Below, one piece after another: positions 1 through 64,000 of a stretch of 64,000 nucleotides of DNA (the first letter of the stretch is position 1; every line of letters starts with the position of its first letter). Both the position numbers and the translations under genes were made by a program. The DNA comes from an uncultured Acidobacteriota bacterium (GTDB lineage Bacteria; Acidobacteriota; Blastocatellia; RBC074): contig CAWCKY010000002.1 in NCBI GenBank assembly GCA_963796275.1, forward strand, positions 576,001-640,000, in the 5' to 3' direction. The notes beneath the pieces were generated by a model. The model had not been told where the DNA came from, made no database searches, and saw only the letters and a list, made by a program, of their open reading frames with translations.

Positions 1-2247
1 GAGGCGGTCAAAAAGGCGATGGTTGAGCTGAAAGGGCGCTTCCCGGCTGACCTTGAATATGACATCTCCTTCGATACCACGCTCCCCGTGACCGAAGGCA
101 TCAAGGAGATCCTCATCACGCTCGTCGAGGCGATGATCCTCGTTACACTCGTCGTTTTTCTTTTCCTGCAGAACTGGCGCGCGACGATTATCCCGATGAT
201 CGCCGTCCCGGTATCTCTGATCGGCACCTTCGCTATATTTCCCTTACTGGGTTTTTCCATCAATACCCTATCGCTATTCGCCTTCGTGCTCGCCATCGGT
301 CTGGTCGTTGACGACGCGATTGTGGTGGTCGAAGCCGTCGAACAACATATCGAAGAGGGGTTGTCGCCCCGCGAGGCAACGATTCAGGCGATGAAGAAGG
401 TTTCAGGGCCGGTCATCGCCATCGCGCTGATCCTCTCCTCGGTCTTCCTCCCGGTGGCGTTTATGGGAGGCATTCAAGGCCGGCTTAACAATCAGTTCGC
501 GGTGACGATTGCCATCTCGATGCTCATCTCGGCCTTCAATGCGCTGACCCTTTCGCCGGCTCTCGCGGCGTTGCTGTTGAGGCCGCGCCAACCGTCGCGC
601 GGTCTCCTCGGCCGTTTTTTCGACGGCTTCAATCGAATATTCGGGAAGGTGATGCACGGCTACGTCAATTGGAGCCATGCCCTTATCCGCAAGGCGGTGA
701 TCGCCGTAATGATCCTCACCGGCTTCATGCTGGTGGATGGTCTCATCGGCAAAAATCTGCCCACCAGTTTTCTACCAGAAGAGGATTACGGCTACGCTTT
801 CCTCAATGTCCAGCTTCCGGCGGCCGCCTCGCTCGAGCGGACGGATCAGGTGTTGAAAAAGATCGAGGATATCCTGGGCAAAACCGAAGGCGTCAAGTAC
901 TACGCGACTATCGGCGGGTTCAGCCTGCTGACCCGCACATCGGCGAGCTATCAGGGATTTTTCTTTCTCGGTCTCAAGCCCTGGGACGAACGGCAAACAA
1001 AGGATCTCGAAGCGAAGGCGATAGTTCAAAAGGTCAATGGCGCCTTGGCGACTCAGGTGCCCGAAGCGATAGCTTTTGCCTTCATGCCGCCGTCGATTCC
1101 CGGATTGGGCAACGCCGGAGGCTTCTCCCTATGGCTCCAGGACCGCAGCGGCGGATCGGTGGAATTTCTCGACCAAAATCTGCAAAAGTTCCTCGAAGCA
1201 TCCAGAAAACGTCCGGAGCTTGCCGGAGTCGTTTCGACGTTCAATGCCTCCGTTCCCCAAATCTACGCCGATGTCGATCGTGACAAGGTCTTGAAACAGG
1301 GAGTGGCTGTGGCAGATGTTTACCAGACATTACAGGCCTATCTGGGTGGACTTTATCTGAACCAGTTCAATCGGTTCGGCCGGGTATGGAGAGTCTTCGT
1401 TCAGGCGGAAGGAGATGAGCGGCGTAGCGAAAAGGATATCGATCAATACTATGTGCGCAACAACCAGGGCAATATGGTTCCCCTCTCGGCATTGATCACG
1501 ACGCGGCGGATCAGCGGTCCGGAATACACCAACCGCTTCAATCTCTACCGGGCAGCTCAGGTGATCGGAAGCGCAGCGCCCGGTTACAGCTCGGGTCAGG
1601 CAATGGCGGCCCTTGAAGAAGTGGCGAAGGAAGTGCTCCCAGCCGAGATGGGTTATGATTGGGCCGATCTATCCTATCAAGAGAAGCGTGCATCCGATGG
1701 AGCGATCACGGCGTTCGCGCTCTCACTATTATTCGTCTTCTTGATCCTGGCGGCGCTCTACGAGAGCTGGTCGCTGCCGTTTTCGGTGCTGCTGACCGTT
1801 CCGATCGCGGTCTTCGGCGCCCTGGTCGGCTTGTTGTTGCGCGGTTATGATCTGGATGTTTATGCACAGATCGGTCTGATGGTTCTCATCGGGCTTGCCG
1901 CCAAGAACGCGATCCTGATCGTCGAGTTCGCCAAGATTGAGTTCGAGAAGGGACGTAGTCTGGCAGAGGCAGCTCTGGAAGGCGCAAGGCTGCGCCGGCG
2001 TCCGCTCTTTATGACCTCATTCGCATTCATTCTGGGCTGCGTGCCGTTATGGTTCGCTACGGGCTCCGGGGCCGCGGCGCGTCAGATACTCGGTACTGTC
2101 GTGATCGCCGGAATGCTTTCAGACACGATTATCGCCAGCTTCCTCATTCCGGTGGGATTCTATGTGGTGGAGAAGTTCTCAGGTGCTGCCAAGAGGCGTA
2201 CGGCTGAAGTAGCGCCCGATGAGCCGGCGCCGGCGGCCGGCGACTGA
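1..2247 (+). CDS. RND (HAE1/AcrB-MexB family) multidrug efflux permease, 5' end outside the window
   Basis: Frame is open from base 1. Motifs [35 protein letters not shown] and [13 protein letters not shown], plus many TM helices. Confidence 0.95.
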
Positions 2248-2499
2248 TGCATTTTTTATTGGCGACTTTTATTGGCGAAAGCATTCAAGGCGACTATGCA
2301 GCTCGGCCTGCGCCCTGACGGTCTTTGAATAAATAATGCACCCGTTTTTCTGCTCTATGCTGGATGGCGTGGTTGCATATATTTTTCAGAGACCGGCAAG
2401 CTGGAGCAGCTCGCAATAAATCGCGAGTCGCTATGCTATTGAAAATGTTGGCTCAACCGAAAAATTACAAATGCCCCGTTTGTGGAGATTCAACACGCT

Positions 2500-3903
2500 A
2501 TGAAGAATCGATTGATAATTTTAGCTGTATTTGTGAGTTTATTGTCGGGATGCATGGTTGGTCCCAAATACCGCAAGCCTGAAGTAAAACCGCCAGCAGT
2601 CTTTCGCGCTGATTCGGCCGCAACTCGTGATCCCAATTCTCTGGCCGATTTAAAATGGTTCGAAGTCTTCAAAGACGAGCGACTCCAGGAATTGATCAGG
2701 ACGGCGCTCGTTCATAATTACGATATGCGCGAAGCCGTCGCGCGCGTCAGCGCGGCGCGCGCCAATCTCGGCATTACGCGTTCCGATCAGCTCCCGAACA
2801 TCACCTCCGGGGTCGATATGACGACCCTGCGCAATTCCAATAGCGGTTCGTTTCCCATACAGAACGGCATATCTCTCGATCGAACATTTGGAGGAGTCGT
2901 GCTCAACCTGCTCTCTTTCGAACTCGATCTGTGGGGACGCCTGCGCCGGGCGACCGAAGCGGCACGCGCCGATCTACTCGCAGCTGACGAGAACCGCAAA
3001 GCGGTAATCACGACCCTGGTGGGCGATGTGGCAACCGCTTATTTCGACCTGCTAGAGCTCGATATGGAGCTGGAGATAGCGAAGCGAACTCTGGCAACCC
3101 GACAGGAATCGCTCCGTCTCATCCAGGTGCGCCAACAGGGCGGCGTCGCCACACAGCTGGATGTGCGCCAGGCCGAGCAACTGGTTTATGGTGCGGCTCA
3201 AACCATTCCCGACATCGAGCGGTTGATCGAACGAAGGGAGAACCAGATAAGCCTGCTTCTCGCCAATAACCCGGGAGAGATCGTGCGCGGACGACGGTTG
3301 ACCGAACAGGAGCAACCGCCCGCGGTGCCCACGGGGCTGCCGTCTGATTTACTCGAACGACGCCCGGACATCCGAGCGGCGGAGCAAAACCTGATCGCGT
3401 CGAATGCGATCATCGGCGTAGCGAAGGCCGCTTATTTTCCGAGAATCAGCCTGACGGGATTCATGGGGTACGAGAGCAATCAGCTATCGCGTCTGTTCAC
3501 CGGGCCAACGAGAGCCTGGCAGTTCGTCCCCCAGGTAACCCAGCCGATCTTCACCGCGGGCCGCATCAAGTCGAACGTGAGGTTGGCCGAGGCACAGCAA
3601 CAGATCGCGCTGGTGCAGTATGAACGGGCGATCCAGAGTGGCTTCCGCGAAGTGTCGGATTCCCTCATCGAGTATCGCAAAGTTAAAGAGATTCGTACGC
3701 AGCAGGAATTGCTGGTGACTACGCTGCAGGATCGATCGCGCCTGGCCTATTTACGCTATCGAGGCGGCGTAGACACGCTGCTCAACGCATTGGACGCCGA
3801 CCGCGACCTGTTCAGCGCGGAGTTGAGTCTGTCTTTAACCAGACGGAACGAACTGCTCGCTCTGGTCCAGCTCTACAAGGCCCTGGGCGGCGGCTGGCAA
3901 TAA
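2500..3903 (+). CDS. Efflux outer-membrane factor lipoprotein (NodT/OprM family)
   Basis: GGAG upstream of ATG 2500; lipobox LSGC; ELDLWGRLRR, RRPDIRAAE and C-terminal LYKALGGGW; lies directly after the RND permease. Confidence 0.95.
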   Translation: MKNRLIILAVFVSLLSGCMVGPKYRKPEVKPPAVFRADSAATRDPNSLADLKWFEVFKDERLQELIRTALVHNYDMREAVARVSAARANLGITRSDQLPNITSGVDMTTLRNSNSGSFPIQNGISLDRTFGGVVLNLLSFELDLWGRLRRATEAARADLLAADENRKAVITTLVGDVATAYFDLLELDMELEIAKRTLATRQESLRLIQVRQQGGVATQLDVRQAEQLVYGAAQTIPDIERLIERRENQISLLLANNPGEIVRGRRLTEQEQPPAVPTGLPSDLLERRPDIRAAEQNLIASNAIIGVAKAAYFPRISLTGFMGYESNQLSRLFTGPTRAWQFVPQVTQPIFTAGRIKSNVRLAEAQQQIALVQYERAIQSGFREVSDSLIEYRKVKEIRTQQELLVTTLQDRSRLAYLRYRGGVDTLLNALDADRDLFSAELSLSLTRRNELLALVQLYKALGGGWQ

Positions 3904-3990
3904 TAAATATAAGGGGGGAATCGCTACAGAACACAAATAGTTAATGGGGCAGAGGAGACCGCGCATGGTCATAACTCTGCCTCTGTGAAA

Positions 3991-4054
3991 CCATCCCCCA
4001 CCCCATCCCCCATCCCCCATCCCCCATACCCCATCCTTCCCATTCTTCCCATCC
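3991..4054. repeat. C-rich heptamer tandem repeat (CCCCCAT-like), G-run rich on the minus strand
   Basis: ccatcccccaccccatcccccatcccccatcccccataccccatccttcccattcttcccatcc. Confidence 0.85.
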
Positions 4055-4208
4055 GGTTCTAAAAATAGTGGACTGATCAATTATTGTAAAATTGGCTCTT
4101 GCCCCAGTCCACTTTCCCGATACTATTACCATCAGATTTTTCAACGACCGCGGCTCCAGAGAGCCAAATGATCGGTACGGCCGCCTGTCCGTAACTAGTA
4201 AAAGATTC

Positions 4209-4238
4209 TTGACAGGTTACTCCGAATACAGGTAATCT
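4209..4238 (+). promoter_or_regulatory. Possible sigma70 promoter for the TPR gene
   Basis: TTGACA at 4209-4214 and TAATCT at 4233-4238 (18-nt spacer); GGAGGGAG RBS before ATG 4313. Confidence 0.35.
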
Positions 4239-4312
4239 GCAACCGATCAAATACATATAGCCGGTTACTACAAAAAGTTCGCCGGACGGAGGAGAGAACA
4301 AAGGAGGGAGAG

Positions 4313-5308
4313 ATGTCAGTCAACCAACGCATGCTGCGGGGGATCGGGCGATATTTCGTTTCGGCTGGTTCCCTGCTCGTCTTTCTGACGGCGGTCCACG
4401 CACAAGGTTCGCGCGCGGAGTCGGCGCGGTCATACATCGAACGTGGCAACGAGTGGTTGGACAAGAAGGATTTCGAGCGCGCCATTGAAGATTTCGATCT
4501 GGCAATCGCATTCGACTCGCGGGCGGCCAAGGCATACAACAATCGCGGCATCGCGCGCCAGGCGAAGGGCGATCTGGACGGAGCGCTGGCGGATTTCAAT
4601 CGCGCGATCGAACTAGACTCGCGTTATCTCAAGGCCTACCACAACCGCGGACTCCTACGCGATGAACGGGGCGACTACGATGGGGCGATCGGCGATTTCA
4701 GCAGAGCACTGGAGATTGATCCGCGCTACGATCGAGGTCTGAGCAATCGCGCCAGCGCCCGATATGCCAAGGGCGATTTTACCGGCGCCATGGCGGACAG
4801 CACGGCGGCGCTTGCGCTCAACTCGCGCTCCCGGCTGGCGCTCATCACCCGCGGATTGGCTCGTCAAAAACGGCGCGATCTTGACGGAGCGCTAGCTGAT
4901 TTCAATCGTGCCATCGCAATCGATTCCAGCCATGCCGATGATCACTTCAATCGCGGCAACGTCAGGTTCGAAAAAGGCGAATTGAAGAGCGCTCTCGCCG
5001 ACTACACGCGCGCCCTCGCTCTCGATCCGAATCTCGCTGAGGTATATAACAATCGAGGAGTTCTCTATGTTACGCAAGACAAGATGGACCTGGCGCTGGA
5101 TGACTACAACCACGCGCTTCTCCTCAATCCGCAAGGGGCGATGATCTATTTGAATCGTGGACTGACCAGACTTCTGAAAGGGCAAAAGATTGAGGCGCAG
5201 CAGGATTTCGATAAATGCCTGACCCTTGACGCGAATCTTAAACCCGTACTGGAACAACGCATCAAGCTAGCGAAACAATGGCAGCTGGAAATCAAGCAGG
5301 GCTTCTGA
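4313..5308 (+). CDS. Secreted tetratricopeptide-repeat protein
   Basis: Signal-peptide-like N-terminus (AVHA); about 8 TPR units of the type AYNNRG..GDLDGALADFNRAI.LD. Confidence 0.9.
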   Translation: MSVNQRMLRGIGRYFVSAGSLLVFLTAVHAQGSRAESARSYIERGNEWLDKKDFERAIEDFDLAIAFDSRAAKAYNNRGIARQAKGDLDGALADFNRAIELDSRYLKAYHNRGLLRDERGDYDGAIGDFSRALEIDPRYDRGLSNRASARYAKGDFTGAMADSTAALALNSRSRLALITRGLARQKRRDLDGALADFNRAIAIDSSHADDHFNRGNVRFEKGELKSALADYTRALALDPNLAEVYNNRGVLYVTQDKMDLALDDYNHALLLNPQGAMIYLNRGLTRLLKGQKIEAQQDFDKCLTLDANLKPVLEQRIKLAKQWQLEIKQGF

Positions 5309-5329
5309 TTCAAAAAGGACGTGTAGAAC

Positions 5330-6127
5330 ATGAATGATTTATCTTTTTTTACAACCGACGATGGGTGTCGGATCGCATATCGATTCGATGGACCAGCCCA
5401 CGCGCCGATATTGGTTCTATCGAACTCAATCGGCACCACCTTGAACATGTGGGATTTACAAATTAAGGACCTATCGAATCATTTCCGCGTTCTCCGCTAC
5501 GACACTCGAGGCCATGGCTCCTCGGGCGTCCCGGCGGGAGCTTATTCGGCTGACCGGCTCGGATGGGACGTGATCGAGTTGCTCGACGCATTGCACATAA
5601 ACAGAGCGCATTTCTGTGGGCTCTCGCTAGGCGGCGTGGTCGGCCAATGGCTGGGTATCCATACTCCCGAAAGGATCGACCGCCTGGTACTGTGCCATAC
5701 CACATCCTATCTCGGGCCGGCTGAACAATGGAATAATCGGATAGCCGCCGTGTTGAAAGCCGAGGACATGTCCGAAACCGCCGACATGTTTCTCGGTAAT
5801 TGGTTCCCTCCCGAGATGCTGGAGGCGAAGAGCTCCATCATAGAATCAGTTCGGGCCATGTTGCTATCCATTCATCCACAAGGATATGCCGGATGCTATG
5901 CCGCCGTTCGCGATATGGACATGCGCCGGACGGTGGCGCTCATCAGTTCCCCGACACTTGTGATCGCAGGTCGATACGATACTGTTACTCTCCCAAGTCA
6001 TAGCGAATTAATCGCTGCGACCGTTCCTGGATCGCGACTGATTATTTTACCTGCGGTGCACTTATCCAATATTGAATATCCCGCCGAATTCATGAGCGCG
6101 GTGCTCGAATTCCTGCTCCCGAAATAG
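5330..6127 (+). CDS. pcaD: 3-oxoadipate enol-lactonase-like alpha/beta hydrolase
   Basis: LSNSIGT, YDTRGHG, nucleophile elbow GLSLGG, AVHLSNIE. Confidence 0.8.
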   Translation: MNDLSFFTTDDGCRIAYRFDGPAHAPILVLSNSIGTTLNMWDLQIKDLSNHFRVLRYDTRGHGSSGVPAGAYSADRLGWDVIELLDALHINRAHFCGLSLGGVVGQWLGIHTPERIDRLVLCHTTSYLGPAEQWNNRIAAVLKAEDMSETADMFLGNWFPPEMLEAKSSIIESVRAMLLSIHPQGYAGCYAAVRDMDMRRTVALISSPTLVIAGRYDTVTLPSHSELIAATVPGSRLIILPAVHLSNIEYPAEFMSAVLEFLLPK

Positions 6128-6224
6128 ACGCAGTCATCGGTCCCTGTCTGATCAAGTTCAATTCCATTTCTCTAGAATCGGTGATCTACCTCAGGGCCGA
6201 TAGCTGGATTGAAAGGTTGATGAC

Positions 6225-6875
6225 TTACTTTCTGGCTTTCTCGAGGAATTGCACCAGTACTTTACTGCTAACGGCATCGGCGAAACCGAGGTCTTCGCGA
6301 ACGGGAACACCGAGTAGCGCGCCATCGACGGCAGACATCATCTGCCCGCCGGATGTGCCACGCGGGATCGCGGCCTTGGCGGTTACCTCGCCGGGCGGCG
6401 CAATGAGGACGTTGCCCCAAGTAACCACTCCACGGTCTCCGTGCGGGTTACTGCCGATCGTGAAGACTGGTTCCCCATAGTTCGGTTCCGTTCTGATAGA
6501 GATTTTGGATACGGTTACTGGACGTGGTACGAGTAACCGCAGAAGATCATGCTGTGGGTCCATTCCGCGAATTTCAGCTGTCAGGCCGTCGGCATATACT
6601 TTTTTACTTTGACGTTTTGCACCGCTATTTCCACAACGGATAAGATGGTAAGCGGTAATTATCTCTGCCTTACCATCCTCCTGGTAACCGGTGAGAAAAC
6701 CGCTCCCGAGCAGACAGTCACTCGTTACCAATACGAAGCGGGCTTTTGCCGGGCCAACAAGGTCGGGTTTACTGTTACTGATACCCGGTTCATTTCCGGA
6801 GCATAAGATAAGCAGTACCAAGACGTGGACTGCTCTGAGACCTCTTCTCATCATCGAAAGTCCCATCGGTTTCAC
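6225..6875 (-). CDS. Trypsin-like (S1) serine protease domain protein, likely secreted; start uncertain (6851-6875)
   Basis: Catalytic triad motifs ITAYH, HDLLRL and GTSGG; hydrophobic N-terminal segment; no PDZ domain. Confidence 0.75.
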   Translation of the reverse strand: MKPMGLSMMRRGLRAVHVLVLLILCSGNEPGISNSKPDLVGPAKARFVLVTSDCLLGSGFLTGYQEDGKAEIITAYHLIRCGNSGAKRQSKKVYADGLTAEIRGMDPQHDLLRLLVPRPVTVSKISIRTEPNYGEPVFTIGSNPHGDRGVVTWGNVLIAPPGEVTAKAAIPRGTSGGQMMSAVDGALLGVPVREDLGFADAVSSKVLVQFLEKARK

Positions 6876-7671
6876 CCGTAGCGCCCCGGTATTGTTGTAG
6901 ACTAATTAATTTCTTATTGGCTTGGTGCTGATATACTCTTCTTAACACTTATGGTGGAAAGAGAGGGTTTCAACGACTAGGAGAATTCACTTTAAAAACA
7001 CAAATTACTTGAAAAGGCCGGGGCATTCGCCTTTTCTTTAAGCTTTTCTGTGACTTCTACTGCCTATGGGCTGACTAAACCCTCAATTTGGGAGTTAAAT
7101 TGAATAATACCGTAATGATGATAGCTGAAAGGTTGGAGGCTATGCAAGTCAGAAAATAATTTTGATCAAATATCTGTAGGTGTCCGGGGTATCGGTTGAG
7201 CTCATCGCAATATTCTGCCCACGCGATTTGTCCTTATCCGATCGAGACACGGCCGGCCGGCTAGGTGATGACTGAGTATTACCTCTTCCAATACTAAATG
7301 CGCTTTGTTTCAGATGGATATCTAGTAATCTAACTGCTCACAACTTGTCCTCGAGTAGCTAATACCAAAATAATCAGAACTATGGCGTATAGTATTTTGT
7401 GAAAATGCATGTCACATCCTATAACTGTAATGTGTAACAACGCGGATCAGGGGTTACTCTGCGTGCCTGGGTACTTAGACATTATGACCGAATGGGTATG
7501 GGAACAAGCCCCGAAGGTCTGACGTAACGCCGAACGCAAGAGTCGATTGATCTATATGTGGCACTTCTACAACGCCTGACCCAAGATAATTTCTTCTTCC
7601 CTTCGCCTGCCGCTCTGGCTATATTCTCCTTACCCGAAAATTTTACGATTTTGCATTTCAGGTCGAAGAGG

Positions 7672-8193
7672 ATGAATACAGTGACAAAACCTGAACCCTG
7701 GTTGTGCGGCCCGCTCGATGATGTTTCGCCATTGACCATGCCGGCCGCACACGCGTTGGCACAGTCGCGCGGCGACATCGAAGTCCATGCTTCCAATTTA
7801 ACGGATTCCGAGGTCTGGCTTAAACCCAATGGATCTCCGTCGGTGGGGTTCCACCTTCGCCACATCGCGGGAAGCATCGACCGATTGCTCGCATATACGG
7901 CGGGGCGCAGCCTGACCGATGAACAGTTTCGATATCTAGGATCGGAAGGCCTACCAGGGGAACCGCCACTCGATACCGAAAGTCTCATATCATCCGCACA
8001 ATTGAAGATAGATGAAGCGCTGCAGGTTATCCGCTCGATACCCGATGATATGCTCTTCGAGCCGCGCGTCGTCGGACGCGCGCATCTCCCCACCAATGTT
8101 TTCGGTCTGTTATTCCATATCGCTGAACACACGCAGCGGCATACGGGTCAGCTCATCACCACAGCCCGAATCGTACGCGGGATGAATCGATAG
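7672..8193 (+). CDS. DinB/YfiT family protein
   Basis: PEPWL.GP, SVGFHLRHIAGSIDRL and HIAEHTQRH.GQ His motifs; GAAGAGG before ATG 7672. Confidence 0.85.
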   Translation: MNTVTKPEPWLCGPLDDVSPLTMPAAHALAQSRGDIEVHASNLTDSEVWLKPNGSPSVGFHLRHIAGSIDRLLAYTAGRSLTDEQFRYLGSEGLPGEPPLDTESLISSAQLKIDEALQVIRSIPDDMLFEPRVVGRAHLPTNVFGLLFHIAEHTQRHTGQLITTARIVRGMNR

Positions 8194-8195
8194 AT

Positions 8196-8241
8196 AGGAA
8201 AAGGTAAGACGGGTAAAGCATCCCCCGTCTCACATTTTCCT
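8196..8241. terminator. Probable bidirectional intrinsic terminator between convergent genes
   Basis: Inverted repeat aggaaaa..agacggg / cccgtct..ttttcct between the DinB and TBDR stop codons. Confidence 0.6.
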
Positions 8242-8247
8242 GTTGAA

Positions 8248-11200
8248 TCAAAACTCTACGCGAAATCCTACCTGTCCCGTACGATTGCCGTTGACGGATG
8301 TCACCTGGCCGAAAAGCGGGCTAACGACGTCGGTTACGATCCCTTCGAAGGAATGACGGTTGAACGCATTCAGGAACTCGGCGCGGAACTCCGCTTTAAT
8401 GCCTTCGCGAATCTTGAAGGCTTTCCTCAATCCGATATCTTCGTTGAATCCCCACCGATCGCGGATATTCATGGCAAACCCGACAGTGCCGAGCGTGAAC
8501 GGTTGGTGATCGACGATCAATCCCGGAACGAGATAGCGGTTATTCGCAACATTATTGGCGTTGATTTTCGTAACGTCGAATTTTTCAGGATCAAATCCCG
8601 CATAAAACGATAGGTTTTGCGGATTGTTCAGGTCTGGCCGGTTGGCGCGCCCGTTGAATCCCGGGATGCCGCTCCCGGAGAAGCGCAACGGCGTGCCGCT
8701 CAGGTAATTTCCGATGTAGGTGATCTGCCAATTGCCCACGATAAAATCGAGGGCGCGGTTCAATCCCCCAAGGAACTTGCGATTGCGGCCGATTGGAAGA
8801 TCCCAAACGACCGAGGTCTTGATGTTATGCGTGCGGTCATCATCCGCAATACTCTTCTCCAGGCGCATATTGTAGATGTCGAGCGGACGCGACCCATTCT
8901 CGTTGATCAACGTCGATTCCATGTTCTGCATTGTCTTCGAGAGGTTGTAATTCCAATAGATGCTAAGACCTTGACCGAATCGTTTGTTGACCACGATCTG
9001 CATCGAGTGGAAAGAAGACTGACCATACGGCGCCCGGTAGGTTCCCAAACCGATGCCGTTGCGCGCCAGGTGCGGGTATGGCACCAGCGCCTGCCACAAA
9101 AATCCGCCGGCGAATGCAGGGTAAGGTAGTTTCGGCAAACCGTACTTTTGAGCATCTGCATCCGTGTTCAACCTCACACTCGCCAGATCCTGGCCGAACG
9201 GCAGATACTGCGGATCGAGCTGATTCTTGTTCGCTACCTCGCCCGCCCATATTCCCGTCGCTTTATTGGCTACATATCCAATGTCAACCACCAGGTCCTT
9301 GATCAGCTCACGCTGAATATTGAGGTTCCATTGCTGTGTGTACGGAATCTGGCCCGAATTCGGATCCCATTCCGTTACTCCGCCCAACCTCCAGAGCGTT
9401 GGATCAAGGCTCGCCTGTACGAGATTGCCCGGATAGCCATTGTCCCAGTTGAAAACAGAGGTATGGCTCTGCGAATTTGTGAACGAATTGCTGTCGGCAA
9501 ATCCTCGCTGCGACGGTGCACCTGAGAATCCGTTAAAGACAGAAGCATTGTAAAAAATCCCATATGCTCCGCGAACCGTCCATCTCTCATCGGGCGACCA
9601 CGCGAACCCGATCCGCGGGCCGAAATTCTTTTTATCGCTCTCGACGAATCTGCGATTGCCGATGCGCCCCGGCCCATTCCCGGCAAATTCTAGTGCACCT
9701 CTCATGCCTGTTAGCGGATCGATGAGTGCGAGGTTGAAGTTGGTAGTCCGATCCGCTACTTCGACAGGCGACGGCTGTAATTCATATCGCAATCCGATGT
9801 TGAACGTCAGATTGCGGCGAAACTTGAAGTCGTCCTGCACGAACCCGCTGTAATAATAAATTCTTCCCCCCGAGACAAGCGGTGTTCCGACACTCGCGCT
9901 CTGCACTTCACCGAGGAGAAATGCCGCGAATGAATGCCCTATAAAATTGACTCCCGGAATACCCGTTTGAGCAGCATTGAAATTGAATGTGCCGGGGAGA
10001 TTGCCGTTTGGTTGGTTATTCTGCTGGTTGCCGCGGAAATCCAAGCCAAATTTCAGGAAGTGACGGCCGCGCGACCAGCTGACGGTATCGGAGATGCCCC
10101 ACGAGTTGTAGGCCTGAAAATCGTCCTGCGGATCGCCGAGGGCGTCGAAGCTGATGGCGTTCGGACCTCCGCCCCAGTTGATGCGCGGACACGGGCCGTC
10201 CTGCTTGACTCCCTCGATGCCGAGCGCCGCCGCGCATCCGTCTTCAAGGTGGGCGGAACGGTTAGGGTTGGCCATACGGTTGTAAGATAAGGTGAAATGG
10301 TTGATCAACGTCGGCATGAACGTGAAATCGTGATTGATCCGCGCAAGCCAGGAGTTGATCACCTGCCGGCGCGCGGCAGAAAGCGGTCCTCCGAGCGGGT
10401 CGAGCTGAGACCATGGCCCGCCGGCATCGAGCAGCAAGCGCGGCCTTACGCTTCGCGCAATCATGCCACTCAGCTTTTGTTTATTGGAAAGATTGTGATC
10501 GAGCCGCAGCGACCATTGGTTCTGATCGAACTCCGGAGTTTGCGCTGTTGGGAAGAAATTGTTCAATGTCAGTTCGGTGCTCGCTGCCGCGTAATAATTC
10601 CTGGCGATCTCGCCGATACGACGCGACACCCGGCTGATGCGATACTGGGGAATGATGTTCCCCTCGAAACGATCGCGCACGAGCCCGGTTTTCACAGCTA
10701 TTCTCTTGGTGACCGAATCAAGTTCTCCTGCGGTCACCGGCCGCTCCGTTAATGGATCGTAGATCGCGCCACGATGGATCGGCCTCCCGAGGGCATCTTC
10801 GCCTTCTATTTCATCGGTAAGCAAACGCGATAAATTCCCATCGTACATTTCAGGTTGGGGTACGGTACGATTAGGTGCGCCGAAGACGAGCTGACGTTCG
10901 CGGTATCTCTCTACGGTAAAGAAGAAAAATGTTTTGTCACGTCCATCATAAGCGAGCGGGCCGAAGACCTTCTTCGGAAGTATGATCGGACCGCCAAAGC
11001 TCCCACCATAATTGAAACGTCGTTCCTTCGAGCGTGGGAGATCCTTTGCATTGTTGATGAACGAATTGGCGTTCAACACTTCGTTGCGGATACTGGCCGA
11101 AAGCGCTGCCATGCACCTGATTTTCCCCTGAGCGCATGACGAAATTGAACACTCCGCCTCCGGTGCGGCCAAACTCTGCTGATAAACCGCTGGTCTGAAT

Positions 11201-11836
11201 CTTGAATTCCTGCAATGCTTCCGGTGAGACGTATGATTCTCCGAAATGACCTGCGAGATAAGTCGTCACCGATGCTCCATCAAGCAGCACCTCCTTCGAA
11301 AAGAAAGGGCTGCCGTTTATCTTCGCTTGCCATGTTCCTCCTTCCACGCCGGGTGTCAGTTTATAAGCAAAATTTTCCGGCGAGCGCCCACCGCCAAAAC
11401 TGAGTGGCAGTTGGTTGAGTTGCTGCTTCGTAATGCTGGTTCCGACATCGGGAGTTTCGGTCTGGAGCAAGCTGGGTTCACCGGAGATATTGACGGTTTC
11501 ACTCGTTGCACCTACTTCGAGCTGAGCATCAACGCGCAGCGTCTGAGCAACACCGAGAGATAGCTGATCGCGCACCTGTTTTTTAAAGCCGTGCCCTTCG
11601 AAACTGATCAGGTATGTTCCCGTCTGTAAATTGGGCACGCTGTACTGCCCATATTCATTGGTCTGCGATTGGTACGTAGCCTGCGTCCCCGCAGAGGTTA
11701 TGGTAATTTTGACATCGCCAATTGCCGCCCCCGACGGGTCGGTGACTGAGCCTGTTATAGTCCCGCGATCCAGTTGCGCAAAAGCAGGCCCAACCGTTAG
11801 CAAGAGGGAGAATATAACCATACATGTGGTTCTCAT
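8248..11836 (-). CDS. TonB-dependent receptor (carboxypeptidase-regulatory N-domain, Oar-like) with a +1 frameshift near 11092
   Basis: ORFs 10946-11848 and 8248-11172 join as ..HGSAFGQ/IRNEVLNAN.. if one base is removed at 11092. GGAGGT RBS before ATG 11836; C-terminal FRVEF. Confidence 0.85.
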
Positions 11837-12078
11837 GCTGACCTCCATTGTCTATTTGCAAGTAAGTGGAAGGACGACAGCGATTGCAGTAATACGCGCT
11901 GCCAGATTCTATTGAATGTGATTGTTAGAGTTCGTCAGGCGGAATTTACTCCAGAATTTTCAGACCGGCAAGGATTTTTGGTTTGACCATTTGATTTCCT
12001 TCATATCGCAGTGAACGAACTGTGGTTGTATAATTCACCGTCAATCAATTCAATTTATCCATATCGGAGGAATACATT

Positions 12079-12849
12079 CTGCGAAATAAATCGGACCAAA
12101 GCTGGATTCACCTTGGTATAGATGAGCCTTATTTTGCTGTATTGACTGAGGATAGATTTCGTCGCGAGAATCTTAATGACGAGTCGCTCAAGGAGTTCTT
12201 CAAATCGGGTGAGAAATATATCGACCAGATACTCGGCATGATTCGCACACATCTTGACCCGACCTTTCAACCGAAAAGAGCGTTAGACTTCGGTTGCGGA
12301 GTGGGCCGCTTGATAATTCCACTCGCTCGGATTTGCGACATGGTTACGGGTGTCGATGTTTCCAGTCATATGTTGCGTGAAGCGAGGAAAAACTGTGAGC
12401 TCAGAGGGGTAGACAACATAGAACTGGTCGGATCGGATGACTCATTATCAGCTGTCCCAGGCACATTTGACTTCCTCCACTCGTACATCGTTTTCCAGCA
12501 CATTCCCATTGAAAGAGGAGAGCAGATAATGAGGAATTTGATTCTCCGGCTGCAGGAGAACGGCATCGGTGTCTTGCATGTTACCTATTACACGGAGCTT
12601 TCGAAGATCAAAAAGTTTTTGTATCGCGTCCGAAGGTCATCCAAGCTCTTTCATACGCTCTTGAACATCGGTGAAGGCAAAAGCATTAACGATCCTATGA
12701 TACAGATGAACGAATATAATTTGAACAACCTGTTGTTAATCATGCAGCAAGCAGGCTGTCATCATACTTATATTCGCTTCACCACTCACTCTGAGCATCT
12801 CGGAGTCGTCTTCTTTTTTCAAAAGAAAAACTCTATATCTAAATTGTAA
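12079..12849 (+). CDS. Class I SAM-dependent methyltransferase; probable non-canonical start (CTG 12079 or ATT 12076)
   Basis: Motif I LDFGCGVGR. The frame is open upstream of TTG 12142 back to a stop at 12031, through W..LG.DEPYFAVL. GGAGG at 12066-12070 and TATAAT at 12029-12034. Confidence 0.8.
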   Translation: MRNKSDQSWIHLGIDEPYFAVLTEDRFRRENLNDESLKEFFKSGEKYIDQILGMIRTHLDPTFQPKRALDFGCGVGRLIIPLARICDMVTGVDVSSHMLREARKNCELRGVDNIELVGSDDSLSAVPGTFDFLHSYIVFQHIPIERGEQIMRNLILRLQENGIGVLHVTYYTELSKIKKFLYRVRRSSKLFHTLLNIGEGKSINDPMIQMNEYNLNNLLLIMQQAGCHHTYIRFTTHSEHLGVVFFFQKKNSISKL

Positions 12850-12944
12850 GCGGCAGCCGGCTGCAGAGGGACGAAAACAATTTTTCGCGTATTGTTAGCA
12901 TTCTGGGCATCGAATAGCGCCTTTATCAAGTAGGAGGTGATTTT

Positions 12945-14132
12945 ATGATCGCAAAAGCTGAACCAAAACGCTATGTCCTGTCGGAAGACATTCTGGCCCG
13001 ATGCCTCGAGCGCGCTCCGGTTTATGACCGCGAGAATCGTTTCTTTTATGAAGACTTGGAAGAATTGCGCCAGGCCGGCTATCTGACTATGGCTGTCCCC
13101 CGGGAGTTGGGCGGCATAGGGAAAACGCTTGCGGAAACGTGTCAGGAGCAGCGCCGTCTCGCTTATTATGCGCCAGCCACCGCGCTGGGGATCAATATGC
13201 ATCTTTATTGGACCGGGGTCGCCGCCGACTTATGGCGTTCCGGCGACAAATCTCTCGAGTGGCTCCTGAAAGCCGCGATGCAGGGAGATGTCTTCGCCGC
13301 CGGTCACGCGGAGAGCGGAAATGACATCCCATTGCTGCTTTCGACTACGAAGGCTGAGCGCGTAGAAGGCGGCTATCGATTCACCGGACACAAATCTTTC
13401 GGCAGCCTCTCGCCGGTCTGGACCTATTTGGGTCTGCACGGAATGGATACCAGCGACCCGCAGTCGCCCAAGATCATCCATGCATTCATGCACCGCAGCA
13501 CGGAAGGCTGGACGATCAAGCAGACATGGGACACTCTCGGAATGCGCGCGACAGCCAGCGAGGACACGATCCTGAAGGAAGCCTTCGTACCCGACAACCA
13601 TATCGCACGCATCGTTCCGGCCGGAGCAGCCGGTTTGGACCAGTTCGTGCTTACGACATTTGCCTGGGCCCTGTTCGGATTCGCCAATGTTTATTATGGA
13701 ATGGCCAGTCGTGCGCTCGATCTGACAGTCGAGAGCGTCAAAAAGAAGAACTCGGTGAGTATGTCACGCTCTATGGCTTATCACGCTGGGATTCAACATA
13801 ACATCGCCGAAATGGTAATGGAGCTCGAGGCTATCGAGCCGCACCTCGAGAAGACCGCTCAAGATTGGTCGCTCGGGGTTGATTACGGAATGGCCTGGGT
13901 CACCAAGATCATCGCCGCTAAATACCGGGCGGTCGAAGGTTCGTGGCGCGTGATCGACATGGCGCTCGACCTCGCAGGGGGCTTCGGTATCTTCAAAGCG
14001 GCACCATTTGAGCGTTTATTCCGCGATGCGAGATTAGGCCGTATCCATCCGGCCAACAGTTTGCTGACGCACGAACTCATCGGCAAACTCACGCTCGGAA
14101 TCAATCCCGATGAGCAGCCGCGCTGGGGATAA
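12945..14132 (+). CDS. Acyl-CoA dehydrogenase family flavoprotein (SfnB/DszC-like)
   Basis: VPRELGG.G, INMH, GHKSFGSLS, WDTLGMRATAS, ERLFRDARLG; AGGAGG RBS. Confidence 0.88.
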   Translation: MIAKAEPKRYVLSEDILARCLERAPVYDRENRFFYEDLEELRQAGYLTMAVPRELGGIGKTLAETCQEQRRLAYYAPATALGINMHLYWTGVAADLWRSGDKSLEWLLKAAMQGDVFAAGHAESGNDIPLLLSTTKAERVEGGYRFTGHKSFGSLSPVWTYLGLHGMDTSDPQSPKIIHAFMHRSTEGWTIKQTWDTLGMRATASEDTILKEAFVPDNHIARIVPAGAAGLDQFVLTTFAWALFGFANVYYGMASRALDLTVESVKKKNSVSMSRSMAYHAGIQHNIAEMVMELEAIEPHLEKTAQDWSLGVDYGMAWVTKIIAAKYRAVEGSWRVIDMALDLAGGFGIFKAAPFERLFRDARLGRIHPANSLLTHELIGKLTLGINPDEQPRWG

Positions 14133-14133
14133 C

Positions 14134-14400
14134 TCAGACGAACATTGCAGGGCTGATTTCAAGCGACACTTCCGAAATTTTATCTACCGGCATACCGGCG
14201 AGTCTGGCGTGTTCCCGTATTGCTTCCGGGCTGGGCGCGTCATACTCGCAGTAGATTTTGCCTTCCGCTTCAGAGACGTAACTCCTGATCCAGACAATAC
14301 CGGGCACCTGCGCAATCGCGCGATTAGACCTCCGACCGGCAGCATCCAACTCCTCTGCCGACAGCAGACCCACAGAGCGTTCGATGATGTATCTTGGCAT
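14134..14400 (-). CDS. DUF4242 (SCO4226-like) small putative metal-binding protein
   Basis: MPRYIIER..WIRSYV..KIYCEYDAPSPEAIREHA..GMPVDKISEV; GGAGGA RBS before ATG 14400. Confidence 0.8.
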   Translation of the reverse strand: MPRYIIERSVGLLSAEELDAAGRRSNRAIAQVPGIVWIRSYVSEAEGKIYCEYDAPSPEAIREHARLAGMPVDKISEVSLEISPAMFV

Positions 14401-14499
14401 TTTTCCTCCTCCGAAAAACAGATCTTCGGTTTTCAGTATCCAGGTGCTAATTAAAATCGATTCCGTTGAAACTGAACCGAATCCGTTTATCACTCGTGA

Positions 14500-17400
14500 T
14501 CACCCATAAAGTTGGCTGCAAGCTTCTTGCAACTGTTCGCTCCTGATTTCGCCGGCGATGGCCTGAGCCTGATCGAGGAATTCGCGCGATCGCTCGGGCT
14601 CGCTCTTTACATAGACTTTGGCCAGATGATGCAGCATCCATCCTTCGCCCTGACGATCGCCGATTTCGCGACGCAGCATCAGAGAAGCGCGGTAATGATC
14701 GGCCGCCCTCTCAAACAGTCCGGTCTCGCTCATTACATCCCCCAGTGCTGCCAGCGCGTGTCCTTCAAAAAGCTTCTGCCCCGAGGCGCGAAGAATCGAA
14801 ATCGCTTCCTCGAGTCGAGACTCCGCTTCGTCGAATCGCCCCATCGCTTTCAGCGTGGCACCGATGCTGCTCAGCATCAGACCCGTATTGACCCGATCAC
14901 CCAGTTCCTCAAAAACTCGCCGGGCATTTTCATAGTGTTCCAGCGCCCGCCCGTAATTTGCCCGCTCCCAATCGACAATTCCCAAGGTATTGAGCAGATC
15001 ACCCATCTGGGCTTTATCCCCCGTAACCGCGGTGAGGTCGAGCGCTTCTTGATAGTATCGGAGCGCAGGCTCTTGACTGCCTTCCTGCCTGGCCTCCCGG
15101 CCCAGCCTCTTCAAGGCAGTAATGAGACTGGTCAGGGCCATCCGTTCCATCTCCCTGTCTCCGAGCTGAGAGAAGAGATCGGCTGCCTCCGCTAAAATCG
15201 GTTGAGCTTCCTCCACTCTAGCCACCTCAAGAAGTCGTTGCCCGCAAACATTGAGCGCCTGCGCTAGCTCGGTCTTGATGTCGAGGCTTCGGATCAGCGA
15301 AACAAGCTCCTGGCAAAGTCGCAGGCATTCTTCCGACTTGCCCTGCTCCCAGCACAAACCGGCCAAATTTTTGGTGTTGATCATTTGCGCGACTGGCATG
15401 TGGTTTTGCCTAGCTATTTCAATGCCCTCCTCTAACATTTGAATCGCTTTTTCGATCTCACCCAGATCCCTGTGCACATTAGCCAGAATGCCGAGGGCGT
15501 AGACCTGAAATGAATACCTTCCCAGTGTTACGCTGAGTTGTTCCGCCTCTTCTAAAAATTCGAGGGCTTTCTGAGGCTCGCCTCGAGCGCGCAGAAGCGC
15601 GCCGATGTTGGTGAGGTCCTGCATATATCCGGCGGCGTCATTCATCTCCCGGTCCATCTCGAGAGCTGAGCGAGTGTATGACATAGCCTCATCATTGCGC
15701 CCCTGCTGCCAGTAGAGAAATCCCAGACTCCGGAGGGTGCGACGCTCATCGACCCGGTCTGAAAGCGACTGCTGAATAGTGAGTGATTCGTTAAGCAAGC
15801 GTTCCGCTTCTGCAAATCGTTGGAGCAGCGTATAGAGTTCTCCCTGACGAATGTAAACCTCGGCCAGCAATGTCTGATCGCTCTCCGGGTCGAGCAGCGA
15901 GAGGGTCCGATCGATGAATGCCTGCTGCCGCTCGCGAAGACCGAGCGTTTCGCACAGGCGTTCCTGTGCTAGCAGTACATGAACGAGGGAATTCTTATGC
16001 TCTCCGTTGTCCGGTAGCTTCAATATCCAGCCTTCGACTTTTTCGAGCGTGCCGAGGGCCTCCGTAAACCTGATGAGTTTGACGGCACGCTTCGCCGCCT
16101 CGCGCCCGTAGGTCACCGCCTTAGCCCAGTTCTCTGCTCGGCTGAAATGATAGGCAAGGAGATCGAAACGTTCTTCGATTCGCTCACGCGACATATCCTC
16201 GATTGCGCGCCCGACCGATTCATGAAGACTGCGCCGCTGATGCAGGAGCATACTGTCGTAAACAACTTCCTGTGTCAGCATATGATTGAACTGATATGTC
16301 GCCTCCGGCAGAACTCGTACCTGATGAATCAATCCCATGGCCTGTAACTTTTCCAGGCAGTGCGAGAGTCGATGCCGGCTCTCAAAGGTGAGTTCGAGGA
16401 TCGGTCGATTGAACTCATGCCCTATGACTGATGCATGGCGCAGCGCTTTCCGGGTCTCTCGATCCAGCCGATCGAAGCGCACACGAATGACCGCCTGCAC
16501 CGTGTCCGGCAGATCGAACTCTTCCAGAGAACCGTTCAATTTGGCCTCACGATCGACGACCATAATCCTCCCGTTCTCTATCGAGGTCAGGCAGACTTCC
16601 TCGATGAAGAACGGGTTCCCTCCCGTTCGCCGATAAAGCAGGTCTCCCAGCCCTTCGGGTAAAGCATCCGCCTTGAGTATGGCTTTCACGATGCTGACCG
16701 AATGCGCAGCACCCAGTGGCCCGAGATAGATCTGAGTGTGATGGCTCAAATATGCCGAATCGAAGGAACGCTCGGGGCGGCAGGTGACGATAATCATTAG
16801 CGGGTATTCGGCCGCCATGCGGACCAATTTCTTGAGCGCTTCTTCCGACGCCTCATCCGCCCAATGCCAATCTTCGAGGAGCATAAGTGACGGGCCACGT
16901 TTCGTCCCGAGCGTGAATATGGCCGAGAGCGCTTCAAGGATGGCAAGGCGGAGGTCCGCACCCTGCAGAGGTTCCGGGATCGGATACTCTTCGCTCGGCA
17001 GCGACAACAGATGAAGGTAGAGCGGGATATAAATATCCAGATTGCTATCAATCGCGCGAATGCCTTCAACCGTGCGCGACAACAAACCGACCGGGGAATC
17101 ATTCTCCTGCAGGTTTAGCGCGTCTCGCAAAACATCGATGAAAGGCTGATACGGTATGTTGCCGCCATATGATTCGCAGCGGCCCTGCAAAATAGTGGCC
17201 GGCATCTCTCTCAGAGAGCGGCGAAACTCGAGCAGCAGACGGCTCTTGCCCGCCCCCGCTTCGCCGACGACGCTTACCACCTGCCCTTCTCCTTTGAGAG
17301 CTTTGTCATAAATGTCCTGAAGCGTGATGAGCTCTTTCTCCCGGCCAGTATATCGGGTCAGTCCAAGCGACTGAGCAGCTTCCAGCCTGGTCTGTGCCCC

Positions 17401-19203
17401 CGACTCGCACAGAACTCGGTATGACATCACCGGGCCCGACTTCGGTTTGAGCGGTAGAGGTCGTCCGAGTTCCGTCTTGAAGAAAGGCGCTACCAACCTG
17501 CGGGTCTCCTCACCGAGGAGTATTTCATCGGATTCCGCCTGTGCGGCCAGTTTGGCGGCAATCTGCAGCGCCTCTCCCGTCACCCTGTACTTCTCACCCG
17601 ATCCCGCCTGATGTTGTGCTACAACCGGACCGGTGCTGACCCCGGTAGACAGGCGGATAACCTGGTTGAGTCGTCGTTCGTGTTCACCTGTCAGTTCGCG
17701 CACCCGAGCGTGGAATTCGAGGCTCGCCCGCACAGCGCGAACAAAGTGGTCTTCGTATGTGGCGGGGATGCCGAAAAGTGCGGTAATCCCGTCGCCGGTG
17801 AGCTGCATTACCATTCCACCGTGCTTTTCCACAATTTCGACGACAGCTGTTTTGACGTTTGCAACGATCTGTTCGACCTCTTCTGATGCGAGCTGTTCCA
17901 CCAGCCCCGCGTATCCGGATAGGCTCGAGCAAACTACCGCCGCCTGTCTGCGCTCATTTTCGAGCGGCTGAATGGGTTGCGTCCCCAGATTTGAAATCGT
18001 CGGCAACTCCTCTGTAGCTGTCAAAGATGAACCGCACTTACAGCAGAAGAGGTGAGCGGCCGGATTCTCCTGCCCGCACTGCGGACACGCTATCCGCGGT
18101 AGAATCGTTCTCGATTCCTGCAGGTACTGCAGATTCTTGAGGTCGCGCTGCAACTCCTCGACCTTTTGATACCTATCATCCAGCTTCTTCTCCAAAGCCT
18201 TCCGCACGATCCTATCCATATCCGGAGGCATTCCCGGAGTGGATCGGGCGAGCGGCACCAGTTCTCTTTCAAGGATTGCAGCCATAACATCGCTCGGGGT
18301 CTTTCCCGTAAAGGGTCTGCTTCCGGCGACCATTTCATAAAGCACGACCCCAAGGCTGAATATATCGCTGCGAGCCTCCACCTCGATCCCGCGCACCTGC
18401 TCCGGCGACATATACTGCGGCGTCCCCATAACCAATCCCGGCAACGTGTTGATCCCGGTTTTGGCCTCGCTCTCGGCAGCAGCCACCGCATTTGCGGATG
18501 GACGTCGTTCGAGCAGCTTGGCCAAGCCGAAGTCGAGCACCTTGATCAAGCCGTCGCGCCGCATCATGATGTTCTCCGGCTTGATATCGCGATGAACTAT
18601 TCCTACCTCGTGCGCCGCCGCGAGCGCCATCGATGTCTGGACGGCAACATCGAGCGCAAAGCCGATCTCCAAGGGCCCGCACGACATCTGCTGCCGCAGA
18701 GTTTGCCCTTCAATATACTCGGTGGCGATGAAGTTTCTCCCCTCCGCCCATCCGATCTCATAAATAGTGATGATGTTCGGGTGATTAAGGGCTGAGGCAG
18801 CTCTCGCCTCCCGATCAAAACGCTTGACTCTCTCCTCATCCCGGGTGAACTCTTCCGGCAACACCTTGAGCGCAACCTTACGCCCGAGCCTGGTGTCAAG
18901 CGCCAGGTAGACCTCGCTCATCCCGCCCGCGCCTAACAACGATATGATTTGATAATGGCTTATGCATCGCCCGATGAGCGAAGCGATTTGCGGTTTTGGG
19001 ATGAGGCTGGCGGCCACTTCCAGCGCGGTGGTAGCGAAGTAATCGGCGGCCGGTTGTTGTGCTGCGAGCAGCGACTCTACCTCGCGCCTCAATTCTTCGT
19101 CGGCTCCGCAGACTGCGTCGAGGAATGCGACGCGCTCGTCCGGATCAAGGTCCAAAGCCGCTTGATAAAGCCGGGCGACTTGTCGATACCGTTCCGAATT
19201 CAT
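14500..19203 (-). CDS. Multidomain protein: Hanks Ser/Thr kinase, zinc ribbon, degenerate class III cyclase, AAA/STAND ATPase, TPR repeats
   Basis: Kinase motifs GAGGMSEV, VALK, HRDIKPEN, DFG, YMSPE; CPQC..CCKC; cyclase-like ERRQ..GDG.TALFG; Walker A GEAGAGKS; Walker B LLEDWHWAD; GGNPFFIEE; C-terminal TPRs. Confidence 0.9.
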   Translation of the reverse strand: MNSERYRQVARLYQAALDLDPDERVAFLDAVCGADEELRREVESLLAAQQPAADYFATTALEVAASLIPKPQIASLIGRCISHYQIISLLGAGGMSEVYLALDTRLGRKVALKVLPEEFTRDEERVKRFDREARAASALNHPNIITIYEIGWAEGRNFIATEYIEGQTLRQQMSCGPLEIGFALDVAVQTSMALAAAHEVGIVHRDIKPENIMMRRDGLIKVLDFGLAKLLERRPSANAVAAAESEAKTGINTLPGLVMGTPQYMSPEQVRGIEVEARSDIFSLGVVLYEMVAGSRPFTGKTPSDVMAAILERELVPLARSTPGMPPDMDRIVRKALEKKLDDRYQKVEELQRDLKNLQYLQESRTILPRIACPQCGQENPAAHLFCCKCGSSLTATEELPTISNLGTQPIQPLENERRQAAVVCSSLSGYAGLVEQLASEEVEQIVANVKTAVVEIVEKHGGMVMQLTGDGITALFGIPATYEDHFVRAVRASLEFHARVRELTGEHERRLNQVIRLSTGVSTGPVVAQHQAGSGEKYRVTGEALQIAAKLAAQAESDEILLGEETRRLVAPFFKTELGRPLPLKPKSGPVMSYRVLCESGAQTRLEAAQSLGLTRYTGREKELITLQDIYDKALKGEGQVVSVVGEAGAGKSRLLLEFRRSLREMPATILQGRCESYGGNIPYQPFIDVLRDALNLQENDSPVGLLSRTVEGIRAIDSNLDIYIPLYLHLLSLPSEEYPIPEPLQGADLRLAILEALSAIFTLGTKRGPSLMLLEDWHWADEASEEALKKLVRMAAEYPLMIIVTCRPERSFDSAYLSHHTQIYLGPLGAAHSVSIVKAILKADALPEGLGDLLYRRTGGNPFFIEEVCLTSIENGRIMVVDREAKLNGSLEEFDLPDTVQAVIRVRFDRLDRETRKALRHASVIGHEFNRPILELTFESRHRLSHCLEKLQAMGLIHQVRVLPEATYQFNHMLTQEVVYDSMLLHQRRSLHESVGRAIEDMSRERIEERFDLLAYHFSRAENWAKAVTYGREAAKRAVKLIRFTEALGTLEKVEGWILKLPDNGEHKNSLVHVLLAQERLCETLGLRERQQAFIDRTLSLLDPESDQTLLAEVYIRQGELYTLLQRFAEAERLLNESLTIQQSLSDRVDERRTLRSLGFLYWQQGRNDEAMSYTRSALEMDREMNDAAGYMQDLTNIGALLRARGEPQKALEFLEEAEQLSVTLGRYSFQVYALGILANVHRDLGEIEKAIQMLEEGIEIARQNHMPVAQMINTKNLAGLCWEQGKSEECLRLCQELVSLIRSLDIKTELAQALNVCGQRLLEVARVEEAQPILAEAADLFSQLGDREMERMALTSLITALKRLGREARQEGSQEPALRYYQEALDLTAVTGDKAQMGDLLNTLGIVDWERANYGRALEHYENARRVFEELGDRVNTGLMLSSIGATLKAMGRFDEAESRLEEAISILRASGQKLFEGHALAALGDVMSETGLFERAADHYRASLMLRREIGDRQGEGWMLHHLAKVYVKSEPERSREFLDQAQAIAGEIRSEQLQEACSQLYG

Positions 19204-19316
19204 AAAAGAAGTAAGTTAGCACAGTCGGACAGGGCATACTACCTGATTTGACTGTGGGTTGAAGGCTGATCACGGCTGTTTGGCGAAGCAACATCTTTGA
19301 CAGCTATTTTCGATAA

Positions 19317-19899
19317 CTATTTTTGATAGCCATCTTTGCACAGCTCGCGGTAGAGCCATGCCTGTGCCAGGTTCAGATCGCGCCTCACCGTGCCTACCGA
19401 GACATCGAGCGATTCGGCGGCTTCTTTGTAACTCAACCCGGCAAAATAACACAATTCGACCACGCGGGCATGCCCGCGGATCTAGTTTCTCCAATGCCTG
19501 AAGAGCGTCGTCCAGCGCGATCAGGTCCGGTGACCGCTCCCGGGCGAGGCCGGATACTTCTGATAATGAGACCCGCATTGCATCGCCGCCGCGTTTTTCG
19601 CGGCGCTGAGAGCGAGCGAAATCGACCAGGATGCGCCTCATGATCCGCGCCGCCAACCCGTAAAAATGGGCGCGATTCTTCCACTGCACATTCTTCCAAT
19701 CGATCAACCTGAGGTAAGCCTCATTGACCAGAGCGGTTGCCTGCAGAACGTGCCCCGGGCGTTCGCCTGCCATATAACGTTGGGCGAGCCGATGCAACTC
19801 CCCATGGACTAAAGGCGCGAGCCGCTCCAATGCCAGCGTATCGCCATCGTTCCAGGCGACGAGTAGTTGCGTGATCTCATGTGTCGAGGGATTGGCCAT
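19317..19899 (-). CDS. ECF sigma factor (kinase-associated, TIGR02999-like) with a +1 frameshift near 19473-19475
   Basis: EITQLLVAW..LQATALVNEAYLRL..RAHFYG..MRRILVD. Removing one base restores sigma4 DPRHARVVELCYFAGLSYKEAAESLDVSVGTVRRDLNLAQAWLYREL, ending at TAG 19317-19319. Confidence 0.85.
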
Positions 19900-20135
19900 A
19901 GTATCTCGCCAGATTGATACTCGGAGTAATCTGTTGCACGAAGATTGATTTCTTCTTAGTTATAATACATCCACGCTCTATACTCCCACGCGAGCAATAA
20001 AGCAATAGCGCAGGACGCCCGATGCCGGCGGGGCTTATCTAGGCACTGAAATGATATTAATTCCACGTGCCCAGCTGAATCCTTGTATTCCGTTGGGCGA
20101 TCGAGTAATTTTCATCGGTAATCCCCTAGCATTCA

Positions 20136-20177
20136 GCCGTAAAAGTTGTGTTGTAAAAGTTGTGCCGTAAAAGTTGT
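20136..20177 (+). repeat. Three copies of a 14-bp tandem repeat upstream of the DUF1549 gene
   Basis: gccgtaaaagttgt / gttgtaaaagttgt / gccgtaaaagttgt. Confidence 0.85.
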
Positions 20178-20200
20178 GATGATCACTGGAGGAAAATCTT

Positions 20201-22459
20201 ATGACGGCTACCAGGCATCTCAAGAGCGGTCTTCTACTCCTGGCCTTGGTCTGCACCACGCAGGCGTTTGACGATGATCACAAGTTCAGCGATGCCGAAC
20301 TTAACTACTGGGCCTATCAGAAAGTGCACAAACCGGCGATACCGGCAGTACGAGATCGCGCCTGGGTAAAAACTCCGGTCGACGCTTTCATCCTCAAGGA
20401 ATTGGAGGCGAAACAGCTCAGGCCGACGCCTCGCGCAGACAAAATCACGCTCTTGCGGCGAGCAAGCTTCGATCTGACAGGGCTGCCGCCCACGCCGGCG
20501 GAGGTTAAAGCCTTTGTGAGCGATAACTCGCCGAATGCGTTCGAGAAGGTTGTCGACCGGCTGCTCGCATCGCCGCACTACGGCGAGAAGTGGGCGCGGC
20601 ACTGGCTCGACCTGGCGCGCTACGCGGAGAGCGAAGGATTCAAGAGCGACGAGACGCGGCCCAACGCCTGGCGATACCGCGACTACGTGATCAAATCTTT
20701 CAATCAAGATAAGCCGTACGACCGGTTCATCAAGGAGCAGATCGCCGGCGATGAATTATGGCCTGATGACCCTGACGCCGTGGTTGCTACCGGCTTCAAT
20801 CGCCATTACCCCGACGAGAGCAACGCCCGCAATTTGATGCAACGTCGCCAGGAGATTCTCAATGACATCACCGACACGGTTGGCGCCGTCTTTATGGCGA
20901 CCACCTATGGCTGCGCGCGTTGTCACGATCATAAATACGACCCGGTCCTTCAGAAAGATTATTACCGTCTCCAGGCTTTCTTCGCAGGCGTCCGCGCGAA
21001 AGACGACTTCGTGCTGGTCGACGCCACGGCGCAGGCTGAATACAAAAAGACGCGCGCTCTCTGGGAGGAGAATACCCGAGATATCCGTGATCAGCTCGTC
21101 AAACTGGAAGAGCCGGTCATCAAGGCAATCTACAAGGAGAATTTCGACAAATACCCGCCTGAGATACGAGAGGCTATAACAACATCGCCGGAAAAGCGCG
21201 ACACCATGCAGTGGCTGATGTACCACAAGTCTAACTGGCTACTCAATTCGAATATGGATGAGGATGGCAATGGAATCGGGCAGAAACTGAAGGGCGAGCC
21301 GCGCAAGCAGTGGGATGAATTGAGAAAGCAATTGGCCGAGTTCGACGAGCTCAAACCCAAGCCACTGCCCGTCGGCTTCGGCATTACGGATGTAGGGCCT
21401 GACGCGCCTCCGACGCACACGCTCAATGCGGGCGCATACGATGCACCGGGAAATGAAGTTCAACCCGGCTTTCTGACAATCATGGATCGTGGCCCGGCGA
21501 AGATAGCTCCTCCACCAGGCGGTAAGACCACTGGCCGCCGGTCCGCCCTCGCCAACTGGTTGGCGACTCCCGACAATCCGCTGACCGCACGCGTTATGGT
21601 CAATCGCATCTGGCATTATCACTTCGGGAGAGGAATCGTGGGGACGCCCTCCGATTTCGGCATCATGAGCCAGGCCGAATCCAACCGGCCGTTGCTCGAC
21701 TGGCTCGCCACGGCATTCGTTGAAAAAGGTTGGAGCATCAAGGCTCTGCATCGCCTGGTTATGCTCTCGAATACCTACCAGCAATCTTCGGACTTCAATT
21801 CCGAAGCGGCGAAGATAGACCCGCAGAACCAACTATTATGGCGCTTCCAGCGACAGCGTCTGACCGGGGAAGAGATTCGGGATGCTATTCTGGCCGTGAG
21901 CGGGCAGCTGAATCCGGAGATGGGCGGACCCAGCGTCTTCCCTGAGATCCCCGAAGGCATGGAGGTGCGGGGCGGGTGGAAGAAGAACGAGCAGGAAGAG
22001 GCGAAGAACCGGCGCAGTATTTACGTCTTCGTACGGCGCAACTCGCGCTATCCAATGTTCCATACATTCGATATGCCAGACACCCACGAGAGTTGTCCGA
22101 TCCGCCCACACACCGTCACGGCACCGCAAGCGCTCTCGCTCTTGAACGACAAAATCATACTGCGGGCGGCGCAATCATTTGCGGGCCGCGTATTGCGGGA
22201 TTTCAGCTCGGACGTTAACGCACAGGTCTCGAGCGCCTACCGCTTCGCGCTCTCGCGCGAGCCAGACGCAACTGAACGCGAGCTTGCGCTCGCCTTCTTA
22301 CAAAAACAATCGCAGATAATCAAAGCCAGAATTGAGCAAAAGAAGCCCGTAGGATTGCCAACGGATATGAGCTCGGGTGTCGACCCCGCACACGCGGCCG
22401 CGCTGGTGGATTTCTGTCACATCCTCTTCAACGCGAATGAGTTCGTATATCTCAATTAG
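20201..22459 (+). CDS. DUF1549/DUF1553 (PSD1, planctomycete-type) protein with a CxxCH motif
   Basis: Signal peptide; LLRRASFDLTGLPP, YGEKWARHWLDLARYA, CARCHDHK, NPLTARVMVNRIW, EEIRDAILAVSG. Confidence 0.92.
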   Translation: MTATRHLKSGLLLLALVCTTQAFDDDHKFSDAELNYWAYQKVHKPAIPAVRDRAWVKTPVDAFILKELEAKQLRPTPRADKITLLRRASFDLTGLPPTPAEVKAFVSDNSPNAFEKVVDRLLASPHYGEKWARHWLDLARYAESEGFKSDETRPNAWRYRDYVIKSFNQDKPYDRFIKEQIAGDELWPDDPDAVVATGFNRHYPDESNARNLMQRRQEILNDITDTVGAVFMATTYGCARCHDHKYDPVLQKDYYRLQAFFAGVRAKDDFVLVDATAQAEYKKTRALWEENTRDIRDQLVKLEEPVIKAIYKENFDKYPPEIREAITTSPEKRDTMQWLMYHKSNWLLNSNMDEDGNGIGQKLKGEPRKQWDELRKQLAEFDELKPKPLPVGFGITDVGPDAPPTHTLNAGAYDAPGNEVQPGFLTIMDRGPAKIAPPPGGKTTGRRSALANWLATPDNPLTARVMVNRIWHYHFGRGIVGTPSDFGIMSQAESNRPLLDWLATAFVEKGWSIKALHRLVMLSNTYQQSSDFNSEAAKIDPQNQLLWRFQRQRLTGEEIRDAILAVSGQLNPEMGGPSVFPEIPEGMEVRGGWKKNEQEEAKNRRSIYVFVRRNSRYPMFHTFDMPDTHESCPIRPHTVTAPQALSLLNDKIILRAAQSFAGRVLRDFSSDVNAQVSSAYRFALSREPDATERELALAFLQKQSQIIKARIEQKKPVGLPTDMSSGVDPAHAAALVDFCHILFNANEFVYLN

Positions 22460-22486
22460 ATGGGTTTCCGCTCTTGAAACGCGCTC

Positions 22487-22613
22487 GTAGTTCCGCCTTC
22501 AGGCGGCCTGAAATCGATCGAAAAGAAAAAGACCGAGGTGACGCGGAACTCCAAACGCGATCTCAACGGCGATCTCAAAAGCGGAACATGTTTGGAGTTC
22601 CGCCTTCAGGCGG
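22487..22613. repeat. REP-like palindromic element cluster
   Basis: gtagttccgccttcaggcgg (22487-22506), a degenerate inverted copy ..gcggaactccaaac (to 22556), and gtttggagttccgccttcaggcgg (22590-22613); each full unit is a GTAG/GGAG tetramer followed by the CCGCCT/AGGCGG palindrome. Confidence 0.7.
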
Positions 22614-22661
22614 TCAGCCTCCTATGAATGGGGGATTCCAATATCCTGAGGAGATACGGTA

Positions 22662-24101
22662 ATGAAAGCACTGGAAAAAGAAGAGCTCGAAAAAAGAGCG
22701 CTCGCCAAACGCCGAAACTTCCTGATGCAGGCGAGCGGCGGGTTGGGGGCAATCGCGCTAGCTTCGGTGTTATCCGACGACGTGTTCGGCACGGAGAATA
22801 AAACCACTGACCCTCTGGCCTCGAAGAACCCTCACCACAAGCCGCGCGCCAATTCCGTCATCTGGCTTTTCATGGAAGGCGGACCGAGCCACCTCGACAC
22901 CTTCGACCCCAAACCGGCGTTGGATAGGTTAGCGGGAAAGCCGATGCCTGAATCATTCGGGAGGCCGCTCACGGCGATGGGCACGGCTTCGAATACAATC
23001 ATGCCCACCAAACGCATATTCAAACAGTACGGGCAAAGCGGCATCCCCGTCTCAGACTGGCTACCGAATATCGCCGAACACGCAGACGAGCTGGCCGTCA
23101 TCCGCTCTTGCTGGGCAGATGGGTTGAATCACGTCGGGTCGGTTTGCCAGATGAACACCGGTTCGATCCTGGCTGGCCGCCCCTCGCTGGGAAGCTGGGC
23201 AACTTATGGCTTGGGTACTGCGAATCAGAACCTGCCGACCTTCATCATACTGTGTGACGATAAGGAAGTAGTCGGCGGCCCCAAGAACTGGAGCTCCGGC
23301 TTCCTGCCGGCGGTCTACCAGGGCACACAATTCCGCCAGGGACCGACGCCGATCTTCCATCTCGCCGCCCCCGAAACGATAGGAGATGAGCAGCAACGAA
23401 ATAAACTCGACCTGCTGGCTCAGATCAATAAGCGCTTCTCCGCTTCAAGGACGGATGACACCGAACTGCTGGCGCGCCTCAACTCTTACGAGTTGGCTTA
23501 CCGCATGCAGTCGGCCGCACCTGAGGCCGTAGACCTTACGAAAGAGTCGGAGGCGACGAAGAAACTCTACGGCATCGATAACCCGGCCACGACCAAATAC
23601 GGCACGATGTGCTTGCTCGCGCGCCGCCTGGTCGAACGCGACGTGCGGTTCATCCAGTTGTATTCGGGATCGGGCAGCGCCTGGGATGCTCACAACAATA
23701 TCGAAAGCAACCACACCCGGATGTGCCTCAGCACCGATAAACCAATCGCCGGCTTGCTAGCTGACTTGAAGTCTCGCGGTTTGCTCGAAACAACGCTCGT
23801 TGTCTGGGGCGGAGAATTCGGCCGCACGCCCTTCAACGAGAAAGGCGACGGACGCGATCATAATCCATGGGGATTTACTATCTGGATGGCAGGGGCTGGG
23901 ATCAAGGGCGGCCAGATTATCGGCGCGACCGATGAAATTGGATTGCGGGCGATCGATAAGCGGGCGCACGTCCACGACATCCACGCCACAATCCTCCATA
24001 TGCTCGGTCTCAATCACCATCGCACACTATTTCAGCATAATGGGCGGATGGAACGGCCAACTATTAACGGCGGCGTACTGATAAAGGATCTGATCTCATA
24101 G
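22662..24101 (+). CDS. DUF1501 (sulfatase-like) protein with a Tat-like signal
   Basis: KRRNFL; FMEGGPSHLDTFDPKP; WGGEFGRTP; GRDHNP; HVHDIHATIL; usual partner of DUF1549/1553 proteins. Confidence 0.92.
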   Translation: MKALEKEELEKRALAKRRNFLMQASGGLGAIALASVLSDDVFGTENKTTDPLASKNPHHKPRANSVIWLFMEGGPSHLDTFDPKPALDRLAGKPMPESFGRPLTAMGTASNTIMPTKRIFKQYGQSGIPVSDWLPNIAEHADELAVIRSCWADGLNHVGSVCQMNTGSILAGRPSLGSWATYGLGTANQNLPTFIILCDDKEVVGGPKNWSSGFLPAVYQGTQFRQGPTPIFHLAAPETIGDEQQRNKLDLLAQINKRFSASRTDDTELLARLNSYELAYRMQSAAPEAVDLTKESEATKKLYGIDNPATTKYGTMCLLARRLVERDVRFIQLYSGSGSAWDAHNNIESNHTRMCLSTDKPIAGLLADLKSRGLLETTLVVWGGEFGRTPFNEKGDGRDHNPWGFTIWMAGAGIKGGQIIGATDEIGLRAIDKRAHVHDIHATILHMLGLNHHRTLFQHNGRMERPTINGGVLIKDLIS

Positions 24102-24119
24102 AATTAACAAAAACATTAT

Positions 24120-24148
24120 TTGACATAAATGAATCATTTGTGTAGTTT
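24120..24148 (+). promoter_or_regulatory. Sigma70 promoter candidate for the DsbA operon
   Basis: TTGACA-17 nt-TAGTTT. Confidence 0.5.
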
Positions 24149-24300
24149 GCATAATCGCTGTGCAGTTTGTTTTTTCTCCCCCTGAACCCAACGATCAGTC
24201 TCAGTTAAAGCTCACATAGATCAACGACTTTTTGTTATGTCAGCTGTGCATTCTTTGTTTCTTTGCCCAATTAAGGTCCTCACAGTCGTTGCAGAGGAGA

Positions 24301-25437
24301 ATGTGCGTGTTCAACAGGATTATCGAGATTATCGAGATTATCGAGATTATCGAGATTATATTGATAACGATCGCCCTCAGCATTGGCCTCTTCTCCGCGG
24401 TTTCACTCTTTCCCAATGAATCATATGCTGGAACAGCGACCTTTCCTTGCTGCCAGAGCGACGGTAAAGAGAAACGACCCCAGCAGGAAGAACCGATAGC
24501 GGTAATAAACGGCCGCAGGATCGACAAATCTGATGTCGATGCCCCGATGGCATCTCAGATACAGGCGCTCGAACAGAAGATATACGAGATGCGAAGCAGG
24601 TCTCTGGAGACGCTGATCAACAAATTCCTCCTCGACGAAGAAGCAGCCCGGAGAGGTATCAATCTGGAGGAGTTGAGGCGTCAGGTAATAGCCGGAGTCA
24701 AGGTCGACGAAAAAGAAGTAGAAGCTGCATACAACAATAACCTGAGTCGCTATGGACCGCCTCCGGTCAGTGAACTTGAAGCCAAAGAACGGATCAGGGC
24801 AACGCTGGAGTCTCAGAAGCGATCGCAGGCTCTAAGCCAGGCAATAAGTGAGCTCAGGAGCAAATCCAAAATCGAACTCTACCTGAAAGCCCCGGAACCA
24901 TTGAAAATTGAGATCGATAAGAATGGTCCTGCGTTAGGCGCTGATAACGCTCCAATTACTATTGCTGTATTCTCCGATTTTCAATGTCAATACTGTAAGA
25001 AGGTCAATGATACGTTGAAACAGGTAATGCAAAGTAGTAACAAAGTCAGGATACTATATAAAAATCTTCCATTACCCAACCACGCCCAGTCCTTCAAAGC
25101 CGCGCAGGCCGCCAATTGTGCCGCGGCACAGAACAAGTTTTGGCCATATCACGACCTCCTTTTCGAACATTCGAGCGATCTCTCCGACAATTCGTTGAAG
25201 AGATATGCATCCGAGATTGGGATTGATTCGAATAAATTCAATTCATGTATCGACTCAGAGGGCAGCAGAGAAGCGGTCTTGAAAGATTTACAGGAAGCCA
25301 GACGAGCCGGGATATTCAGTACTCCGACTTTCATCATTAATGGTCGCGTGTTGAAGGGAGCGAGGACCTACGAGGACTTCAAAGCGATAATCGATCAAGC
25401 TCTCAAAGATCAAAAGACTGAAACTTCGGATAAATGA
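24301..25437 (+). CDS. DsbA/thioredoxin-domain oxidoreductase with a SurA-like helical N-terminal region
   Basis: FSDFQCQYC active site, KFWPYHDLLF, cis-Pro STPTFIING; hydrophobic signal segment. Confidence 0.88.
   Translation: MCVFNRIIEIIEIIEIIEIILITIALSIGLFSAVSLFPNESYAGTATFPCCQSDGKEKRPQQEEPIAVINGRRIDKSDVDAPMASQIQALEQKIYEMRSRSLETLINKFLLDEEAARRGINLEELRRQVIAGVKVDEKEVEAAYNNNLSRYGPPPVSELEAKERIRATLESQKRSQALSQAISELRSKSKIELYLKAPEPLKIEIDKNGPALGADNAPITIAVFSDFQCQYCKKVNDTLKQVMQSSNKVRILYKNLPLPNHAQSFKAAQAANCAAAQNKFWPYHDLLFEHSSDLSDNSLKRYASEIGIDSNKFNSCIDSEGSREAVLKDLQEARRAGIFSTPTFIINGRVLKGARTYEDFKAIIDQALKDQKTETSDK
24318..24360 (+). repeat. In-frame 9-bp tandem repeat (GATTATCGA x4.7, encoding IIE)
   Basis: gattatcga repeated four times, then gattata. 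Confidence 0.9.
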
Positions 25438-25454
25438 ATCAGGAGGGATTTGAA

Positions 25455-26378
25455 ATGAAAGCTGCACGGCGTTTCGGATATATTACACCGATACTCAGCG
25501 TGGTCTTCTCAATGCTCGCGTTTTCAGCGGTAAACGCCCAGAACATCTGTACGGTCTCCCTCAATACTGTCAATCACAACAGATACGCCTATGAAACGGA
25601 TGAAGAGTGTACCGCCGGTCTGCACACAGTACCGTGGGGTAACTGGGGGGTAAATTCCAACGTCGGAACCGTTCAGGACAGAGATCAGTTCAAAGGATGG
25701 AGACAGTCATGTTCCGAGGTCAAAGTCGAATGGAACAGCTGCTCTGTCAATTATGCACACCCCGATCAGAATTGCTCAAGACTTAATTTCCCTAATTGGG
25801 AAGGTACTTATCCATATCCGGCAAATGGCTATCCGGCAAGCGACTCCTATGGCTGGAATGATACGGTCCTCCCTTTCGGGAACACCACCTGCGTGGATCA
25901 ATATTCTCCTTGCGGGTTCAACCAATATGGCGGCGCACAGGTAAGTTACCAGGTGTCCGCACCTAGAGACTTCGACTGCGATGGAACTTTCGACAGCGGC
26001 GGCTGCCTTGACTTGAACGGTTCTTCTTTCACTGTCCGCAATAATTTCATGTCCGTCTATGAGCTGGACAGCCCGGACAGCGACGACCTCGTCGAAAGTA
26101 TGTATTTCCCCGATCTATCGGTAACGATGAATTGTGATGCGTATGGTTGTTACGCGGTCGGAGATAACAATTACGATGGTTGGATCGATGACGTAAACGA
26201 TCAATCCAGCCCGGCTTACAAGTGGCCGACGGTATATCAGGATGATTTGGATGTCATCTGTTATCCGAATGACTTCGGCGTTCCATGTAAAAGAATCGAT
26301 GCCACCATCCGGATCGGTCGCTTCTCCGGCTCTTTAAACCGGGCGCCGTGTGACCCGGTATGCAACCCTGATTGTTAG
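25455..26378 (+). CDS. Secreted cysteine-rich acidic protein of unknown function (16 Cys)
   Basis: AGGAGG RBS; signal peptide ending AVNA; 16 cysteines; C-terminal CDPVCNPDC. Confidence 0.75.
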   Translation: MKAARRFGYITPILSVVFSMLAFSAVNAQNICTVSLNTVNHNRYAYETDEECTAGLHTVPWGNWGVNSNVGTVQDRDQFKGWRQSCSEVKVEWNSCSVNYAHPDQNCSRLNFPNWEGTYPYPANGYPASDSYGWNDTVLPFGNTTCVDQYSPCGFNQYGGAQVSYQVSAPRDFDCDGTFDSGGCLDLNGSSFTVRNNFMSVYELDSPDSDDLVESMYFPDLSVTMNCDAYGCYAVGDNNYDGWIDDVNDQSSPAYKWPTVYQDDLDVICYPNDFGVPCKRIDATIRIGRFSGSLNRAPCDPVCNPDC

Positions 26379-26385
26379 CTATAAT

Positions 26386-26410
26386 AGTTTTCAGTTTTCA
26401 GTTTTTAGTT
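26386..26410 (+). repeat. CAGTTTT heptamer repeat
   Basis: agttttcagttttcagtttttagtt; same unit as the arrays at 42371-42528. Confidence 0.75.
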
Positions 26411-26533
26411 ACAGGATGAGATCAGAAAGCTGAATTGGATTAGGCAACGATGAAATGCCGGAAGCGCGGCATACTTATCGCTTCGTAAAAAGAGACGCTC
26501 AAGATCTATCCTGAAACTTTTCTGGGAGATCGT

Positions 26534-27475
26534 ATGATCAAAGCAATTATCGCATCGTGCGTTTTGGTCGCTGCTCTTTGCCCCATCATAGCCACAGGAC
26601 AGACGGGGCAGAGCGGCGCAGGAAAGATTATCGGCAAAGTTATAGAACGCGAATCGTTCCAGACGATCCCGGCCGAAATCTCTATCGCAGGCCGCGATGA
26701 TCGCAATCTTTATCTGAGACACGCTAAGGCTTCGGAAGACGGTCTGTTCGAAATCGCCGATCTGCCGGCCGGAGAATTGCACCTGACCACCAAATTTGAA
26801 GGATATGCGACCGATCATTTGAACGTCTCTCTCAGTAAAGGTGAGACCCGATATGTTGAGTTCTATCTGGCGAAGGGCAAAACAGTGCGCGGGGTTGTCC
26901 TGGACCAGTCGAATACCCCAATCGCCGGCGCCCGAATTAACGTCGGTTACGTTCGTGATGCAACCGCAGTCTCTGCAGTAGTTGCTCGCTACCAATGGGA
27001 GATGGGAGATGCAGTTACGGATCAGCTGGGGAGGTATGAGATTCGCAACCTGCATCCGGAACAGGAGTTCATGATTGAAGCGATACACCCAAAATATCCA
27101 TCGATAACCTCATCACCATTGCGGTTCAATCCGCAGGAGGCAGAGCTATCTCTGAATCTTTCTGTCAGCAGGGGGGTCGGAGTAATCGGTATAGTACGCG
27201 ATGCCGAGAGAAATATTCTCAAAGGCGCCAGAGTAATGATGTTTGATGTTGTAAAATCTGATTCTCCGCAATTATCCCAATCACAGAGCGCGATAGATGG
27301 CCGCACGCATACATCGAGTGACGAAGCCGGGGCTTTCAATTTCGAACAGATAATGCCGATGAAAAAGATGCTTGTCGTAGTGCATCCGGGCTATCAACCC
27401 TATCGGCAAATCATCGATCTGACTGGACGGCAAACTCAGTTATCGCTCGACGTGGTGCTGCAAAAGAAGAATTGA
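26534..27475 (+). CDS. Secreted carboxypeptidase-regulatory-like (transthyretin/CnaB-type) repeat protein
   Basis: Signal peptide; three units of G.V.D....I.GA.V..G.F.I..L..G..HP.Y. Confidence 0.8.
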   Translation: MIKAIIASCVLVAALCPIIATGQTGQSGAGKIIGKVIERESFQTIPAEISIAGRDDRNLYLRHAKASEDGLFEIADLPAGELHLTTKFEGYATDHLNVSLSKGETRYVEFYLAKGKTVRGVVLDQSNTPIAGARINVGYVRDATAVSAVVARYQWEMGDAVTDQLGRYEIRNLHPEQEFMIEAIHPKYPSITSSPLRFNPQEAELSLNLSVSRGVGVIGIVRDAERNILKGARVMMFDVVKSDSPQLSQSQSAIDGRTHTSSDEAGAFNFEQIMPMKKMLVVVHPGYQPYRQIIDLTGRQTQLSLDVVLQKKN

Positions 27476-27527
27476 CCGGCATAGTGTATTGGTCATTTTC
27501 TTTTGCTGCTTTTGTTTCCACCAAACA

Positions 27528-30500
27528 TCAGAACCCAAACATAATATTCAAGTTAAGTTGCCGCGGCGCACCGGCATTGCTCGGATGCCCAAGGTAAGGC
27601 GAACCTAGCACGCCTCCATATTGGCCAAAGTTTACGTGGTTGAAGATATTGCTGATATTCAGGGCAAAGCGGAGGGTGAACCGTGCTGATTCGGGATTTT
27701 CTAGACTACCCCTGCCCCCGCCGCCTCCGCTGCCCCTCCTGCCCCCGCCGCCACCCCTGCGGCCGCCCTGCCCGATTCGTCCACCAGCCTGGCCACCCGC
27801 CTCGGCACCGATAAAACCAGTTTCACCTGCATTCGACATATTTCCGGCCTGCACGCCGTTTCGCTGGCCAAAGCCGAAAATTTTGGATATCCCTATGTTT
27901 GCATTGAACGTGCCAGGCCCTTCGGCCTTCAAGCCACTCGGGAAGTAAGCGTTCAGGTAATCGAGCAGCGTCATCGTCGACCCGCCCGCTATCCTAACCG
28001 TTCGACCGGGCAGCGGGATCAGCGGATAAAGCATGGCCGGTAAATCCGAATTACGGCCAATCCCGGCCGGCCGATCGCTGAATTGCGTGTCGAGGTTATT
28101 GTCCACCCCGCTGGTTATATTGAAAGGCGCTCCCGAATTTACAAAAAGGTTCGGAGTTACCCTCAAACTCCAGGGCAGATTCACCATCAACAGCATATTG
28201 AAAGAGTGGCGACGATCGCTGAACGAACGCGCCCATTCGGACGAAAGATCGTAGTTGTTTGCCGGGAAAGCGGCATCATCCCTAGCCCAGGCGAGACGGT
28301 AGTTGCTGAAAAACATGAAGCGCTGGCTGAATCGGCGCGAGAATCCGAATGCTAGTTCGTGTCGTATGGATTTCCCTCCCGACTCGGTAGCTATGACATT
28401 TCCCTGCGCGGGATCGGGGCGCTCGCCTGTTTCTGGAAGCGGCGCATTGATATTACGCGCCCGGAACAGATGGACGCCGCGGTTGATGTTATAGCTCAGC
28501 GTCCCGACAAGCGCCCTCGGTAATTGATGTTCGAGACTGAGCATGCCGCTGATGTTGTATGGCGCGCGGAGATTGGGATCCAACACTTCGCGGGTGCTGC
28601 TCTGCTGCACTCTGTTAATGCTGGGGCTGAGCACCGATAGATTCGCCGGGATCGGATCGAGATAGATCGGATTGAAAATTGTTATCGTCTCCTGCGCCTG
28701 CTCGATGTAGCGCAGCGCATTGGCATAGGCGTTCGCGCTCAGACGGTTGAAGAAAAGACCACCGCCGCTGCGGATGACCGTTTTACGGTTCCGGAAAGGT
28801 GACCAGGCGACCGATAAGCGCGGCGCGAAGTTCAGCTTGTCAGCCAGATTTTGTTGGAACTCGTGGCGCAGCCCCAGAGAAATGGTCAATGACTGGCTGA
28901 GGCGAATATCGTCATTCATATACCAGGAAGCCTCATACTGGCTATAGCGCAAAGACGGATCCCCACCATTGACTGCACGATTGATCGTGAATAACGCAGC
29001 GCTCACCGGCTCCCCCATGAGCGCACGGCCGTATTGATCGAGCGTGGAGAAAGAGTAGGTTCCGTTGAAATTGTTCAGGTTAAGATCTCGGACATTTTGT
29101 TGTTCGAGCTGAAGACCGACTTTGATCGTGTGCTTTTTGAGAGTCGTCGTCAGGGAATCCTGAAACTCGATGGTGTTGGTCCGCGAATCACTAGATCGGG
29201 TCGAACCACCACCCTGAAATGCATCGAGCACGTCGATCGCCACAGCTTGCATCACGGGCAATGTCCTGCTCGTCTCCTGCTGAACGCGAAGGCGCGCTTC
29301 GTGAACCAGCCGCGTGTTGATCAGAAAAGTCTCCGAAAAAGAGAGCGAGTGATTGGCGCTTTCGCTGTTAGATGCGCGGTCTGGCGGCATGAGACTCCCG
29401 CCTGTACCGCTGCTATTAAAGCCGCCGCCGATAAAGCCCCCACCACCTCCGCCTCCGCCGCCGCGGCCGCCGAAACCGCCGCCGCCGCCAAAATTACCGC
29501 CGCCGAAATTACCGCCGGCGAATCCTCCGGTGGCGAACTCGGAATTGGTGCGCTCGCTTCCGCGATAGTTGTAATTCATGCGGAGCATGTTCCTCTTGTT
29601 GATAAACAGGCCAGAACGAAGAGAATACCCCGTGCTGCGAGAAGGCGCAGGCACATTGGCGGTGAACAATCCGTCGAGCGTCGTAGCTGATACGAGACCG
29701 CTGCCATCAGTCGGGACCCAATCGACGTTGGCGCTGAAGTCAAGCCGCTTGGGAATGACCGGGCCGCCAAAGAAGAACGTATAGCGTTGCTGGTCCAGTT
29801 CAGGTTTAACCAGCGCGAATGCATTGCGCGCATCGAGCGCGGAATTGCGAAAACCGAAAGAGACGTTGCCGCGCCATTCGCCACTGCCGGGCCTGGTTAT
29901 GATCTCGATGCGGCCGTCTCCGCCTCCGCTGGAGAATTCCGGCGAAAAAAGATTCTGATTGAGGCGGACTTGCATGATCGATTCCCGCGGAGGCATTCGC
30001 CCGCCTCTGAAACCGTGGATCATGATTTGCGCATTGCCGGTCCCGCCCGCGAGAGCCTGTAAGAACTCGATCATCTCCTCCTCCGTCTCCGGCAAGAGCT
30101 CTTGAATCATCTTTTCATTAAGAACGATTCCGGTCAGATTCTGATCAGGTTCGACCGAGACACCCTTGCCATCGGCCGGGATGTCCGTGGATTCATTGAC
30201 CGCAGCGACTTTCATAACGACCTTGAGGGGCGAATTCATCGATGCGGGCTCTATCCCATTCTCAACGTAAGTCTGAAAGCCCTTGTACTCGACGATCAAG
30301 ATATAGATTCCCGGGGGAAGATTTGAAATGGTGAATTCTCCCCTGGAATTGCTCGTAACCGTTCGTTTGCCTTCCTCCCCTGTCGATACTGATACGTTAG
30401 CGCCCTTGAGCGCTGCTCCCAATTCATCGATCACCTGGCCCCGTAACGTTACGGCAGTCTGCCCATACAGCGTCGATGTCAACAGGACGATTCCTAACAG

Positions 30501-30539
30501 GGTTTGCCATAGCATCTTGTTTTTCATTATGCGTCTCAT
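27528..30539 (-). CDS. TonB-dependent receptor-like outer-membrane protein with Gly-rich loops (start 30527 or 30539)
   Basis: Carboxypeptidase-regulatory N-domain, RNSALDARNAF, NFAPRLSVAW, terminal FGF; poly-Gly/RGG inserts. Confidence 0.85.
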   Translation of the reverse strand: MRRIMKNKMLWQTLLGIVLLTSTLYGQTAVTLRGQVIDELGAALKGANVSVSTGEEGKRTVTSNSRGEFTISNLPPGIYILIVEYKGFQTYVENGIEPASMNSPLKVVMKVAAVNESTDIPADGKGVSVEPDQNLTGIVLNEKMIQELLPETEEEMIEFLQALAGGTGNAQIMIHGFRGGRMPPRESIMQVRLNQNLFSPEFSSGGGDGRIEIITRPGSGEWRGNVSFGFRNSALDARNAFALVKPELDQQRYTFFFGGPVIPKRLDFSANVDWVPTDGSGLVSATTLDGLFTANVPAPSRSTGYSLRSGLFINKRNMLRMNYNYRGSERTNSEFATGGFAGGNFGGGNFGGGGGFGGRGGGGGGGGGFIGGGFNSSGTGGSLMPPDRASNSESANHSLSFSETFLINTRLVHEARLRVQQETSRTLPVMQAVAIDVLDAFQGGGSTRSSDSRTNTIEFQDSLTTTLKKHTIKVGLQLEQQNVRDLNLNNFNGTYSFSTLDQYGRALMGEPVSAALFTINRAVNGGDPSLRYSQYEASWYMNDDIRLSQSLTISLGLRHEFQQNLADKLNFAPRLSVAWSPFRNRKTVIRSGGGLFFNRLSANAYANALRYIEQAQETITIFNPIYLDPIPANLSVLSPSINRVQQSSTREVLDPNLRAPYNISGMLSLEHQLPRALVGTLSYNINRGVHLFRARNINAPLPETGERPDPAQGNVIATESGGKSIRHELAFGFSRRFSQRFMFFSNYRLAWARDDAAFPANNYDLSSEWARSFSDRRHSFNMLLMVNLPWSLRVTPNLFVNSGAPFNITSGVDNNLDTQFSDRPAGIGRNSDLPAMLYPLIPLPGRTVRIAGGSTMTLLDYLNAYFPSGLKAEGPGTFNANIGISKIFGFGQRNGVQAGNMSNAGETGFIGAEAGGQAGGRIGQGGRRGGGGGRRGSGGGGGRGSLENPESARFTLRFALNISNIFNHVNFGQYGGVLGSPYLGHPSNAGAPRQLNLNIMFGF

Positions 30540-30784
30540 AAAAGCTGTGAATGGCGCCGAATCAGCAGCCAGCGGTGGAGCGAAGACGACACAAGGTCCT
30601 TTCCGTAGTTTTCCTTTGGCTAACGCACCTTATCTTTTCATTCATTAAGGAAAGAGGAGAAGTTTGGAACTGGACCAAGCTTCCCTCTTCCCCGTCGCGC
30701 GGAGGTCGCAAGCGAGAATCTCGCTCGTAGTCACAGATAATGAGTTGTTATCGCGAAAAGGTGTTAAAGAAGAAGAAAAGAGTT

Positions 30785-30868
30785 TGTAAGAAATGTAAAT
30801 TCGTAGCGTGGAATTTCACTCACACTAAAATCCAATGCACGGCAGAGCACAAATGTAAAATATGTAAA
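30785..30868. promoter_or_regulatory. Two TGTAA-N4-TGTAAA direct-repeat pairs, putative response-regulator boxes
   Basis: tgtaagaaatgtaaa (30785-30799) and tgtaaaatatgtaaa (30854-30868), lying between the divergent TBDR and HK-RR genes. Confidence 0.45.
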
Positions 30869-30930
30869 TTATGTTCCCGCAGGCTGTTATAACGATTAAT
30901 GCCTCTTCTATCCGGGATATAATCGGTGCG

Positions 30931-32823
30931 ATGAAGAGCCAGCGCCCATTATTAAAATTGATCTCGAGCAGCCAGTTTATCGTGACTGCTCTGATGTTGT
31001 TTTTGCTGCCGCTGTTGGCAGTCCTGCAATACCGCTGGCTGGGCGAGTTGAGCGCAAGTAAAAGCGAGCAGATGAAGACGCACATGCAGGCGACGGCGAC
31101 TCGGTTCGCGCAGGATTTCGATCAGGAGATTACGCGCACATATGTAGCATTCTTGCCAGTTCAGGAAATGAAGAACGAGGATAAGCTGAACGCTTATGTG
31201 TCGAGCTATGATCGTTGGAGTAAATCGGCTTCATATCCCGGGTTGGTTAAATCCGTGTTCCTCGCGCTCACCGACGATCGGAGGCAGCTGCATTTGCATG
31301 AGTTAAACCGCGAAGCCCGTAAGTTTGAAATACACGACTGGCCGCAAAGGATGGTGACGCTGCACCATAAACTGGCAGAGCTTACTCGCAACTCGCCTCC
31401 TTTAGGCTCACCTGTACCCGATAGAAATGAACCCCCTTCGCCACGGCTGCAGCTGTTGGATGAAGAGCTGCCAGCTCTGGTGACGATGCTGGTCGAGCGA
31501 CCGCCCCTGATGAGAACCGACTTTACCTTCGCGGCATCGCATCTGGTTGGATTCACCATCGTAGAGTTGGACCTGACTCACATTCAACAAGAGATATTGC
31601 CATCGCTGATAAAGCGCCATTTCCTTTCCGATGTCGGAAGTAACTACGACATATCCATCGTCTCCGGTATAGATCAAAAGCGCATCATCTATCAATCAGG
31701 CTCAATTACCGGGACGTCGGCCGGCTCTGTATCGACGAATGCCGACGCCAGCGCCCGCCTCTTCAGCCTGCGCCCTGACGAGCTTCGTTTCCTACTGCGA
31801 GGCCGCATGCGACGCGGCGATTCCAGAGACGTGAACAGGTCTGTCCGGAGAAATGGGCCCGCCGCACCAGTCGTGGGACCGAGAGGGCTCTGGGAAGGCG
31901 GGCAACAGGGACTCTGGCAAATCCATATCCGCCATCGAGCCGGATCGCTTGAAACTGCCCTGAACAGCGTGCGCCGCCGGAATCTGCTCATCAGCTTCGG
32001 AATCCTGGGACTGCTCGGCGCTAGCATCGCACTCCTGATCATCTCGGCGCGGCGCGCACGCCGTCTGGCCGAACAGCAAATGGATTTCGTAGCCGGCGTA
32101 TCGCACGAGTTGCGCACTCCATTGGCGGTAATCGAATCGGCTGCCTATAACTTGGACAAAGGTGTCATCAGGGCTCCGCAACAGGTTCAGAACTACGGAG
32201 CGTTGATTCGCAAAGAGACCGGGCGTCTTAAGGAGATGGTCGAACAGATACTGGAATTAGCGGGAGTGCAATCGGGGAGGCTGCAATATAATCTTCACGC
32301 TGTCAGCATCAATCGAATTCTGGATGATGTGCTTTCATCATCGCAACCTCTATTGGCCGAAAGCTGCTTTCAGATCGAATGCGACATTGCATCTGAACTG
32401 CCGCCAGTAATGGCCGATCGGACGGCTCTCGCACGGGCCATCCAGAACCTGATCAATAACGCGATGAAGTACAGCGGCGCAAGTAAGTGGATCGGATTGA
32501 GTGCGAAGGCCGTTGAAACCGCAGACGGTCAATCGGTGCGGATAACAGTCGCCGATCACGGCATAGGTATTCCTGATGAGGAGCTTTCACAGATATTCGA
32601 ACCTTTTTATCGCGGAAGCGCAGCCAGAGCCGCGCAAATCCACGGCAACGGTCTGGGGTTGAGCCTGATTAAAAATATCATCGCAGCGCATCGGGGCACT
32701 ATTGACGTTAAGAGCTCGCCGGGCACGGGCAGCTCTTTCGTCATCAATCTGCCGGTGATGGCAGCGGCTCAGCTGAATAATAGTAGTGCACCAACCGTCT
32801 CAAGCGAGTTATCGTATGAGTAA
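30931..32823 (+). CDS. Membrane sensor histidine kinase
   Basis: Two TM segments; H-box VSHELRTPL; N-box NLINNAMKYS; G1 DHGIGI; F-box IFEPFYR; G2 GNGLGLSL. Confidence 0.95.
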   Translation: MKSQRPLLKLISSSQFIVTALMLFLLPLLAVLQYRWLGELSASKSEQMKTHMQATATRFAQDFDQEITRTYVAFLPVQEMKNEDKLNAYVSSYDRWSKSASYPGLVKSVFLALTDDRRQLHLHELNREARKFEIHDWPQRMVTLHHKLAELTRNSPPLGSPVPDRNEPPSPRLQLLDEELPALVTMLVERPPLMRTDFTFAASHLVGFTIVELDLTHIQQEILPSLIKRHFLSDVGSNYDISIVSGIDQKRIIYQSGSITGTSAGSVSTNADASARLFSLRPDELRFLLRGRMRRGDSRDVNRSVRRNGPAAPVVGPRGLWEGGQQGLWQIHIRHRAGSLETALNSVRRRNLLISFGILGLLGASIALLIISARRARRLAEQQMDFVAGVSHELRTPLAVIESAAYNLDKGVIRAPQQVQNYGALIRKETGRLKEMVEQILELAGVQSGRLQYNLHAVSINRILDDVLSSSQPLLAESCFQIECDIASELPPVMADRTALARAIQNLINNAMKYSGASKWIGLSAKAVETADGQSVRITVADHGIGIPDEELSQIFEPFYRGSAARAAQIHGNGLGLSLIKNIIAAHRGTIDVKSSPGTGSSFVINLPVMAAAQLNNSSAPTVSSELSYE

Positions 32824-33502
32824 GCGGATTTTGCTGGTCGAAGACGAGCAAGGGCTGGTGTTGACGTTGACCGACTTTCTGCGCAGCGAGGGTTATGCGG
32901 TCGAGGCCGCAAACGATGGCGAAGCGGGATTTCGATGCGCAATGGAAGAAACGTTCGATTTACTCATCCTCGACGTTATGCTGCCGCGTAAAAACGGCTT
33001 CGACGTGCTGCGCGACCTGCGCCAGCGCGGGCTGCAGGTACCCGCCATAATGCTTACCGCGCGCGGCCAGATAGTGGACAGGATTCTCGGCCTGAAACTC
33101 GGCGCCGACGACTATCTGATCAAACCTTTCGACATGGGTGAATTACTCGCGCGGATCGAAGCTATCCTGCGGCGCTCGCCGGTAGTGAGTGCGAACGGGT
33201 CGGATGTTTATGTTTTCGGCGGTGTGCGCGTCGATTTTCGCCGCGCAGAGGTGACGCGGGCCAATCAGGTGGTCGAACTGGCAGCCCGGGAATACCACCT
33301 GCTTCGCTACTTCATTGAACACCGCGAGGCGACCATCACCCGCGATGAATTACTGAATGAAGTTTGGGGTTACGACTCAATGCCGGTGACGCGCACCGTT
33401 GACGTACATGTAGGTTTGTTACGTCAGAAACTCGAAACCAACCCACGCCATCCCCAGTATTTTCTTACCATCCATGGGCTCGGGTATAAATTCGTCGGTT
33501 GA
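32816..33502 (+). CDS. OmpR/PhoB family response regulator
   Basis: LLVEDE, LDVMLP, GADDYLIKPF, wHTH TRTVDVHV..LRQKLE..G.GYKF; overlaps the HK stop codon. Confidence 0.95.
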   Translation: MSKRILLVEDEQGLVLTLTDFLRSEGYAVEAANDGEAGFRCAMEETFDLLILDVMLPRKNGFDVLRDLRQRGLQVPAIMLTARGQIVDRILGLKLGADDYLIKPFDMGELLARIEAILRRSPVVSANGSDVYVFGGVRVDFRRAEVTRANQVVELAAREYHLLRYFIEHREATITRDELLNEVWGYDSMPVTRTVDVHVGLLRQKLETNPRHPQYFLTIHGLGYKFVG

Positions 33503-33532
33503 TGGGGGAATGAGATTCAACACACCAGTCGT

Positions 33533-34696
33533 TCACCGGTTAGACGCAGTAATTTCCGCTCCCCAATGTACCAGCCGCTTAACGCAGTGCGCCACCTGAT
33601 CAAGCGCCCCATCGCCTTCGAGCAGGACAGGGTGATGAAGAACCAGCATATTAGCATCAGCGCGAGTAGCTTCCGTTAGATCTCCTGCTTTGCGGAAACG
33701 GCGGGAAGATCGGCAGAGATGAAAGGCTCGGAAACCGCCGTTAAAATCTATCCCTTCAGCCCTGGCAGCCTGTACAAATCTTTCCCGAGAAAGCCCTCTG
33801 AATCCTTCCGGCTCGTATCGAAATCCGAGTTTATAATAACCGGGTGAAGTCGATGATATCCGGTTAGCCAATAAACGGAGCCCAGTTACGTCACTCAGTC
33901 GGTCTGCCAATTTTGTAACAGCAGTCTCTCGCTCTCGATTTCTCTCATCCAGTCTCTCCAATTGGGGAAGAAGGACCGTCGCCTGCAACTCCGAGAGCGG
34001 ATAGGCATGGTTACCGCGATTACAATAAACCTGAACACGCTGTTTGACTTCCGGAGACGAGGTCAGTAAAGCGCCCCCACGCCCGGCGGTGAGAAGTTTG
34101 CTTCCACCAAAACTGATAACACCGATATCACCCCAGGTACCGGCCCTGCGCCCTTCAATCAATGCTCCCGGCATCTGACAGGCATCTTCAATTACCGAAA
34201 GACCATGCGCACGAGCTATCGCGGTGACTCTCTCCATGGAAACCGCGCCACCGTGAAGATGAGAGACCAGGATGGCTCGAGTGCTCGGGCTGATGGCTTC
34301 GGCAAGGAGGTCCGGGTTGAGGTTCCAGTTCTGCGGATCGAGATCGATCAATACCGGCCGTGCGCCGACCGCGACTATATCATTGAAATTCCCGATAAAA
34401 TCATAGCCCGCCAGAATAACCTCATCGCCCGGCCCGATCTGCAGAGAGCGCAGCGCCAATTCGATAGCAAAGGTTCCGCTGCAGCAAAGTTCCACAAATT
34501 CGATCTCGTGATATGAAGCCAGTATATCCGCCAGCAGGCGACTATTAGGCCCGTGATAAAGTCCCCACGTACCGTCGATGATTGCACGTTCGATGGCGAG
34601 CGACACCTCTTTCGACGCGGGCGGCCACAATGGCGGGCCTTCTGGGCGAATAGATTCTCCACCAAGTATCGCGGGCAGTTCTGTTTTATCCGTCAT
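33533..34696 (-). CDS. DegT/DnrJ/EryC1/StrS family PLP-dependent aminotransferase (start 34696 or 34711)
   Basis: PAILGG, SGTFAIELAL, GPGDEVI, IEDACQ, SFGGSKLLTAGRGG (PLP-binding Lys). Confidence 0.9.
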   Translation of the reverse strand: MTDKTELPAILGGESIRPEGPPLWPPASKEVSLAIERAIIDGTWGLYHGPNSRLLADILASYHEIEFVELCCSGTFAIELALRSLQIGPGDEVILAGYDFIGNFNDIVAVGARPVLIDLDPQNWNLNPDLLAEAISPSTRAILVSHLHGGAVSMERVTAIARAHGLSVIEDACQMPGALIEGRRAGTWGDIGVISFGGSKLLTAGRGGALLTSSPEVKQRVQVYCNRGNHAYPLSELQATVLLPQLERLDERNRERETAVTKLADRLSDVTGLRLLANRISSTSPGYYKLGFRYEPEGFRGLSRERFVQAARAEGIDFNGGFRAFHLCRSSRRFRKAGDLTEATRADANMLVLHHPVLLEGDGALDQVAHCVKRLVHWGAEITASNR

Positions 34697-34838
34697 AATC
34701 CGTCGTCGCATTCGGGCCAGTCCACGGTGAATCGATGCTAACTCCCAAACTTAACCTAGAAAATCTTGTCAACCGGCCACTCTTGTTTCATCATTCCCAA
34801 AATTATTCACTTTATGATCAGATGGATTGGGACATTTT

Positions 34839-35933
34839 ATGAACAAAATTCGTTTTTTGATGATAGGTGGTTTTCTGGGAGCCGGCAAGACTACTACTCT
34901 CGGCCGTTTAGCCAGGGATTATATGAATAAAGGGCTGCAGGTCGGCATCGTGACGAACGATCAGGCTACGGACCTGGTGGATACTCAGAATCTCCGCCGT
35001 CAGGGATTCGATGTCGAGGAGGTGCCGGGAGCCTGCTTCTGCTGCCGCTTCGATGATCTCATCTCGACGATCGGCCGGTTGAGCCAGAATCAAACGCCCG
35101 ACGTGATCCTGGCGGAACCGGTGGGAAGCTGCACCGATCTGGTGGCCACGGTTGTACAGCCGCTCAAACAGTTATATCCCGACCGTTTTCGGATCGCGCC
35201 GTACTCGGTGATCTTGAAGCCCAGCCACGGCCGTCGAATCCTCCGCAATGAAGCGGAGGCGGGGTTCTCTCCGAAAGCGGCCTATATTTTTCGAAAACAG
35301 CTCGAAGAAGCCGATGCCATTCTTCTTAATCGCATCGACGAATTGACTTCCGCAGAAGCCGATGAATTGACGACTCTGGTAAAAGAGGTCAATGCCGATG
35401 TTCCGGTCCTGCGCATCTCCGCGAAGACCGGTCAGGGTCTCGACGCACTGGAAGAGTTATTAGCTCAGGATGGGAACTTCGGCCGCCGCATCCTCGATCT
35501 CGATTATGATATTTATGCCGCCGGTGAGGCCGAATTGGGATGGCTGAACAGCAGCTTGAAATTCTCGAGCCCCCGTGAATTCGAACTCGACGAATTGCTC
35601 CTCGAAATCGTCCGCTCTCTGCGCGACCGTCTCGGCTCGCAGGGGTATGAGACGGCTCATCTGAAGGTCATCGGATTGTGGGAGGGATTTTTCGGTGTCG
35701 CCAATCTGGTGAGTAGCGACAGCAATCCTGAGCTCTCGCTTCCATCGCACAGCCGCGTTCGTGAAGTTGATCTGATCGTCAATGCCAGAGTCGCGACCGA
35801 TCCGGGCATTCTGGAGCGCTTCGTAAGTGAAACGGCACTTAAGCTGGGAGAAGCAAGAGAAGCTCAGGTGCAATTTCACCAGACACAAAGCTTCCGCCCA
35901 GGCCGGCCTGTTCCGACTCATCGGTTTTCTTGA
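34839..35933 (+). CDS. CobW/COG0523 (G3E) metallochaperone GTPase
   Basis: Walker [16 protein letters not shown], CxCC metal motif [25 protein letters not shown]. Confidence 0.88.
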
Positions 35934-35944
35934 TCGTTGGTTCG

Positions 35945-36890
35945 TTATTTTGACGTCAATAGTGCGAGAGACCCCAGGCCGTAAAAGGTGTATTCAGGGA
36001 TCTGTTTCGCCGTCCCAGACAGCACCTCTAAACCCGCCATCATCGAGCTCAAGTTGGCTGACAAATCGCCGGCTTGCGTCCGCATCGATGCTGTGGGTCA
36101 AGTTCAGATGTTGAGCAGTCAGAATACCGGTGAAGGTTGACAGCAGATCGCAAACTGGAATTTGCGTGTTCGCGCGAAAACCACCTTCATCTCCTTTTAC
36201 CTTTGCCAGATAATCCTCAATCCCCTGCAGAATATCCGTCTCAATCGCCTGAAATCGTTTGAGCAGAACTGCGGCGGCGGCAGTGGGGTTCGTGCCGCTG
36301 CGCTTCATCGGGCCGATCTCCACGAATCCTCCGTCATCCCGCCGTCTGGATAAGAGGAACTGTACGATCAGATTCACAGCGGGCGGCGTTCTTCCAAGCA
36401 TTTCATAGCAAAGCACGGCCAGAAATGTGTGATAGGTGCTGCTAGAGCCTCCCTCGTGTGTCCTGGCATATCCGCCATCCGAACGACGGAACGTCTCCAA
36501 CGCCGTAGACAGCTCAGAGATCAATACATCGGCATCGTTCGCAAAGGAGGACGTATTCCCCGTCAGTTGGACGGTGATAAATGAATAGAACCAGCTCACG
36601 AGATCGATCAAGCTATATTGCTGTTTCGCGGCGACTGTCTTCAGGTAATGCTCGACCTGTTGGGAGCGCAAGCCATTCAGCGCATTCAGGAGTGCCAGCC
36701 CGCGCACGGCGAAACTGGTGTAGTAGAGATCGGATCCACCGCTACGACCCGCAAAGCCGCCATCAGGCCGCTGGAAGTTTAGGATAAGTTTGATGTGCCG
36801 CGCGGTACGCTCAGCATCAAGGTCCTTCAATCCTGCTGCCAGCAGTCTGGTCAAGTCGAGAAGGAAACTGTTTTGTGGTTCGCCGATCAT
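35945..36890 (-). CDS. Prenyltransferase/squalene-oxidase-repeat protein (geranylgeranyltransferase-beta-like single barrel) with a +1 frameshift at 35997-35999
   Basis: Repeats QRPDGGFAG, SDLYYTSF, RRSDGGY, STYHTF, DDGGF, DLLSTF. Removing one G extends the C-terminus as DPEYTFYGLGSLALLTSK to a stop at 35945-35947. Confidence 0.82.
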
Positions 36891-36997
36891 TTGGATTCGA
36901 AGGCATGGCCAGAGAGGCGCGGAGAGAGAAAGAATCGCTTCAAATAGCTATCTTCCTCTCCCCTTCCGTTTCTCTGTGCTTCTGTCGCAGTTTTCAC

Positions 36998-38833
36998 CTA
37001 ATTGAGCACATTGAGCGCAACGAGGTCTCGGGCTATCTCGGGCTCGGTAGATTCATCTGCGAGCGCGGTGTCGACCAGGAAATAAAGTAATTCGCGAAGC
37101 TCATCGGGTTCTACTTCATCGGCGATCGCCTCGGCTCTCTGGCGATATTTCTCAATCAGCGTTCTGGCTTTTTCGAAAACCCGGCATGATTCATAGATGC
37201 GGGCTACTCTGCCAGCGCTCCGCTCATCACGTGAACCGGTCGATATCAGGCCTATGAGCTCTTCTCTTTGCGCTGGCGATGCAGCTTCGAGCGCCAGGGC
37301 AAGCAGGAGCGTCGGACGCATTGCCATGACATCCTGTCCGACGATGCGCTTGTTTTGAAGATCGGTCGACCAGTCCTTGAGATCGTTGATGATCTGAAAC
37401 GCAACTCCGAGATTGCGTGAGAAGTTGGTCACCATCTCCTCGTATTTCTCTACCGGACCAGCCAGGCGCAGACCGGCATATAATGCCGCTTCGAAGGCGG
37501 GCGCTGTCTTGAGGGCATAAATTTTGAGAGCCTCGATGGGCTGAATACTTATCTCTTTCTCCTTATTATCACGCCAGAGGAGTTCGGCGCCTTGCCCTTC
37601 CGCAAGCTTCACGTGCGCCTCTGAGAGACGCTGCAGAATTGCAGCTACGGCTTCGCAGGGCAGATCGCCGCCGGCATTGGCTATTAACCGGTAACCCAAT
37701 CCGAGCAAGTAGTCGCCGGTATTGATGGCGGTGGAAACCCCATAGCGCCGGTGGAGCGTTTGATGGCCGTAGCGATACGCGTCATCATCCTCAATATCGT
37801 CATGCACGAGCGAAGCCTTATGAAATGCCTCCATCGCCATCGCTACGCGACGCACAGAATCGGGAACTTCCTCGACTTTCCGATCATCGCCTGACTCGTC
37901 CGGTCGCGCCGACGGCGCGCCCCGTAGAGCATCATAAGCAGCCAGAGTAATAAATGGACGGAATCGTTTTCCGCCTTTGACCAGCCAGTCGTAGGCGATT
38001 GCCTCGGTGCCAGCTACGGGATCGGCGGCATAGACAGATCCGCCGCCCTGCGATTTACTGCTGCGCAACCTCGGCAGTAGAGCCGGGAAATCTTCGCCGA
38101 ACATGTCGTTGGCGGCACGCAGCAGGGGGACGTAGGTCCTCGTTTTGACCGCAGGCTTCTCCTGATAGGTCTCCAAAACTTCCAGGACCCAATCATTATC
38201 AACTGTGGTGCTCTTGCAGTTGCTCGAATGTAAGGGGATCGCGTAAGCGGGGACACCGCTCTGAACAACCTTCTCGAAAGCTTTTTCGAGGACATTGAGA
38301 CAGGCCACTCCGAGAATGCCATCGATGTATCCGCTGACGATAACCTTGAGCACGATCGGCGTCCCTTCCGCGACCATGATCTTGTAGCCGAGCTTCTCGG
38401 CCTTGATTTTGAAATCGCCGATAGCGCAGGCGCCGCAATCCTCGCAGTGGAGGCCTAACTCGTCGTAGTGAGCGCTACAGGCCTCTACATGCTTGAGGCA
38501 ATGTGGTAAGAGAAAAATTCGTTTATTGAAGGGGATCGAGATGAACTGCTCCTTCCAGAAACCATTGCCGAGCATCACCATAGCGAAACCCAGATATCCT
38601 TGGTCTAGGCCCATTTTCTCAAGCAGGGCTTGCCCGTGAGCCTCCAGTTCTTTTTTGCTCAGCGGGCGGCTGCGATCGATGTCGCGCACGTAATGGAATG
38701 CCTCTGCTCTTATTCTCTCCCTGAGGTCAGGAGTCTCAGGATTCAGTTTGAGCAGTTTGCTCCCGAGCTTCGGCTTTGCCGGTGAATCCGGTTTGACAGC
38801 GACATCCAAGGTTCCTGAAATGAGATCAGACAT
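36998..38833 (-). CDS. DUF116 (Cys-rich) domain fused to a trans-polyprenyl diphosphate synthase
   Basis: N-domain LLPHCL..C..CEDCGACAIG..GVAC..PL.SSNC; synthase motifs GGKRFRP, FARM HDDIEDDD.YR, GQ, KTA, SARM variant FQIINDLKD. Confidence 0.88.
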   Translation of the reverse strand: MSDLISGTLDVAVKPDSPAKPKLGSKLLKLNPETPDLRERIRAEAFHYVRDIDRSRPLSKKELEAHGQALLEKMGLDQGYLGFAMVMLGNGFWKEQFISIPFNKRIFLLPHCLKHVEACSAHYDELGLHCEDCGACAIGDFKIKAEKLGYKIMVAEGTPIVLKVIVSGYIDGILGVACLNVLEKAFEKVVQSGVPAYAIPLHSSNCKSTTVDNDWVLEVLETYQEKPAVKTRTYVPLLRAANDMFGEDFPALLPRLRSSKSQGGGSVYAADPVAGTEAIAYDWLVKGGKRFRPFITLAAYDALRGAPSARPDESGDDRKVEEVPDSVRRVAMAMEAFHKASLVHDDIEDDDAYRYGHQTLHRRYGVSTAINTGDYLLGLGYRLIANAGGDLPCEAVAAILQRLSEAHVKLAEGQGAELLWRDNKEKEISIQPIEALKIYALKTAPAFEAALYAGLRLAGPVEKYEEMVTNFSRNLGVAFQIINDLKDWSTDLQNKRIVGQDVMAMRPTLLLALALEAASPAQREELIGLISTGSRDERSAGRVARIYESCRVFEKARTLIEKYRQRAEAIADEVEPDELRELLYFLVDTALADESTEPEIARDLVALNVLN

Positions 38834-38959
38834 AGAGTTCTCCTACAGATCAGATAGTACACCGCCGGATTTACTTTTAGGTATCGAACCCGAGCCTCGC
38901 GGCCGACTGGCGAAGACCCGAGATGAGCCCACAAGTAATTACGGCGAACGGTAATTAGT

Positions 38960-40840
38960 TTAAGTACGAGCCCGCGCATCACTTGAAACAAATGCGAATG
39001 CGCGTCCCAATGCGCCGACCGTGAAGATCAAAGGGTAGAGCCGTTCAAAGTACCAGAGGTTGGCGAAATAGAATCCAATCGGAGAGGCATTCAGGAAACC
39101 TCCATCCTCCACGCGCTCGACCAGCCAGCGAATACCGCGGGCGAGGGCTTCATTCGCACCGGCAACCTCTCCGCAATCTATCAGCGCATCGATCGCTAGT
39201 GCCGTCTCCTCGACGCTCGAAGGAACGCCCGGGTTACCGCCCCAGCCGCCATCCTCGCATTGGCAGGCAATCAACCATCGGTAGCCTCGCCGGGCCGGCT
39301 CGCCGTCATTCAACCCCAAATCGCGATATGCGGCCAGCACGCGGGCGGTTCCATAAACCGGGTTTTCATCATCCGGAGCGTGTTGATTGCCGAACCAGAG
39401 CGGAAGCCAGGACCCATCCTGCCGTTGAATTCCCTCGAGAAACCGAAACCCGAGCCGACTGGCGCGTTGGAGCTTCCGGGGAAGCTCCCGCAAATTTTCC
39501 CCCACTTCTCTGCCCTTTGCTCCCGCAGCTGAGCTGTGCGCCACATCCTTCCAGGCATTGAGCGCGCGCAATGCATGCGCTGTGATGTCTGCACTGCTGC
39601 GGTCAAAGGGGAGATGCCCCCAGCCGCGGCAAAACGTGGGCCAACCACCGTCGCGGTTTTGCAGGTTCAGCAGCCACTCGAGGCCGGCTATCGCAGCATC
39701 TGTCGACTCCGCCGTCGCGCCCAGATTTCGCAATGCGATCAACGCCCCAGCCGTATCATCCGCGTCGGGTACGGCGCCAGGAAGCGGCGTCCAACCCCAT
39801 CCTCCCGGCGCAGCAGCTGTGAATGGGTGGATCGAACGGTATTGCTGATCGAGCATCCACTGGCGCAGTGGACCCGCGAATTGATCGAAGCGCTCGCCGG
39901 CTTCGCAAAGTGCGTTGATCGACAGGGTAGTCACCCACGTCGAGAGATTCGTATCGATGGGCCAGCTTCCATCGGGCCGGACCGCCTGCACCAGAAAATC
40001 GATCCCCTTCTGAGCCACCGGATGTGTGGCCAGCCCGGCGCCCGCCAGACTCATCGTGACAAAGCTCACCAGCGGGGTAGCTTCAAGAAATCCGCCGTTG
40101 GCGGGTTGAATTGCCTCGAGCTTCCGCAGCGCACCCGGAATCGCAGTCTGCCGAATTGCGCGAAGAACCGGGTTGCGCGACCCGCGCCGTGAGAATTGAA
40201 CGATTCCCAGTGCGATGAGGGCGGGCAATGCATAGCTCACCACCGGCAGGTTGATCCATTTGTAGGCAGAAGCAGGAAGACAGGCCAGTTCGAAAGGAAG
40301 CGGAGGCGCTTCACTCCATTCGATCAACCCTGCCAATGCGCAACAAGACAATATAGGGACAGAAAATGTGCGATCCTGGCCGTACCGCGCGCGAACTGCC
40401 CGTGCCAGCGTTTGCGGGTCGCGCCCGCCCGCGATGCCTTCCAGATAACGTTCCGCCCGCCGCAAACTTTCATCAATTTGCTCTGATGAATCAAAATTCT
40501 CTTTCCCCAGCGTCATTGCTGCGCGGCAGAGCATGGTAGTTGAAATATTCGAGAAACTTCTGATCGTGTCGCCCCAACCGCCGTCGCCATTCTGATGATC
40601 CAGCAGCCAACGAACGCCTCCGGTAATGAGCGCCGAAAAGCGATTTCGATCGATGAGAGCCAGAGCGCAGACCGCCGTCGCGGTAGAAAGTGAAGAACTC
40701 GATAGTTCACCGGTCCAGAACCCTTCGGGACTGCGCTCAGCAAGCAAACAGGATCGGGCCTTGAAATAGGCCGCTGTGAACCGCTCCGGTTCGATTAGCG
40801 ATTCGCTCACGGAGATTGATCTTTTCGCGCTTGGAGTCAT
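38960..40840 (-). CDS. Squalene-hopene-cyclase-like class II terpene cyclase
   Basis: DxDD motif PDADDTA; QW repeats QNGDGGWG, QNRDGGWP, QRQDGSW and QCEDGGWG; PGGWGW; SSVEETALA. Confidence 0.88.
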   Translation of the reverse strand: MTPSAKRSISVSESLIEPERFTAAYFKARSCLLAERSPEGFWTGELSSSSLSTATAVCALALIDRNRFSALITGGVRWLLDHQNGDGGWGDTIRSFSNISTTMLCRAAMTLGKENFDSSEQIDESLRRAERYLEGIAGGRDPQTLARAVRARYGQDRTFSVPILSCCALAGLIEWSEAPPLPFELACLPASAYKWINLPVVSYALPALIALGIVQFSRRGSRNPVLRAIRQTAIPGALRKLEAIQPANGGFLEATPLVSFVTMSLAGAGLATHPVAQKGIDFLVQAVRPDGSWPIDTNLSTWVTTLSINALCEAGERFDQFAGPLRQWMLDQQYRSIHPFTAAAPGGWGWTPLPGAVPDADDTAGALIALRNLGATAESTDAAIAGLEWLLNLQNRDGGWPTFCRGWGHLPFDRSSADITAHALRALNAWKDVAHSSAAGAKGREVGENLRELPRKLQRASRLGFRFLEGIQRQDGSWLPLWFGNQHAPDDENPVYGTARVLAAYRDLGLNDGEPARRGYRWLIACQCEDGGWGGNPGVPSSVEETALAIDALIDCGEVAGANEALARGIRWLVERVEDGGFLNASPIGFYFANLWYFERLYPLIFTVGALGRAFAFVSSDARART

Positions 40841-40858
40841 CTTGATAACCAAAAATGT

Positions 40859-42367
40859 TCAGGCAAATAGCCTTCCCGATTTTCGGACGAACTGCATCCT
40901 CCACTGCAGTACCTGAAATTGGCCGGTGAACTGGATGAACAGTCGTCTCCAGATACTTGCTCCCGCACCCGTCTGGTTATCCCAATACATTTTGGGAATC
41001 CATTTGAAATTCAGGTTGTAGGCGAGTCGGAAAAGCCGCCAGTGCATCGGAGTCATCTCTTCGATCTTGAAATGATCCCCCAGTCCGGGGATCACTGGTG
41101 AGTAGAAAATCGGGAAGATCACCAATCGTTCATTGTAGAGGTCTTCAATCCAGCGTACCGTCTTTTCGACGTGCTCAGGGGTTTCCCCCGGCAGCCCCAA
41201 AATCAGGCTTATCAATGGGAAGTAACCCGCCTTGATCAGCCGGCGCACCTGCTGGTCGCAAAGCTCGCCCCACTCCGCCGGTTTGTATGGGCGGATTTTG
41301 CCCCCCTTCTGGTTCATATCCAGCAGTTCTCCGCTGGCGGTCTCGACGCCCAGATTAACCCAGAGAAAGTCGTGGCGCTGGCCGTCGACGAGCAGGTCGT
41401 GAACCTCGCGCAGATCGTCATCGGAGTATTGAGCGACGGAGATAATATTGGCGTGATCGATCTGGATGAGTTTCAGCGGCTTGATCTCTCGCAGACGGCG
41501 AATGAGTGCCTTCAAGACGGGTGGATTCACGGGGGCGCGATGCGTATTGCCGTAGCGAAAGAAATCTTCGCTCAACGCGCAGATCGAGGTGACTCCGCGT
41601 TCGACATTCCGTTCGACGTCGGAGGCAACGACATCGAGAGGTATGTGGATCATCCTCTCCGCGGCAATCGTGCAGAACTGGCATCCCTTGCCGCAGCCGC
41701 GGCTGATCTCCACAACCCCCATTGAGGTCGGCCCGCAGATCGCCGGAATCTCATTCTCGCGCGCGCTCCTGGCGGAAACCACGGGCGGCACTTCTCTCCC
41801 GTCTATCAAATCATGAAACCAACCTGCCGCCTGCGTCTCGGCATAACCCTCGACCACCAGATCAATTCCCAGGCTCTCTCTCGCATGCTCATTCTGGGCT
41901 AATTGCCATGCGCCCGCGCCTCCCGCCACCACTTTGAATGATCCTGTCCGCTTCTTCTCTTTCAGTTGATGCAGCAGCCGCTTGTACCAGGTGTGGGTAT
42001 AGAGAGTCCCTCCGGCCATATCTGACATCGTGCTGTTGGACATGCCGCGTCCGAGCGGATCGGAAGATGAGACGGCGACGATCTTCGTCCTCGATCCGAC
42101 ACAGGCTTCCAGGTCTTCCGGAGCGCAGAGGATAACGTCATCGCGGTTGAACCCATCGTTCAGGAGAGCAGCCTCGATGCGCCGCAAGCCCATAGGCGCC
42201 TTGCGTGCCGCAATACCATCGGTCGGCATTCGGGGCGCGATCATCGTGCGCATGATAAGCTCGGGCACCGATGTGGTCTGTATCGTCCCCATCATTCCAT
42301 CGAAAAGCACAGGGTAATCAGCCATCAATGTCCGATCTGCCGTTAAAACTACGGGATATCCGCTCAT
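40859..42367 (-). CDS. Radical SAM protein with a putative B12-binding N-domain, resembling archaeal GDGT ring synthases GrsA/B
   Basis: CxxxCxxC in EISRGCGKGCQFC; N-terminal VVLTADRTLM.DY, APMGLRRIEAAL, DPLG and GGAGAWQL; later LGVETAS and ILGLPGET. Confidence 0.8.
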   Translation of the reverse strand: MSGYPVVLTADRTLMADYPVLFDGMMGTIQTTSVPELIMRTMIAPRMPTDGIAARKAPMGLRRIEAALLNDGFNRDDVILCAPEDLEACVGSRTKIVAVSSSDPLGRGMSNSTMSDMAGGTLYTHTWYKRLLHQLKEKKRTGSFKVVAGGAGAWQLAQNEHARESLGIDLVVEGYAETQAAGWFHDLIDGREVPPVVSARSARENEIPAICGPTSMGVVEISRGCGKGCQFCTIAAERMIHIPLDVVASDVERNVERGVTSICALSEDFFRYGNTHRAPVNPPVLKALIRRLREIKPLKLIQIDHANIISVAQYSDDDLREVHDLLVDGQRHDFLWVNLGVETASGELLDMNQKGGKIRPYKPAEWGELCDQQVRRLIKAGYFPLISLILGLPGETPEHVEKTVRWIEDLYNERLVIFPIFYSPVIPGLGDHFKIEEMTPMHWRLFRLAYNLNFKWIPKMYWDNQTGAGASIWRRLFIQFTGQFQVLQWRMQFVRKSGRLFA

Positions 42368-42370
42368 ATA

Positions 42371-42528
42371 CAGTTTTCAGTTTTCAGTTTTCAGTTTCCA
42401 GTTTCCAGTTTTCAGTTTAGTTTCCAGTTTTCAGTTTTCGGGTTTGTAAACAGTTTCAGTAGAGACCGAAATCTGAATCCTGTCGGACAATAGGCACAAC
42501 AAGGGCAAACTAAAAACTGAAAACTGAA
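42371..42528. repeat. CAGTTTT heptamer array (about 10 units) with an inverted partner array
   Basis: (cagtttt/cagtttc)n at 42371-42439; inverted aaactaaaaactgaaaactgaa at 42507-42528; ctgaatcctgtc occurs twice. Confidence 0.85.
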
Positions 42529-42543
42529 TCCTGTCAACCGAGA

Positions 42544-43581
42544 TCAAATTTCAAGGCTATCCAACTCATCCATGAGTTTGTCGAGGTCATCTTTTTCGGA
42601 AGCGGCCCTTCCAACCTGGCGCTTGGGAATACCGATCGTGAGCCCCACCGCAGTGCGTCCATCTTTAATCAACTCCACGTCACGCTCCTGGGCAGCCAGC
42701 TCGATTGCGCTTGGCGCGCCGAAAAGCCGGGAGAGATCGATCTTCAGACCTCCTGGCCCTTCACCCGGCGCTCCGGCGATAGCCGGCATCTTGTGCTCCG
42801 GAAAGATGATGGCATTCTCCGGACAGACCCGGCTGCATGCAGGGCAACCGCGCTTACAGTTATCCTGATTCTCGACGAGAATCCGCTCCTTCCGATCAAT
42901 CCCGTAAACGCCGAAGAGACAAAAATCGATGCACTCCAGGCAGTTGGTGCATCGGCTGTAATCAATCACCGGATACCAGCGAGTCTCTTTCGACTCTCCC
43001 AGCACAACCGGTCTGGTCTTATCATCAGACGCCAAAAATCGCTGCATCTGATCCGGTTTCGGATCGCCACTCAGCCATCCAGTCAATGGAACGAACTCGA
43101 TCGAAGCCTCTTTCGCGATACGCTTGACTTCATCGACATAGACATTCGGTTCTTCATAAGCCCTGAGGTCGAGGCAGAAAAGATGGCGGTCAGGCGTCTC
43201 GGCGGGGCCGATAGCATTATTTCCCTCGTCATTTCCCGAGTCACCCTCTCCTATCGCCTCGTCTTCGCCTTCTTCGCCAGATTCTTCTCCCAGGCTTTTT
43301 AAAAGAGTGACTCCTTTTTTCCCGCTGATACCATTGCGGTCGAGGAGCCAATGTGCCGCTCTCGGGTAGAGCCACGAGAGGAGAATCAAATGGCCTTTTA
43401 CGGAATTCAGGTATAGCAGGCCGGTGTCACCCGGTGAGAGGTCATAGACGTGTGGCACCACCGCGAAATCGATCCCGGGTTCGAGCAGCAGGGCCGTAGC
43501 GATCTCTTCTTCGAGATGGCGTTTGGCGGGGTTTTTACCGCGCGTCTGCGAAAGGACGACTGTTATGCGATTTGCAGCCAT
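42544..43581 (-). CDS. 2x[4Fe-4S] ferredoxin-domain protein with an uncharacterised N-terminal domain
   Basis: CTNCLECIDFC and CKRGCPACSRVCP; acidic linker. Confidence 0.85.
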   Translation of the reverse strand: MAANRITVVLSQTRGKNPAKRHLEEEIATALLLEPGIDFAVVPHVYDLSPGDTGLLYLNSVKGHLILLSWLYPRAAHWLLDRNGISGKKGVTLLKSLGEESGEEGEDEAIGEGDSGNDEGNNAIGPAETPDRHLFCLDLRAYEEPNVYVDEVKRIAKEASIEFVPLTGWLSGDPKPDQMQRFLASDDKTRPVVLGESKETRWYPVIDYSRCTNCLECIDFCLFGVYGIDRKERILVENQDNCKRGCPACSRVCPENAIIFPEHKMPAIAGAPGEGPGGLKIDLSRLFGAPSAIELAAQERDVELIKDGRTAVGLTIGIPKRQVGRAASEKDDLDKLMDELDSLEI

Positions 43582-43601
43582 AATGAAATTGTTCGGAAGT
43601 C

Positions 43602-44057
43602 TTACTCGTGCATCTGCCCCTTGATCTGGCGTTGCGTATCTTCCCAGGTGCCTTTCAAATGCTCCATGTAATCCACAGCGCTCAGCAGAGTGGCGTTTTT
43701 CGGTGCGAAGTCGAAGAGCCAGCCTTTTCCATAATTGTCGACATTGATCGATGTCGGGTCCCTCATAAGTTCACGGTTGAAGCGCAATATCAGTCCGTCT
43801 GCAGGCGCGTGAAGCGTAGAGACAGCCTTCGAGCTCTCAATCTCTCCCATCTCCTGCTTGGCTTGAACTGCAGTATCAGCTTCTATGCTCCAGTCTAAAA
43901 AGTAAACATCTTGAAGTAACCGGACGGCGAAGGCGGTGAACCCGACCCGGTATGCGTCCGTCACGGCTTGAAACCACATATGGCTTCGCACATAAAGGCG
44001 ATCGGTCGGAAACCGGGCCTCGTATTTTCCCATCATGAATATGAGGTATTCAGACAT
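43602..44057 (-). CDS. Glycine-cleavage H-protein-like lipoyl carrier
   Basis: Y..SHMW, VGFTAFA, lipoyl-Lys motif GEIESSKAVSTL.AP, INVDNYGKGWLF. Confidence 0.85.
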   Translation of the reverse strand: MSEYLIFMMGKYEARFPTDRLYVRSHMWFQAVTDAYRVGFTAFAVRLLQDVYFLDWSIEADTAVQAKQEMGEIESSKAVSTLHAPADGLILRFNRELMRDPTSINVDNYGKGWLFDFAPKNATLLSAVDYMEHLKGTWEDTQRQIKGQMHE

Positions 44058-44183
44058 CAGCGGTCATTGCCAAATGTTCGCGGTCAGTCTACCACGCAAT
44101 CTGGCTTATGGCACAGTGACGTGCAAGCGATTTGGCCTGGCAGATTCAATGAGGTTATTATCACAATATTGATGGAGGTGTTT

Positions 44184-45275
44184 ATGGATACTTTAGACTC
44201 ATCAAATCGGAGAAGGATTGCTGGAATGATCTTACGATCGGCAGTCTGTGCGATCGCAATCTATAGTCTTGGGAGCGGAGTTTTAAGCACATATGGCGCG
44301 CAATCTGACGGCGCAAAGCAGAAAAAACCTGACGATCAGCAAAAAAGTGAAAGCAAGGGTAAGGCGGATGGGGCCCAACACGGTTCGGCATTACTGTGGC
44401 AAGAGCCGGCCGACATCGAGCGGCGCGACCTTTTCTACGGGATCGGCGGGCAAGCTGGCGCACCCGACCCGGCTGACAAATTGACATTCGCGGGCGATAA
44501 AGGCTCACCCAAAGACTCGAATCCCAAGATTGACGTCAAGGATAGCCGCGGGCGCGAATGGACGGTGAAGTTCGGGCCCGAGGTCAAATCGGAGACGGCT
44601 GTCTCGCGCATCGTCTGGGCGGCCGGATATTACGTGGATCAAGTCTATTTCGTCGAGAAGGCGACAATCGAAGGATTCAACCGGATCGAAACACGAAATA
44701 TGCGGTTTGAACGCGAAGACGACGGGTTAAAGACCGTTGGCCGCTGGGACTGGAATACCAATCCGTTTATTGGCACGCGCGAACTCGATGGTCTCAAGAC
44801 CCTGATGGCGCTCGTCCAAAACGTAGATCTATCGATACTGAACAACCGGATCGCGCGCCCCAAAAAGAGCGACGATAAGACTCAGACGGATATCTACTAT
44901 GTGAATGACCTGGGAGCGGCGCTCGGTTCGACAGGGGCCTGGTACACCCGGTTTCCCTGGGTTGATAATGCTCGATCCGAGAGCAAGGGTGTCCCCAAGG
45001 ATTACGTAAAGAACGGATTCATCTCAGGAATTAAGAATGGCGAGGTCGACTTCCACGTCACGAGGAGGCGAACTAATCGGATACTCGACGGCGTAAAAGT
45101 CGAAAATGCCAGATGGATGGGAAACCTTCTCGGTCGCTTGTCAAAAAAACAACTCGCGGACGCGTTCCGGGCCGGCGGTTTCAGCGACGCTGAAGTGGAT
45201 ACTTATGTGGATGAGATACGTAAACGGATATCGCAGCTTCAAAACCTGGAGCGGGATGATCTGATGACTCGATAA
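44184..45275 (+). CDS. Exported hypothetical protein with atypical kinase-like (HipA/PI3K/CotH-like) motif pattern
   Basis: GGAGGT RBS; signal-like N-terminus; PK..V.D..G.EWTVKFG..E.AVSRIVWAAGY, N.DL...NN, YVNDLG. Confidence 0.6.
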   Translation: MDTLDSSNRRRIAGMILRSAVCAIAIYSLGSGVLSTYGAQSDGAKQKKPDDQQKSESKGKADGAQHGSALLWQEPADIERRDLFYGIGGQAGAPDPADKLTFAGDKGSPKDSNPKIDVKDSRGREWTVKFGPEVKSETAVSRIVWAAGYYVDQVYFVEKATIEGFNRIETRNMRFEREDDGLKTVGRWDWNTNPFIGTRELDGLKTLMALVQNVDLSILNNRIARPKKSDDKTQTDIYYVNDLGAALGSTGAWYTRFPWVDNARSESKGVPKDYVKNGFISGIKNGEVDFHVTRRRTNRILDGVKVENARWMGNLLGRLSKKQLADAFRAGGFSDAEVDTYVDEIRKRISQLQNLERDDLMTR

Positions 45276-45429
45276 TCGCTGAAGCCGATTAATGCGAGCG
45301 AATTTGCTGCGAAAATCTGTGTAATACTCGTAAGTAGGGGCAAGTTGGGGGAAGCGACCTGAGAATCGTAAAGTGATCATCCGCCAGGACGCTTGTCGCT
45401 CATGCGTTCAACAGCGGTTGCTTTTTATC

Positions 45430-46305
45430 TTACCTTTGAATGACGCCTCGATCTATCACACTTCCGGTTTCGCTGATCGCCTGAAAACTGATGCAGCTGT
45501 GATCTGCATCTATCAGCATAAAATGGTTGTCCTCATCGTAACTCTGCGCGCGAATCGGGCTATTGATGTCTACACCGCCGCGGCGCGACTTACCTCCGGC
45601 GCCGGTGACAAAATATTGTATCCCCTGCTGAAGCTTGGTGCGCTCGTAAAAGTGGTCGTGCCCTGAAAAGACGACATTGACCCCATAACGGACGAGCAGC
45701 GGCTCCAATTTCCTTCTCAATTCCGCGTCCGACCCATGCCGTTTGCCGGAGGAATATATAGGATGATGAAATACAGCAATCTTCCAGTGCGCGGTGGAAG
45801 CCTGTAGCTTCTGCTCAAACCACCCTAACTGTGTTAAATCCAGATCGGTAGAATCGAGCATGAACAACTCTACCAACCCGCCGCCCTGCTTCAACGTAAA
45901 ATAGTTGTGCCCGCCCATGTTGAATAGGGGATATTGGCGCTGATCCTGCCGACCCTCTCGCACGTCGTGATTCCCCAGAACAACGTGGAAGTTTATGCGC
46001 TCCGCCAGCAACTTGGCGAACGGGCGCTCGAAATGCTTGATGAAGTTGCGTCCGCTGCCATTGGGATAGATGTTATCACCGGCTGAGATAACAAAATCGA
46101 ATGGATTGCGCTGATGCGCCGCGAACATCTGTTGAGCTATACCAGTCTGGTCTCCGTCACCGGTTCCCCAATCGCCGATGACCGGAAATCGTACCCGGTC
46201 CTTCACCGGATCGGCCCCAAAAATCGATAGCGGTTTGATGACGGCCCCTGCCGTAATGCCCGCTAACGAGATCAAGGCCTGCCGACGTGTGATCTTATTA
46301 TTCAT
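45430..46305 (-). CDS. Calcineurin-like metallophosphoesterase (purple-acid-phosphatase-like) with a Tat signal
   Basis: TRRQAL; GDWG, GDNIY, LGNHD, HHPIY, GHDHFYER. Confidence 0.9.
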   Translation of the reverse strand: MNNKITRRQALISLAGITAGAVIKPLSIFGADPVKDRVRFPVIGDWGTGDGDQTGIAQQMFAAHQRNPFDFVISAGDNIYPNGSGRNFIKHFERPFAKLLAERINFHVVLGNHDVREGRQDQRQYPLFNMGGHNYFTLKQGGGLVELFMLDSTDLDLTQLGWFEQKLQASTAHWKIAVFHHPIYSSGKRHGSDAELRRKLEPLLVRYGVNVVFSGHDHFYERTKLQQGIQYFVTGAGGKSRRGGVDINSPIRAQSYDEDNHFMLIDADHSCISFQAISETGSVIDRGVIQR

Positions 46306-46656
46306 ATCCAACCCCTCATCCGGTTCTGGAAAAGCAATGCACCCACCCGTCAGATGGATTGATTTTCTTATTTGATTACCCGAAAGGAAAAATGTCTTAG
46401 GGGAAGTGCTCAGTAGCACTCGAATGACGTATATATCATACCCGATGATTGCTCTCGTGAAAAGTAGATTAGAAAACAAAACAGACGTAAAGCCTGAACA
46501 ATCAAAGAGTTCCCTGCGTGAAATTCAACGTAAAGGCGCGAAGACGCTGTAAGTTTCGTTATTGCAACGGCTCAGTCCGCATTAGCGCTTAATATAAACT
46601 TTTTTCGACTTCGCGCCCCTCGACGTCAATCCCTATGACCTAAAACACGATATGAC

Positions 46657-49600
46657 CTAGTAAGACAGCCTCAGGCCAAATTGAATATTCCGCCCGCCGC
46701 CGCTCGACAGAATCTTCCCGAAATTTAGGTCGTTCACATTACCCACGGGTCCCCCAAATTGAGTCGTGTTGAATGCATTGTAGAATTCCGCCCGGAATTG
46801 CAGGTTCACTCGCTCTTTGATGCGCTGGCTGCGCGAGAGCGCGAGGTCGAAAGATTTGATCCCCGGCTCGCGGAGGTTGGGTTGTGTCCGCGAATCGCTT
46901 CCCAGCGAGAATGCCGGCGCAGCTTTGAAAGCCGTGGTATCGAACCAACGGTCGATCGTCTGTTCTCCTTTCGGCAATACAGGTGACTTCATTTTGATGG
47001 CTGTCGCTCCCACACCGGGCAGAAACGTGCTGGCGGGACCGGTAATCACAACCGGCACTCCACTTGAGAAATTGGTGATTCCCGATATCTGCCAATTGCC
47101 CACCACGCGGCTGGCCCATCCGCTTCCCAGGAATTTCTTGCCCTGCCCAAGCGGTAATTCGTAGATATAGTTCAAAACAAGCATCTGTGGCCGATCGTAG
47201 TCGCCGATCGATCGCGAAAGCGATAGGTTATTTGGATCGATGAATCCGGTGCGCCCGCCGAACCGCTCCTGCACGTTGTCGATCTGCTTGCTGACCGTAT
47301 ATGCGGCCTGAAAAAGCAGGCCGCGGCCAAACCTTTTATCAACTCGCACCGTCATGCCGTGATAGACCGAGTCTCCCACCGCATCGCGGAAACGCCCGAC
47401 GTCGGTGTAGTGGGGGTATGGCTTCAGTAGTTGCGAACGGCGTACCTTTTCGGCGCTCAATTCTCCGGTTGTGATCAGGCCGTAGTATGGGTTATCCACC
47501 AGGTCATTCAACCTCTCACCCAGCGAAAGATACTGTGCGCTCACAGCATTGCGGGAGCGATTGACCCAGATGCGCTGCCCCCGGCTGCCGATATAGGCAA
47601 TCTCTAAGAGCATATCCCGCGCCAGCGTCCGTTGGATATTGAGGTTCCATTGATGGTTGTAAGGTGTCACCCAATCGCGGAATGCCGTGCCGATACCACC
47701 CCCTACTCCGGTCGTTGGGGATGGAAAATACCCTGAGACGAACGGGTTCGACAGCGATGCGCCAACAGGAGGCGTATTGGGCGCCTCAGGTTGCTGGCCC
47801 AGAAAAACCGGAGTGGATGCGAGGAATCCGCTTCCCAGATCGCTGGCCCCCGCGCCGATTCCGCCGCTGCCGGGGAAATAGAAGAGACCGTAGCCTATCC
47901 GCAGCACGGTATCTTTCTTAAACTCCCAGGCGATTCCCACGCGCGGCGCGAAGTTGTTCCGGTCGGGATCAGATTGATAACGCGGGTTGCCGTCGCGCCC
48001 GACGAAACGCAGGACGCCTTTCTCCTGCGTGATCGGCTCGATTGCGTCGGGATCGAAGTAGGCCAACTGGTCGAAACGATCAGACCACGGCGTCTGATAC
48101 TCCCAGCGCAGACCCAGGTTGAACGTCAGATTACGACGCGCTTTCCACTCATCCTGCACGTACCAGGAGTAGTATCTCTGCGACGCAGCCAGCGATGGAT
48201 CGTCAGTGATCGAACCTCCAGTCGGCATGCCGAGCAGGAAGGTGGCCACGCCGTGTCCTGACGCCATGTTGGGAGTATCGAGCGGGTCGGGCCCATGCGT
48301 GAAGGAGCGACCGAAATCGTAAACGCCCGATGGCCGTTCAGACCGGAAAACGTTGAAGGCCATGAACGTGAAGTCATAACCCGATTTCACCGAATGAGCG
48401 CCGCGCAGCCACGTGAAATGACCCTGTAATTCCCCGGCATTCTCGGCATCGGTGAAGTACGAAGCCCTGTCCGGCCCTAAACTGGCCACATCGGCAATAT
48501 TGAAGCGCGGGAAGAGCAGTGTCTTAGCCTGGTTTTTGAGCGACGCAGGGAACCCGAGTTGCGTGAAATCGAAACCGGCGCTCCGTGGAGTCACGATGAA
48601 CAGACCGCGCGTGAAACTGCCGCGAAACTCGGCGACGAGGTCCGGGCGAAGCGTGACCGTATCGCTGAGCACGACCGTCCGCGGGTGGCTCTCGAACTGG
48701 CCCTTCTCGCCGTTCGTCCCCTCAGAGGGAAATGCCTCATTGAGGCCGGGAGTCACGCCGGCACCCTCCTGCCTTCCGTATGTCAAAAACAGTTTGTGAC
48801 TCTTACCCAGACTGTGATCGACGCGGAAAAACATCTTCCACGAGTCATCCTTGCGCGTAGCGCCTTGGAAGAAATTCAGCGTCCTGGTCGATCTGTTCGG
48901 AAGCGGAAAGTATTCCATGACGCGGCGGGCAATCGGATCAATGCGGTCGGGGCAGATAACATTGAACCTGTCCCCGCACATGATTTGCTGGCGCGTGTAT
49001 CTCCCCGGCCTGTTTTTATCGGCTACCGTCAGAGTCGGATCATAAATTTTCACCAGATTACCCATATTGTCGAACGTCTGGGAAAAGTCGCCGATTCTTT
49101 CCAGCGCAGTTGGGACAGTGGTTTCAATGTTATCCGGTGTACGTTGTTTGATCTGCTCCCAATTGAAGAAGAAAAACGTCCGGTTGTGCCCGTCATAAAG
49201 ACGTGGTATGTAGACAGGCCCGTTCACCGAGAATCCGTATTCGTTCCGGCGAAATGCGCCTTTCGGTGAGCCGCGCATGTTATCGAAGAACGATTTGGCG
49301 TTCAGTATGTCGTTGCGCAGGAACTCGTAGAAACTTCCGTGTAGGTCATTGGTGCCCGGACGGGTGCCGGCCGTCAGCACGCCGCCGCCAGAACGCCCGA
49401 ATTCGGCCGACATATTGTTGGTGATTACCTTGAATTCCTGTACGGCCTCCAGAGGCGGTGTGAAAGTGATGTCGTTAGTGGTGCTGTTGCGGGTCTCGGC
49501 GCCGTCGAGGAGGATCTCGCTGGTGTTCGATCGGCCGCCGTTGATTATGGGTCCGACACCCGCACCTCCCTTGGGCGCCACGCCGGGCGCCAGTGTAAGC

Positions 49601-50085
49601 AGGCTGTAAGGGTTTCGACCGAGCAATGGCAGCTCGATCATCTGCTTGCTCCCGACCACATTGCCAAGCGACGCGCTCTGCCGCTCGAGTTGAACGGGAG
49701 CGGCTGTGACCGTGACCGCGTCGAGCTGTAGCGTTCCAGCCTCCAGCGAAACATTGATCGTAGCCGTCAGTCCGACTGTGATCTGAATCCCCGAGACACG
49801 CCCCTTGGTGAACCCCTGACTCTCCACGGTCAGGTCATACTGACCGGGCAGCAGGTACGGCACACGGTAATGCCCTTCCTCGTTGGTCTCAGTCTCACGC
49901 TTGACCCGGGTCTGCGTATGAGTAACAACGACCAGAGCCTTGGGAATAATCGCTCCCAACTGATCCGTCACTGTTCCGGTAATGGTTCCCTGGTCTATCT
50001 GAGCAAGTGTCAAAGATGTGAACCAATAAATTAAGACTACGGATAGTACTGGGGTTAATAGCAACCGACAAACAAGCTGCCTCAT
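46657..50085 (-). CDS. TonB-dependent receptor (Oar-like)
   Basis: GGAGG RBS before ATG 50085; carboxypeptidase-regulatory domain, EFKVITNN.SAEFGR.GGG, NFAPRVG, terminal LRLSY. Confidence 0.92.
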   Translation of the reverse strand: MRQLVCRLLLTPVLSVVLIYWFTSLTLAQIDQGTITGTVTDQLGAIIPKALVVVTHTQTRVKRETETNEEGHYRVPYLLPGQYDLTVESQGFTKGRVSGIQITVGLTATINVSLEAGTLQLDAVTVTAAPVQLERQSASLGNVVGSKQMIELPLLGRNPYSLLTLAPGVAPKGGAGVGPIINGGRSNTSEILLDGAETRNSTTNDITFTPPLEAVQEFKVITNNMSAEFGRSGGGVLTAGTRPGTNDLHGSFYEFLRNDILNAKSFFDNMRGSPKGAFRRNEYGFSVNGPVYIPRLYDGHNRTFFFFNWEQIKQRTPDNIETTVPTALERIGDFSQTFDNMGNLVKIYDPTLTVADKNRPGRYTRQQIMCGDRFNVICPDRIDPIARRVMEYFPLPNRSTRTLNFFQGATRKDDSWKMFFRVDHSLGKSHKLFLTYGRQEGAGVTPGLNEAFPSEGTNGEKGQFESHPRTVVLSDTVTLRPDLVAEFRGSFTRGLFIVTPRSAGFDFTQLGFPASLKNQAKTLLFPRFNIADVASLGPDRASYFTDAENAGELQGHFTWLRGAHSVKSGYDFTFMAFNVFRSERPSGVYDFGRSFTHGPDPLDTPNMASGHGVATFLLGMPTGGSITDDPSLAASQRYYSWYVQDEWKARRNLTFNLGLRWEYQTPWSDRFDQLAYFDPDAIEPITQEKGVLRFVGRDGNPRYQSDPDRNNFAPRVGIAWEFKKDTVLRIGYGLFYFPGSGGIGAGASDLGSGFLASTPVFLGQQPEAPNTPPVGASLSNPFVSGYFPSPTTGVGGGIGTAFRDWVTPYNHQWNLNIQRTLARDMLLEIAYIGSRGQRIWVNRSRNAVSAQYLSLGERLNDLVDNPYYGLITTGELSAEKVRRSQLLKPYPHYTDVGRFRDAVGDSVYHGMTVRVDKRFGRGLLFQAAYTVSKQIDNVQERFGGRTGFIDPNNLSLSRSIGDYDRPQMLVLNYIYELPLGQGKKFLGSGWASRVVGNWQISGITNFSSGVPVVITGPASTFLPGVGATAIKMKSPVLPKGEQTIDRWFDTTAFKAAPAFSLGSDSRTQPNLREPGIKSFDLALSRSQRIKERVNLQFRAEFYNAFNTTQFGGPVGNVNDLNFGKILSSGGGRNIQFGLRLSY

Positions 50086-50276
50086 GATTTTGTTCCTCCG
50101 CGCTGTTTTGGTTTCGATGAATGAAATTTGCCGGCAAGCCGCGAGCTGCCGGAACTCGCGCCCTAGCCGCATGCACAGCCTTAATCACCGGCATGATGAG
50201 GTATTGCGATGCTTACCGCGCGCACACGCATCCTCGCGTTGAGCATGGATGCAATGTCCGCAATGTCTGGAGTGTC

Positions 50277-53200
50277 TTAAAAGGAAATTCTCAATCCGAA
50301 CTGAATACTTCGACTGCCTGCTCTCAATCCGATAATCTTCCCGAAGTCCCTATCGGTCACGCCGCCAACCGGATCCCCATATTGCGTCGTGTTGAAGGCG
50401 TTGTAGAATTCCGCCCTGAATTGCACGTTCACTCGCTCCTTGATCAGCTGGCTGCGGGAGAGCATGAGATCGAAAGTTTTGATACCCGGCCCTCGAAGAT
50501 TCGGCTGTGTACGCGAATCACTCCCCAATGTGAACGGCCGGGCAACCTCGAATGCCGTCTTATCGAACCAACTGTTGATCGTCTGTTCCCCGTTCGGCAA
50601 TATGGGTGACCTCAATTTGACTGCTGTCGCTCCGACACCGGGCAATGACGTGGCGCCAGGCGCGGTAATGACCACCGGTATCCCACTGGCGAAATTGGTG
50701 ATTCCCGAGATCTGCCAATTGCCCAGCAGATGGCCCGCCCAACCTCTCGCCAGCCATCTCTTCCCCGGTCCAAGCGGAAATTGGTAGACATAGCTCAACG
50801 CCAATATCTGAGGTCGATCATATTCGGCAACCGATCGAGAGAGCGCGAGGTTGTTCGGGTCGATATAGTTTGCACGTGAGTAAAAATTCTCCGACACATT
50901 GTTGATCTGCTTGCTCACCGTATAAGCAGCCTGGAATAGCAACCCATGGCCAAACCTCTTATCCACTCGCACCGTCATGCCGTGGTAGATCGAGTCTCCC
51001 GCGGCATCGACGTTTCGGTAGACATCCGTGTAATGTGGGTATGGCCTCAGAAGTTGCGACCGGCGTATTCTCTCAGCGCTTAATGGGCCGGTGGTGATTT
51101 GACCGAAGTACGGGTTATTCACCAGCTCATTCAACCCGTTTTCCAAAGAAAGGTGATCTGTGCTGACGGCATTCTGGTTACGCGCGATCCAGATGCGCTG
51201 CCCCCGGTTGCCGATATAAGCAAGCTCAATCAGCATATCCCGCGTCAGCGTTCGCTGGATGTTGAGGTTCCATTGATGGTTGAACGGTGTCACCCAATCG
51301 CGGAGCATCGTGTTGATGCCGGCCCCTACGCCAGTCGTTGGAGGAGGTATAAATCCACTGATGAACGGATTCGCCAAAGAAGCCCCTTCAGGCGGTGTAT
51401 TGGGCGCTTCGGGCGCCTGGCCCAGGAAGACCGGAGTACGCGTGAGGAATCCGTCTCCCAAAGCGATTACACCGGATCCTATCCCACCGCTGCCCGGGAA
51501 ATAAAAGAGACCATAGCCGATACGCAGAACCGTATCTTTCTTAAACTCCCAGGCCAGTCCAAATCGCGGTGCGAAGTTGTTCCGGTCCGGATCGAATTGA
51601 TGACGCGTGTTGCCGTCGCGCCCTGCGTAACGCAGGACGCCTTTCTCCCCCGTGATCGGTTCGATGGCGTCGGGGTCGAAGTAAGCCAACTGATCGAATC
51701 GATCGGTCCAAGGTGACTGATATTCCCAACGCATCCCTAAATTGAGCGTGAGGCGGCGGCCCACTTTCCAGTCATCTTGCGCGTACCAGGCATAGTATTT
51801 TTGCGATGCGGCCAGGGTCGGGTCATCTGAGATAAGTCCTCCGGTCGGTGCGCCGAGCAGAAGCGTGGCCACACCGTGACCTGATGAGGCATTTGCAACG
51901 AGAGGGTTCGGCCCCTGCGTGAACTCGCGCCCGAACGAATAGGAGCCCGACGGCTGTTCCGGGCGGAAGATGTTGAATGCGGTGAACATGAGGTCAAAAC
52001 CCGTTTTCACCGAATGGTCTCCGCGTTGCCAGGTGAAATGCCCCTGGGCTTCTCCGGTATTCTCGGCATCGGTGAAATAGAATGCCCTGTCCGGCCCCAG
52101 AGGGATCTACATCGGAGATATTGAATCGCGGGAAGAGGAGGGTCTTGGAATAATTTTTTAGTGATTCGGAAAATCCGAGTTGCGTGAAATCGAATCCGAC
52201 GCTCTCAGGAGTCAGGACAAACAGGGCGCGCGCGAAACTGGCGCGGAACTCTGCGACCAGGTTCGGATTGAGTGTGATCGTATCCCCCAGAATAAAGGCT
52301 CGCGGATGGAACTCGAATACTCCTCCATTAGCGGGGAACGCTTCGTTGAGGCTGGGCGTCACCGGTTCGCCATCCTGCCTACCATAACTCATAAACAGTT
52401 TATGGCTCTTCCCGAGGTTGTGGTCGACGCGGAAAAACATCTTCCACTGATCATTTATGCTTGAACCACCGGTCTGGACGAAGTTCTGCGTCAGCGTCGA
52501 TCTGTTCGGAAGCGGGTAGTACTCCAGCACCCGACGAGCGATCGGATCGATCCGGTCGGGACAAATCACATTGAGCCTGTCACCACAACTGATCTGTTGG
52601 CGAAGGTATATGGATTGGCCGGGCCTATCCGGATCGGGTACCGTTACTGTTGTGCGCGGATTTGGATCAAAGATTTTGATAAGGTTGCCGTTGTTATCGA
52701 ACGTCTGTGAAAAATCGCCGGCGCGCTCCAGGGCAGTCGGTACAGTAGCAACGAGTTGGTATGGTGAACGCGATTTAGTCTGTTCCCAGTTGACGAAGAA
52801 GAAAGTCCGGTCGTGCCCGTTGTAAAGCCGCGGCAGGTAGACCGGTCCGCTCACCGAAAATCCATATTCGTTCCGTCGAAACGGAGTGCGGTCCACGCCG
52901 CGCAGATTGTTGAAGAATGAGTTGGCGTTCAGCTTGTCGTTTTGCAGGTACTCGTAGAAGCTGCCGTGCAGAGCGTTGGTCCCCGAACGAGTGCTGGCTG
53001 TCAGCACACCGCCGCCCGATCGCCCGAATTCAGCCGACATGCTGTTGGTGATGACTTTGAATTCCCCCACTGCCTCCAGAGGCGGTGTGTAGGCGATCCC
53101 GCCTGAAGTGGTGTTGCGCGTCTCGGCGCCGTCGAGCAATATTTCTGTGGTGCTTATTCGGCCGCCATTGATCAGGGATCCGGCCCCCCCACCGACGATG

Positions 53201-53712
53201 GGGGCCACACCTGGCGCCAGCGTCAACAGATCGTAAGGGTTGCGACCGGCCGTGGGCAATTGGATGATCTGACTGCTCACGAACACATTGCCGAGTGTCG
53301 CGGTTTGACGTTCGAGTTGCACGGAAGTGGCTGTCACCGTCACCGCATCGAGCTGCAATGTTCCAGGCGCAAGTGAGACATTGATCGTGGCCGTCAGCCC
53401 CACGGTGATCACGATTCCTACAACGCGCCCTTTGCTGAATCCCTGACTCTCCACAGTCAACTCATACTGTCCAATCGGCAGGTATGGCACACGGTAATGC
53501 CCCTCCTCATTGGTCCGGGTCTCCCGCTTAACCCCCGTCTGGGTGTGAGTAACGACGATCAGCGCGCTGGGAACGATTGCTCCCGACTGATCCGTCACTG
53601 TCCCGGTAATGGTACCCTGGTCTATCTGAGCGAATGCCGTCGATGTAAACCCATAGAAAAAAAATACAAGTATTGCCGTGGCTGATGGCAAACGCCAACC
53701 GTGACGCCTCAT
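50277..53712 (-). CDS. TonB-dependent receptor, tandem paralog of 46657-50085, with a +1 frameshift at 52102-52104
   Basis: Removing one G joins ..NISDVDPLGPDRAFYFTDAENTGEAQGHFTW.., matching the paralog's NIADVASLGPDRASYFTDAENAGELQGHFTW. Confidence 0.88.
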
Positions 53713-53983
53713 TTGTGCCTCCCGCGTTGTTCGGATTATTTGGAGATTTTGATGAATGAAAAATTCGATGCAAAGCCGCGAAGACGCATGTTAGTCAGAG
53801 GTTAGAAGTCATTTAGAGCCCCCTACCTATTGACCTTATCTCTCAGCAGCCTTGCATCAATAAAATCCCAATGCCTAGTTGTATTCGGTTGTAGATCGAT
53901 CATCGATCAACCCTCGAAAATCGCTGGAGTTGTTGATCAATGATAATCGGATGGATTATAGTGTCGATTAGAAAAACCCGGGA

Positions 53984-54107
53984 GTGACATAGAGTAAACA
54001 CAGGTAAATGGACGGGTAACACGGGCTACTTCTAAAAGATAGTAAACACATCTCTTGGTCGGTTTACGGCAAACTCAGTAAGTAAAAAAAGTAATGTTAC
54101 GGTAAAC
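53984..54107. promoter_or_regulatory. Cluster of GTAA(A/C) direct repeats in the divergent promoter region
   Basis: gtgac 53984, gtaaac 53994, gtaaat 54004, gtaac 54016, gtaaac 54042, gtttac 54062, gtaaac 54102; the first four are spaced 10-12 bp apart. Confidence 0.45.
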
Positions 54108-54163
54108 CGGGGTCTGAATATTTCTAGACCTCCGGCCCCATCCATCTGCACTGGTTACATCTG

Positions 54164-55603
54164 ATGAAGAAATCAGCTATTCGCACTATGAAGGGTGATC
54201 TCTTAGTCGATGAGAGACTACTCGCGCTCCAGCAAATCCTGCAGAGCAAAACCTTCTCGGGCTGCGATACGATCCAGCAAATTTTGAGGTTCATCGTCGA
54301 GAAGTCGATTGCCGAACGTGTAGGCGAGATCAAAGAATACACGATTGCGACCGAAGTCCTCGGGCGGCCCAAAGAATTCAATTCTAAAGATGACAACATC
54401 GTCCGCGTTCAGGTGCATCGGCTGCGCAAAAAACTGGATGAGTATTACAAGGGCGAAGGTGCCAGAGACCAGGTGCAGATATTCATCCCCAGGGGCCATT
54501 ATTATCCCCAATATCTGAGGCCTCAGTTGGAGCCATTGCCACTGCCGCCACAACCAGCTCAGTTGCCCCAGTTGCCCCAGTTGTCCCAGTCAATCGGACA
54601 GGGGGATATCGAATCCACCGCGGCCGCCACTGCTCTCACAAATAAAGGTGCGAAGCCGCCGCACTACTCGATGGTGTTAAGTTGGAAGGGGCTGGTTATT
54701 GCACTGATCGTTTTAAACCTGGTGTTCATCGCATATTACTTCGTCAGTTCCAGGGTGGAGAGCCAGCCGCACATGTCGGCACTGCTCAGGCGATCGCTGT
54801 CTTCGGTCTGGCGACCGTTTATAACTACCGATAATCCTCCGCTGATCGTCTACAGCAATGCATTGTTCCTCATGAGCGAACAAGGCGACCTCTATCGGTA
54901 TTACGCCGAGACGAGTCACTCGCTCTCGATGGGAGCAGAGGTCCCGAGCCTGGTGGGATTGGAGCGTCGAGGTCCAGTTCCCAACCGGGTCGGGCCGTTA
55001 TACTATTCCGACTCGTATACCGGCATTGGAGAAGTGGTAGGGGCCGGTAAGATCGCTTTCCTGCTGGCGCGCAGCGGGCAGGATTTTTTGATCAAGCGCA
55101 GCCGGATCACCTCCTACGAAGACATCAGGAATCACAACGTGATATTTCTCGGCGCCAGCCTCGAGGATTCGATCCTGGGGAAATTGCCGGTCGAGAGCGA
55201 CCTGGTCTTTGAAGAGCCGATGGGCAAAGAATTCGTCGGCAAGCTGGCGATCAAGGACCGCCATCCGACGCCAGGTAAGCCGGCAATCTATGAATTTCAA
55301 CGTGACGAAAAGACTAAGGCCCTTCAATCCGAATATGCGTTGATCAGCCTGCTTCCGGGAGTGTTGCCCGATCAACATATCCTGATCCTTGCCGGCCTCT
55401 CGACGCTCGGCACTCAGGCCGCAGCGGAGTTCGCCACCTCCGAAGCGAGCATGCTCACGCTTGAGAAAGTCTGGGCTGCAGGAGGAGATGTACCTCTGCC
55501 GCCATACTTCCAGGCGCTGCTCGAGGTCCAGATAAGGGACGGGATTGCCGTAAAAACCAATTGCCTGCTCGTGCGTGACCTGAATCGCAATAAGCAATCG
55601 TGA
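54164..55603 (+). CDS. Membrane-anchored one-component regulator (N-terminal winged-helix-like domain, single TM, extracytoplasmic domain)
   Basis: IKEYTIATEVLGR..F...DD.IVRVQVHRLRKKL.EYY..I.IPRG.Y.P; TM LVIALIVLNLVFIAYYFV. Confidence 0.75.
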   Translation: MKKSAIRTMKGDLLVDERLLALQQILQSKTFSGCDTIQQILRFIVEKSIAERVGEIKEYTIATEVLGRPKEFNSKDDNIVRVQVHRLRKKLDEYYKGEGARDQVQIFIPRGHYYPQYLRPQLEPLPLPPQPAQLPQLPQLSQSIGQGDIESTAAATALTNKGAKPPHYSMVLSWKGLVIALIVLNLVFIAYYFVSSRVESQPHMSALLRRSLSSVWRPFITTDNPPLIVYSNALFLMSEQGDLYRYYAETSHSLSMGAEVPSLVGLERRGPVPNRVGPLYYSDSYTGIGEVVGAGKIAFLLARSGQDFLIKRSRITSYEDIRNHNVIFLGASLEDSILGKLPVESDLVFEEPMGKEFVGKLAIKDRHPTPGKPAIYEFQRDEKTKALQSEYALISLLPGVLPDQHILILAGLSTLGTQAAAEFATSEASMLTLEKVWAAGGDVPLPPYFQALLEVQIRDGIAVKTNCLLVRDLNRNKQS

Positions 55604-55605
55604 TA

Positions 55606-57105
55606 ATGACATTAGATCAGACCCCCGATGGCCAAGCCGCACGCAATCGCCCAATCCCATTCTGGACGGCGTTGATTCTCGTTTCTGGCGTTTCCAGAAT
55701 TCTGGGCGCCTTCCTCCTGCCGAATGCGTTCGGAGACGCCTACGCGTATTTCGAAGTTATCGAGGTCATGCGCTCGAAAATTGCCGACGGCACGTTTGCC
55801 ATAAAAGACCTGTATGGATTCTGGTTCCCGATGTATCAAATCACGTGTGCCGGGATCAGCTACATCTTCGGTCACGCGTTTTACGTGTCGAAGCTGGTAT
55901 CTGCGATCTGTGGAATCGGTGTCTGCCTGCTCGTTTATCTGATCACGATACGTCTGACAGATCATCGCCCGCTCGCTTTACTGGCATTTGCGCTGACATC
56001 TTTCAGTCCCCTTCATATTCTGTATTCTGCGTCATCGATGACTGACATTCCGCACTCTTTCCTGGTGATGGCCTGCCTCTACGCCGCTCTGGAGAACCGA
56101 TGGAAGACTGCGGCGGGGTTTGCAGCAGCCGCGGGCTTCATGCGTATCGAGAGTTGGATATTGATCGCCCTGCTGCCGGCGCTGGAATTCTTTTTCCAGC
56201 GCAGCGTTTCTCTGACAGCCTGCGGAATTATGGCTATTTCACCTCTCTTCTGGTTCTACATCTCCTGGAAAGCGACCGGTACCACAATGGCATACTTCGA
56301 AGTACGCAACCGCTACATCGCCGAATATGCCGCGGCCAATCCGGTCGTCACGACTTTTTCGCCTCAGCGTCTCATCCTGGACGCGAAGAGGTTGCTCATC
56401 TCAACCAATCTCGGTGTGCTGTGCGGCTGTTTGTTCGCCGCACTGTCGATCCTCCGGCGATTGGTTCGGTCAAAATTCAAGAGGCCCACGCACAATTTCG
56501 CCGCCTTGATAGCGACGACTACGTTCTTTTTTTACAATCTGGGCTTTTTGCTATTCGCCTATTTCACGGGCCGCCAGCCCGATATCTGGAGCAGATACGG
56601 ACTTCTCTTCTTTACCCTGGGTTTGCCGGTGACTGCCTGGACTTACCTCACTGTCACCAGAGAGAGGCCGAGATTGAAGTTCATCGTGGCGGCGGCGCTA
56701 TCGATCATCTTCGTACTCCAAATGAAAGGCCAGTTCGGCGAAATGGCCTCAGTCGTGGGCGAGGAGACCGCGCGAATAGATATTGCCGCTTATCTCAAAA
56801 GGGTTCACCGGGATGATCCAGGGTCGCGCATCTACTGTGAAGATGGGAACGTGCGATTCCACACTGGTATTCCGGGGGACAGGTTCCTCACCGCTTACCA
56901 ACTGCCCGCCGATAGCTCCTCCCTCTTGAAGCGCTTCGACGAAGCCGGCGTGAAATACGTCGTAAGTAACACCTGGGAGGTTTCCCAACTGATCAAATTG
57001 TTCCCGGACGTGGGAGAGGGAAAAGGTAACGAAATATTCCATCCGGTTATGCGGGCGGGCGCAAGTTACTCTAAGTTGGAATTTTGGGTGTACCGCTATC
57101 GATGA
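55606..57105 (+). CDS. GT-C-type (ArnT/PMT, GT39/83-like) membrane glycosyltransferase
   Basis: GDAYAY loop, WFPMY, TDIP, RIESW and many TM helices. Confidence 0.7.
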   Translation: MTLDQTPDGQAARNRPIPFWTALILVSGVSRILGAFLLPNAFGDAYAYFEVIEVMRSKIADGTFAIKDLYGFWFPMYQITCAGISYIFGHAFYVSKLVSAICGIGVCLLVYLITIRLTDHRPLALLAFALTSFSPLHILYSASSMTDIPHSFLVMACLYAALENRWKTAAGFAAAAGFMRIESWILIALLPALEFFFQRSVSLTACGIMAISPLFWFYISWKATGTTMAYFEVRNRYIAEYAAANPVVTTFSPQRLILDAKRLLISTNLGVLCGCLFAALSILRRLVRSKFKRPTHNFAALIATTTFFFYNLGFLLFAYFTGRQPDIWSRYGLLFFTLGLPVTAWTYLTVTRERPRLKFIVAAALSIIFVLQMKGQFGEMASVVGEETARIDIAAYLKRVHRDDPGSRIYCEDGNVRFHTGIPGDRFLTAYQLPADSSSLLKRFDEAGVKYVVSNTWEVSQLIKLFPDVGEGKGNEIFHPVMRAGASYSKLEFWVYRYR

Positions 57106-57250
57106 ATTTATCTGTTTCTTTTCCCCCGCTGGTTCCCTCGATTCTCCCCCTTGCGCAAATACCCCTTCTGAAATAGAGTCTCCGCCACCTCGATACTACG
57201 AGGCTTGGGGCACGTAGAAGGGCAAAGAAATGCATGTAGGAGATCAATTG

Positions 57251-58195
57251 ATGGCAAGCTGGCAAGCTCGCGCAGTTTCATCGATTATCCGGCTGACGAT
57301 AAAACGCCGCGCCGTGGGAAGCGAGAAAGAGATCGTCCAATTTCTTCGCAGCAAACTCGTCTCGCCTTTATTACCGCGACCTCAGATACCCAAGAGCGCA
57401 ACGGTCAGTCCGGTGAACGAAAATGGTGTGAGAGGAGAATGGGTCGAGTGGGCGAGCGATCCGCAGTCCATCATCTATTATCTTCACGGCGGCGGGTACA
57501 TAACGTGTTCGCCCACGACCCATCGTCCATTCACCGTCGCGTTGTCGCGTGCGGCAAAATCCCGGGTCTTCGCACTCGACTATCGCCTCGCTCCAGAGCA
57601 TCGCTTCCCGGCCGCGGTAGAGGATGCTGTCAACGGATATATCTGGTTGGTAAAAAATGGTTTAGCTCCTGATCGCATCGTCATCGGTGGCGATTCTGCA
57701 GGCGGCGGTTTGACGGTGGCTACACTGGTTGCCCTGCGTGATGCCGGCGAAAAATTGCCGCGCGCCGCCTTCTGCCTATCGCCATGGACGGATATGGAGG
57801 GGACCGGGCAATCGTTGAAAACCAACGACCATTGCGACTCGATGTTTTATGGCGATAGCATTCGAAAGGTTGCACCGATCTATTTGGGAGACCGTTCAGC
57901 GACCGATCCGCTCGCGTCTCCGATCTATGCCGATCTGTCGAACCTGCCTCCTATGCTGATCTATGCGAGCAGCAGCGAAGTGCTACTCGATGATTCAGTC
58001 AGACTGGCCGAGCGCGCGAGAAAATACGGGGTCGGCGTTGACCTGCGCATCTGGAACGACCTGCCGCACGCATGGCCATTCCTGGTGGCTTTCAAAGTAC
58101 CCGAAGCGCGCAAGGCGATTGACGAAATAGCATTTTTTATAAATGGCAATAAGGCAGCCCCGGACGATCAACTCAACCCGATCCATCAGGGCTAA
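57251..58195 (+). CDS. Hormone-sensitive-lipase family (family IV) esterase
   Basis: HGGGY, DYRLAPEHRFPA, GDSAGG, LSPW.D, EVLLDDS, HAW. Confidence 0.92.
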   Translation: MASWQARAVSSIIRLTIKRRAVGSEKEIVQFLRSKLVSPLLPRPQIPKSATVSPVNENGVRGEWVEWASDPQSIIYYLHGGGYITCSPTTHRPFTVALSRAAKSRVFALDYRLAPEHRFPAAVEDAVNGYIWLVKNGLAPDRIVIGGDSAGGGLTVATLVALRDAGEKLPRAAFCLSPWTDMEGTGQSLKTNDHCDSMFYGDSIRKVAPIYLGDRSATDPLASPIYADLSNLPPMLIYASSSEVLLDDSVRLAERARKYGVGVDLRIWNDLPHAWPFLVAFKVPEARKAIDEIAFFINGNKAAPDDQLNPIHQG

Positions 58196-58302
58196 AAAGT
58201 CGATCTGACGTTGACAATGATCTATTCGCTCATTTGCGATCTAATGATATTCTATATGCATTGAAATCAGCCCCAAACTTGAACCTGTATTACGAAAAGA
58301 CA

Positions 58303-59673
58303 ATGACTGAGAAAACACAAGCAAGCGGACATCTCGTCCTTCTAGTCGGCGCAGGGCCGGCGGGCATATACAGCGCCCGCAAACTTACGGATGCCGGTCA
58401 CGAGGTAGTCATCATCAACCGCGACATCAAACCCGGCGGGCTGGTCGAATATGGCATCTATTTCAATAAGCACAAACTCAAAGAGGGCGTGAGGCAACAG
58501 TTTCGCAAGATCCTGACGGATCCGCGCGTACATTACCTCGGCCACATCAAGATAGGCGAAGGGACCAGTCTGAATCTGACCGAACTACGAGAAATACTAA
58601 ATCCATCAGCAATCGTAATAGCCTGCGGTGCGCAGGGAACGAAAGCACTCGGCATCCCCGGGGACGACGCATCCGGAATCTATCACGCGAAAGATGTTGT
58701 CTATCATTACAACGGGTTGCCGCCATTCAGCGAGCGCGAATTCAAGATCGGCGAGCGCGTCGCCATCATCGGCATCGGCAACGTAATGGTCGACATCGCT
58801 CACTGGCTGGTTCACGTCAAAAAAATAAAAGAGGTAATCGCGGTCGCCCGCCGCGGTCCGGCTCAGCGCGCCTATACCGATGTCGAGATACAGGCCGTCT
58901 CCGCCAATATCGACACGACGGCATTACGGCAGGAGCTCGAACGCATCCGCCCGCGACTTGAAGCCGTCGGAGAGGATATCGACGCGATTTACACTGACCT
59001 GACCAAGCACGTAAATTTGAAGGCCAAGGAGGGCGAAAGCCCGACGCGCATGCTGTTTCGTTTTCTGAGCGCGCCGTCTGAGATTCAACTCGGCAATGGC
59101 GGTGCTCCGCGCGCCTTACGGGTCGAGAACACTGAGCTGATCAGACGTGGCGAAGACCTGAGCGCAAAAGGCCTGGGCAGTTTCGGCGATATTGAAGCCG
59201 ACAATATCATCTTCGCCATCGGAGACAGGGTCGATGAGAACCTAGGATTACCCTGCGGCGGGGTGGAGTACGTGAAAAATCCTCACGCCGATCCGGATCA
59301 TCCCGGCGATGAGGCTTATCAGGTCTTCGATCCTCAAAAAGCAGCAGTCTGTGAAGGAGTATTCGTCATCGGCTGGTCGCGCAAGGCATCCGACGGACTG
59401 GTCGGGAAAGCCAAACAGGACGGTGAACGAGGAATCGCCGTCGTCAATCGCTATCTCGAGAAGGTCGCGCCGGGCTCGGCCAAGACGATCGAAGAGAAAC
59501 TGAAAAATCTCTGCCTGACTTTACAATCGCGCGGCGTGCGCTACGTCGATTATTCCGATGTCCAGAAACTCGAGAGCGTCGAGAAAGATGAGTCGCAGAG
59601 TCGCAGCATTGAGTTCTTCAAATACGCTACCGATGAGGAGATGTTGGCGGCGATCGAGAGAGCTTCTAAATAG
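58303..59673 (+). CDS. Ferredoxin-NADP+ reductase (adrenodoxin reductase/FprA-like)
   Basis: VGAGPAG, GGLVEYGI, IIGIGNV.VDIA, ARRGP, FRFL.AP, GW.R.A..GLVG. Confidence 0.85.
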   Translation: MTEKTQASGHLVLLVGAGPAGIYSARKLTDAGHEVVIINRDIKPGGLVEYGIYFNKHKLKEGVRQQFRKILTDPRVHYLGHIKIGEGTSLNLTELREILNPSAIVIACGAQGTKALGIPGDDASGIYHAKDVVYHYNGLPPFSEREFKIGERVAIIGIGNVMVDIAHWLVHVKKIKEVIAVARRGPAQRAYTDVEIQAVSANIDTTALRQELERIRPRLEAVGEDIDAIYTDLTKHVNLKAKEGESPTRMLFRFLSAPSEIQLGNGGAPRALRVENTELIRRGEDLSAKGLGSFGDIEADNIIFAIGDRVDENLGLPCGGVEYVKNPHADPDHPGDEAYQVFDPQKAAVCEGVFVIGWSRKASDGLVGKAKQDGERGIAVVNRYLEKVAPGSAKTIEEKLKNLCLTLQSRGVRYVDYSDVQKLESVEKDESQSRSIEFFKYATDEEMLAAIERASK

Positions 59674-59881
59674 AGCTTCTAAATAATGATCGAGGTTAAC
59701 CACAAAAATCGCAAAAGGAACAATAATCTATGCTCCGTCGCCATTTTTGCGTTTTTTGTGGGAACCCCATGTATAACCTAATCTGAGCCCTCGCACATAT
59801 TTTGTCATAGTCATAAATTCTATTGACCTTTAAACCCGAAACCACATAGACTCTATTTATATAGGCTAGCTCGTAAATTGT

Positions 59882-59928
59882 CGTTGAAAGCTGCGTTGAA
59901 AGCTGCGTTGAAAGCTGGTTGAAAGCTG
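59882..59928 (+). repeat. Four copies of a 12-bp tandem repeat (CGTTGAAAGCTG)
   Basis: cgttgaaagctg x3, then gttgaaagctg. Confidence 0.9.
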
Positions 59929-59940
59929 ATTGATATAGTA

Positions 59941-59970
59941 AAAATCTATCGATCGATATCGATAGATTTT
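59941..59970. promoter_or_regulatory. Perfect 13-bp inverted repeat (operator-like) upstream of the TBDR
   Basis: AAAATCTATCGAT-cgat-ATCGATAGATTTT. Confidence 0.55.
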
Positions 59971-60152
59971 ACATACAACGCCTGCATTCAGACGGGCAAC
60001 CATCAAACAACACATATCAGAGGTTTGAATAACATTCTCCAGGCTCTAGGCTGGAGAATGGCGCAGACCACATCCTGAAAAATACTCAAACAATACTGAG
60101 TGGGATATGAGAGTAATCTGTATATCCTGCGACAGGTGTATGGAGGAGGTTT

Positions 60153-63587
<3,435 letters not shown>

Positions 63588-63618
63588 AGGTAAATCTCAG
63601 TCATCGGCACTGGGAAAA

Positions 63619-63677
63619 TAGAAGGAGACAAGGGGAATTGGAACTGCGGTTTCACTTCCCCTGTCTCCTTCTACTTT
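63619..63677 (+). terminator. Hairpin downstream of the TBDR, probable terminator
   Basis: tagaaggagacaagggga ... tcccctgtctccttcta followed by cttt. Confidence 0.55.
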
Positions 63678-63844
63678 ATGCGTATTCGCAGTTTTCGCGT
63701 GAGCAGCATCTCATAAACCCCATCAATCCGGATGTAACTATTTACATCAACAGATCGCCGTTATACTATTTCCTCTTGTCTTGAAGTTCTTACCCCCGCT
63801 TCAACATTGTTACATCTGCCATTGAAAATTAAGGAGAATCGCGC

Positions 63845-64000
63845 ATGAAGTATCTCACAAAATCTTTTGGTCTCTACTTTTTGATGAGCGCGGCTGTTCT
63901 GCTTGGACAGTTCGGCTGTTCTTCATCGACGGAGACTGCGAGCACACAACCGACGCCTTCGCCGACGATCGACCCTGCCACCACTATGCAATCGGCATCC
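63845..64000 (+). CDS. Putative lipoprotein, truncated by the window end
   Basis: AAGGAG RBS; MKYLTKSFGLYFLMSAAVLLGQFGC then a Ser/Thr/Pro-rich linker. Confidence 0.6.
   Translation, partial: MKYLTKSFGLYFLMSAAVLLGQFGCSSSTETASTQPTPSPTIDPATTMQSAS

What the first reader, a model, noticed from the sequence alone, without database searches (positions are those of the whole stretch)
33533..44057. Uncharacterised isoprenoid biosynthetic cluster: GcvH-like carrier, ferredoxin, Grs-like radical SAM, SHC-like cyclase, DUF116-polyprenyl synthase, prenyltransferase barrel, CobW and aminotransferase
Seen in sequence: six co-oriented minus-strand genes with gaps of about 18-176 nt (44057 to 35945), a convergent COG0523 GTPase 11 nt away, and a DegT aminotransferase divergent from the GTPase. 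Established: hopanoid clusters rely on HpnCDE or squalene synthase and are usually accompanied by HpnG/H; none of these is in this window. Inference: the cluster supplies its own prenyl chain, cyclises it (DxDD), may transfer it (second barrel), and modifies it by radical chemistry, with the ferredoxin supplying electrons and CobW loading metal. The product could be a non-hopanoid cyclic terpenoid lipid or a prenylated cofactor. I know of no characterised pathway with this gene set.
Basis: partly seen in the sequence, partly recalled or inferred. Interest (0 to 1): 0.9.

Follow-up and report, generated by a model that had tools for sequence, protein, structure and literature searches.

The report
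Orphan SHC-like terpene cyclase cluster
This is a real gene cluster, conserved across several bacterial phyla, that pairs a hopene-cyclase-like enzyme with its own unusual prenyl synthase and iron-sulfur helpers, and it probably makes a still unidentified ring-shaped isoprenoid lipid separate from the cell's ordinary hopanoids.

Summary
All eight genes exist as described, with small coordinate errors. The cyclase is not a canonical squalene-hopene cyclase (SHC). It scores 106.7 bits against a 431.1 cut-off, is 25% identical to the genome's own SHC, and falls in a separate tree clade. It belongs to the published, function-unknown "SHC-like" clade (PMC7306690, PMC12414744). The same genome carries SHC, two HpnC/D-type genes and HpnH on another contig.

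The gene set is conserved. One Pyrinomonadaceae locus holds all seven partner genes, and five Planctomycetaceae loci hold six. In a 301-genome Acidobacteriota sample, the long DUF116 form occurs in 10 of 10 cyclase-bearing genomes and 0 of 291 others.

- The prenyl-synthase domain has NDxxD instead of DDxxD (40 of 42) and RYG instead of RRG (42 of 42), so it may not be an ordinary chain elongator.
- Three genomes carry the cluster but no squalene/phytoene-synthase family gene was found in them.
- The B12-type radical SAM gene is accessory.

The product is unknown. The scan has met this cluster in other genomes before. It is interesting as a testable open question, but it is not a new discovery.

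The parts
43602..44057 (-). GcvH-like protein, 151 aa, with the lipoyl-lysine motif retained
   Evidence: PF01597 78.3 bits. It falls below the GcvH equivalog cut-offs (76.4 vs 115.85). K77 and E74 are invariant in 18 of 18 homologs. A canonical GcvH lies elsewhere in the genome (146.4 bits).
42544..43581 (-). 345-aa iron-sulfur protein: flavodoxin/CheY-like N-terminal domain, acidic linker, 2x[4Fe-4S] ferredoxin domain, C-terminal tail
   Evidence: Fer4 family hits at residues 202-259. All eight Cys of CxxCxxCxxxC and CxxxCxxCxxxCP are invariant in 25 of 25. The AF2 model has a confident N-terminal domain; the best VIA match is Z 8.1 and generic.
42371..42528 (.). Heptamer tandem repeat (CAGTTTT x10) plus an inverted AAACTGA x3 in the 176-nt gap before the radical SAM gene
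   Evidence: Tandem Repeats Finder, score 103. Function unknown. A 41-aa Cys-containing ORF here is probably a by-product of the repeat.
40859..42367 (-). Radical SAM enzyme, 502 aa, with a B12-binding-like N-terminal domain; accessory member of the cluster
   Evidence: PF04055 43.2 bits; PF02310 17.8 bits, below its cut-off. CxxxCxxC motif present. No NCBIfam model reaches its cut-off. Adjacent to the cyclase in 5 of 57 loci with room.
38960..40852 (-). 'SHC-like' class II terpenoid cyclase, 630 aa, DxDD motif
   Evidence: PF13243 136.8 bits and PF13249 69.1 bits. TIGR01507 106.7 vs 431.1 cut-off. The tree split from canonical SHCs has SH-aLRT 100.
36998..38833 (-). DUF116 (7-Cys, flavodoxin-like) fused to a polyprenyl-synthase domain with non-canonical motifs
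   Evidence: PF01976 124.3 bits and PF00348 162.3 bits. Seven Cys are invariant in 42 of 42. The first motif is DDIED with Ala/Ser at -5/-4; RYG is found in 42 of 42 and NDxxD in 40 of 42.
35994..36890 (-). Single-domain alpha/alpha-toroid protein (prenyltransferase-beta-like), 298 aa
   Evidence: PF00432 62.2 bits. Weak PDB hits to the Rab geranylgeranyl transferase beta subunit. No DxDD, and no invariant Cys or His among 10 homologs.
34827..35933 (+). COG0523/CobW-type G3E GTPase with a CxCC motif
   Evidence: PF02492 79.7 bits. C70, C72 and C73 are invariant in 10 of 10. Paired with DegT beside the cluster in Acidobacteriota and Planctomycetota loci.
33533..34711 (-). DegT/DnrJ/EryC1-family PLP aminotransferase
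   Evidence: PF01041 217.6 bits. The SK(L)xxxGxGG lysine motif is conserved in 8 of 8. In Schlesneria-type loci it is co-directional with and upstream of the GcvH-like gene.

Best explanation
The region is one instance of the conserved gene cluster built around the published but uncharacterised 'SHC-like' class II cyclases. It most likely encodes a self-contained route to an unidentified cyclic isoprenoid lipid that runs beside, not through, the genome's canonical hopanoid pathway.

Shown here: the cyclase and the DUF116::prenyl-synthase fusion are an obligate pair.

Inferred: (1) the synthase domain provides the isoprenoid substrate, probably C20 or longer and probably not plain squalene; (2) the cyclase protonates a terminal double bond through DxDD and closes rings; (3) the toroid protein binds or hands over the lipid; (4) the radical SAM enzyme tailors the lipid; (5) the 2x[4Fe-4S] protein with the lipoyl-type GcvH-like protein feeds electrons to the Cys-rich DUF116 domain or to the radical SAM enzyme; (6) the CxCC GTPase matures a metal site; (7) DegT, together with a GT4 glycosyltransferase in some relatives, builds an amino-sugar-type head group.
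For: Separate from hopanoids:
- The own genome has a canonical SHC (431.7 bits), two SQS_PSY genes 5 kb from it and HpnH (543 bits), all on contig C4.
- The window cyclase scores 106.7 vs a 431.1 cut-off, is 25% identical to that SHC, and splits from 6 canonical-type cyclases with SH-aLRT 100.
- The catalytic DxDD, His and Tyr align to those of the solved SHC and are invariant.

Linkage:
- DUF116::PPS starts within 1.6 kb downstream of the cyclase in 38 of 58 loci with room.
- 13 of 13 genomes whose cyclase locus lacked it carry one DUF116 gene elsewhere.
- In 301 Acidobacteriota genomes the cyclase occurs in 10. DUF116 in a frame of 558 aa or more occurs in exactly those 10 and in 0 of the other 291. 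These counts include the unpublished genome G053; without it, 9 of 9.
- The Fe-S protein lies upstream in 24 of 57 loci and the GcvH-like gene in 21 of 57. L007 has all 7 partners, and L028, L033, L037, L048 and L070 have 6.

Independence from squalene:
- 3 of 23 other cluster-bearing genomes gave no SQS_PSY match.
- 4 of 4 genomes tested (those 3 plus the Pyrinomonadaceae MAG) have no canonical SHC.

GcvH-like/Fe-S pairing:
- Complex prediction gave weak support: score 0.48 (runs 0.48, 0.49, 0.39) against a best of 3 controls of 0.00.
- That mark was reached by 58 of 80 solved complexes and 2 of 110 mismatched pairs. At 0.60 or under it was reached by only 7 of those 80 and by both mismatches that passed.
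- The runs agree in at least 80% of contacts, and the partner pLDDT is at least 85.

Literature: PMC7306690 (passages read) says the planctomycete SHC-like proteins keep catalytic residues and that their context suggests a precursor other than squalene. PMC12414744 (sections 6 and 7 read) lists the clade as function unknown.
Against: - No product or activity is known for any member.
- 20 of 23 other cluster-bearing genomes do have SQS_PSY genes, and 4 of 5 planctomycete genomes have a canonical SHC, so squalene is available in most hosts.
- The 3 genomes without SQS_PSY are MAGs of unreported completeness.
- The synthase domain deviates from elongating synthases (NDxxD, RYG), so chain supply is not assured.
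- Partner genes are often not adjacent: 6 of 34 loci with both flanks held none of the seven.
- The B12-type radical SAM was not found in 5 of 5 planctomycete genomes.
- Fold searches of the DUF116 and Fe-S N-terminal domains gave only generic flavodoxin-like matches, so their roles are inferred from cysteine patterns and context.
- The 80 loci were picked by similarity to the cyclase and are mostly Planctomycetota.
Confidence: 0.6

Rival explanations
1. The cyclase uses squalene made by HpnCDE elsewhere in the genome and yields a non-hopane triterpenoid. The neighbouring genes only tailor or regulate that product.
For: The SHC catalytic residues are conserved. 20 of 23 other cluster-bearing genomes and the own genome have SQS_PSY genes. 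PMC12414744 reports that the gamma domain is detected by their 'triterpenoid' model.
Against: A dedicated prenyl-synthase fusion co-occurs strictly with the cyclase. Three genomes have the cluster but gave no SQS_PSY match. PMC12414744 places the clade as sister to epoxy-polyprenyl cyclases, which take head-to-tail substrates.
Confidence: 0.15
2. The DUF116::PPS fusion is not a chain elongator. [quoted passage not shown] This would be a new route to cyclase substrates.
For: The first Asp of the second motif is Asn in 40 of 42, and RRG is RYG in 42 of 42, whereas three paralogs in the same genome keep DDxxD and RRG. PMC10960109 (passage read) cites D-to-N at this position as proposed for the evolution of irregular coupling. 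PMC7484799 (passages read) ties the same change to synthase-derived terpene synthases. A redox domain with 7 invariant Cys is fused to it, and a dedicated Fe-S protein is encoded alongside. The cluster occurs in 3 genomes with no SQS_PSY match.
Against: There is no biochemical evidence. In the mealybug enzyme the D-to-N mutation abolished irregular activity (PMC10960109). Asn can still bind Mg. The GGKRxRP motif is present. The role of the second Arg in IPP binding is recalled from memory, not tested here.
Confidence: 0.15
3. The product is not a membrane lipid. It is a prenylated or cyclised cofactor, or a modification carried on the lysine arm of the GcvH-like protein.
For: The lipoyl-lysine motif is invariant. 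The GcvH-like gene is always next to the Fe-S protein gene. A PLP enzyme sits in the same operon in Schlesneria-type loci.
Against: The GcvH-like gene is adjacent in only 21 of 57 loci, whereas cyclase plus fusion is the constant core. GT4 and MFS genes in relatives fit a glycolipid better.
Confidence: 0.05
4. The GTPase and DegT are chance neighbours unrelated to the six-gene operon.
For: They lie on a separate transcription unit. They are adjacent in only 9 and 7 of 47 loci with 6 kb or more upstream.
Against: The divergent CobW-DegT pair recurs next to the cluster in both Acidobacteriota (L007) and Planctomycetota (L028, L033, L035, L037, L048, L070) at 49-83% identity.
Confidence: 0.05

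Closest known systems
'SHC-like' clade of class II terpenoid cyclases (Santana-Molina et al. 2020, PMC7306690; McShea et al. 2025, PMC12414744)
   Same: A divergent SHC homolog with DxDD retained. It is found in the PVC group and Acidobacteriota and lies beside prenyl-transferase genes. The window protein groups with Gemmataceae, Planctomycetaceae and Verrucomicrobiota sequences.
   Different: Nothing essential; this is a member. The papers give no function. The neighbour set is described only in a supplement I could not open.
Hopanoid biosynthesis (SHC, HpnCDE, HpnH, HpnG, HpnO, HpnI/J/K, HpnP)
   Same: A class II DxDD cyclase combined with radical SAM enzyme(s), an aminotransferase and, in relatives, a glycosyltransferase.
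   Different: The cyclase fails the hopene-cyclase model (106.7 vs 431.1). There is no SQS_PSY, HpnH or HpnG in the cluster. It has its own prenyl-synthase fusion, a GcvH-like protein, an Fe-S protein and a G3E GTPase. The real hopanoid genes sit elsewhere in the same genome.
Sporulenol pathway of Bacillota (HepS/HepT, YtpB, SqhC)
   Same: An SHC-family cyclase fed by a dedicated polyprenyl synthase rather than by squalene (as described in PMC7306690).
   Different: No YtpB-type enzyme is present, the cyclase clade is different, and the Fe-S, GcvH-like and GTPase genes are extra.
Epoxy-polyprenyl cyclases (Lon15, AtoE, Bra4, PlaT2), the sister clade in PMC12414744
   Same: The nearest published cyclase relatives, which take head-to-tail prenyl substrates.
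   Different: Those cyclases take epoxidised substrates in actinomycete natural-product clusters. Here DxDDTA is intact and no epoxidase is encoded nearby. I did not compare sequences directly.
Stand-alone DUF116 (arCOG02078/COG1852; Makarova et al. 2015, PMC5898192)
   Same: A Cys-rich flavodoxin-like domain predicted to act in electron transfer. The paper notes the fusion to polyprenyl synthetase in Pirellula staleyi.
   Different: The archaeal proteins have two N-terminal transmembrane segments and sit beside sulfite reductase or ArsA-type genes. Here the domain is fused and appears soluble.

Membership tests
Canonical squalene-hopene cyclase (TIGR01507) | Score above the curated equivalog cut-off | tested here: not met
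   106.7 bits vs 431.1. The genome's other cyclase reaches 431.7 bits on PF13243 alone.
Canonical squalene-hopene cyclase (TIGR01507) | Groups with canonical SHCs in a tree | tested here: not met
   Of 35 rows, 29 SHC-like rows are split from 6 canonical-type rows with SH-aLRT 100. This was a quick LG+G4 tree, and 49 of 78 SHC-like rows were left out for speed. The tool flagged long branches.
Class II (protonation-initiated) terpenoid cyclase | DxDD acid motif with the supporting His and Tyr | tested here: met
   D363, D365, D366, H426 and Y500 are invariant in 12 of 12. They align to DVDDTA, DLPNH and YLYGT of chain 1gsz_A.
'SHC-like' clade (PMC7306690, PMC12414744) | A divergent SHC homolog of PVC and Acidobacteriota that is distinct from SHC and OSC in the same genomes | tested here: met
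   It clusters with Gemmata, Gemmataceae, Planctomycetaceae and Verrucomicrobiota proteins. The same Gemmataceae genome (G002) also has a canonical SHC and a third cyclase on the other side of the split.
trans-Isoprenyl diphosphate synthase (PF00348) | Pfam score above cut-off and first DDxxD motif | tested here: met
   162.3 bits vs 27. In DDIED, D345, D346 and D349 are invariant in 42 of 42.
trans-Isoprenyl diphosphate synthase (PF00348) | Second DDxxD motif and the RRG motif after the first | tested here: not met
   NDxxD in 40 of 42 and RYG in 42 of 42. Three paralogs in the same genome keep DDxxD and RRG.
Glycine cleavage H protein | Equivalog score | tested here: not met
   TIGR00527 76.4 vs 115.85; NF002270 90.1 vs 117. 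A true GcvH lies at C4:952207.
Glycine cleavage H protein | Lipoyl-lysine motif | tested here: met
   E74 and K77 are invariant in 18 of 18. Assigning this lysine as the lipoyl site is recalled knowledge.
COG0523 / CobW G3E GTPase | P-loop domain PF02492 plus the CxCC metal motif | tested here: met
   79.7 bits. C70, C72 and C73 are invariant in 10 of 10. All named equivalogs (ZigA, CobW, YjiA type) fall below their cut-offs.
Class B (cobalamin) radical SAM | CxxxCxxC plus a recognisable B12-binding domain | tested here: inconclusive
   The CxxxCxxC motif is present. PF02310 scores only 17.8 vs 32.1. Source names include 'B12-binding domain-containing radical SAM' and 'YgiQ'.
   No Grs model or sequence was on hand. 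Nothing in NCBIfam or the PDB points there.
Protein prenyltransferase beta subunit | Alpha/alpha toroid repeats | tested here: met
   PF00432 62.2 vs 26.5.
Protein prenyltransferase beta subunit | Asp/Cys/His zinc site | tested here: inconclusive
   No invariant Cys among 10 homologs; H32 and H154 are conserved in 9 of 10. The positions of the zinc ligands are recalled and were not aligned here.
DegT/DnrJ/EryC1 aminotransferase | Pfam score and the PLP lysine | tested here: met
   217.6 bits. The lysine in FGGSK is conserved in 8 of 8. No sugar-specific equivalog reaches its cut-off.

The most novel reading that the evidence does not exclude
The DUF116::prenyl-synthase fusion is a new kind of isoprenoid-coupling enzyme. 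Its synthase-fold domain has an altered IPP site (RYG) and an altered second metal motif (NDxxD) and joins prenyl units irregularly. Its fused 7-Cys Fe-S domain is fed by the dedicated 2x[4Fe-4S] protein and the lipoyl GcvH-like protein and carries out the reductive step. Together they would form a squalene-synthase-independent route to the substrate of the SHC-like cyclase, and so to a new family of polycyclic lipids and possible orphan biomarkers.
Probability: 0.15. Interest if true: 0.9.

Novelty: new variant of a known kind. Interest (0 to 1): 0.6.

Why it matters
SHC-like cyclases are widespread in soil and water bacteria (Planctomycetota, Verrucomicrobiota, Acidobacteriota). Two phylogenetic papers flag them as enzymes whose product nobody knows. 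Cyclic terpenoids fossilise, so an unknown product could explain orphan geological biomarkers. This window gives a complete eight-gene version of the cluster in a genome that also has the normal hopanoid pathway, which provides a clean internal contrast. It also shows which genes are core (cyclase plus DUF116::synthase) and which are accessory, and it points to unusual active-site motifs in the synthase. Together these make the question directly testable by co-expression.

Tried and rejected
- Fold search of the DUF116 domain model (pLDDT 82.8) gave no specific match. The best Foldseek hit was E 9e-3 and the best VIA hit was Z 5.9. Only a generic Rossmann/flavodoxin-like fold emerged.
- The Fe-S protein model (pLDDT 64.1) has a poorly modelled Fe-S part. 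Its N-terminal domain matches CheY/flavodoxin-like folds at Z 8 or less, which says nothing about function.
- Promoter and terminator scans of 33300-45500 were at chance level: 7 promoter-like sites found vs 7.2 expected, and 8 terminator-like sites vs 11.5.
- No RNA holder was listed for the stretch, so expression and co-transcription could not be examined.
- PDB sequence search with the radical SAM enzyme found only RimO-type chains at E 4e-5.
- The protein atlas search with the Fe-S protein returned only its own kind, 'ferredoxin' clusters of Planctomycetota.
- The 41-aa Cys-containing ORF in the 176-nt gap was rejected as a gene because it lies on a heptamer tandem repeat.
- The SPASM-type and HemN-type radical SAM genes and two unknown small genes that accompany the cluster in Planctomycetota are not next to the cluster here. 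tblastn found no SPASM-type, 188-aa or 180-aa homolog anywhere in the genome.
- A look-up of earlier scan notes by place found nothing for this genome.
- Literature: 'DUF116' as a whole word is in 2 papers. No paper holds all four terms. 'SHC-like' plus 'cyclase' since 2020 is in 7 papers, of which 5 were listed. None reports a function.

Full report
WHAT IS THERE. ORF listing and Pfam/NCBIfam scans confirm eight genes.
- On the minus strand, in order: a GcvH-like protein (43602-44057, 151 aa); a 345-aa protein with a 2x[4Fe-4S] ferredoxin domain (42544-43581); a 502-aa radical SAM enzyme with a weak B12-binding-like N-terminus (40859-42367); a 630-aa squalene-hopene-cyclase (SHC) homolog (38960-40852); a 611-aa DUF116::polyprenyl-synthase fusion (36998-38833); and a 298-aa prenyltransferase-type alpha/alpha toroid protein (35994-36890).
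- The gaps between these six genes are 20, 176, 6-18, 126 and 107 nt.
- A COG0523 GTPase (34827-35933, +) converges on the toroid gene with 60 nt between the stop codons, not 11, and the toroid gene ends at 35994, not 35945.
- A DegT aminotransferase (33533-34711, -) diverges from the GTPase.
- The flanks hold a histidine kinase/response regulator pair and two Acidobacteria-style TonB-type outer-membrane proteins.
- The closest relatives of the cluster proteins carry Blastocatellia or Pyrinomonadaceae labels.

THE CYCLASE IS NOT A CANONICAL SHC.
- It scores 106.7 bits on the hopene-cyclase equivalog (cut-off 431.1) and 134.6 on the squalene-cyclase subfamily model (cut-off 322.7).
- Against the solved Alicyclobacillus SHC it reaches only 78.5 bits.
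- The same 9.46-Mb genome has a true SHC on contig C4 (431.7 bits on PF13243 against 84.9 for the window protein). It also has two SQS_PSY (HpnC/D-type) genes about 5 kb from that SHC and HpnH at 543 bits.
- The two cyclases are 25% identical.
- In a quick maximum-likelihood tree of 35 rows, the window protein sits with its Pyrinomonadaceae homolog inside the SHC-like group. The rows were 29 SHC-like (49 of 78 available rows were left out for speed), 5 canonical SHCs from the own genome and four planctomycete genomes, and 1 further cyclase. The SHC-like group is separated from all six others by a branch with SH-aLRT 100. The tool warned about long branches.
- The acid motif VPDADDT, and the His and Tyr that align with DLPNH and YLYGT of the solved SHC, are invariant in 12 of 12 diverse homologs. 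The residue roles are recalled knowledge.

WHAT IS IN PRINT.
- Earlier notes of this scan pointed me to two papers, which I read.
- Santana-Molina et al. 2020 (PMC7306690, passages) define 'SHC-like' proteins. They state that those from Planctomycetes alone keep the catalytic residues, that their genomic context suggests a precursor other than squalene, and that they likely make unknown polycyclic triterpenes. The context itself is in a supplement I could not open.
- McShea et al. 2025 (PMC12414744, abstract and sections 6 and 7) describe the clade as of unknown function. They find it in PVC, FCB, Spirochaetota and Acidobacteriota, as sister to epoxy-polyprenyl cyclases, and they did not test any member.
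- Makarova et al. 2015 (PMC5898192, section 13) predicted DUF116 to be a flavodoxin-like, Cys-rich electron-transfer domain and noted its fusion to polyprenyl synthetase in Pirellula.
- A 2025 preprint legend lists a DUF116 gene beside IspH, SHC, HpnH and a polyprenyl synthetase in a Bipolaricaulota isolate.
- My searches found no functional characterisation.

CONSERVATION OF THE GENE SET.
The best 80 loci were kept, and most are Planctomycetota.
- tblastn with the window proteins gave these counts:
  - DUF116::PPS begins within 1.6 kb downstream in 38 of 58 loci with at least 2.5 kb of room.
  - The Fe-S protein lies upstream in 24 of 57 loci with at least 3 kb of room, and the GcvH-like protein in 21 of 57.
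  - The B12-type radical SAM lies upstream in 5 of 57.
  - The toroid protein lies downstream in 9 of 47.
  - The GTPase is present in 9 of 47 and DegT in 7 of 47.
- Of 34 loci with both flanks, one (L007, Pyrinomonadaceae) has all seven partners, five (Schlesneria/Planctomycetaceae) have six, and six have none.
- Where the fusion was not adjacent, 13 of 13 genomes still held exactly one DUF116 gene elsewhere, 11 of them in frames of 580-699 aa.
- In an even sample of 301 Acidobacteriota genomes the cyclase was found in 10 and DUF116 in 44. DUF116 in an open frame of at least 558 aa occurs in exactly the 10 cyclase genomes. The other 34 have frames of 516 aa or less.
- These counts include the unpublished genome G053 (9 of 9 without it). 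The ten genomes fall in eight families and are not fully independent.
- So the cyclase and the fusion are an obligate pair. The Fe-S/GcvH-like pair is frequent. The rest is accessory.

ACCESSORY GENES VARY.
- ORF clustering of the loci shows that planctomycete clusters often carry a different, SPASM-type radical SAM (15 loci).
- Less often they carry a HemN-type radical SAM (4 loci), a GT4 glycosyltransferase (5), an MFS transporter (5) and two unknown small proteins (9 and 6 loci).
- The B12-type enzyme of this window was not found at E <= 1e-10 in 5 of 5 planctomycete genomes that have the cyclase.
- No SPASM-type or small-protein homolog was found in the own genome.

IS SQUALENE THE SUBSTRATE?
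- SQS_PSY genes were found in 20 of 23 other cluster-bearing genomes, and a canonical SHC in 4 of 5 planctomycetes. Squalene is therefore usually available.
- Two Brocadiia MAGs and one Phycisphaerae MAG (4.5-5.7 Mb, completeness not reported) gave no SQS_PSY match.
- Those three and the Pyrinomonadaceae MAG have no canonical SHC (0 of 4 over the cut-off).
- The cluster therefore exists without the hopanoid pathway, and possibly without any squalene synthase.

THE SYNTHASE DOMAIN IS ODD.
- The first motif is a normal DDIED with Ala/Ser at positions -5/-4 (42 of 42). By recalled rules this fits products of C20 or longer.
- The RRG that follows is RYG in 42 of 42, and the second motif is NDxxD in 40 of 42.
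- Three other prenyl synthases in the same genome keep RRG and DDxxD.
- PMC10960109 (passage) cites the D-to-N change at this position as proposed for the origin of irregular coupling in chrysanthemyl diphosphate synthase, although the same mutation killed irregular activity in a mealybug enzyme.
- PMC7484799 (passages) links D-to-N here to synthase-derived terpene synthases.
- The fused DUF116 domain has seven invariant Cys and models as a flavodoxin-like fold with no specific solved relative.
- This supports, but does not prove, a non-elongating redox-coupled reaction, which I keep as the boldest reading.

HELPER PROTEINS.
- The GcvH-like protein keeps the E-x-x-K lysine motif in 18 of 18 homologs but is a paralog of the true GcvH.
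- The Fe-S protein keeps all eight cluster cysteines in 25 of 25.
- Complex prediction of these two with two clusters riding along gave weak support. The score was 0.48 against a best control of 0.00. That mark was reached by 58 of 80 solved and 2 of 110 mismatched pairs, but at 0.60 or under by only 7 of those 80 and by both mismatches that passed. The runs agree in at least 80% of contacts, and the partner pLDDT is at least 85.
- The GTPase keeps CxCC in 10 of 10, and the toroid protein has no DxDD and no invariant Cys or His.
- DegT keeps its PLP lysine. In Schlesneria-type loci it heads the operon that continues into the GcvH-like, Fe-S, cyclase, fusion and toroid genes.

VERDICT.
- The cyclase clade is a published orphan, and this scan has already reported the same cluster in at least eight other genomes.
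- This window adds a complete eight-gene version next to a full hopanoid pathway, a clear split into core and accessory genes, the NDxxD/RYG signature, and cases without squalene synthase.

Noticed in passing
window 42371-42528: The 176-nt gap between the Fe-S protein gene and the radical SAM gene holds about 10 tandem copies of CAGTTTT and, 70 nt away, 3 inverted copies (AAACTGA). This could be a regulatory or structural element inside the operon.
   Followed up: partly
window 43968-45275 (+): A 435-aa ORF lies divergent from the GcvH-like gene, and its listed start overlaps that gene by 90 nt. It has no Pfam match but has paralogs in the genome at 67%, 44%, 30% and 30% identity. It is not conserved beside the cluster in other genomes.
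   Followed up: partly
G004:C18:74420-76303 (genome of locus L021): The canonical SHC of this planctomycete genome reads as broken (4 TGA and 1 TAA inside the match, scores below the cut-off), while its SHC-like cyclase frame is intact. This may be a case of hopanoid loss with the orphan cyclase retained.
   Followed up: no
L009:119-1369, L051:1893-3182, L061:8564-9862 and 12 more loci: A SPASM-type radical SAM of about 424 aa (no NCBIfam model above its cut-off) accompanies the cluster in 15 loci of Planctomycetota. It appears to take the place of the B12-type enzyme of this window.
   Followed up: partly
L015, L019: Two contigs labelled 'uncultured Alcaligenaceae' carry the planctomycete-type cluster. 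L019 sits next to a Gemmatales sequence in the tree, so they are probably mis-binned contigs.
   Followed up: no
window 27528-30539 and 46657-50172: Two large CarboxypepD_reg plus OMP beta-barrel (TonB-dependent-type) proteins bracket the region, and a histidine kinase/response regulator pair lies at 30871-33502 directly beside DegT. No link between these and the cluster is conserved in other loci.
   Followed up: partly

Follow-up and report, generated by a model that had tools for sequence, protein, structure and literature searches.

The locus described here raises the question of what a bacterial radical SAM enzyme resembling the archaeal GDGT ring synthases (Grs) does among the genes of a terpene cyclase operon. 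It lies in a stretch of 64,000 nucleotides from an uncultured acidobacterium, to which we refer as the window. The first-pass annotation of this DNA had compared the enzyme with Grs on the strength of six motifs, and had suggested that it forms rings either in an isoprenoid product of the operon or in branched GDGTs (brGDGTs), with a hopanoid-type methylase (HpnP/HpnR-like) as the alternative. Our overall reading, to which we give a probability of roughly 0.6, is that this protein, P0001, is a terpenoid enzyme of a gene cassette, that it comes from a separate bacterial clade in the B12-domain radical SAM superfamily that also includes Grs, and that it performs a ferredoxin-driven radical C-H activation in which C-C closure is the favored outcome.

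The P0001 gene occupies exactly the positions first reported, 40859..42367, on the minus strand, starts with ATG and encodes 502 residues, and all six motifs are present in its translation. Its N-terminal Rossmann/B12-binding-like domain (approximately residues 1-210; 41738..42367, minus strand) contains the LTADRTLM (LTADRTLMADY, residues 8-18), APxGLRRIEAAL (APMGLRRIEAALL, residues 57-69), DPLG (residues 103-106) and GGxGAWQ (GGAGAWQL, residues 149-156) motifs. These are followed by EISRGCGKGCQFC (residues 220-232), with the CX3CX2C [4Fe-4S]/SAM motif whose cysteines C225, C229 and C232 are seen in the translation (41672..41695, minus strand), and by IPLDVVASDVERN (residues 242-254). The motifs are not chance matches: in an alignment of 27 orthologues, the invariant positions include L8, T9, A10, D11, G60, R62, R63, E65, L68, P104 and G106 in the N-terminal part and G149, G150, G152-Q155, E220, S222-G224, C225, C229, C232, D250 and N254 further on. 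The motifs are conserved in both the bacterial and the archaeal clades, and 40 conserved positions are common to the archaeal relatives.

The Pfam Radical_SAM model matched P0001 with 43.2 bits (cut-off 29.5), and the B12-binding model gave a match of 17.8 bits over residues 58-179 that lies below its cut-off of 32.1. Judging from its sequence, P0001 may bind and use cobalamin; CobS is present in its genome. The CX3CX2C cysteines are the sole invariant cysteines across 75 sequences, and this lack of conserved auxiliary cysteines agrees with the statement, in the available portion of a review, that Grs enzymes have no auxiliary Fe-S cluster (PMC13459092). P0001 thus has the features of a Grs-type architecture: a B12-type N-terminal region (by its sub-cut-off match), a CX3CX2C core and no auxiliary cluster. 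The C-terminal 82 residues (40862..41107, minus strand) are kept within the bacterial clade, with a mean identity of 47%, and diverge from the archaeal relatives, with 14% identity as against 28-33% for the remainder of the protein. In the available account of the GrsA/B models it is the C-terminal helix that is predicted to bind the substrate (PMC13459092).

No NCBIfam family matched P0001 above its cut-off, although 16 families were listed at E<=0.01; among these, TIGR04013 (the MJ_1487 B12/radical SAM family) scored 66.5 bits against a cut-off of 251, over residues 128-295 only. By these models P0001 is a predicted B12-domain-type radical SAM enzyme outside every curated family. A search of its own genome found no paralogue, the other B12-type radical SAM proteins there not being paralogues of P0001. 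Its orthologues, with 39-97% identity, were found in Planctomycetota, Armatimonadota, Verrucomicrobiota, a few Acidobacteriota and other groups, and P0001 is a member of this cassette-associated clade both by identity (at least 39% over its full length) and by its position among the ferredoxin, cyclase and DUF116-synthase genes.

The closest relatives outside this clade form a full-length archaeal family, hereafter the archaeal tier. In blastp comparisons with 84 full-length representatives of this tier, P0001 had identities of 25.5-34.3% at 74-99% coverage (E 4e-39 to 1e-82), values that can be set beside a median identity of only 32.9% among the archaeal-tier members themselves. An HMM built from the archaeal tier gave P0001 a score of 426.6 bits, against 57.9 bits for the radical SAM protein that ranked second in the same genome. 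When 20 representatives were looked up, all eight of those with names were archaeal (Bathyarchaeia, Archaeoglobaceae, Odinarchaeota, Methanopyrus, Thermoplasmata, Thermoprotei and Euryarchaeota), as were all named homologues of the archaeal relative P0156. Homologue searches seeded with archaeal relatives returned names of uncultured archaea, Methanopyrus and Ferroglobus. In a protein atlas, a stored P0001 homologue again had planctomycete and Bathyarchaeota neighbors, and two related clusters were named MtaB.

We infer from indirect evidence that the archaeal tier is the Grs family. The taxon range of the tier matches that published for Grs; a single grs has been reported for Methanopyrus. 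Members of the tier lack the BchE/PhpK-type NCBIfam matches that a MoeK5-like neighbor shows. In addition, a different Grs-like protein of Acidobacteriota (type 2; 575-607 residues, typically about 590), which was found in 45 of 401 sampled genomes of that phylum, nests within the archaeal tier, as is published for acidobacterial grs in the available source text. The published criterion for Grs, as given in the available text, is a BLASTP match to Sulfolobus acidocaldarius GrsA and GrsB with coverage >=70%, identity >=20% and E<=1e-40 (bioRxiv 10.1101/2022.08.15.504015). Applied as a proxy between the archaeal-tier representatives and P0001, these cut-offs were passed by 83 of the 84 representatives. 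No NCBIfam model names any subclade of the tier.

In the tree, the bacterial clade of P0001 was split from all 83 archaeal-tier rows with an SH-aLRT of 97-98%, and its support as a separate clade was 95-100; the rooting is weak, the monophyly of the archaeal side having an SH-aLRT of 65. P0001 neither grouped with generic class B radical SAM enzymes nor matched the HpnR model, the two outcomes that would have spoken against the initial comparison. The proposed likeness to Grs has therefore held as full-length homology to an archaeal B12-type radical SAM family, itself taken as Grs on indirect evidence, while the part of that proposal concerning brGDGTs has not, as discussed below. The available portion of a GrsA BLAST survey reports matches that come chiefly from Planctomycetota (Phycisphaerae), others being in Desulfobacterota and Acidobacteria, and the taxon range of the P0001 clade is the same as that of these matches.

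The terpene cyclase operon noted around P0001 is real. On the minus strand of the window the gene order is ferredoxin, radical SAM enzyme, cyclase, synthase and toroid protein. The ferredoxin-domain protein P0004 (42544..43581, 345 residues) has a 2x[4Fe-4S] domain at residues 202-260, matching Pfam Fer4 families, and is presumed to be the electron donor of P0001. The cyclase gene begins 6 bp downstream of P0001 and encodes an "SHC-like" class II terpenoid cyclase, P0002 (38960..40852, 630 residues), with a DADDTA motif (DxDD) and matches to Pfam SQHop_cyclase_C/N; against the hopene cyclase model P0002 reaches 107 bits, the cut-off being 431. P0003 (36998..38833, 611 residues) is a fusion of a Cys-rich DUF116 domain (124 bits) with a trans-polyprenyl diphosphate synthase (polyprenyl_synt, 162 bits); its nearest solved relative is GGPP synthase 1WY0, and among its homologues DDIED is invariant (54/54), the second motif is D/N-DxxD and the residues at -4 and -5 are small. 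The last of these proteins, P0005 (35994..36890, 298 residues), is a prenyltransferase-type alpha/alpha toroid protein (Pfam Prenyltrans, 62 bits) for which the PDB search gave weak matches to the beta subunit of RabGGTase. The operon begins with the gene for a GcvH-like protein, P0006 (43602..44057, minus strand, 151 residues; Pfam GCV_H, 78 bits), which is a lineage-specific accessory: its gene was found in only 10 of 80 related loci, those of Acidobacteriota and Verrucomicrobiota, and in three of the five variant acidobacterial cassettes described below. Predicted promoters and terminators in the operon were no more numerous than those in shuffled sequence. Among sequencing runs, none of RNA was listed as containing the sequence, while three DNA runs were listed with small shares of it.

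The arrangement is conserved. Among the 80 related loci, genes on the same strand as that of the radical SAM enzyme encoded the ferredoxin in 73, the SHC-like cyclase in 68, the DUF116-synthase in 65 and the toroid protein in 54. The ferredoxin gene was directly upstream in 63 of the 66 loci with at least 1.2 kb of upstream sequence, and where the downstream flank was sufficient (for the toroid protein, at least 7 kb) the cyclase was present in 45/51, the DUF116-synthase in 44/51 and the toroid protein in 41/51. Synteny of the cassette with the radical SAM gene spans eight named phyla. Co-occurrence also extends to the level of the genome, as all four of the searched genomes with a lone radical SAM gene had the cyclase elsewhere. 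The ferredoxin and radical SAM enzyme were fused in one of 73 testable loci (L057), and in one locus the radical SAM enzyme and cyclase formed a single frame; both fusions are single cases from metagenome bins in which assembly errors are possible. A conserved reductase or saturase was sought among the cassette neighbors in the 80 loci and none was found. Recurrent additional genes were those for a PQQ-type beta-propeller (42/80 loci) and a GT4 glycosyltransferase (12/80), along with a few ABC/MacB genes. Five acidobacterial cassettes have, in the position of the radical SAM gene, a SPASM-type radical SAM gene unrelated to P0001, which indicates that the chemistry of the radical step is not necessarily of the Grs type.

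Based on this context, it is very likely that P0001 acts on the isoprenoid of the cassette. Because its gene shares a conserved operon with that of an orphan terpene cyclase, P0001 probably tailors a cyclic isoprenoid of a yet unnamed kind and not branched tetraether lipids. In the pathway that we envisage, the DUF116-fused prenyl synthase would make a polyprenyl diphosphate other than squalene, and the SHC-like DxDD cyclase, together with the small toroid protein, would carry out a protonation-driven cyclization of that product. P0001, for which the ferredoxin of the preceding gene would supply the electrons, would split SAM to a 5'-deoxyadenosyl radical and thereby activate one of the unreactive C-H bonds in the isoprenoid skeleton, the first substrate radical probably being held by cobalamin; these steps may well occur in this order. 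A Grs-like outcome is favored, in which a C-C bond forms within the molecule and creates an extra small ring or a cross-link, and we hold ring closure or cross-linking as the reaction tentatively, at somewhat less than even odds. Against this outcome, Grs acts on saturated chains and the cassette showed no conserved reductase. Homology does not fix the reaction of P0001, since the known relatives in this superfamily include methylases and a desaturase.

Methylation is the commonest reaction of B12-type radical SAM enzymes, and P0001 could be a cobalamin-dependent C-methyltransferase of the cassette's cyclic terpenoid, which would make it a counterpart of HpnP/HpnR in function, with a Grs-like scaffold. 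We consider this rather doubtful. Among solved structures, the closest relative in the profile comparison is indeed a B12-dependent methylase (QCMT 9CCB, E 1.3e-20), and the related archaeal lipid enzymes include the methylases Gmm, Cgm and Pgm; however, the QCMT match is restricted to the core (profile positions 149-411), and in sequence P0001 is closer to the Grs-type tier than to any other large family, the MoeK5/BchE/PhpK-type methylases included. A hopanoid role was examined through the family models and the genome. Neither the HpnR model TIGR04367 (cut-off 650 bits) nor the HpnJ model TIGR03471 (cut-off 577.6 bits) was among the matches of P0001 at E<=0.01, and we rejected both identities. 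The genome has its canonical hopanoid locus on another contig (C4), with HpnC, HpnD, HpnE, an SHC of 777 bits and an HpnJ of 665 bits, and is thus served by a hopanoid pathway separate from the cassette; together with the missing HpnR match, this sets aside the HpnR part of the alternative offered in the first-pass annotation. A different radical reaction on the isoprenoid is a less probable possibility still, either an anaerobic desaturation, as by the tetraether desaturase Ted, or a tail-to-tail coupling of two prenyl chains, in which case P0001 would build the non-squalene substrate of the cyclase and be a core step instead of a tailoring one. Consistent with such a role, Ted is itself a B12-type radical SAM enzyme according to the available descriptions, squalene is not considered the substrate of the cyclase clade, and a radical SAM enzyme and ferredoxin are retained in the cassette even when the type of radical SAM enzyme is swapped, which suggests an integral step. 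Against it, Ted is described as part of the Gmm-like branch, and 12 of the 14 Acidobacteriota having the cyclase are without a P0001 orthologue. We know of no coupling enzyme of the B12-domain type.

Two further explanations would remove P0001 from the terpenoid pathway. Bacterial Grs homologues have been proposed to form brGDGT rings in Solibacter usitatus, Acidobacteriae and Planctomycetota, and the loci nearest to this one place the host among the acidobacteria, so that P0001 might introduce cyclopentane rings into fatty-acid-derived tetraethers. We regard this as highly improbable, because the gene is tied to the cyclase/prenyl synthase cassette in 45 of the 51 loci with sufficient flank, because orthologue-level matches in the Acidobacteriota sample were confined to this genome and one other, and because the phylum has the type 2 protein, which nests inside the archaeal clade, is without terpene neighbors and is absent from the genome of P0001; the brGDGT option first offered for P0001 is not supported for these reasons. 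The proposal that P0001 modifies RNA or protein in the manner of MiaB/RimO and is a mere neighbor of terpenoid genes is scarcely credible. It draws on a weak match to the MiaB/RimO models (TIGR00089, 51 bits against a cut-off of 251) and to RimO/MiaB structures, on one homologue that one source names MiaB, and on the two atlas clusters with the MtaB name. P0001 lacks the conserved N-terminal cysteine triad of MiaB/RimO and has no TRAM domain match, and identity as a methylthiotransferase was rejected; the synteny across eight named phyla also speaks against a non-lipid role.

If the reading of P0001 as a Grs-like tailoring enzyme of a cyclic isoprenoid is correct, the ferredoxin, Grs-like radical SAM enzyme, SHC-like cyclase, DUF116-prenyl synthase and toroid protein are a testable gene set that could reveal the product of a cyclase clade which, in the available text of PMC7306690 and PMC12324236, is called the main unknown in the history of terpenoid cyclases. 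Grs-type radical ring chemistry would then reach beyond the archaea, and a family that functionalizes inert isoprenoid C-H bonds would extend from archaeal membrane lipids to bacterial terpenoids, which bears on lipid-tailoring chemistry common to both domains. At least two distinct bacterial lineages of predicted Grs-like proteins exist, and one alone is nested among the archaeal enzymes. It would follow that GrsA BLAST matches in bacteria are a poor marker of brGDGT cyclization, with consequences for palaeoclimate proxies (PMC10087280, PMC11868695, PMC13023045, in their available portions); a metagenome survey, as far as its available text describes, found GrsA homologues in 94 of 684 Planctomycetota bins and used them to infer producers of ring-bearing brGDGTs (PMC11868695). 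In its most far-reaching form, which we think possible but less likely than not, our proposal is that a bacterial sister of Grs adds a radical-made C-C bond to a polyprenoid already acid-cyclized by the orphan cyclase, that the product is an undescribed class of bacterial cyclic isoprenoids, possibly the source of orphan geological biomarkers, and that the bacterial "GrsA homologues" in surveys are largely this enzyme, misread.

P0001 resembles archaeal Grs in its length of about 500 residues, its N-terminal Rossmann/B12-like domain, its single CX3CX2C cluster and its isoprenoid-lipid context, and differs in that its gene accompanies those of a class II cyclase and a prenyl synthase, in bacteria that are not known to make isoprenoid GDGTs. 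Grs is represented in S. acidocaldarius by the GDGT ring synthases GrsA (Saci_1585) and GrsB (Saci_0240), as described in the available portions of PMC13459092 and bioRxiv 10.1101/2022.08.15.504015. Accessions quoted in the literature are UniProt Q4J8I0 (WP_011278400.1) for GrsA, Q4JC22 for GrsB, Saci_1785 for Cgm and WP_062369928.1 for the Gmm of T. guaymasensis (PMC13023045, PMC11868695, PMC11214058). The type 2 acidobacterial homologues belong to the same superfamily, with 27-33% identity to P0001, but score 444-520 bits on the archaeal HMM as against 427 for P0001; it is for acidobacterial Grs homologues that brGDGT ring formation has been proposed (Halamka et al., PMC10087280; 10.1101/2022.08.15.504015). 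The archaeal GMGT/GDGT methylases Gmm, Cgm and Pgm and the tetraether desaturase Ted are, like P0001, B12-type radical SAM enzymes; they act on inert isoprenoid chains, and published work calls them homologues of Grs (PMC11214058; bioRxiv 10.1101/2025.10.20.683597). They are, however, MoeK5-like (31% identity to MoeK5), whereas the relatives of P0001 lack the BchE/PhpK-type matches expected of a MoeK5-like branch. QCMT/MgmA (PDB 9CCB), which holds its cobalamin in a Rossmann domain, is the best solved relative of the P0001 family profile, and the alignment with it starts at the GGP motif. QCMT, however, has a protein as its methylation substrate, its match to the P0001 family is limited to the radical SAM core and the last part of the Rossmann domain, and its family model TIGR04014 gives P0001 a score of 21 bits (cut-off 360). 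HpnR, HpnP and HpnJ, like P0001, are B12-type radical SAM enzymes whose genes lie close to that of a cyclase; the compound that these three tailor is a cyclic triterpenoid. Lastly, P0002 keeps the DxDD motif and shares the taxon range (the PVC group and Acidobacteriota) described in the available portions of PMC7306690 and PMC12324236 for the SHC-like cyclase clade; both list it as a clade of unknown function and, from its context, suggest that the precursor is not squalene (Santana-Molina et al., 2020, PMC7306690; McShea et al., 2025, PMC12324236). The available portions of these two papers neither name the radical SAM gene nor tie it to Grs, and our literature search, in which bacterial "GrsA homologues" and the orphan cyclase were each flagged separately, found no paper linking a Grs-like radical SAM enzyme with the SHC-like cassette, the two being joined here in a single conserved locus.

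The 502-aa radical SAM enzyme reported by the first-pass annotation (P0001) was recovered in the ORF list at exactly 40859-42367 (-) with an ATG start, and its translation contains all six motifs that had been read there: LTADRTLMADY (residues 8-18), APMGLRRIEAALL (57-69), DPLG (103-106), GGAGAWQL (149-156), EISRGCGKGCQFC (220-232), which holds the CX3CX2C radical SAM motif, and IPLDVVASDVERN (242-254). Most of the motif residues are invariant in an alignment of 27 orthologues. The Pfam Radical_SAM model matched P0001 with 43.2 bits (cut-off 29.5) and the B12-binding model matched residues 58-179 with 17.8 bits, below its cut-off of 32.1. The GG-motif of B12-binding domains is present in the N-terminal domain, and from this motif through the core the protein aligns to structure 9CCB of the B12-dependent QCMT (E 1.3e-20); CobS is encoded in the genome. 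No NCBIfam model matched P0001 at its cut-off, the best being TIGR04013 (66.5/251 bits), followed by MiaB/RimO (51/251 bits). As only three cysteines are invariant in the family, the sequence points to a single [4Fe-4S] cluster. P0001 has no paralogue in its own genome, where the next phmmer match has an E-value of 1e-4.

The placement of P0001 in a terpene cyclase operon was borne out, as it lies among six genes on the same strand that include an SHC-family cyclase and a polyprenyl synthase. The operon is headed by a GcvH-like protein [43602-44057 (-)], followed by a protein with a 2x[4Fe-4S] ferredoxin domain [42544-43581 (-)], P0001, the cyclase [38960-40852 (-)], which starts 6 bp past the P0001 stop codon, a DUF116 domain fused to a trans-polyprenyl synthase [36998-38833 (-)] and a prenyltransferase-type alpha/alpha toroid protein [35994-36890 (-)]. 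The cyclase carries a DADDTA (DxDD) motif; its score on the hopene cyclase model is 107 bits vs. a cut-off of 431. In the DUF116-synthase, DDIED is kept in 54/54 homologues, the second motif reads D/N-DxxD (D in 31, N in 23), and the positions that limit chain length hold small, invariant residues (Ser at -4, Ala at -5), which we take to fit a product longer than C15. The GcvH-like protein retains a lysine in an ESSKA context, the context of the GcvH lipoylation site; its association with the cassette is limited to Acidobacteriota and Verrucomicrobiota (10/80 loci, plus three of the five variant loci described below).

A gene for a CobW/COG0523-type GTPase [34827-35933 (+)] adjoins the cassette in the window, and also in three other clustered loci and the variant locus L109 [16679-17923 (-)]; it may encode a metal or cobalamin-related chaperone or be a chance neighbor. 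Elsewhere in the window, two ORFs with a 17-bp overlap [51994-53712 and 50277-52010 (-)] divide one OMP_b-brl_4 outer-membrane barrel between them: the N-terminal part spans CarboxypepD_reg plus positions 1-271 of the barrel, and positions 301-838 make up the C-terminal part. The pair (50277-53712) represents a TonB-dependent-type receptor gene that is frameshifted or split. The G+C content of 24001-26000 is 0.47, vs. ~0.55 in the remainder of the window.

With P0001 as query, a word-indexed search scored 8000 proteins, of which 1371 reached E<=0.001; the best 120 share 46-97% identity with P0001, and their named members belong to Blastocatellia, Verrucomicrobia, Planctomycetes, Armatimonadota and Brocadiia. 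Scanning one genome per species identified 483 relatives, the best 80 loci of which come from Planctomycetota (48), Armatimonadota (11), Verrucomicrobiota (6), Acidobacteriota and Thermodesulfobacteriota (two each), and Lentisphaerota, Chloroflexota and Kiritimatiellota (one each), with eight lacking a phylum assignment. We compared the six window proteins with these 80 loci by tblastn, and all counted matches lie on the strand of the radical SAM gene. The ferredoxin was found in 73/80 loci (63/66 of those with at least 1.2 kb upstream), and the cyclase in 68/80, the DUF116-synthase in 65/80 and the toroid protein in 54/80 (45/51, 44/51 and 41/51, respectively, of those with at least 7 kb downstream). 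In all four genomes searched that have a lone radical SAM gene, the cyclase is encoded elsewhere, at 49-60% identity. The radical SAM enzyme and cyclase are encoded in one continuous frame (at least 1027 aa, cut off by the contig end) in one of 68 testable loci [L033:8655-11735 (+)], and the ferredoxin and radical SAM enzyme share an 823-aa frame in one of 73 [L057:4773-7244 (+)]. These may be natural fusions or, since both loci are from metagenome bins, possibly assembly errors. A PQQ-type beta-propeller recurs in 42/80 loci and a GT4 glycosyltransferase in 12/80.

The SHC-like cyclase was found in 14/401 Acidobacteriota genomes. At all five fetched cyclase loci that also have both the ferredoxin and synthase genes, a 414-aa SPASM-type radical SAM protein [L109:14132-15376 (-); equivalents in L110, L112, L113, and L114, all Acidobacteriota] occupies the slot between these. 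This protein is unrelated to P0001 (BLASTP E 0.63), its nearest models being NirJ/AhbD/HpnH-like; it is absent from all 80 P0001-type loci, and the genome of P0001 lacks an orthologue. Its presence in the P0001 slot implies that the cassette keeps a ferredoxin plus a radical SAM enzyme while the type of the latter is swapped.

The likeness to archaeal GDGT ring synthases (Grs) proposed in the first-pass annotation was partly supported by full-length homology to an archaeal family that is probably Grs. Searched exhaustively with HMMER, 1.84 billion cluster representatives yielded 676 matches at E<=0.001 (350 at 1e-10, 159 at 1e-30) in two tiers, orthologues of at least 39% identity and then full-length proteins of 25-35% identity. 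Twenty second-tier representatives were looked up and all eight that carried an organism name are archaeal: Bathyarchaeia (two), Archaeoglobaceae, Odinarchaeota, Methanopyrus kandleri, Thermoplasmata, Thermoprotei and Euryarchaeota. By blastp, P0001 is 25.5-34.3% identical (median 30.2) to 84 full-length tier representatives, with 74-99% coverage and E-values of 4e-39 to 1e-82, and 83 of the 84 fall within the published cut-offs for calling a Grs homologue (bioRxiv 10.1101/2022.08.15.504015), with tier proteins standing in for GrsA/GrsB. An HMM of the tier scored P0001 at 426.6 bits and the next ORF of the genome at 57.9 bits. Since tier members are themselves only 32.9% identical to one another (median; 5th percentile 27.7%), the P0001 clade diverges roughly as deeply as the subclades within the tier. 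Both groups conserve forty positions, many in the N-terminal domain; the last 82 residues have 47% identity within the bacterial clade vs. 14% to the archaeal tier, and the C-terminal helix of GrsA/B models is predicted to bind substrate (PMC13459092).

We consider it very probable (roughly 0.85) that the archaeal tier is the Grs family, based on four indirect lines of evidence: taxon range, model matches, nesting of acidobacterial proteins and a Black Sea survey. The tier's taxa (Bathyarchaeia, Archaeoglobi, Hadarchaeum, Methanocellales, Nitrososphaerales, Thermoplasmata, Thermoprotei, Odinarchaeia and Methanopyrus) fit the reported range of grs, and Methanopyrus is reported to have a single grs (bioRxiv 10.1101/2022.08.15.504015). 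No Methanobacteriales or Methanococcales occur among the named archaeal relatives, and these orders make up a large share of the MoeK5-like Gmm methylase family (PMC11214058; bioRxiv 10.1101/2025.10.20.683597). A MoeK5-like neighbor protein, met by chance, scored 65-97 bits on the BchE, PhpK and HpnR models, none of which matched ten sampled tier members at E<=1e-10. Acidobacterial grs are reported to nest within archaeal grs (bioRxiv 10.1101/2022.08.15.504015), as do the acidobacterial proteins considered below. Lastly, the Black Sea survey, with GrsA as BLAST query, recovered most matches from Planctomycetota (94/684 bins, class Phycisphaerae) and others from Desulfobacterota and Acidobacteria (PMC11868695), which is the range of the P0001 clade.

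Quick IQ-TREE trees (LG+G4), drawn from the 150 best matches to P0001 and thus possibly missing more distant Grs subfamilies, were rooted on four distant B12-radical SAM proteins of the P0001 genome, with the long or partial rows P0218, P0260, and P0152 excluded. The ingroup had SH-aLRT support of 97-98 and the 15 bacterial cassette rows formed one clade (95), and adding protein row P0146 gave a clade with support of 97 in one tree and 88 in the other. None of the bacterial cassette rows was placed within the 83 rows of the archaeal tier. Support for a monophyletic archaeal side was weak (65), and the bacterial clade may be either a sister group of all Grs or a deep subfamily within them.

The alternative of a hopanoid-type (HpnR-like) enzyme did not survive: P0001 matches neither the HpnR nor the HpnJ model, and the canonical hopanoid locus of the genome is on another contig (L094; contig C4, 441001-460000), with HpnC, HpnD, HpnE, a squalene-hopene cyclase (777 bits) and HpnJ (665 bits), so that the organism has two separate cyclase pathways. 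A role in forming brGDGT rings, also raised initially, was weakened. P0001 has matches at E<=1e-30 in 47 of 401 sampled Acidobacteriota genomes, just two of which reach orthologue level (the P0001 genome itself and G049, an unpublished genome, at 47% identity); the remaining 45 carry a different protein, 27-33% identical to P0001, which the archaeal-tier HMM did not find in the P0001 genome. Ten loci of this second type were fetched (L095-L104; ~590 aa, e.g., L095:8154-9920 (-)), eight of which gave ORFs of 575-607 aa scoring 444-520 bits on the archaeal HMM, while the ORFs of the other two were lost in crude gene calling. In the tree these proteins nest inside the archaeal tier, next to a Thermoprotei representative, and they probably represent the Grs homologue described for Acidobacteria in the brGDGT papers. 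Their neighbors are unrelated housekeeping genes, with two exceptions, an AhbD-like radical SAM/SPASM gene (L095) and a BchE/PhpK-like B12-radical SAM gene (L102).

Homology, clade structure and synteny are demonstrated, and the hopanoid and brGDGT readings are excluded or weakened; we propose that the ferredoxin would reduce the [4Fe-4S] cluster of P0001, which would cleave SAM; the 5'-deoxyadenosyl radical would abstract hydrogen from an isoprenoid made by the synthase and cyclase, and intramolecular C-C bond formation would follow, by analogy with Grs. Homology alone cannot decide this reaction, since the wider B12-radical SAM family performs ring closure, methylation and desaturation, that is, all of the proposed reactions except coupling, according to PMC11214058 and bioRxiv 10.1101/2025.10.20.683597. 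P0001 might methylate or desaturate its substrate instead, or it might couple chains and so build the substrate of the cyclase. The analogy with Grs leads us to favor the intramolecular C-C bond.

In the literature searched, relevant supplements aside, we found no paper linking bacterial GrsA homologues with the SHC-like cyclase clade. Each is already known by itself: the cyclase clade is called of unknown function in PMC7306690 and PMC12324236, and the bacterial GrsA homologues have been taken as markers of brGDGT rings (PMC10087280; bioRxiv 10.1101/2022.08.15.504015; PMC11868695).
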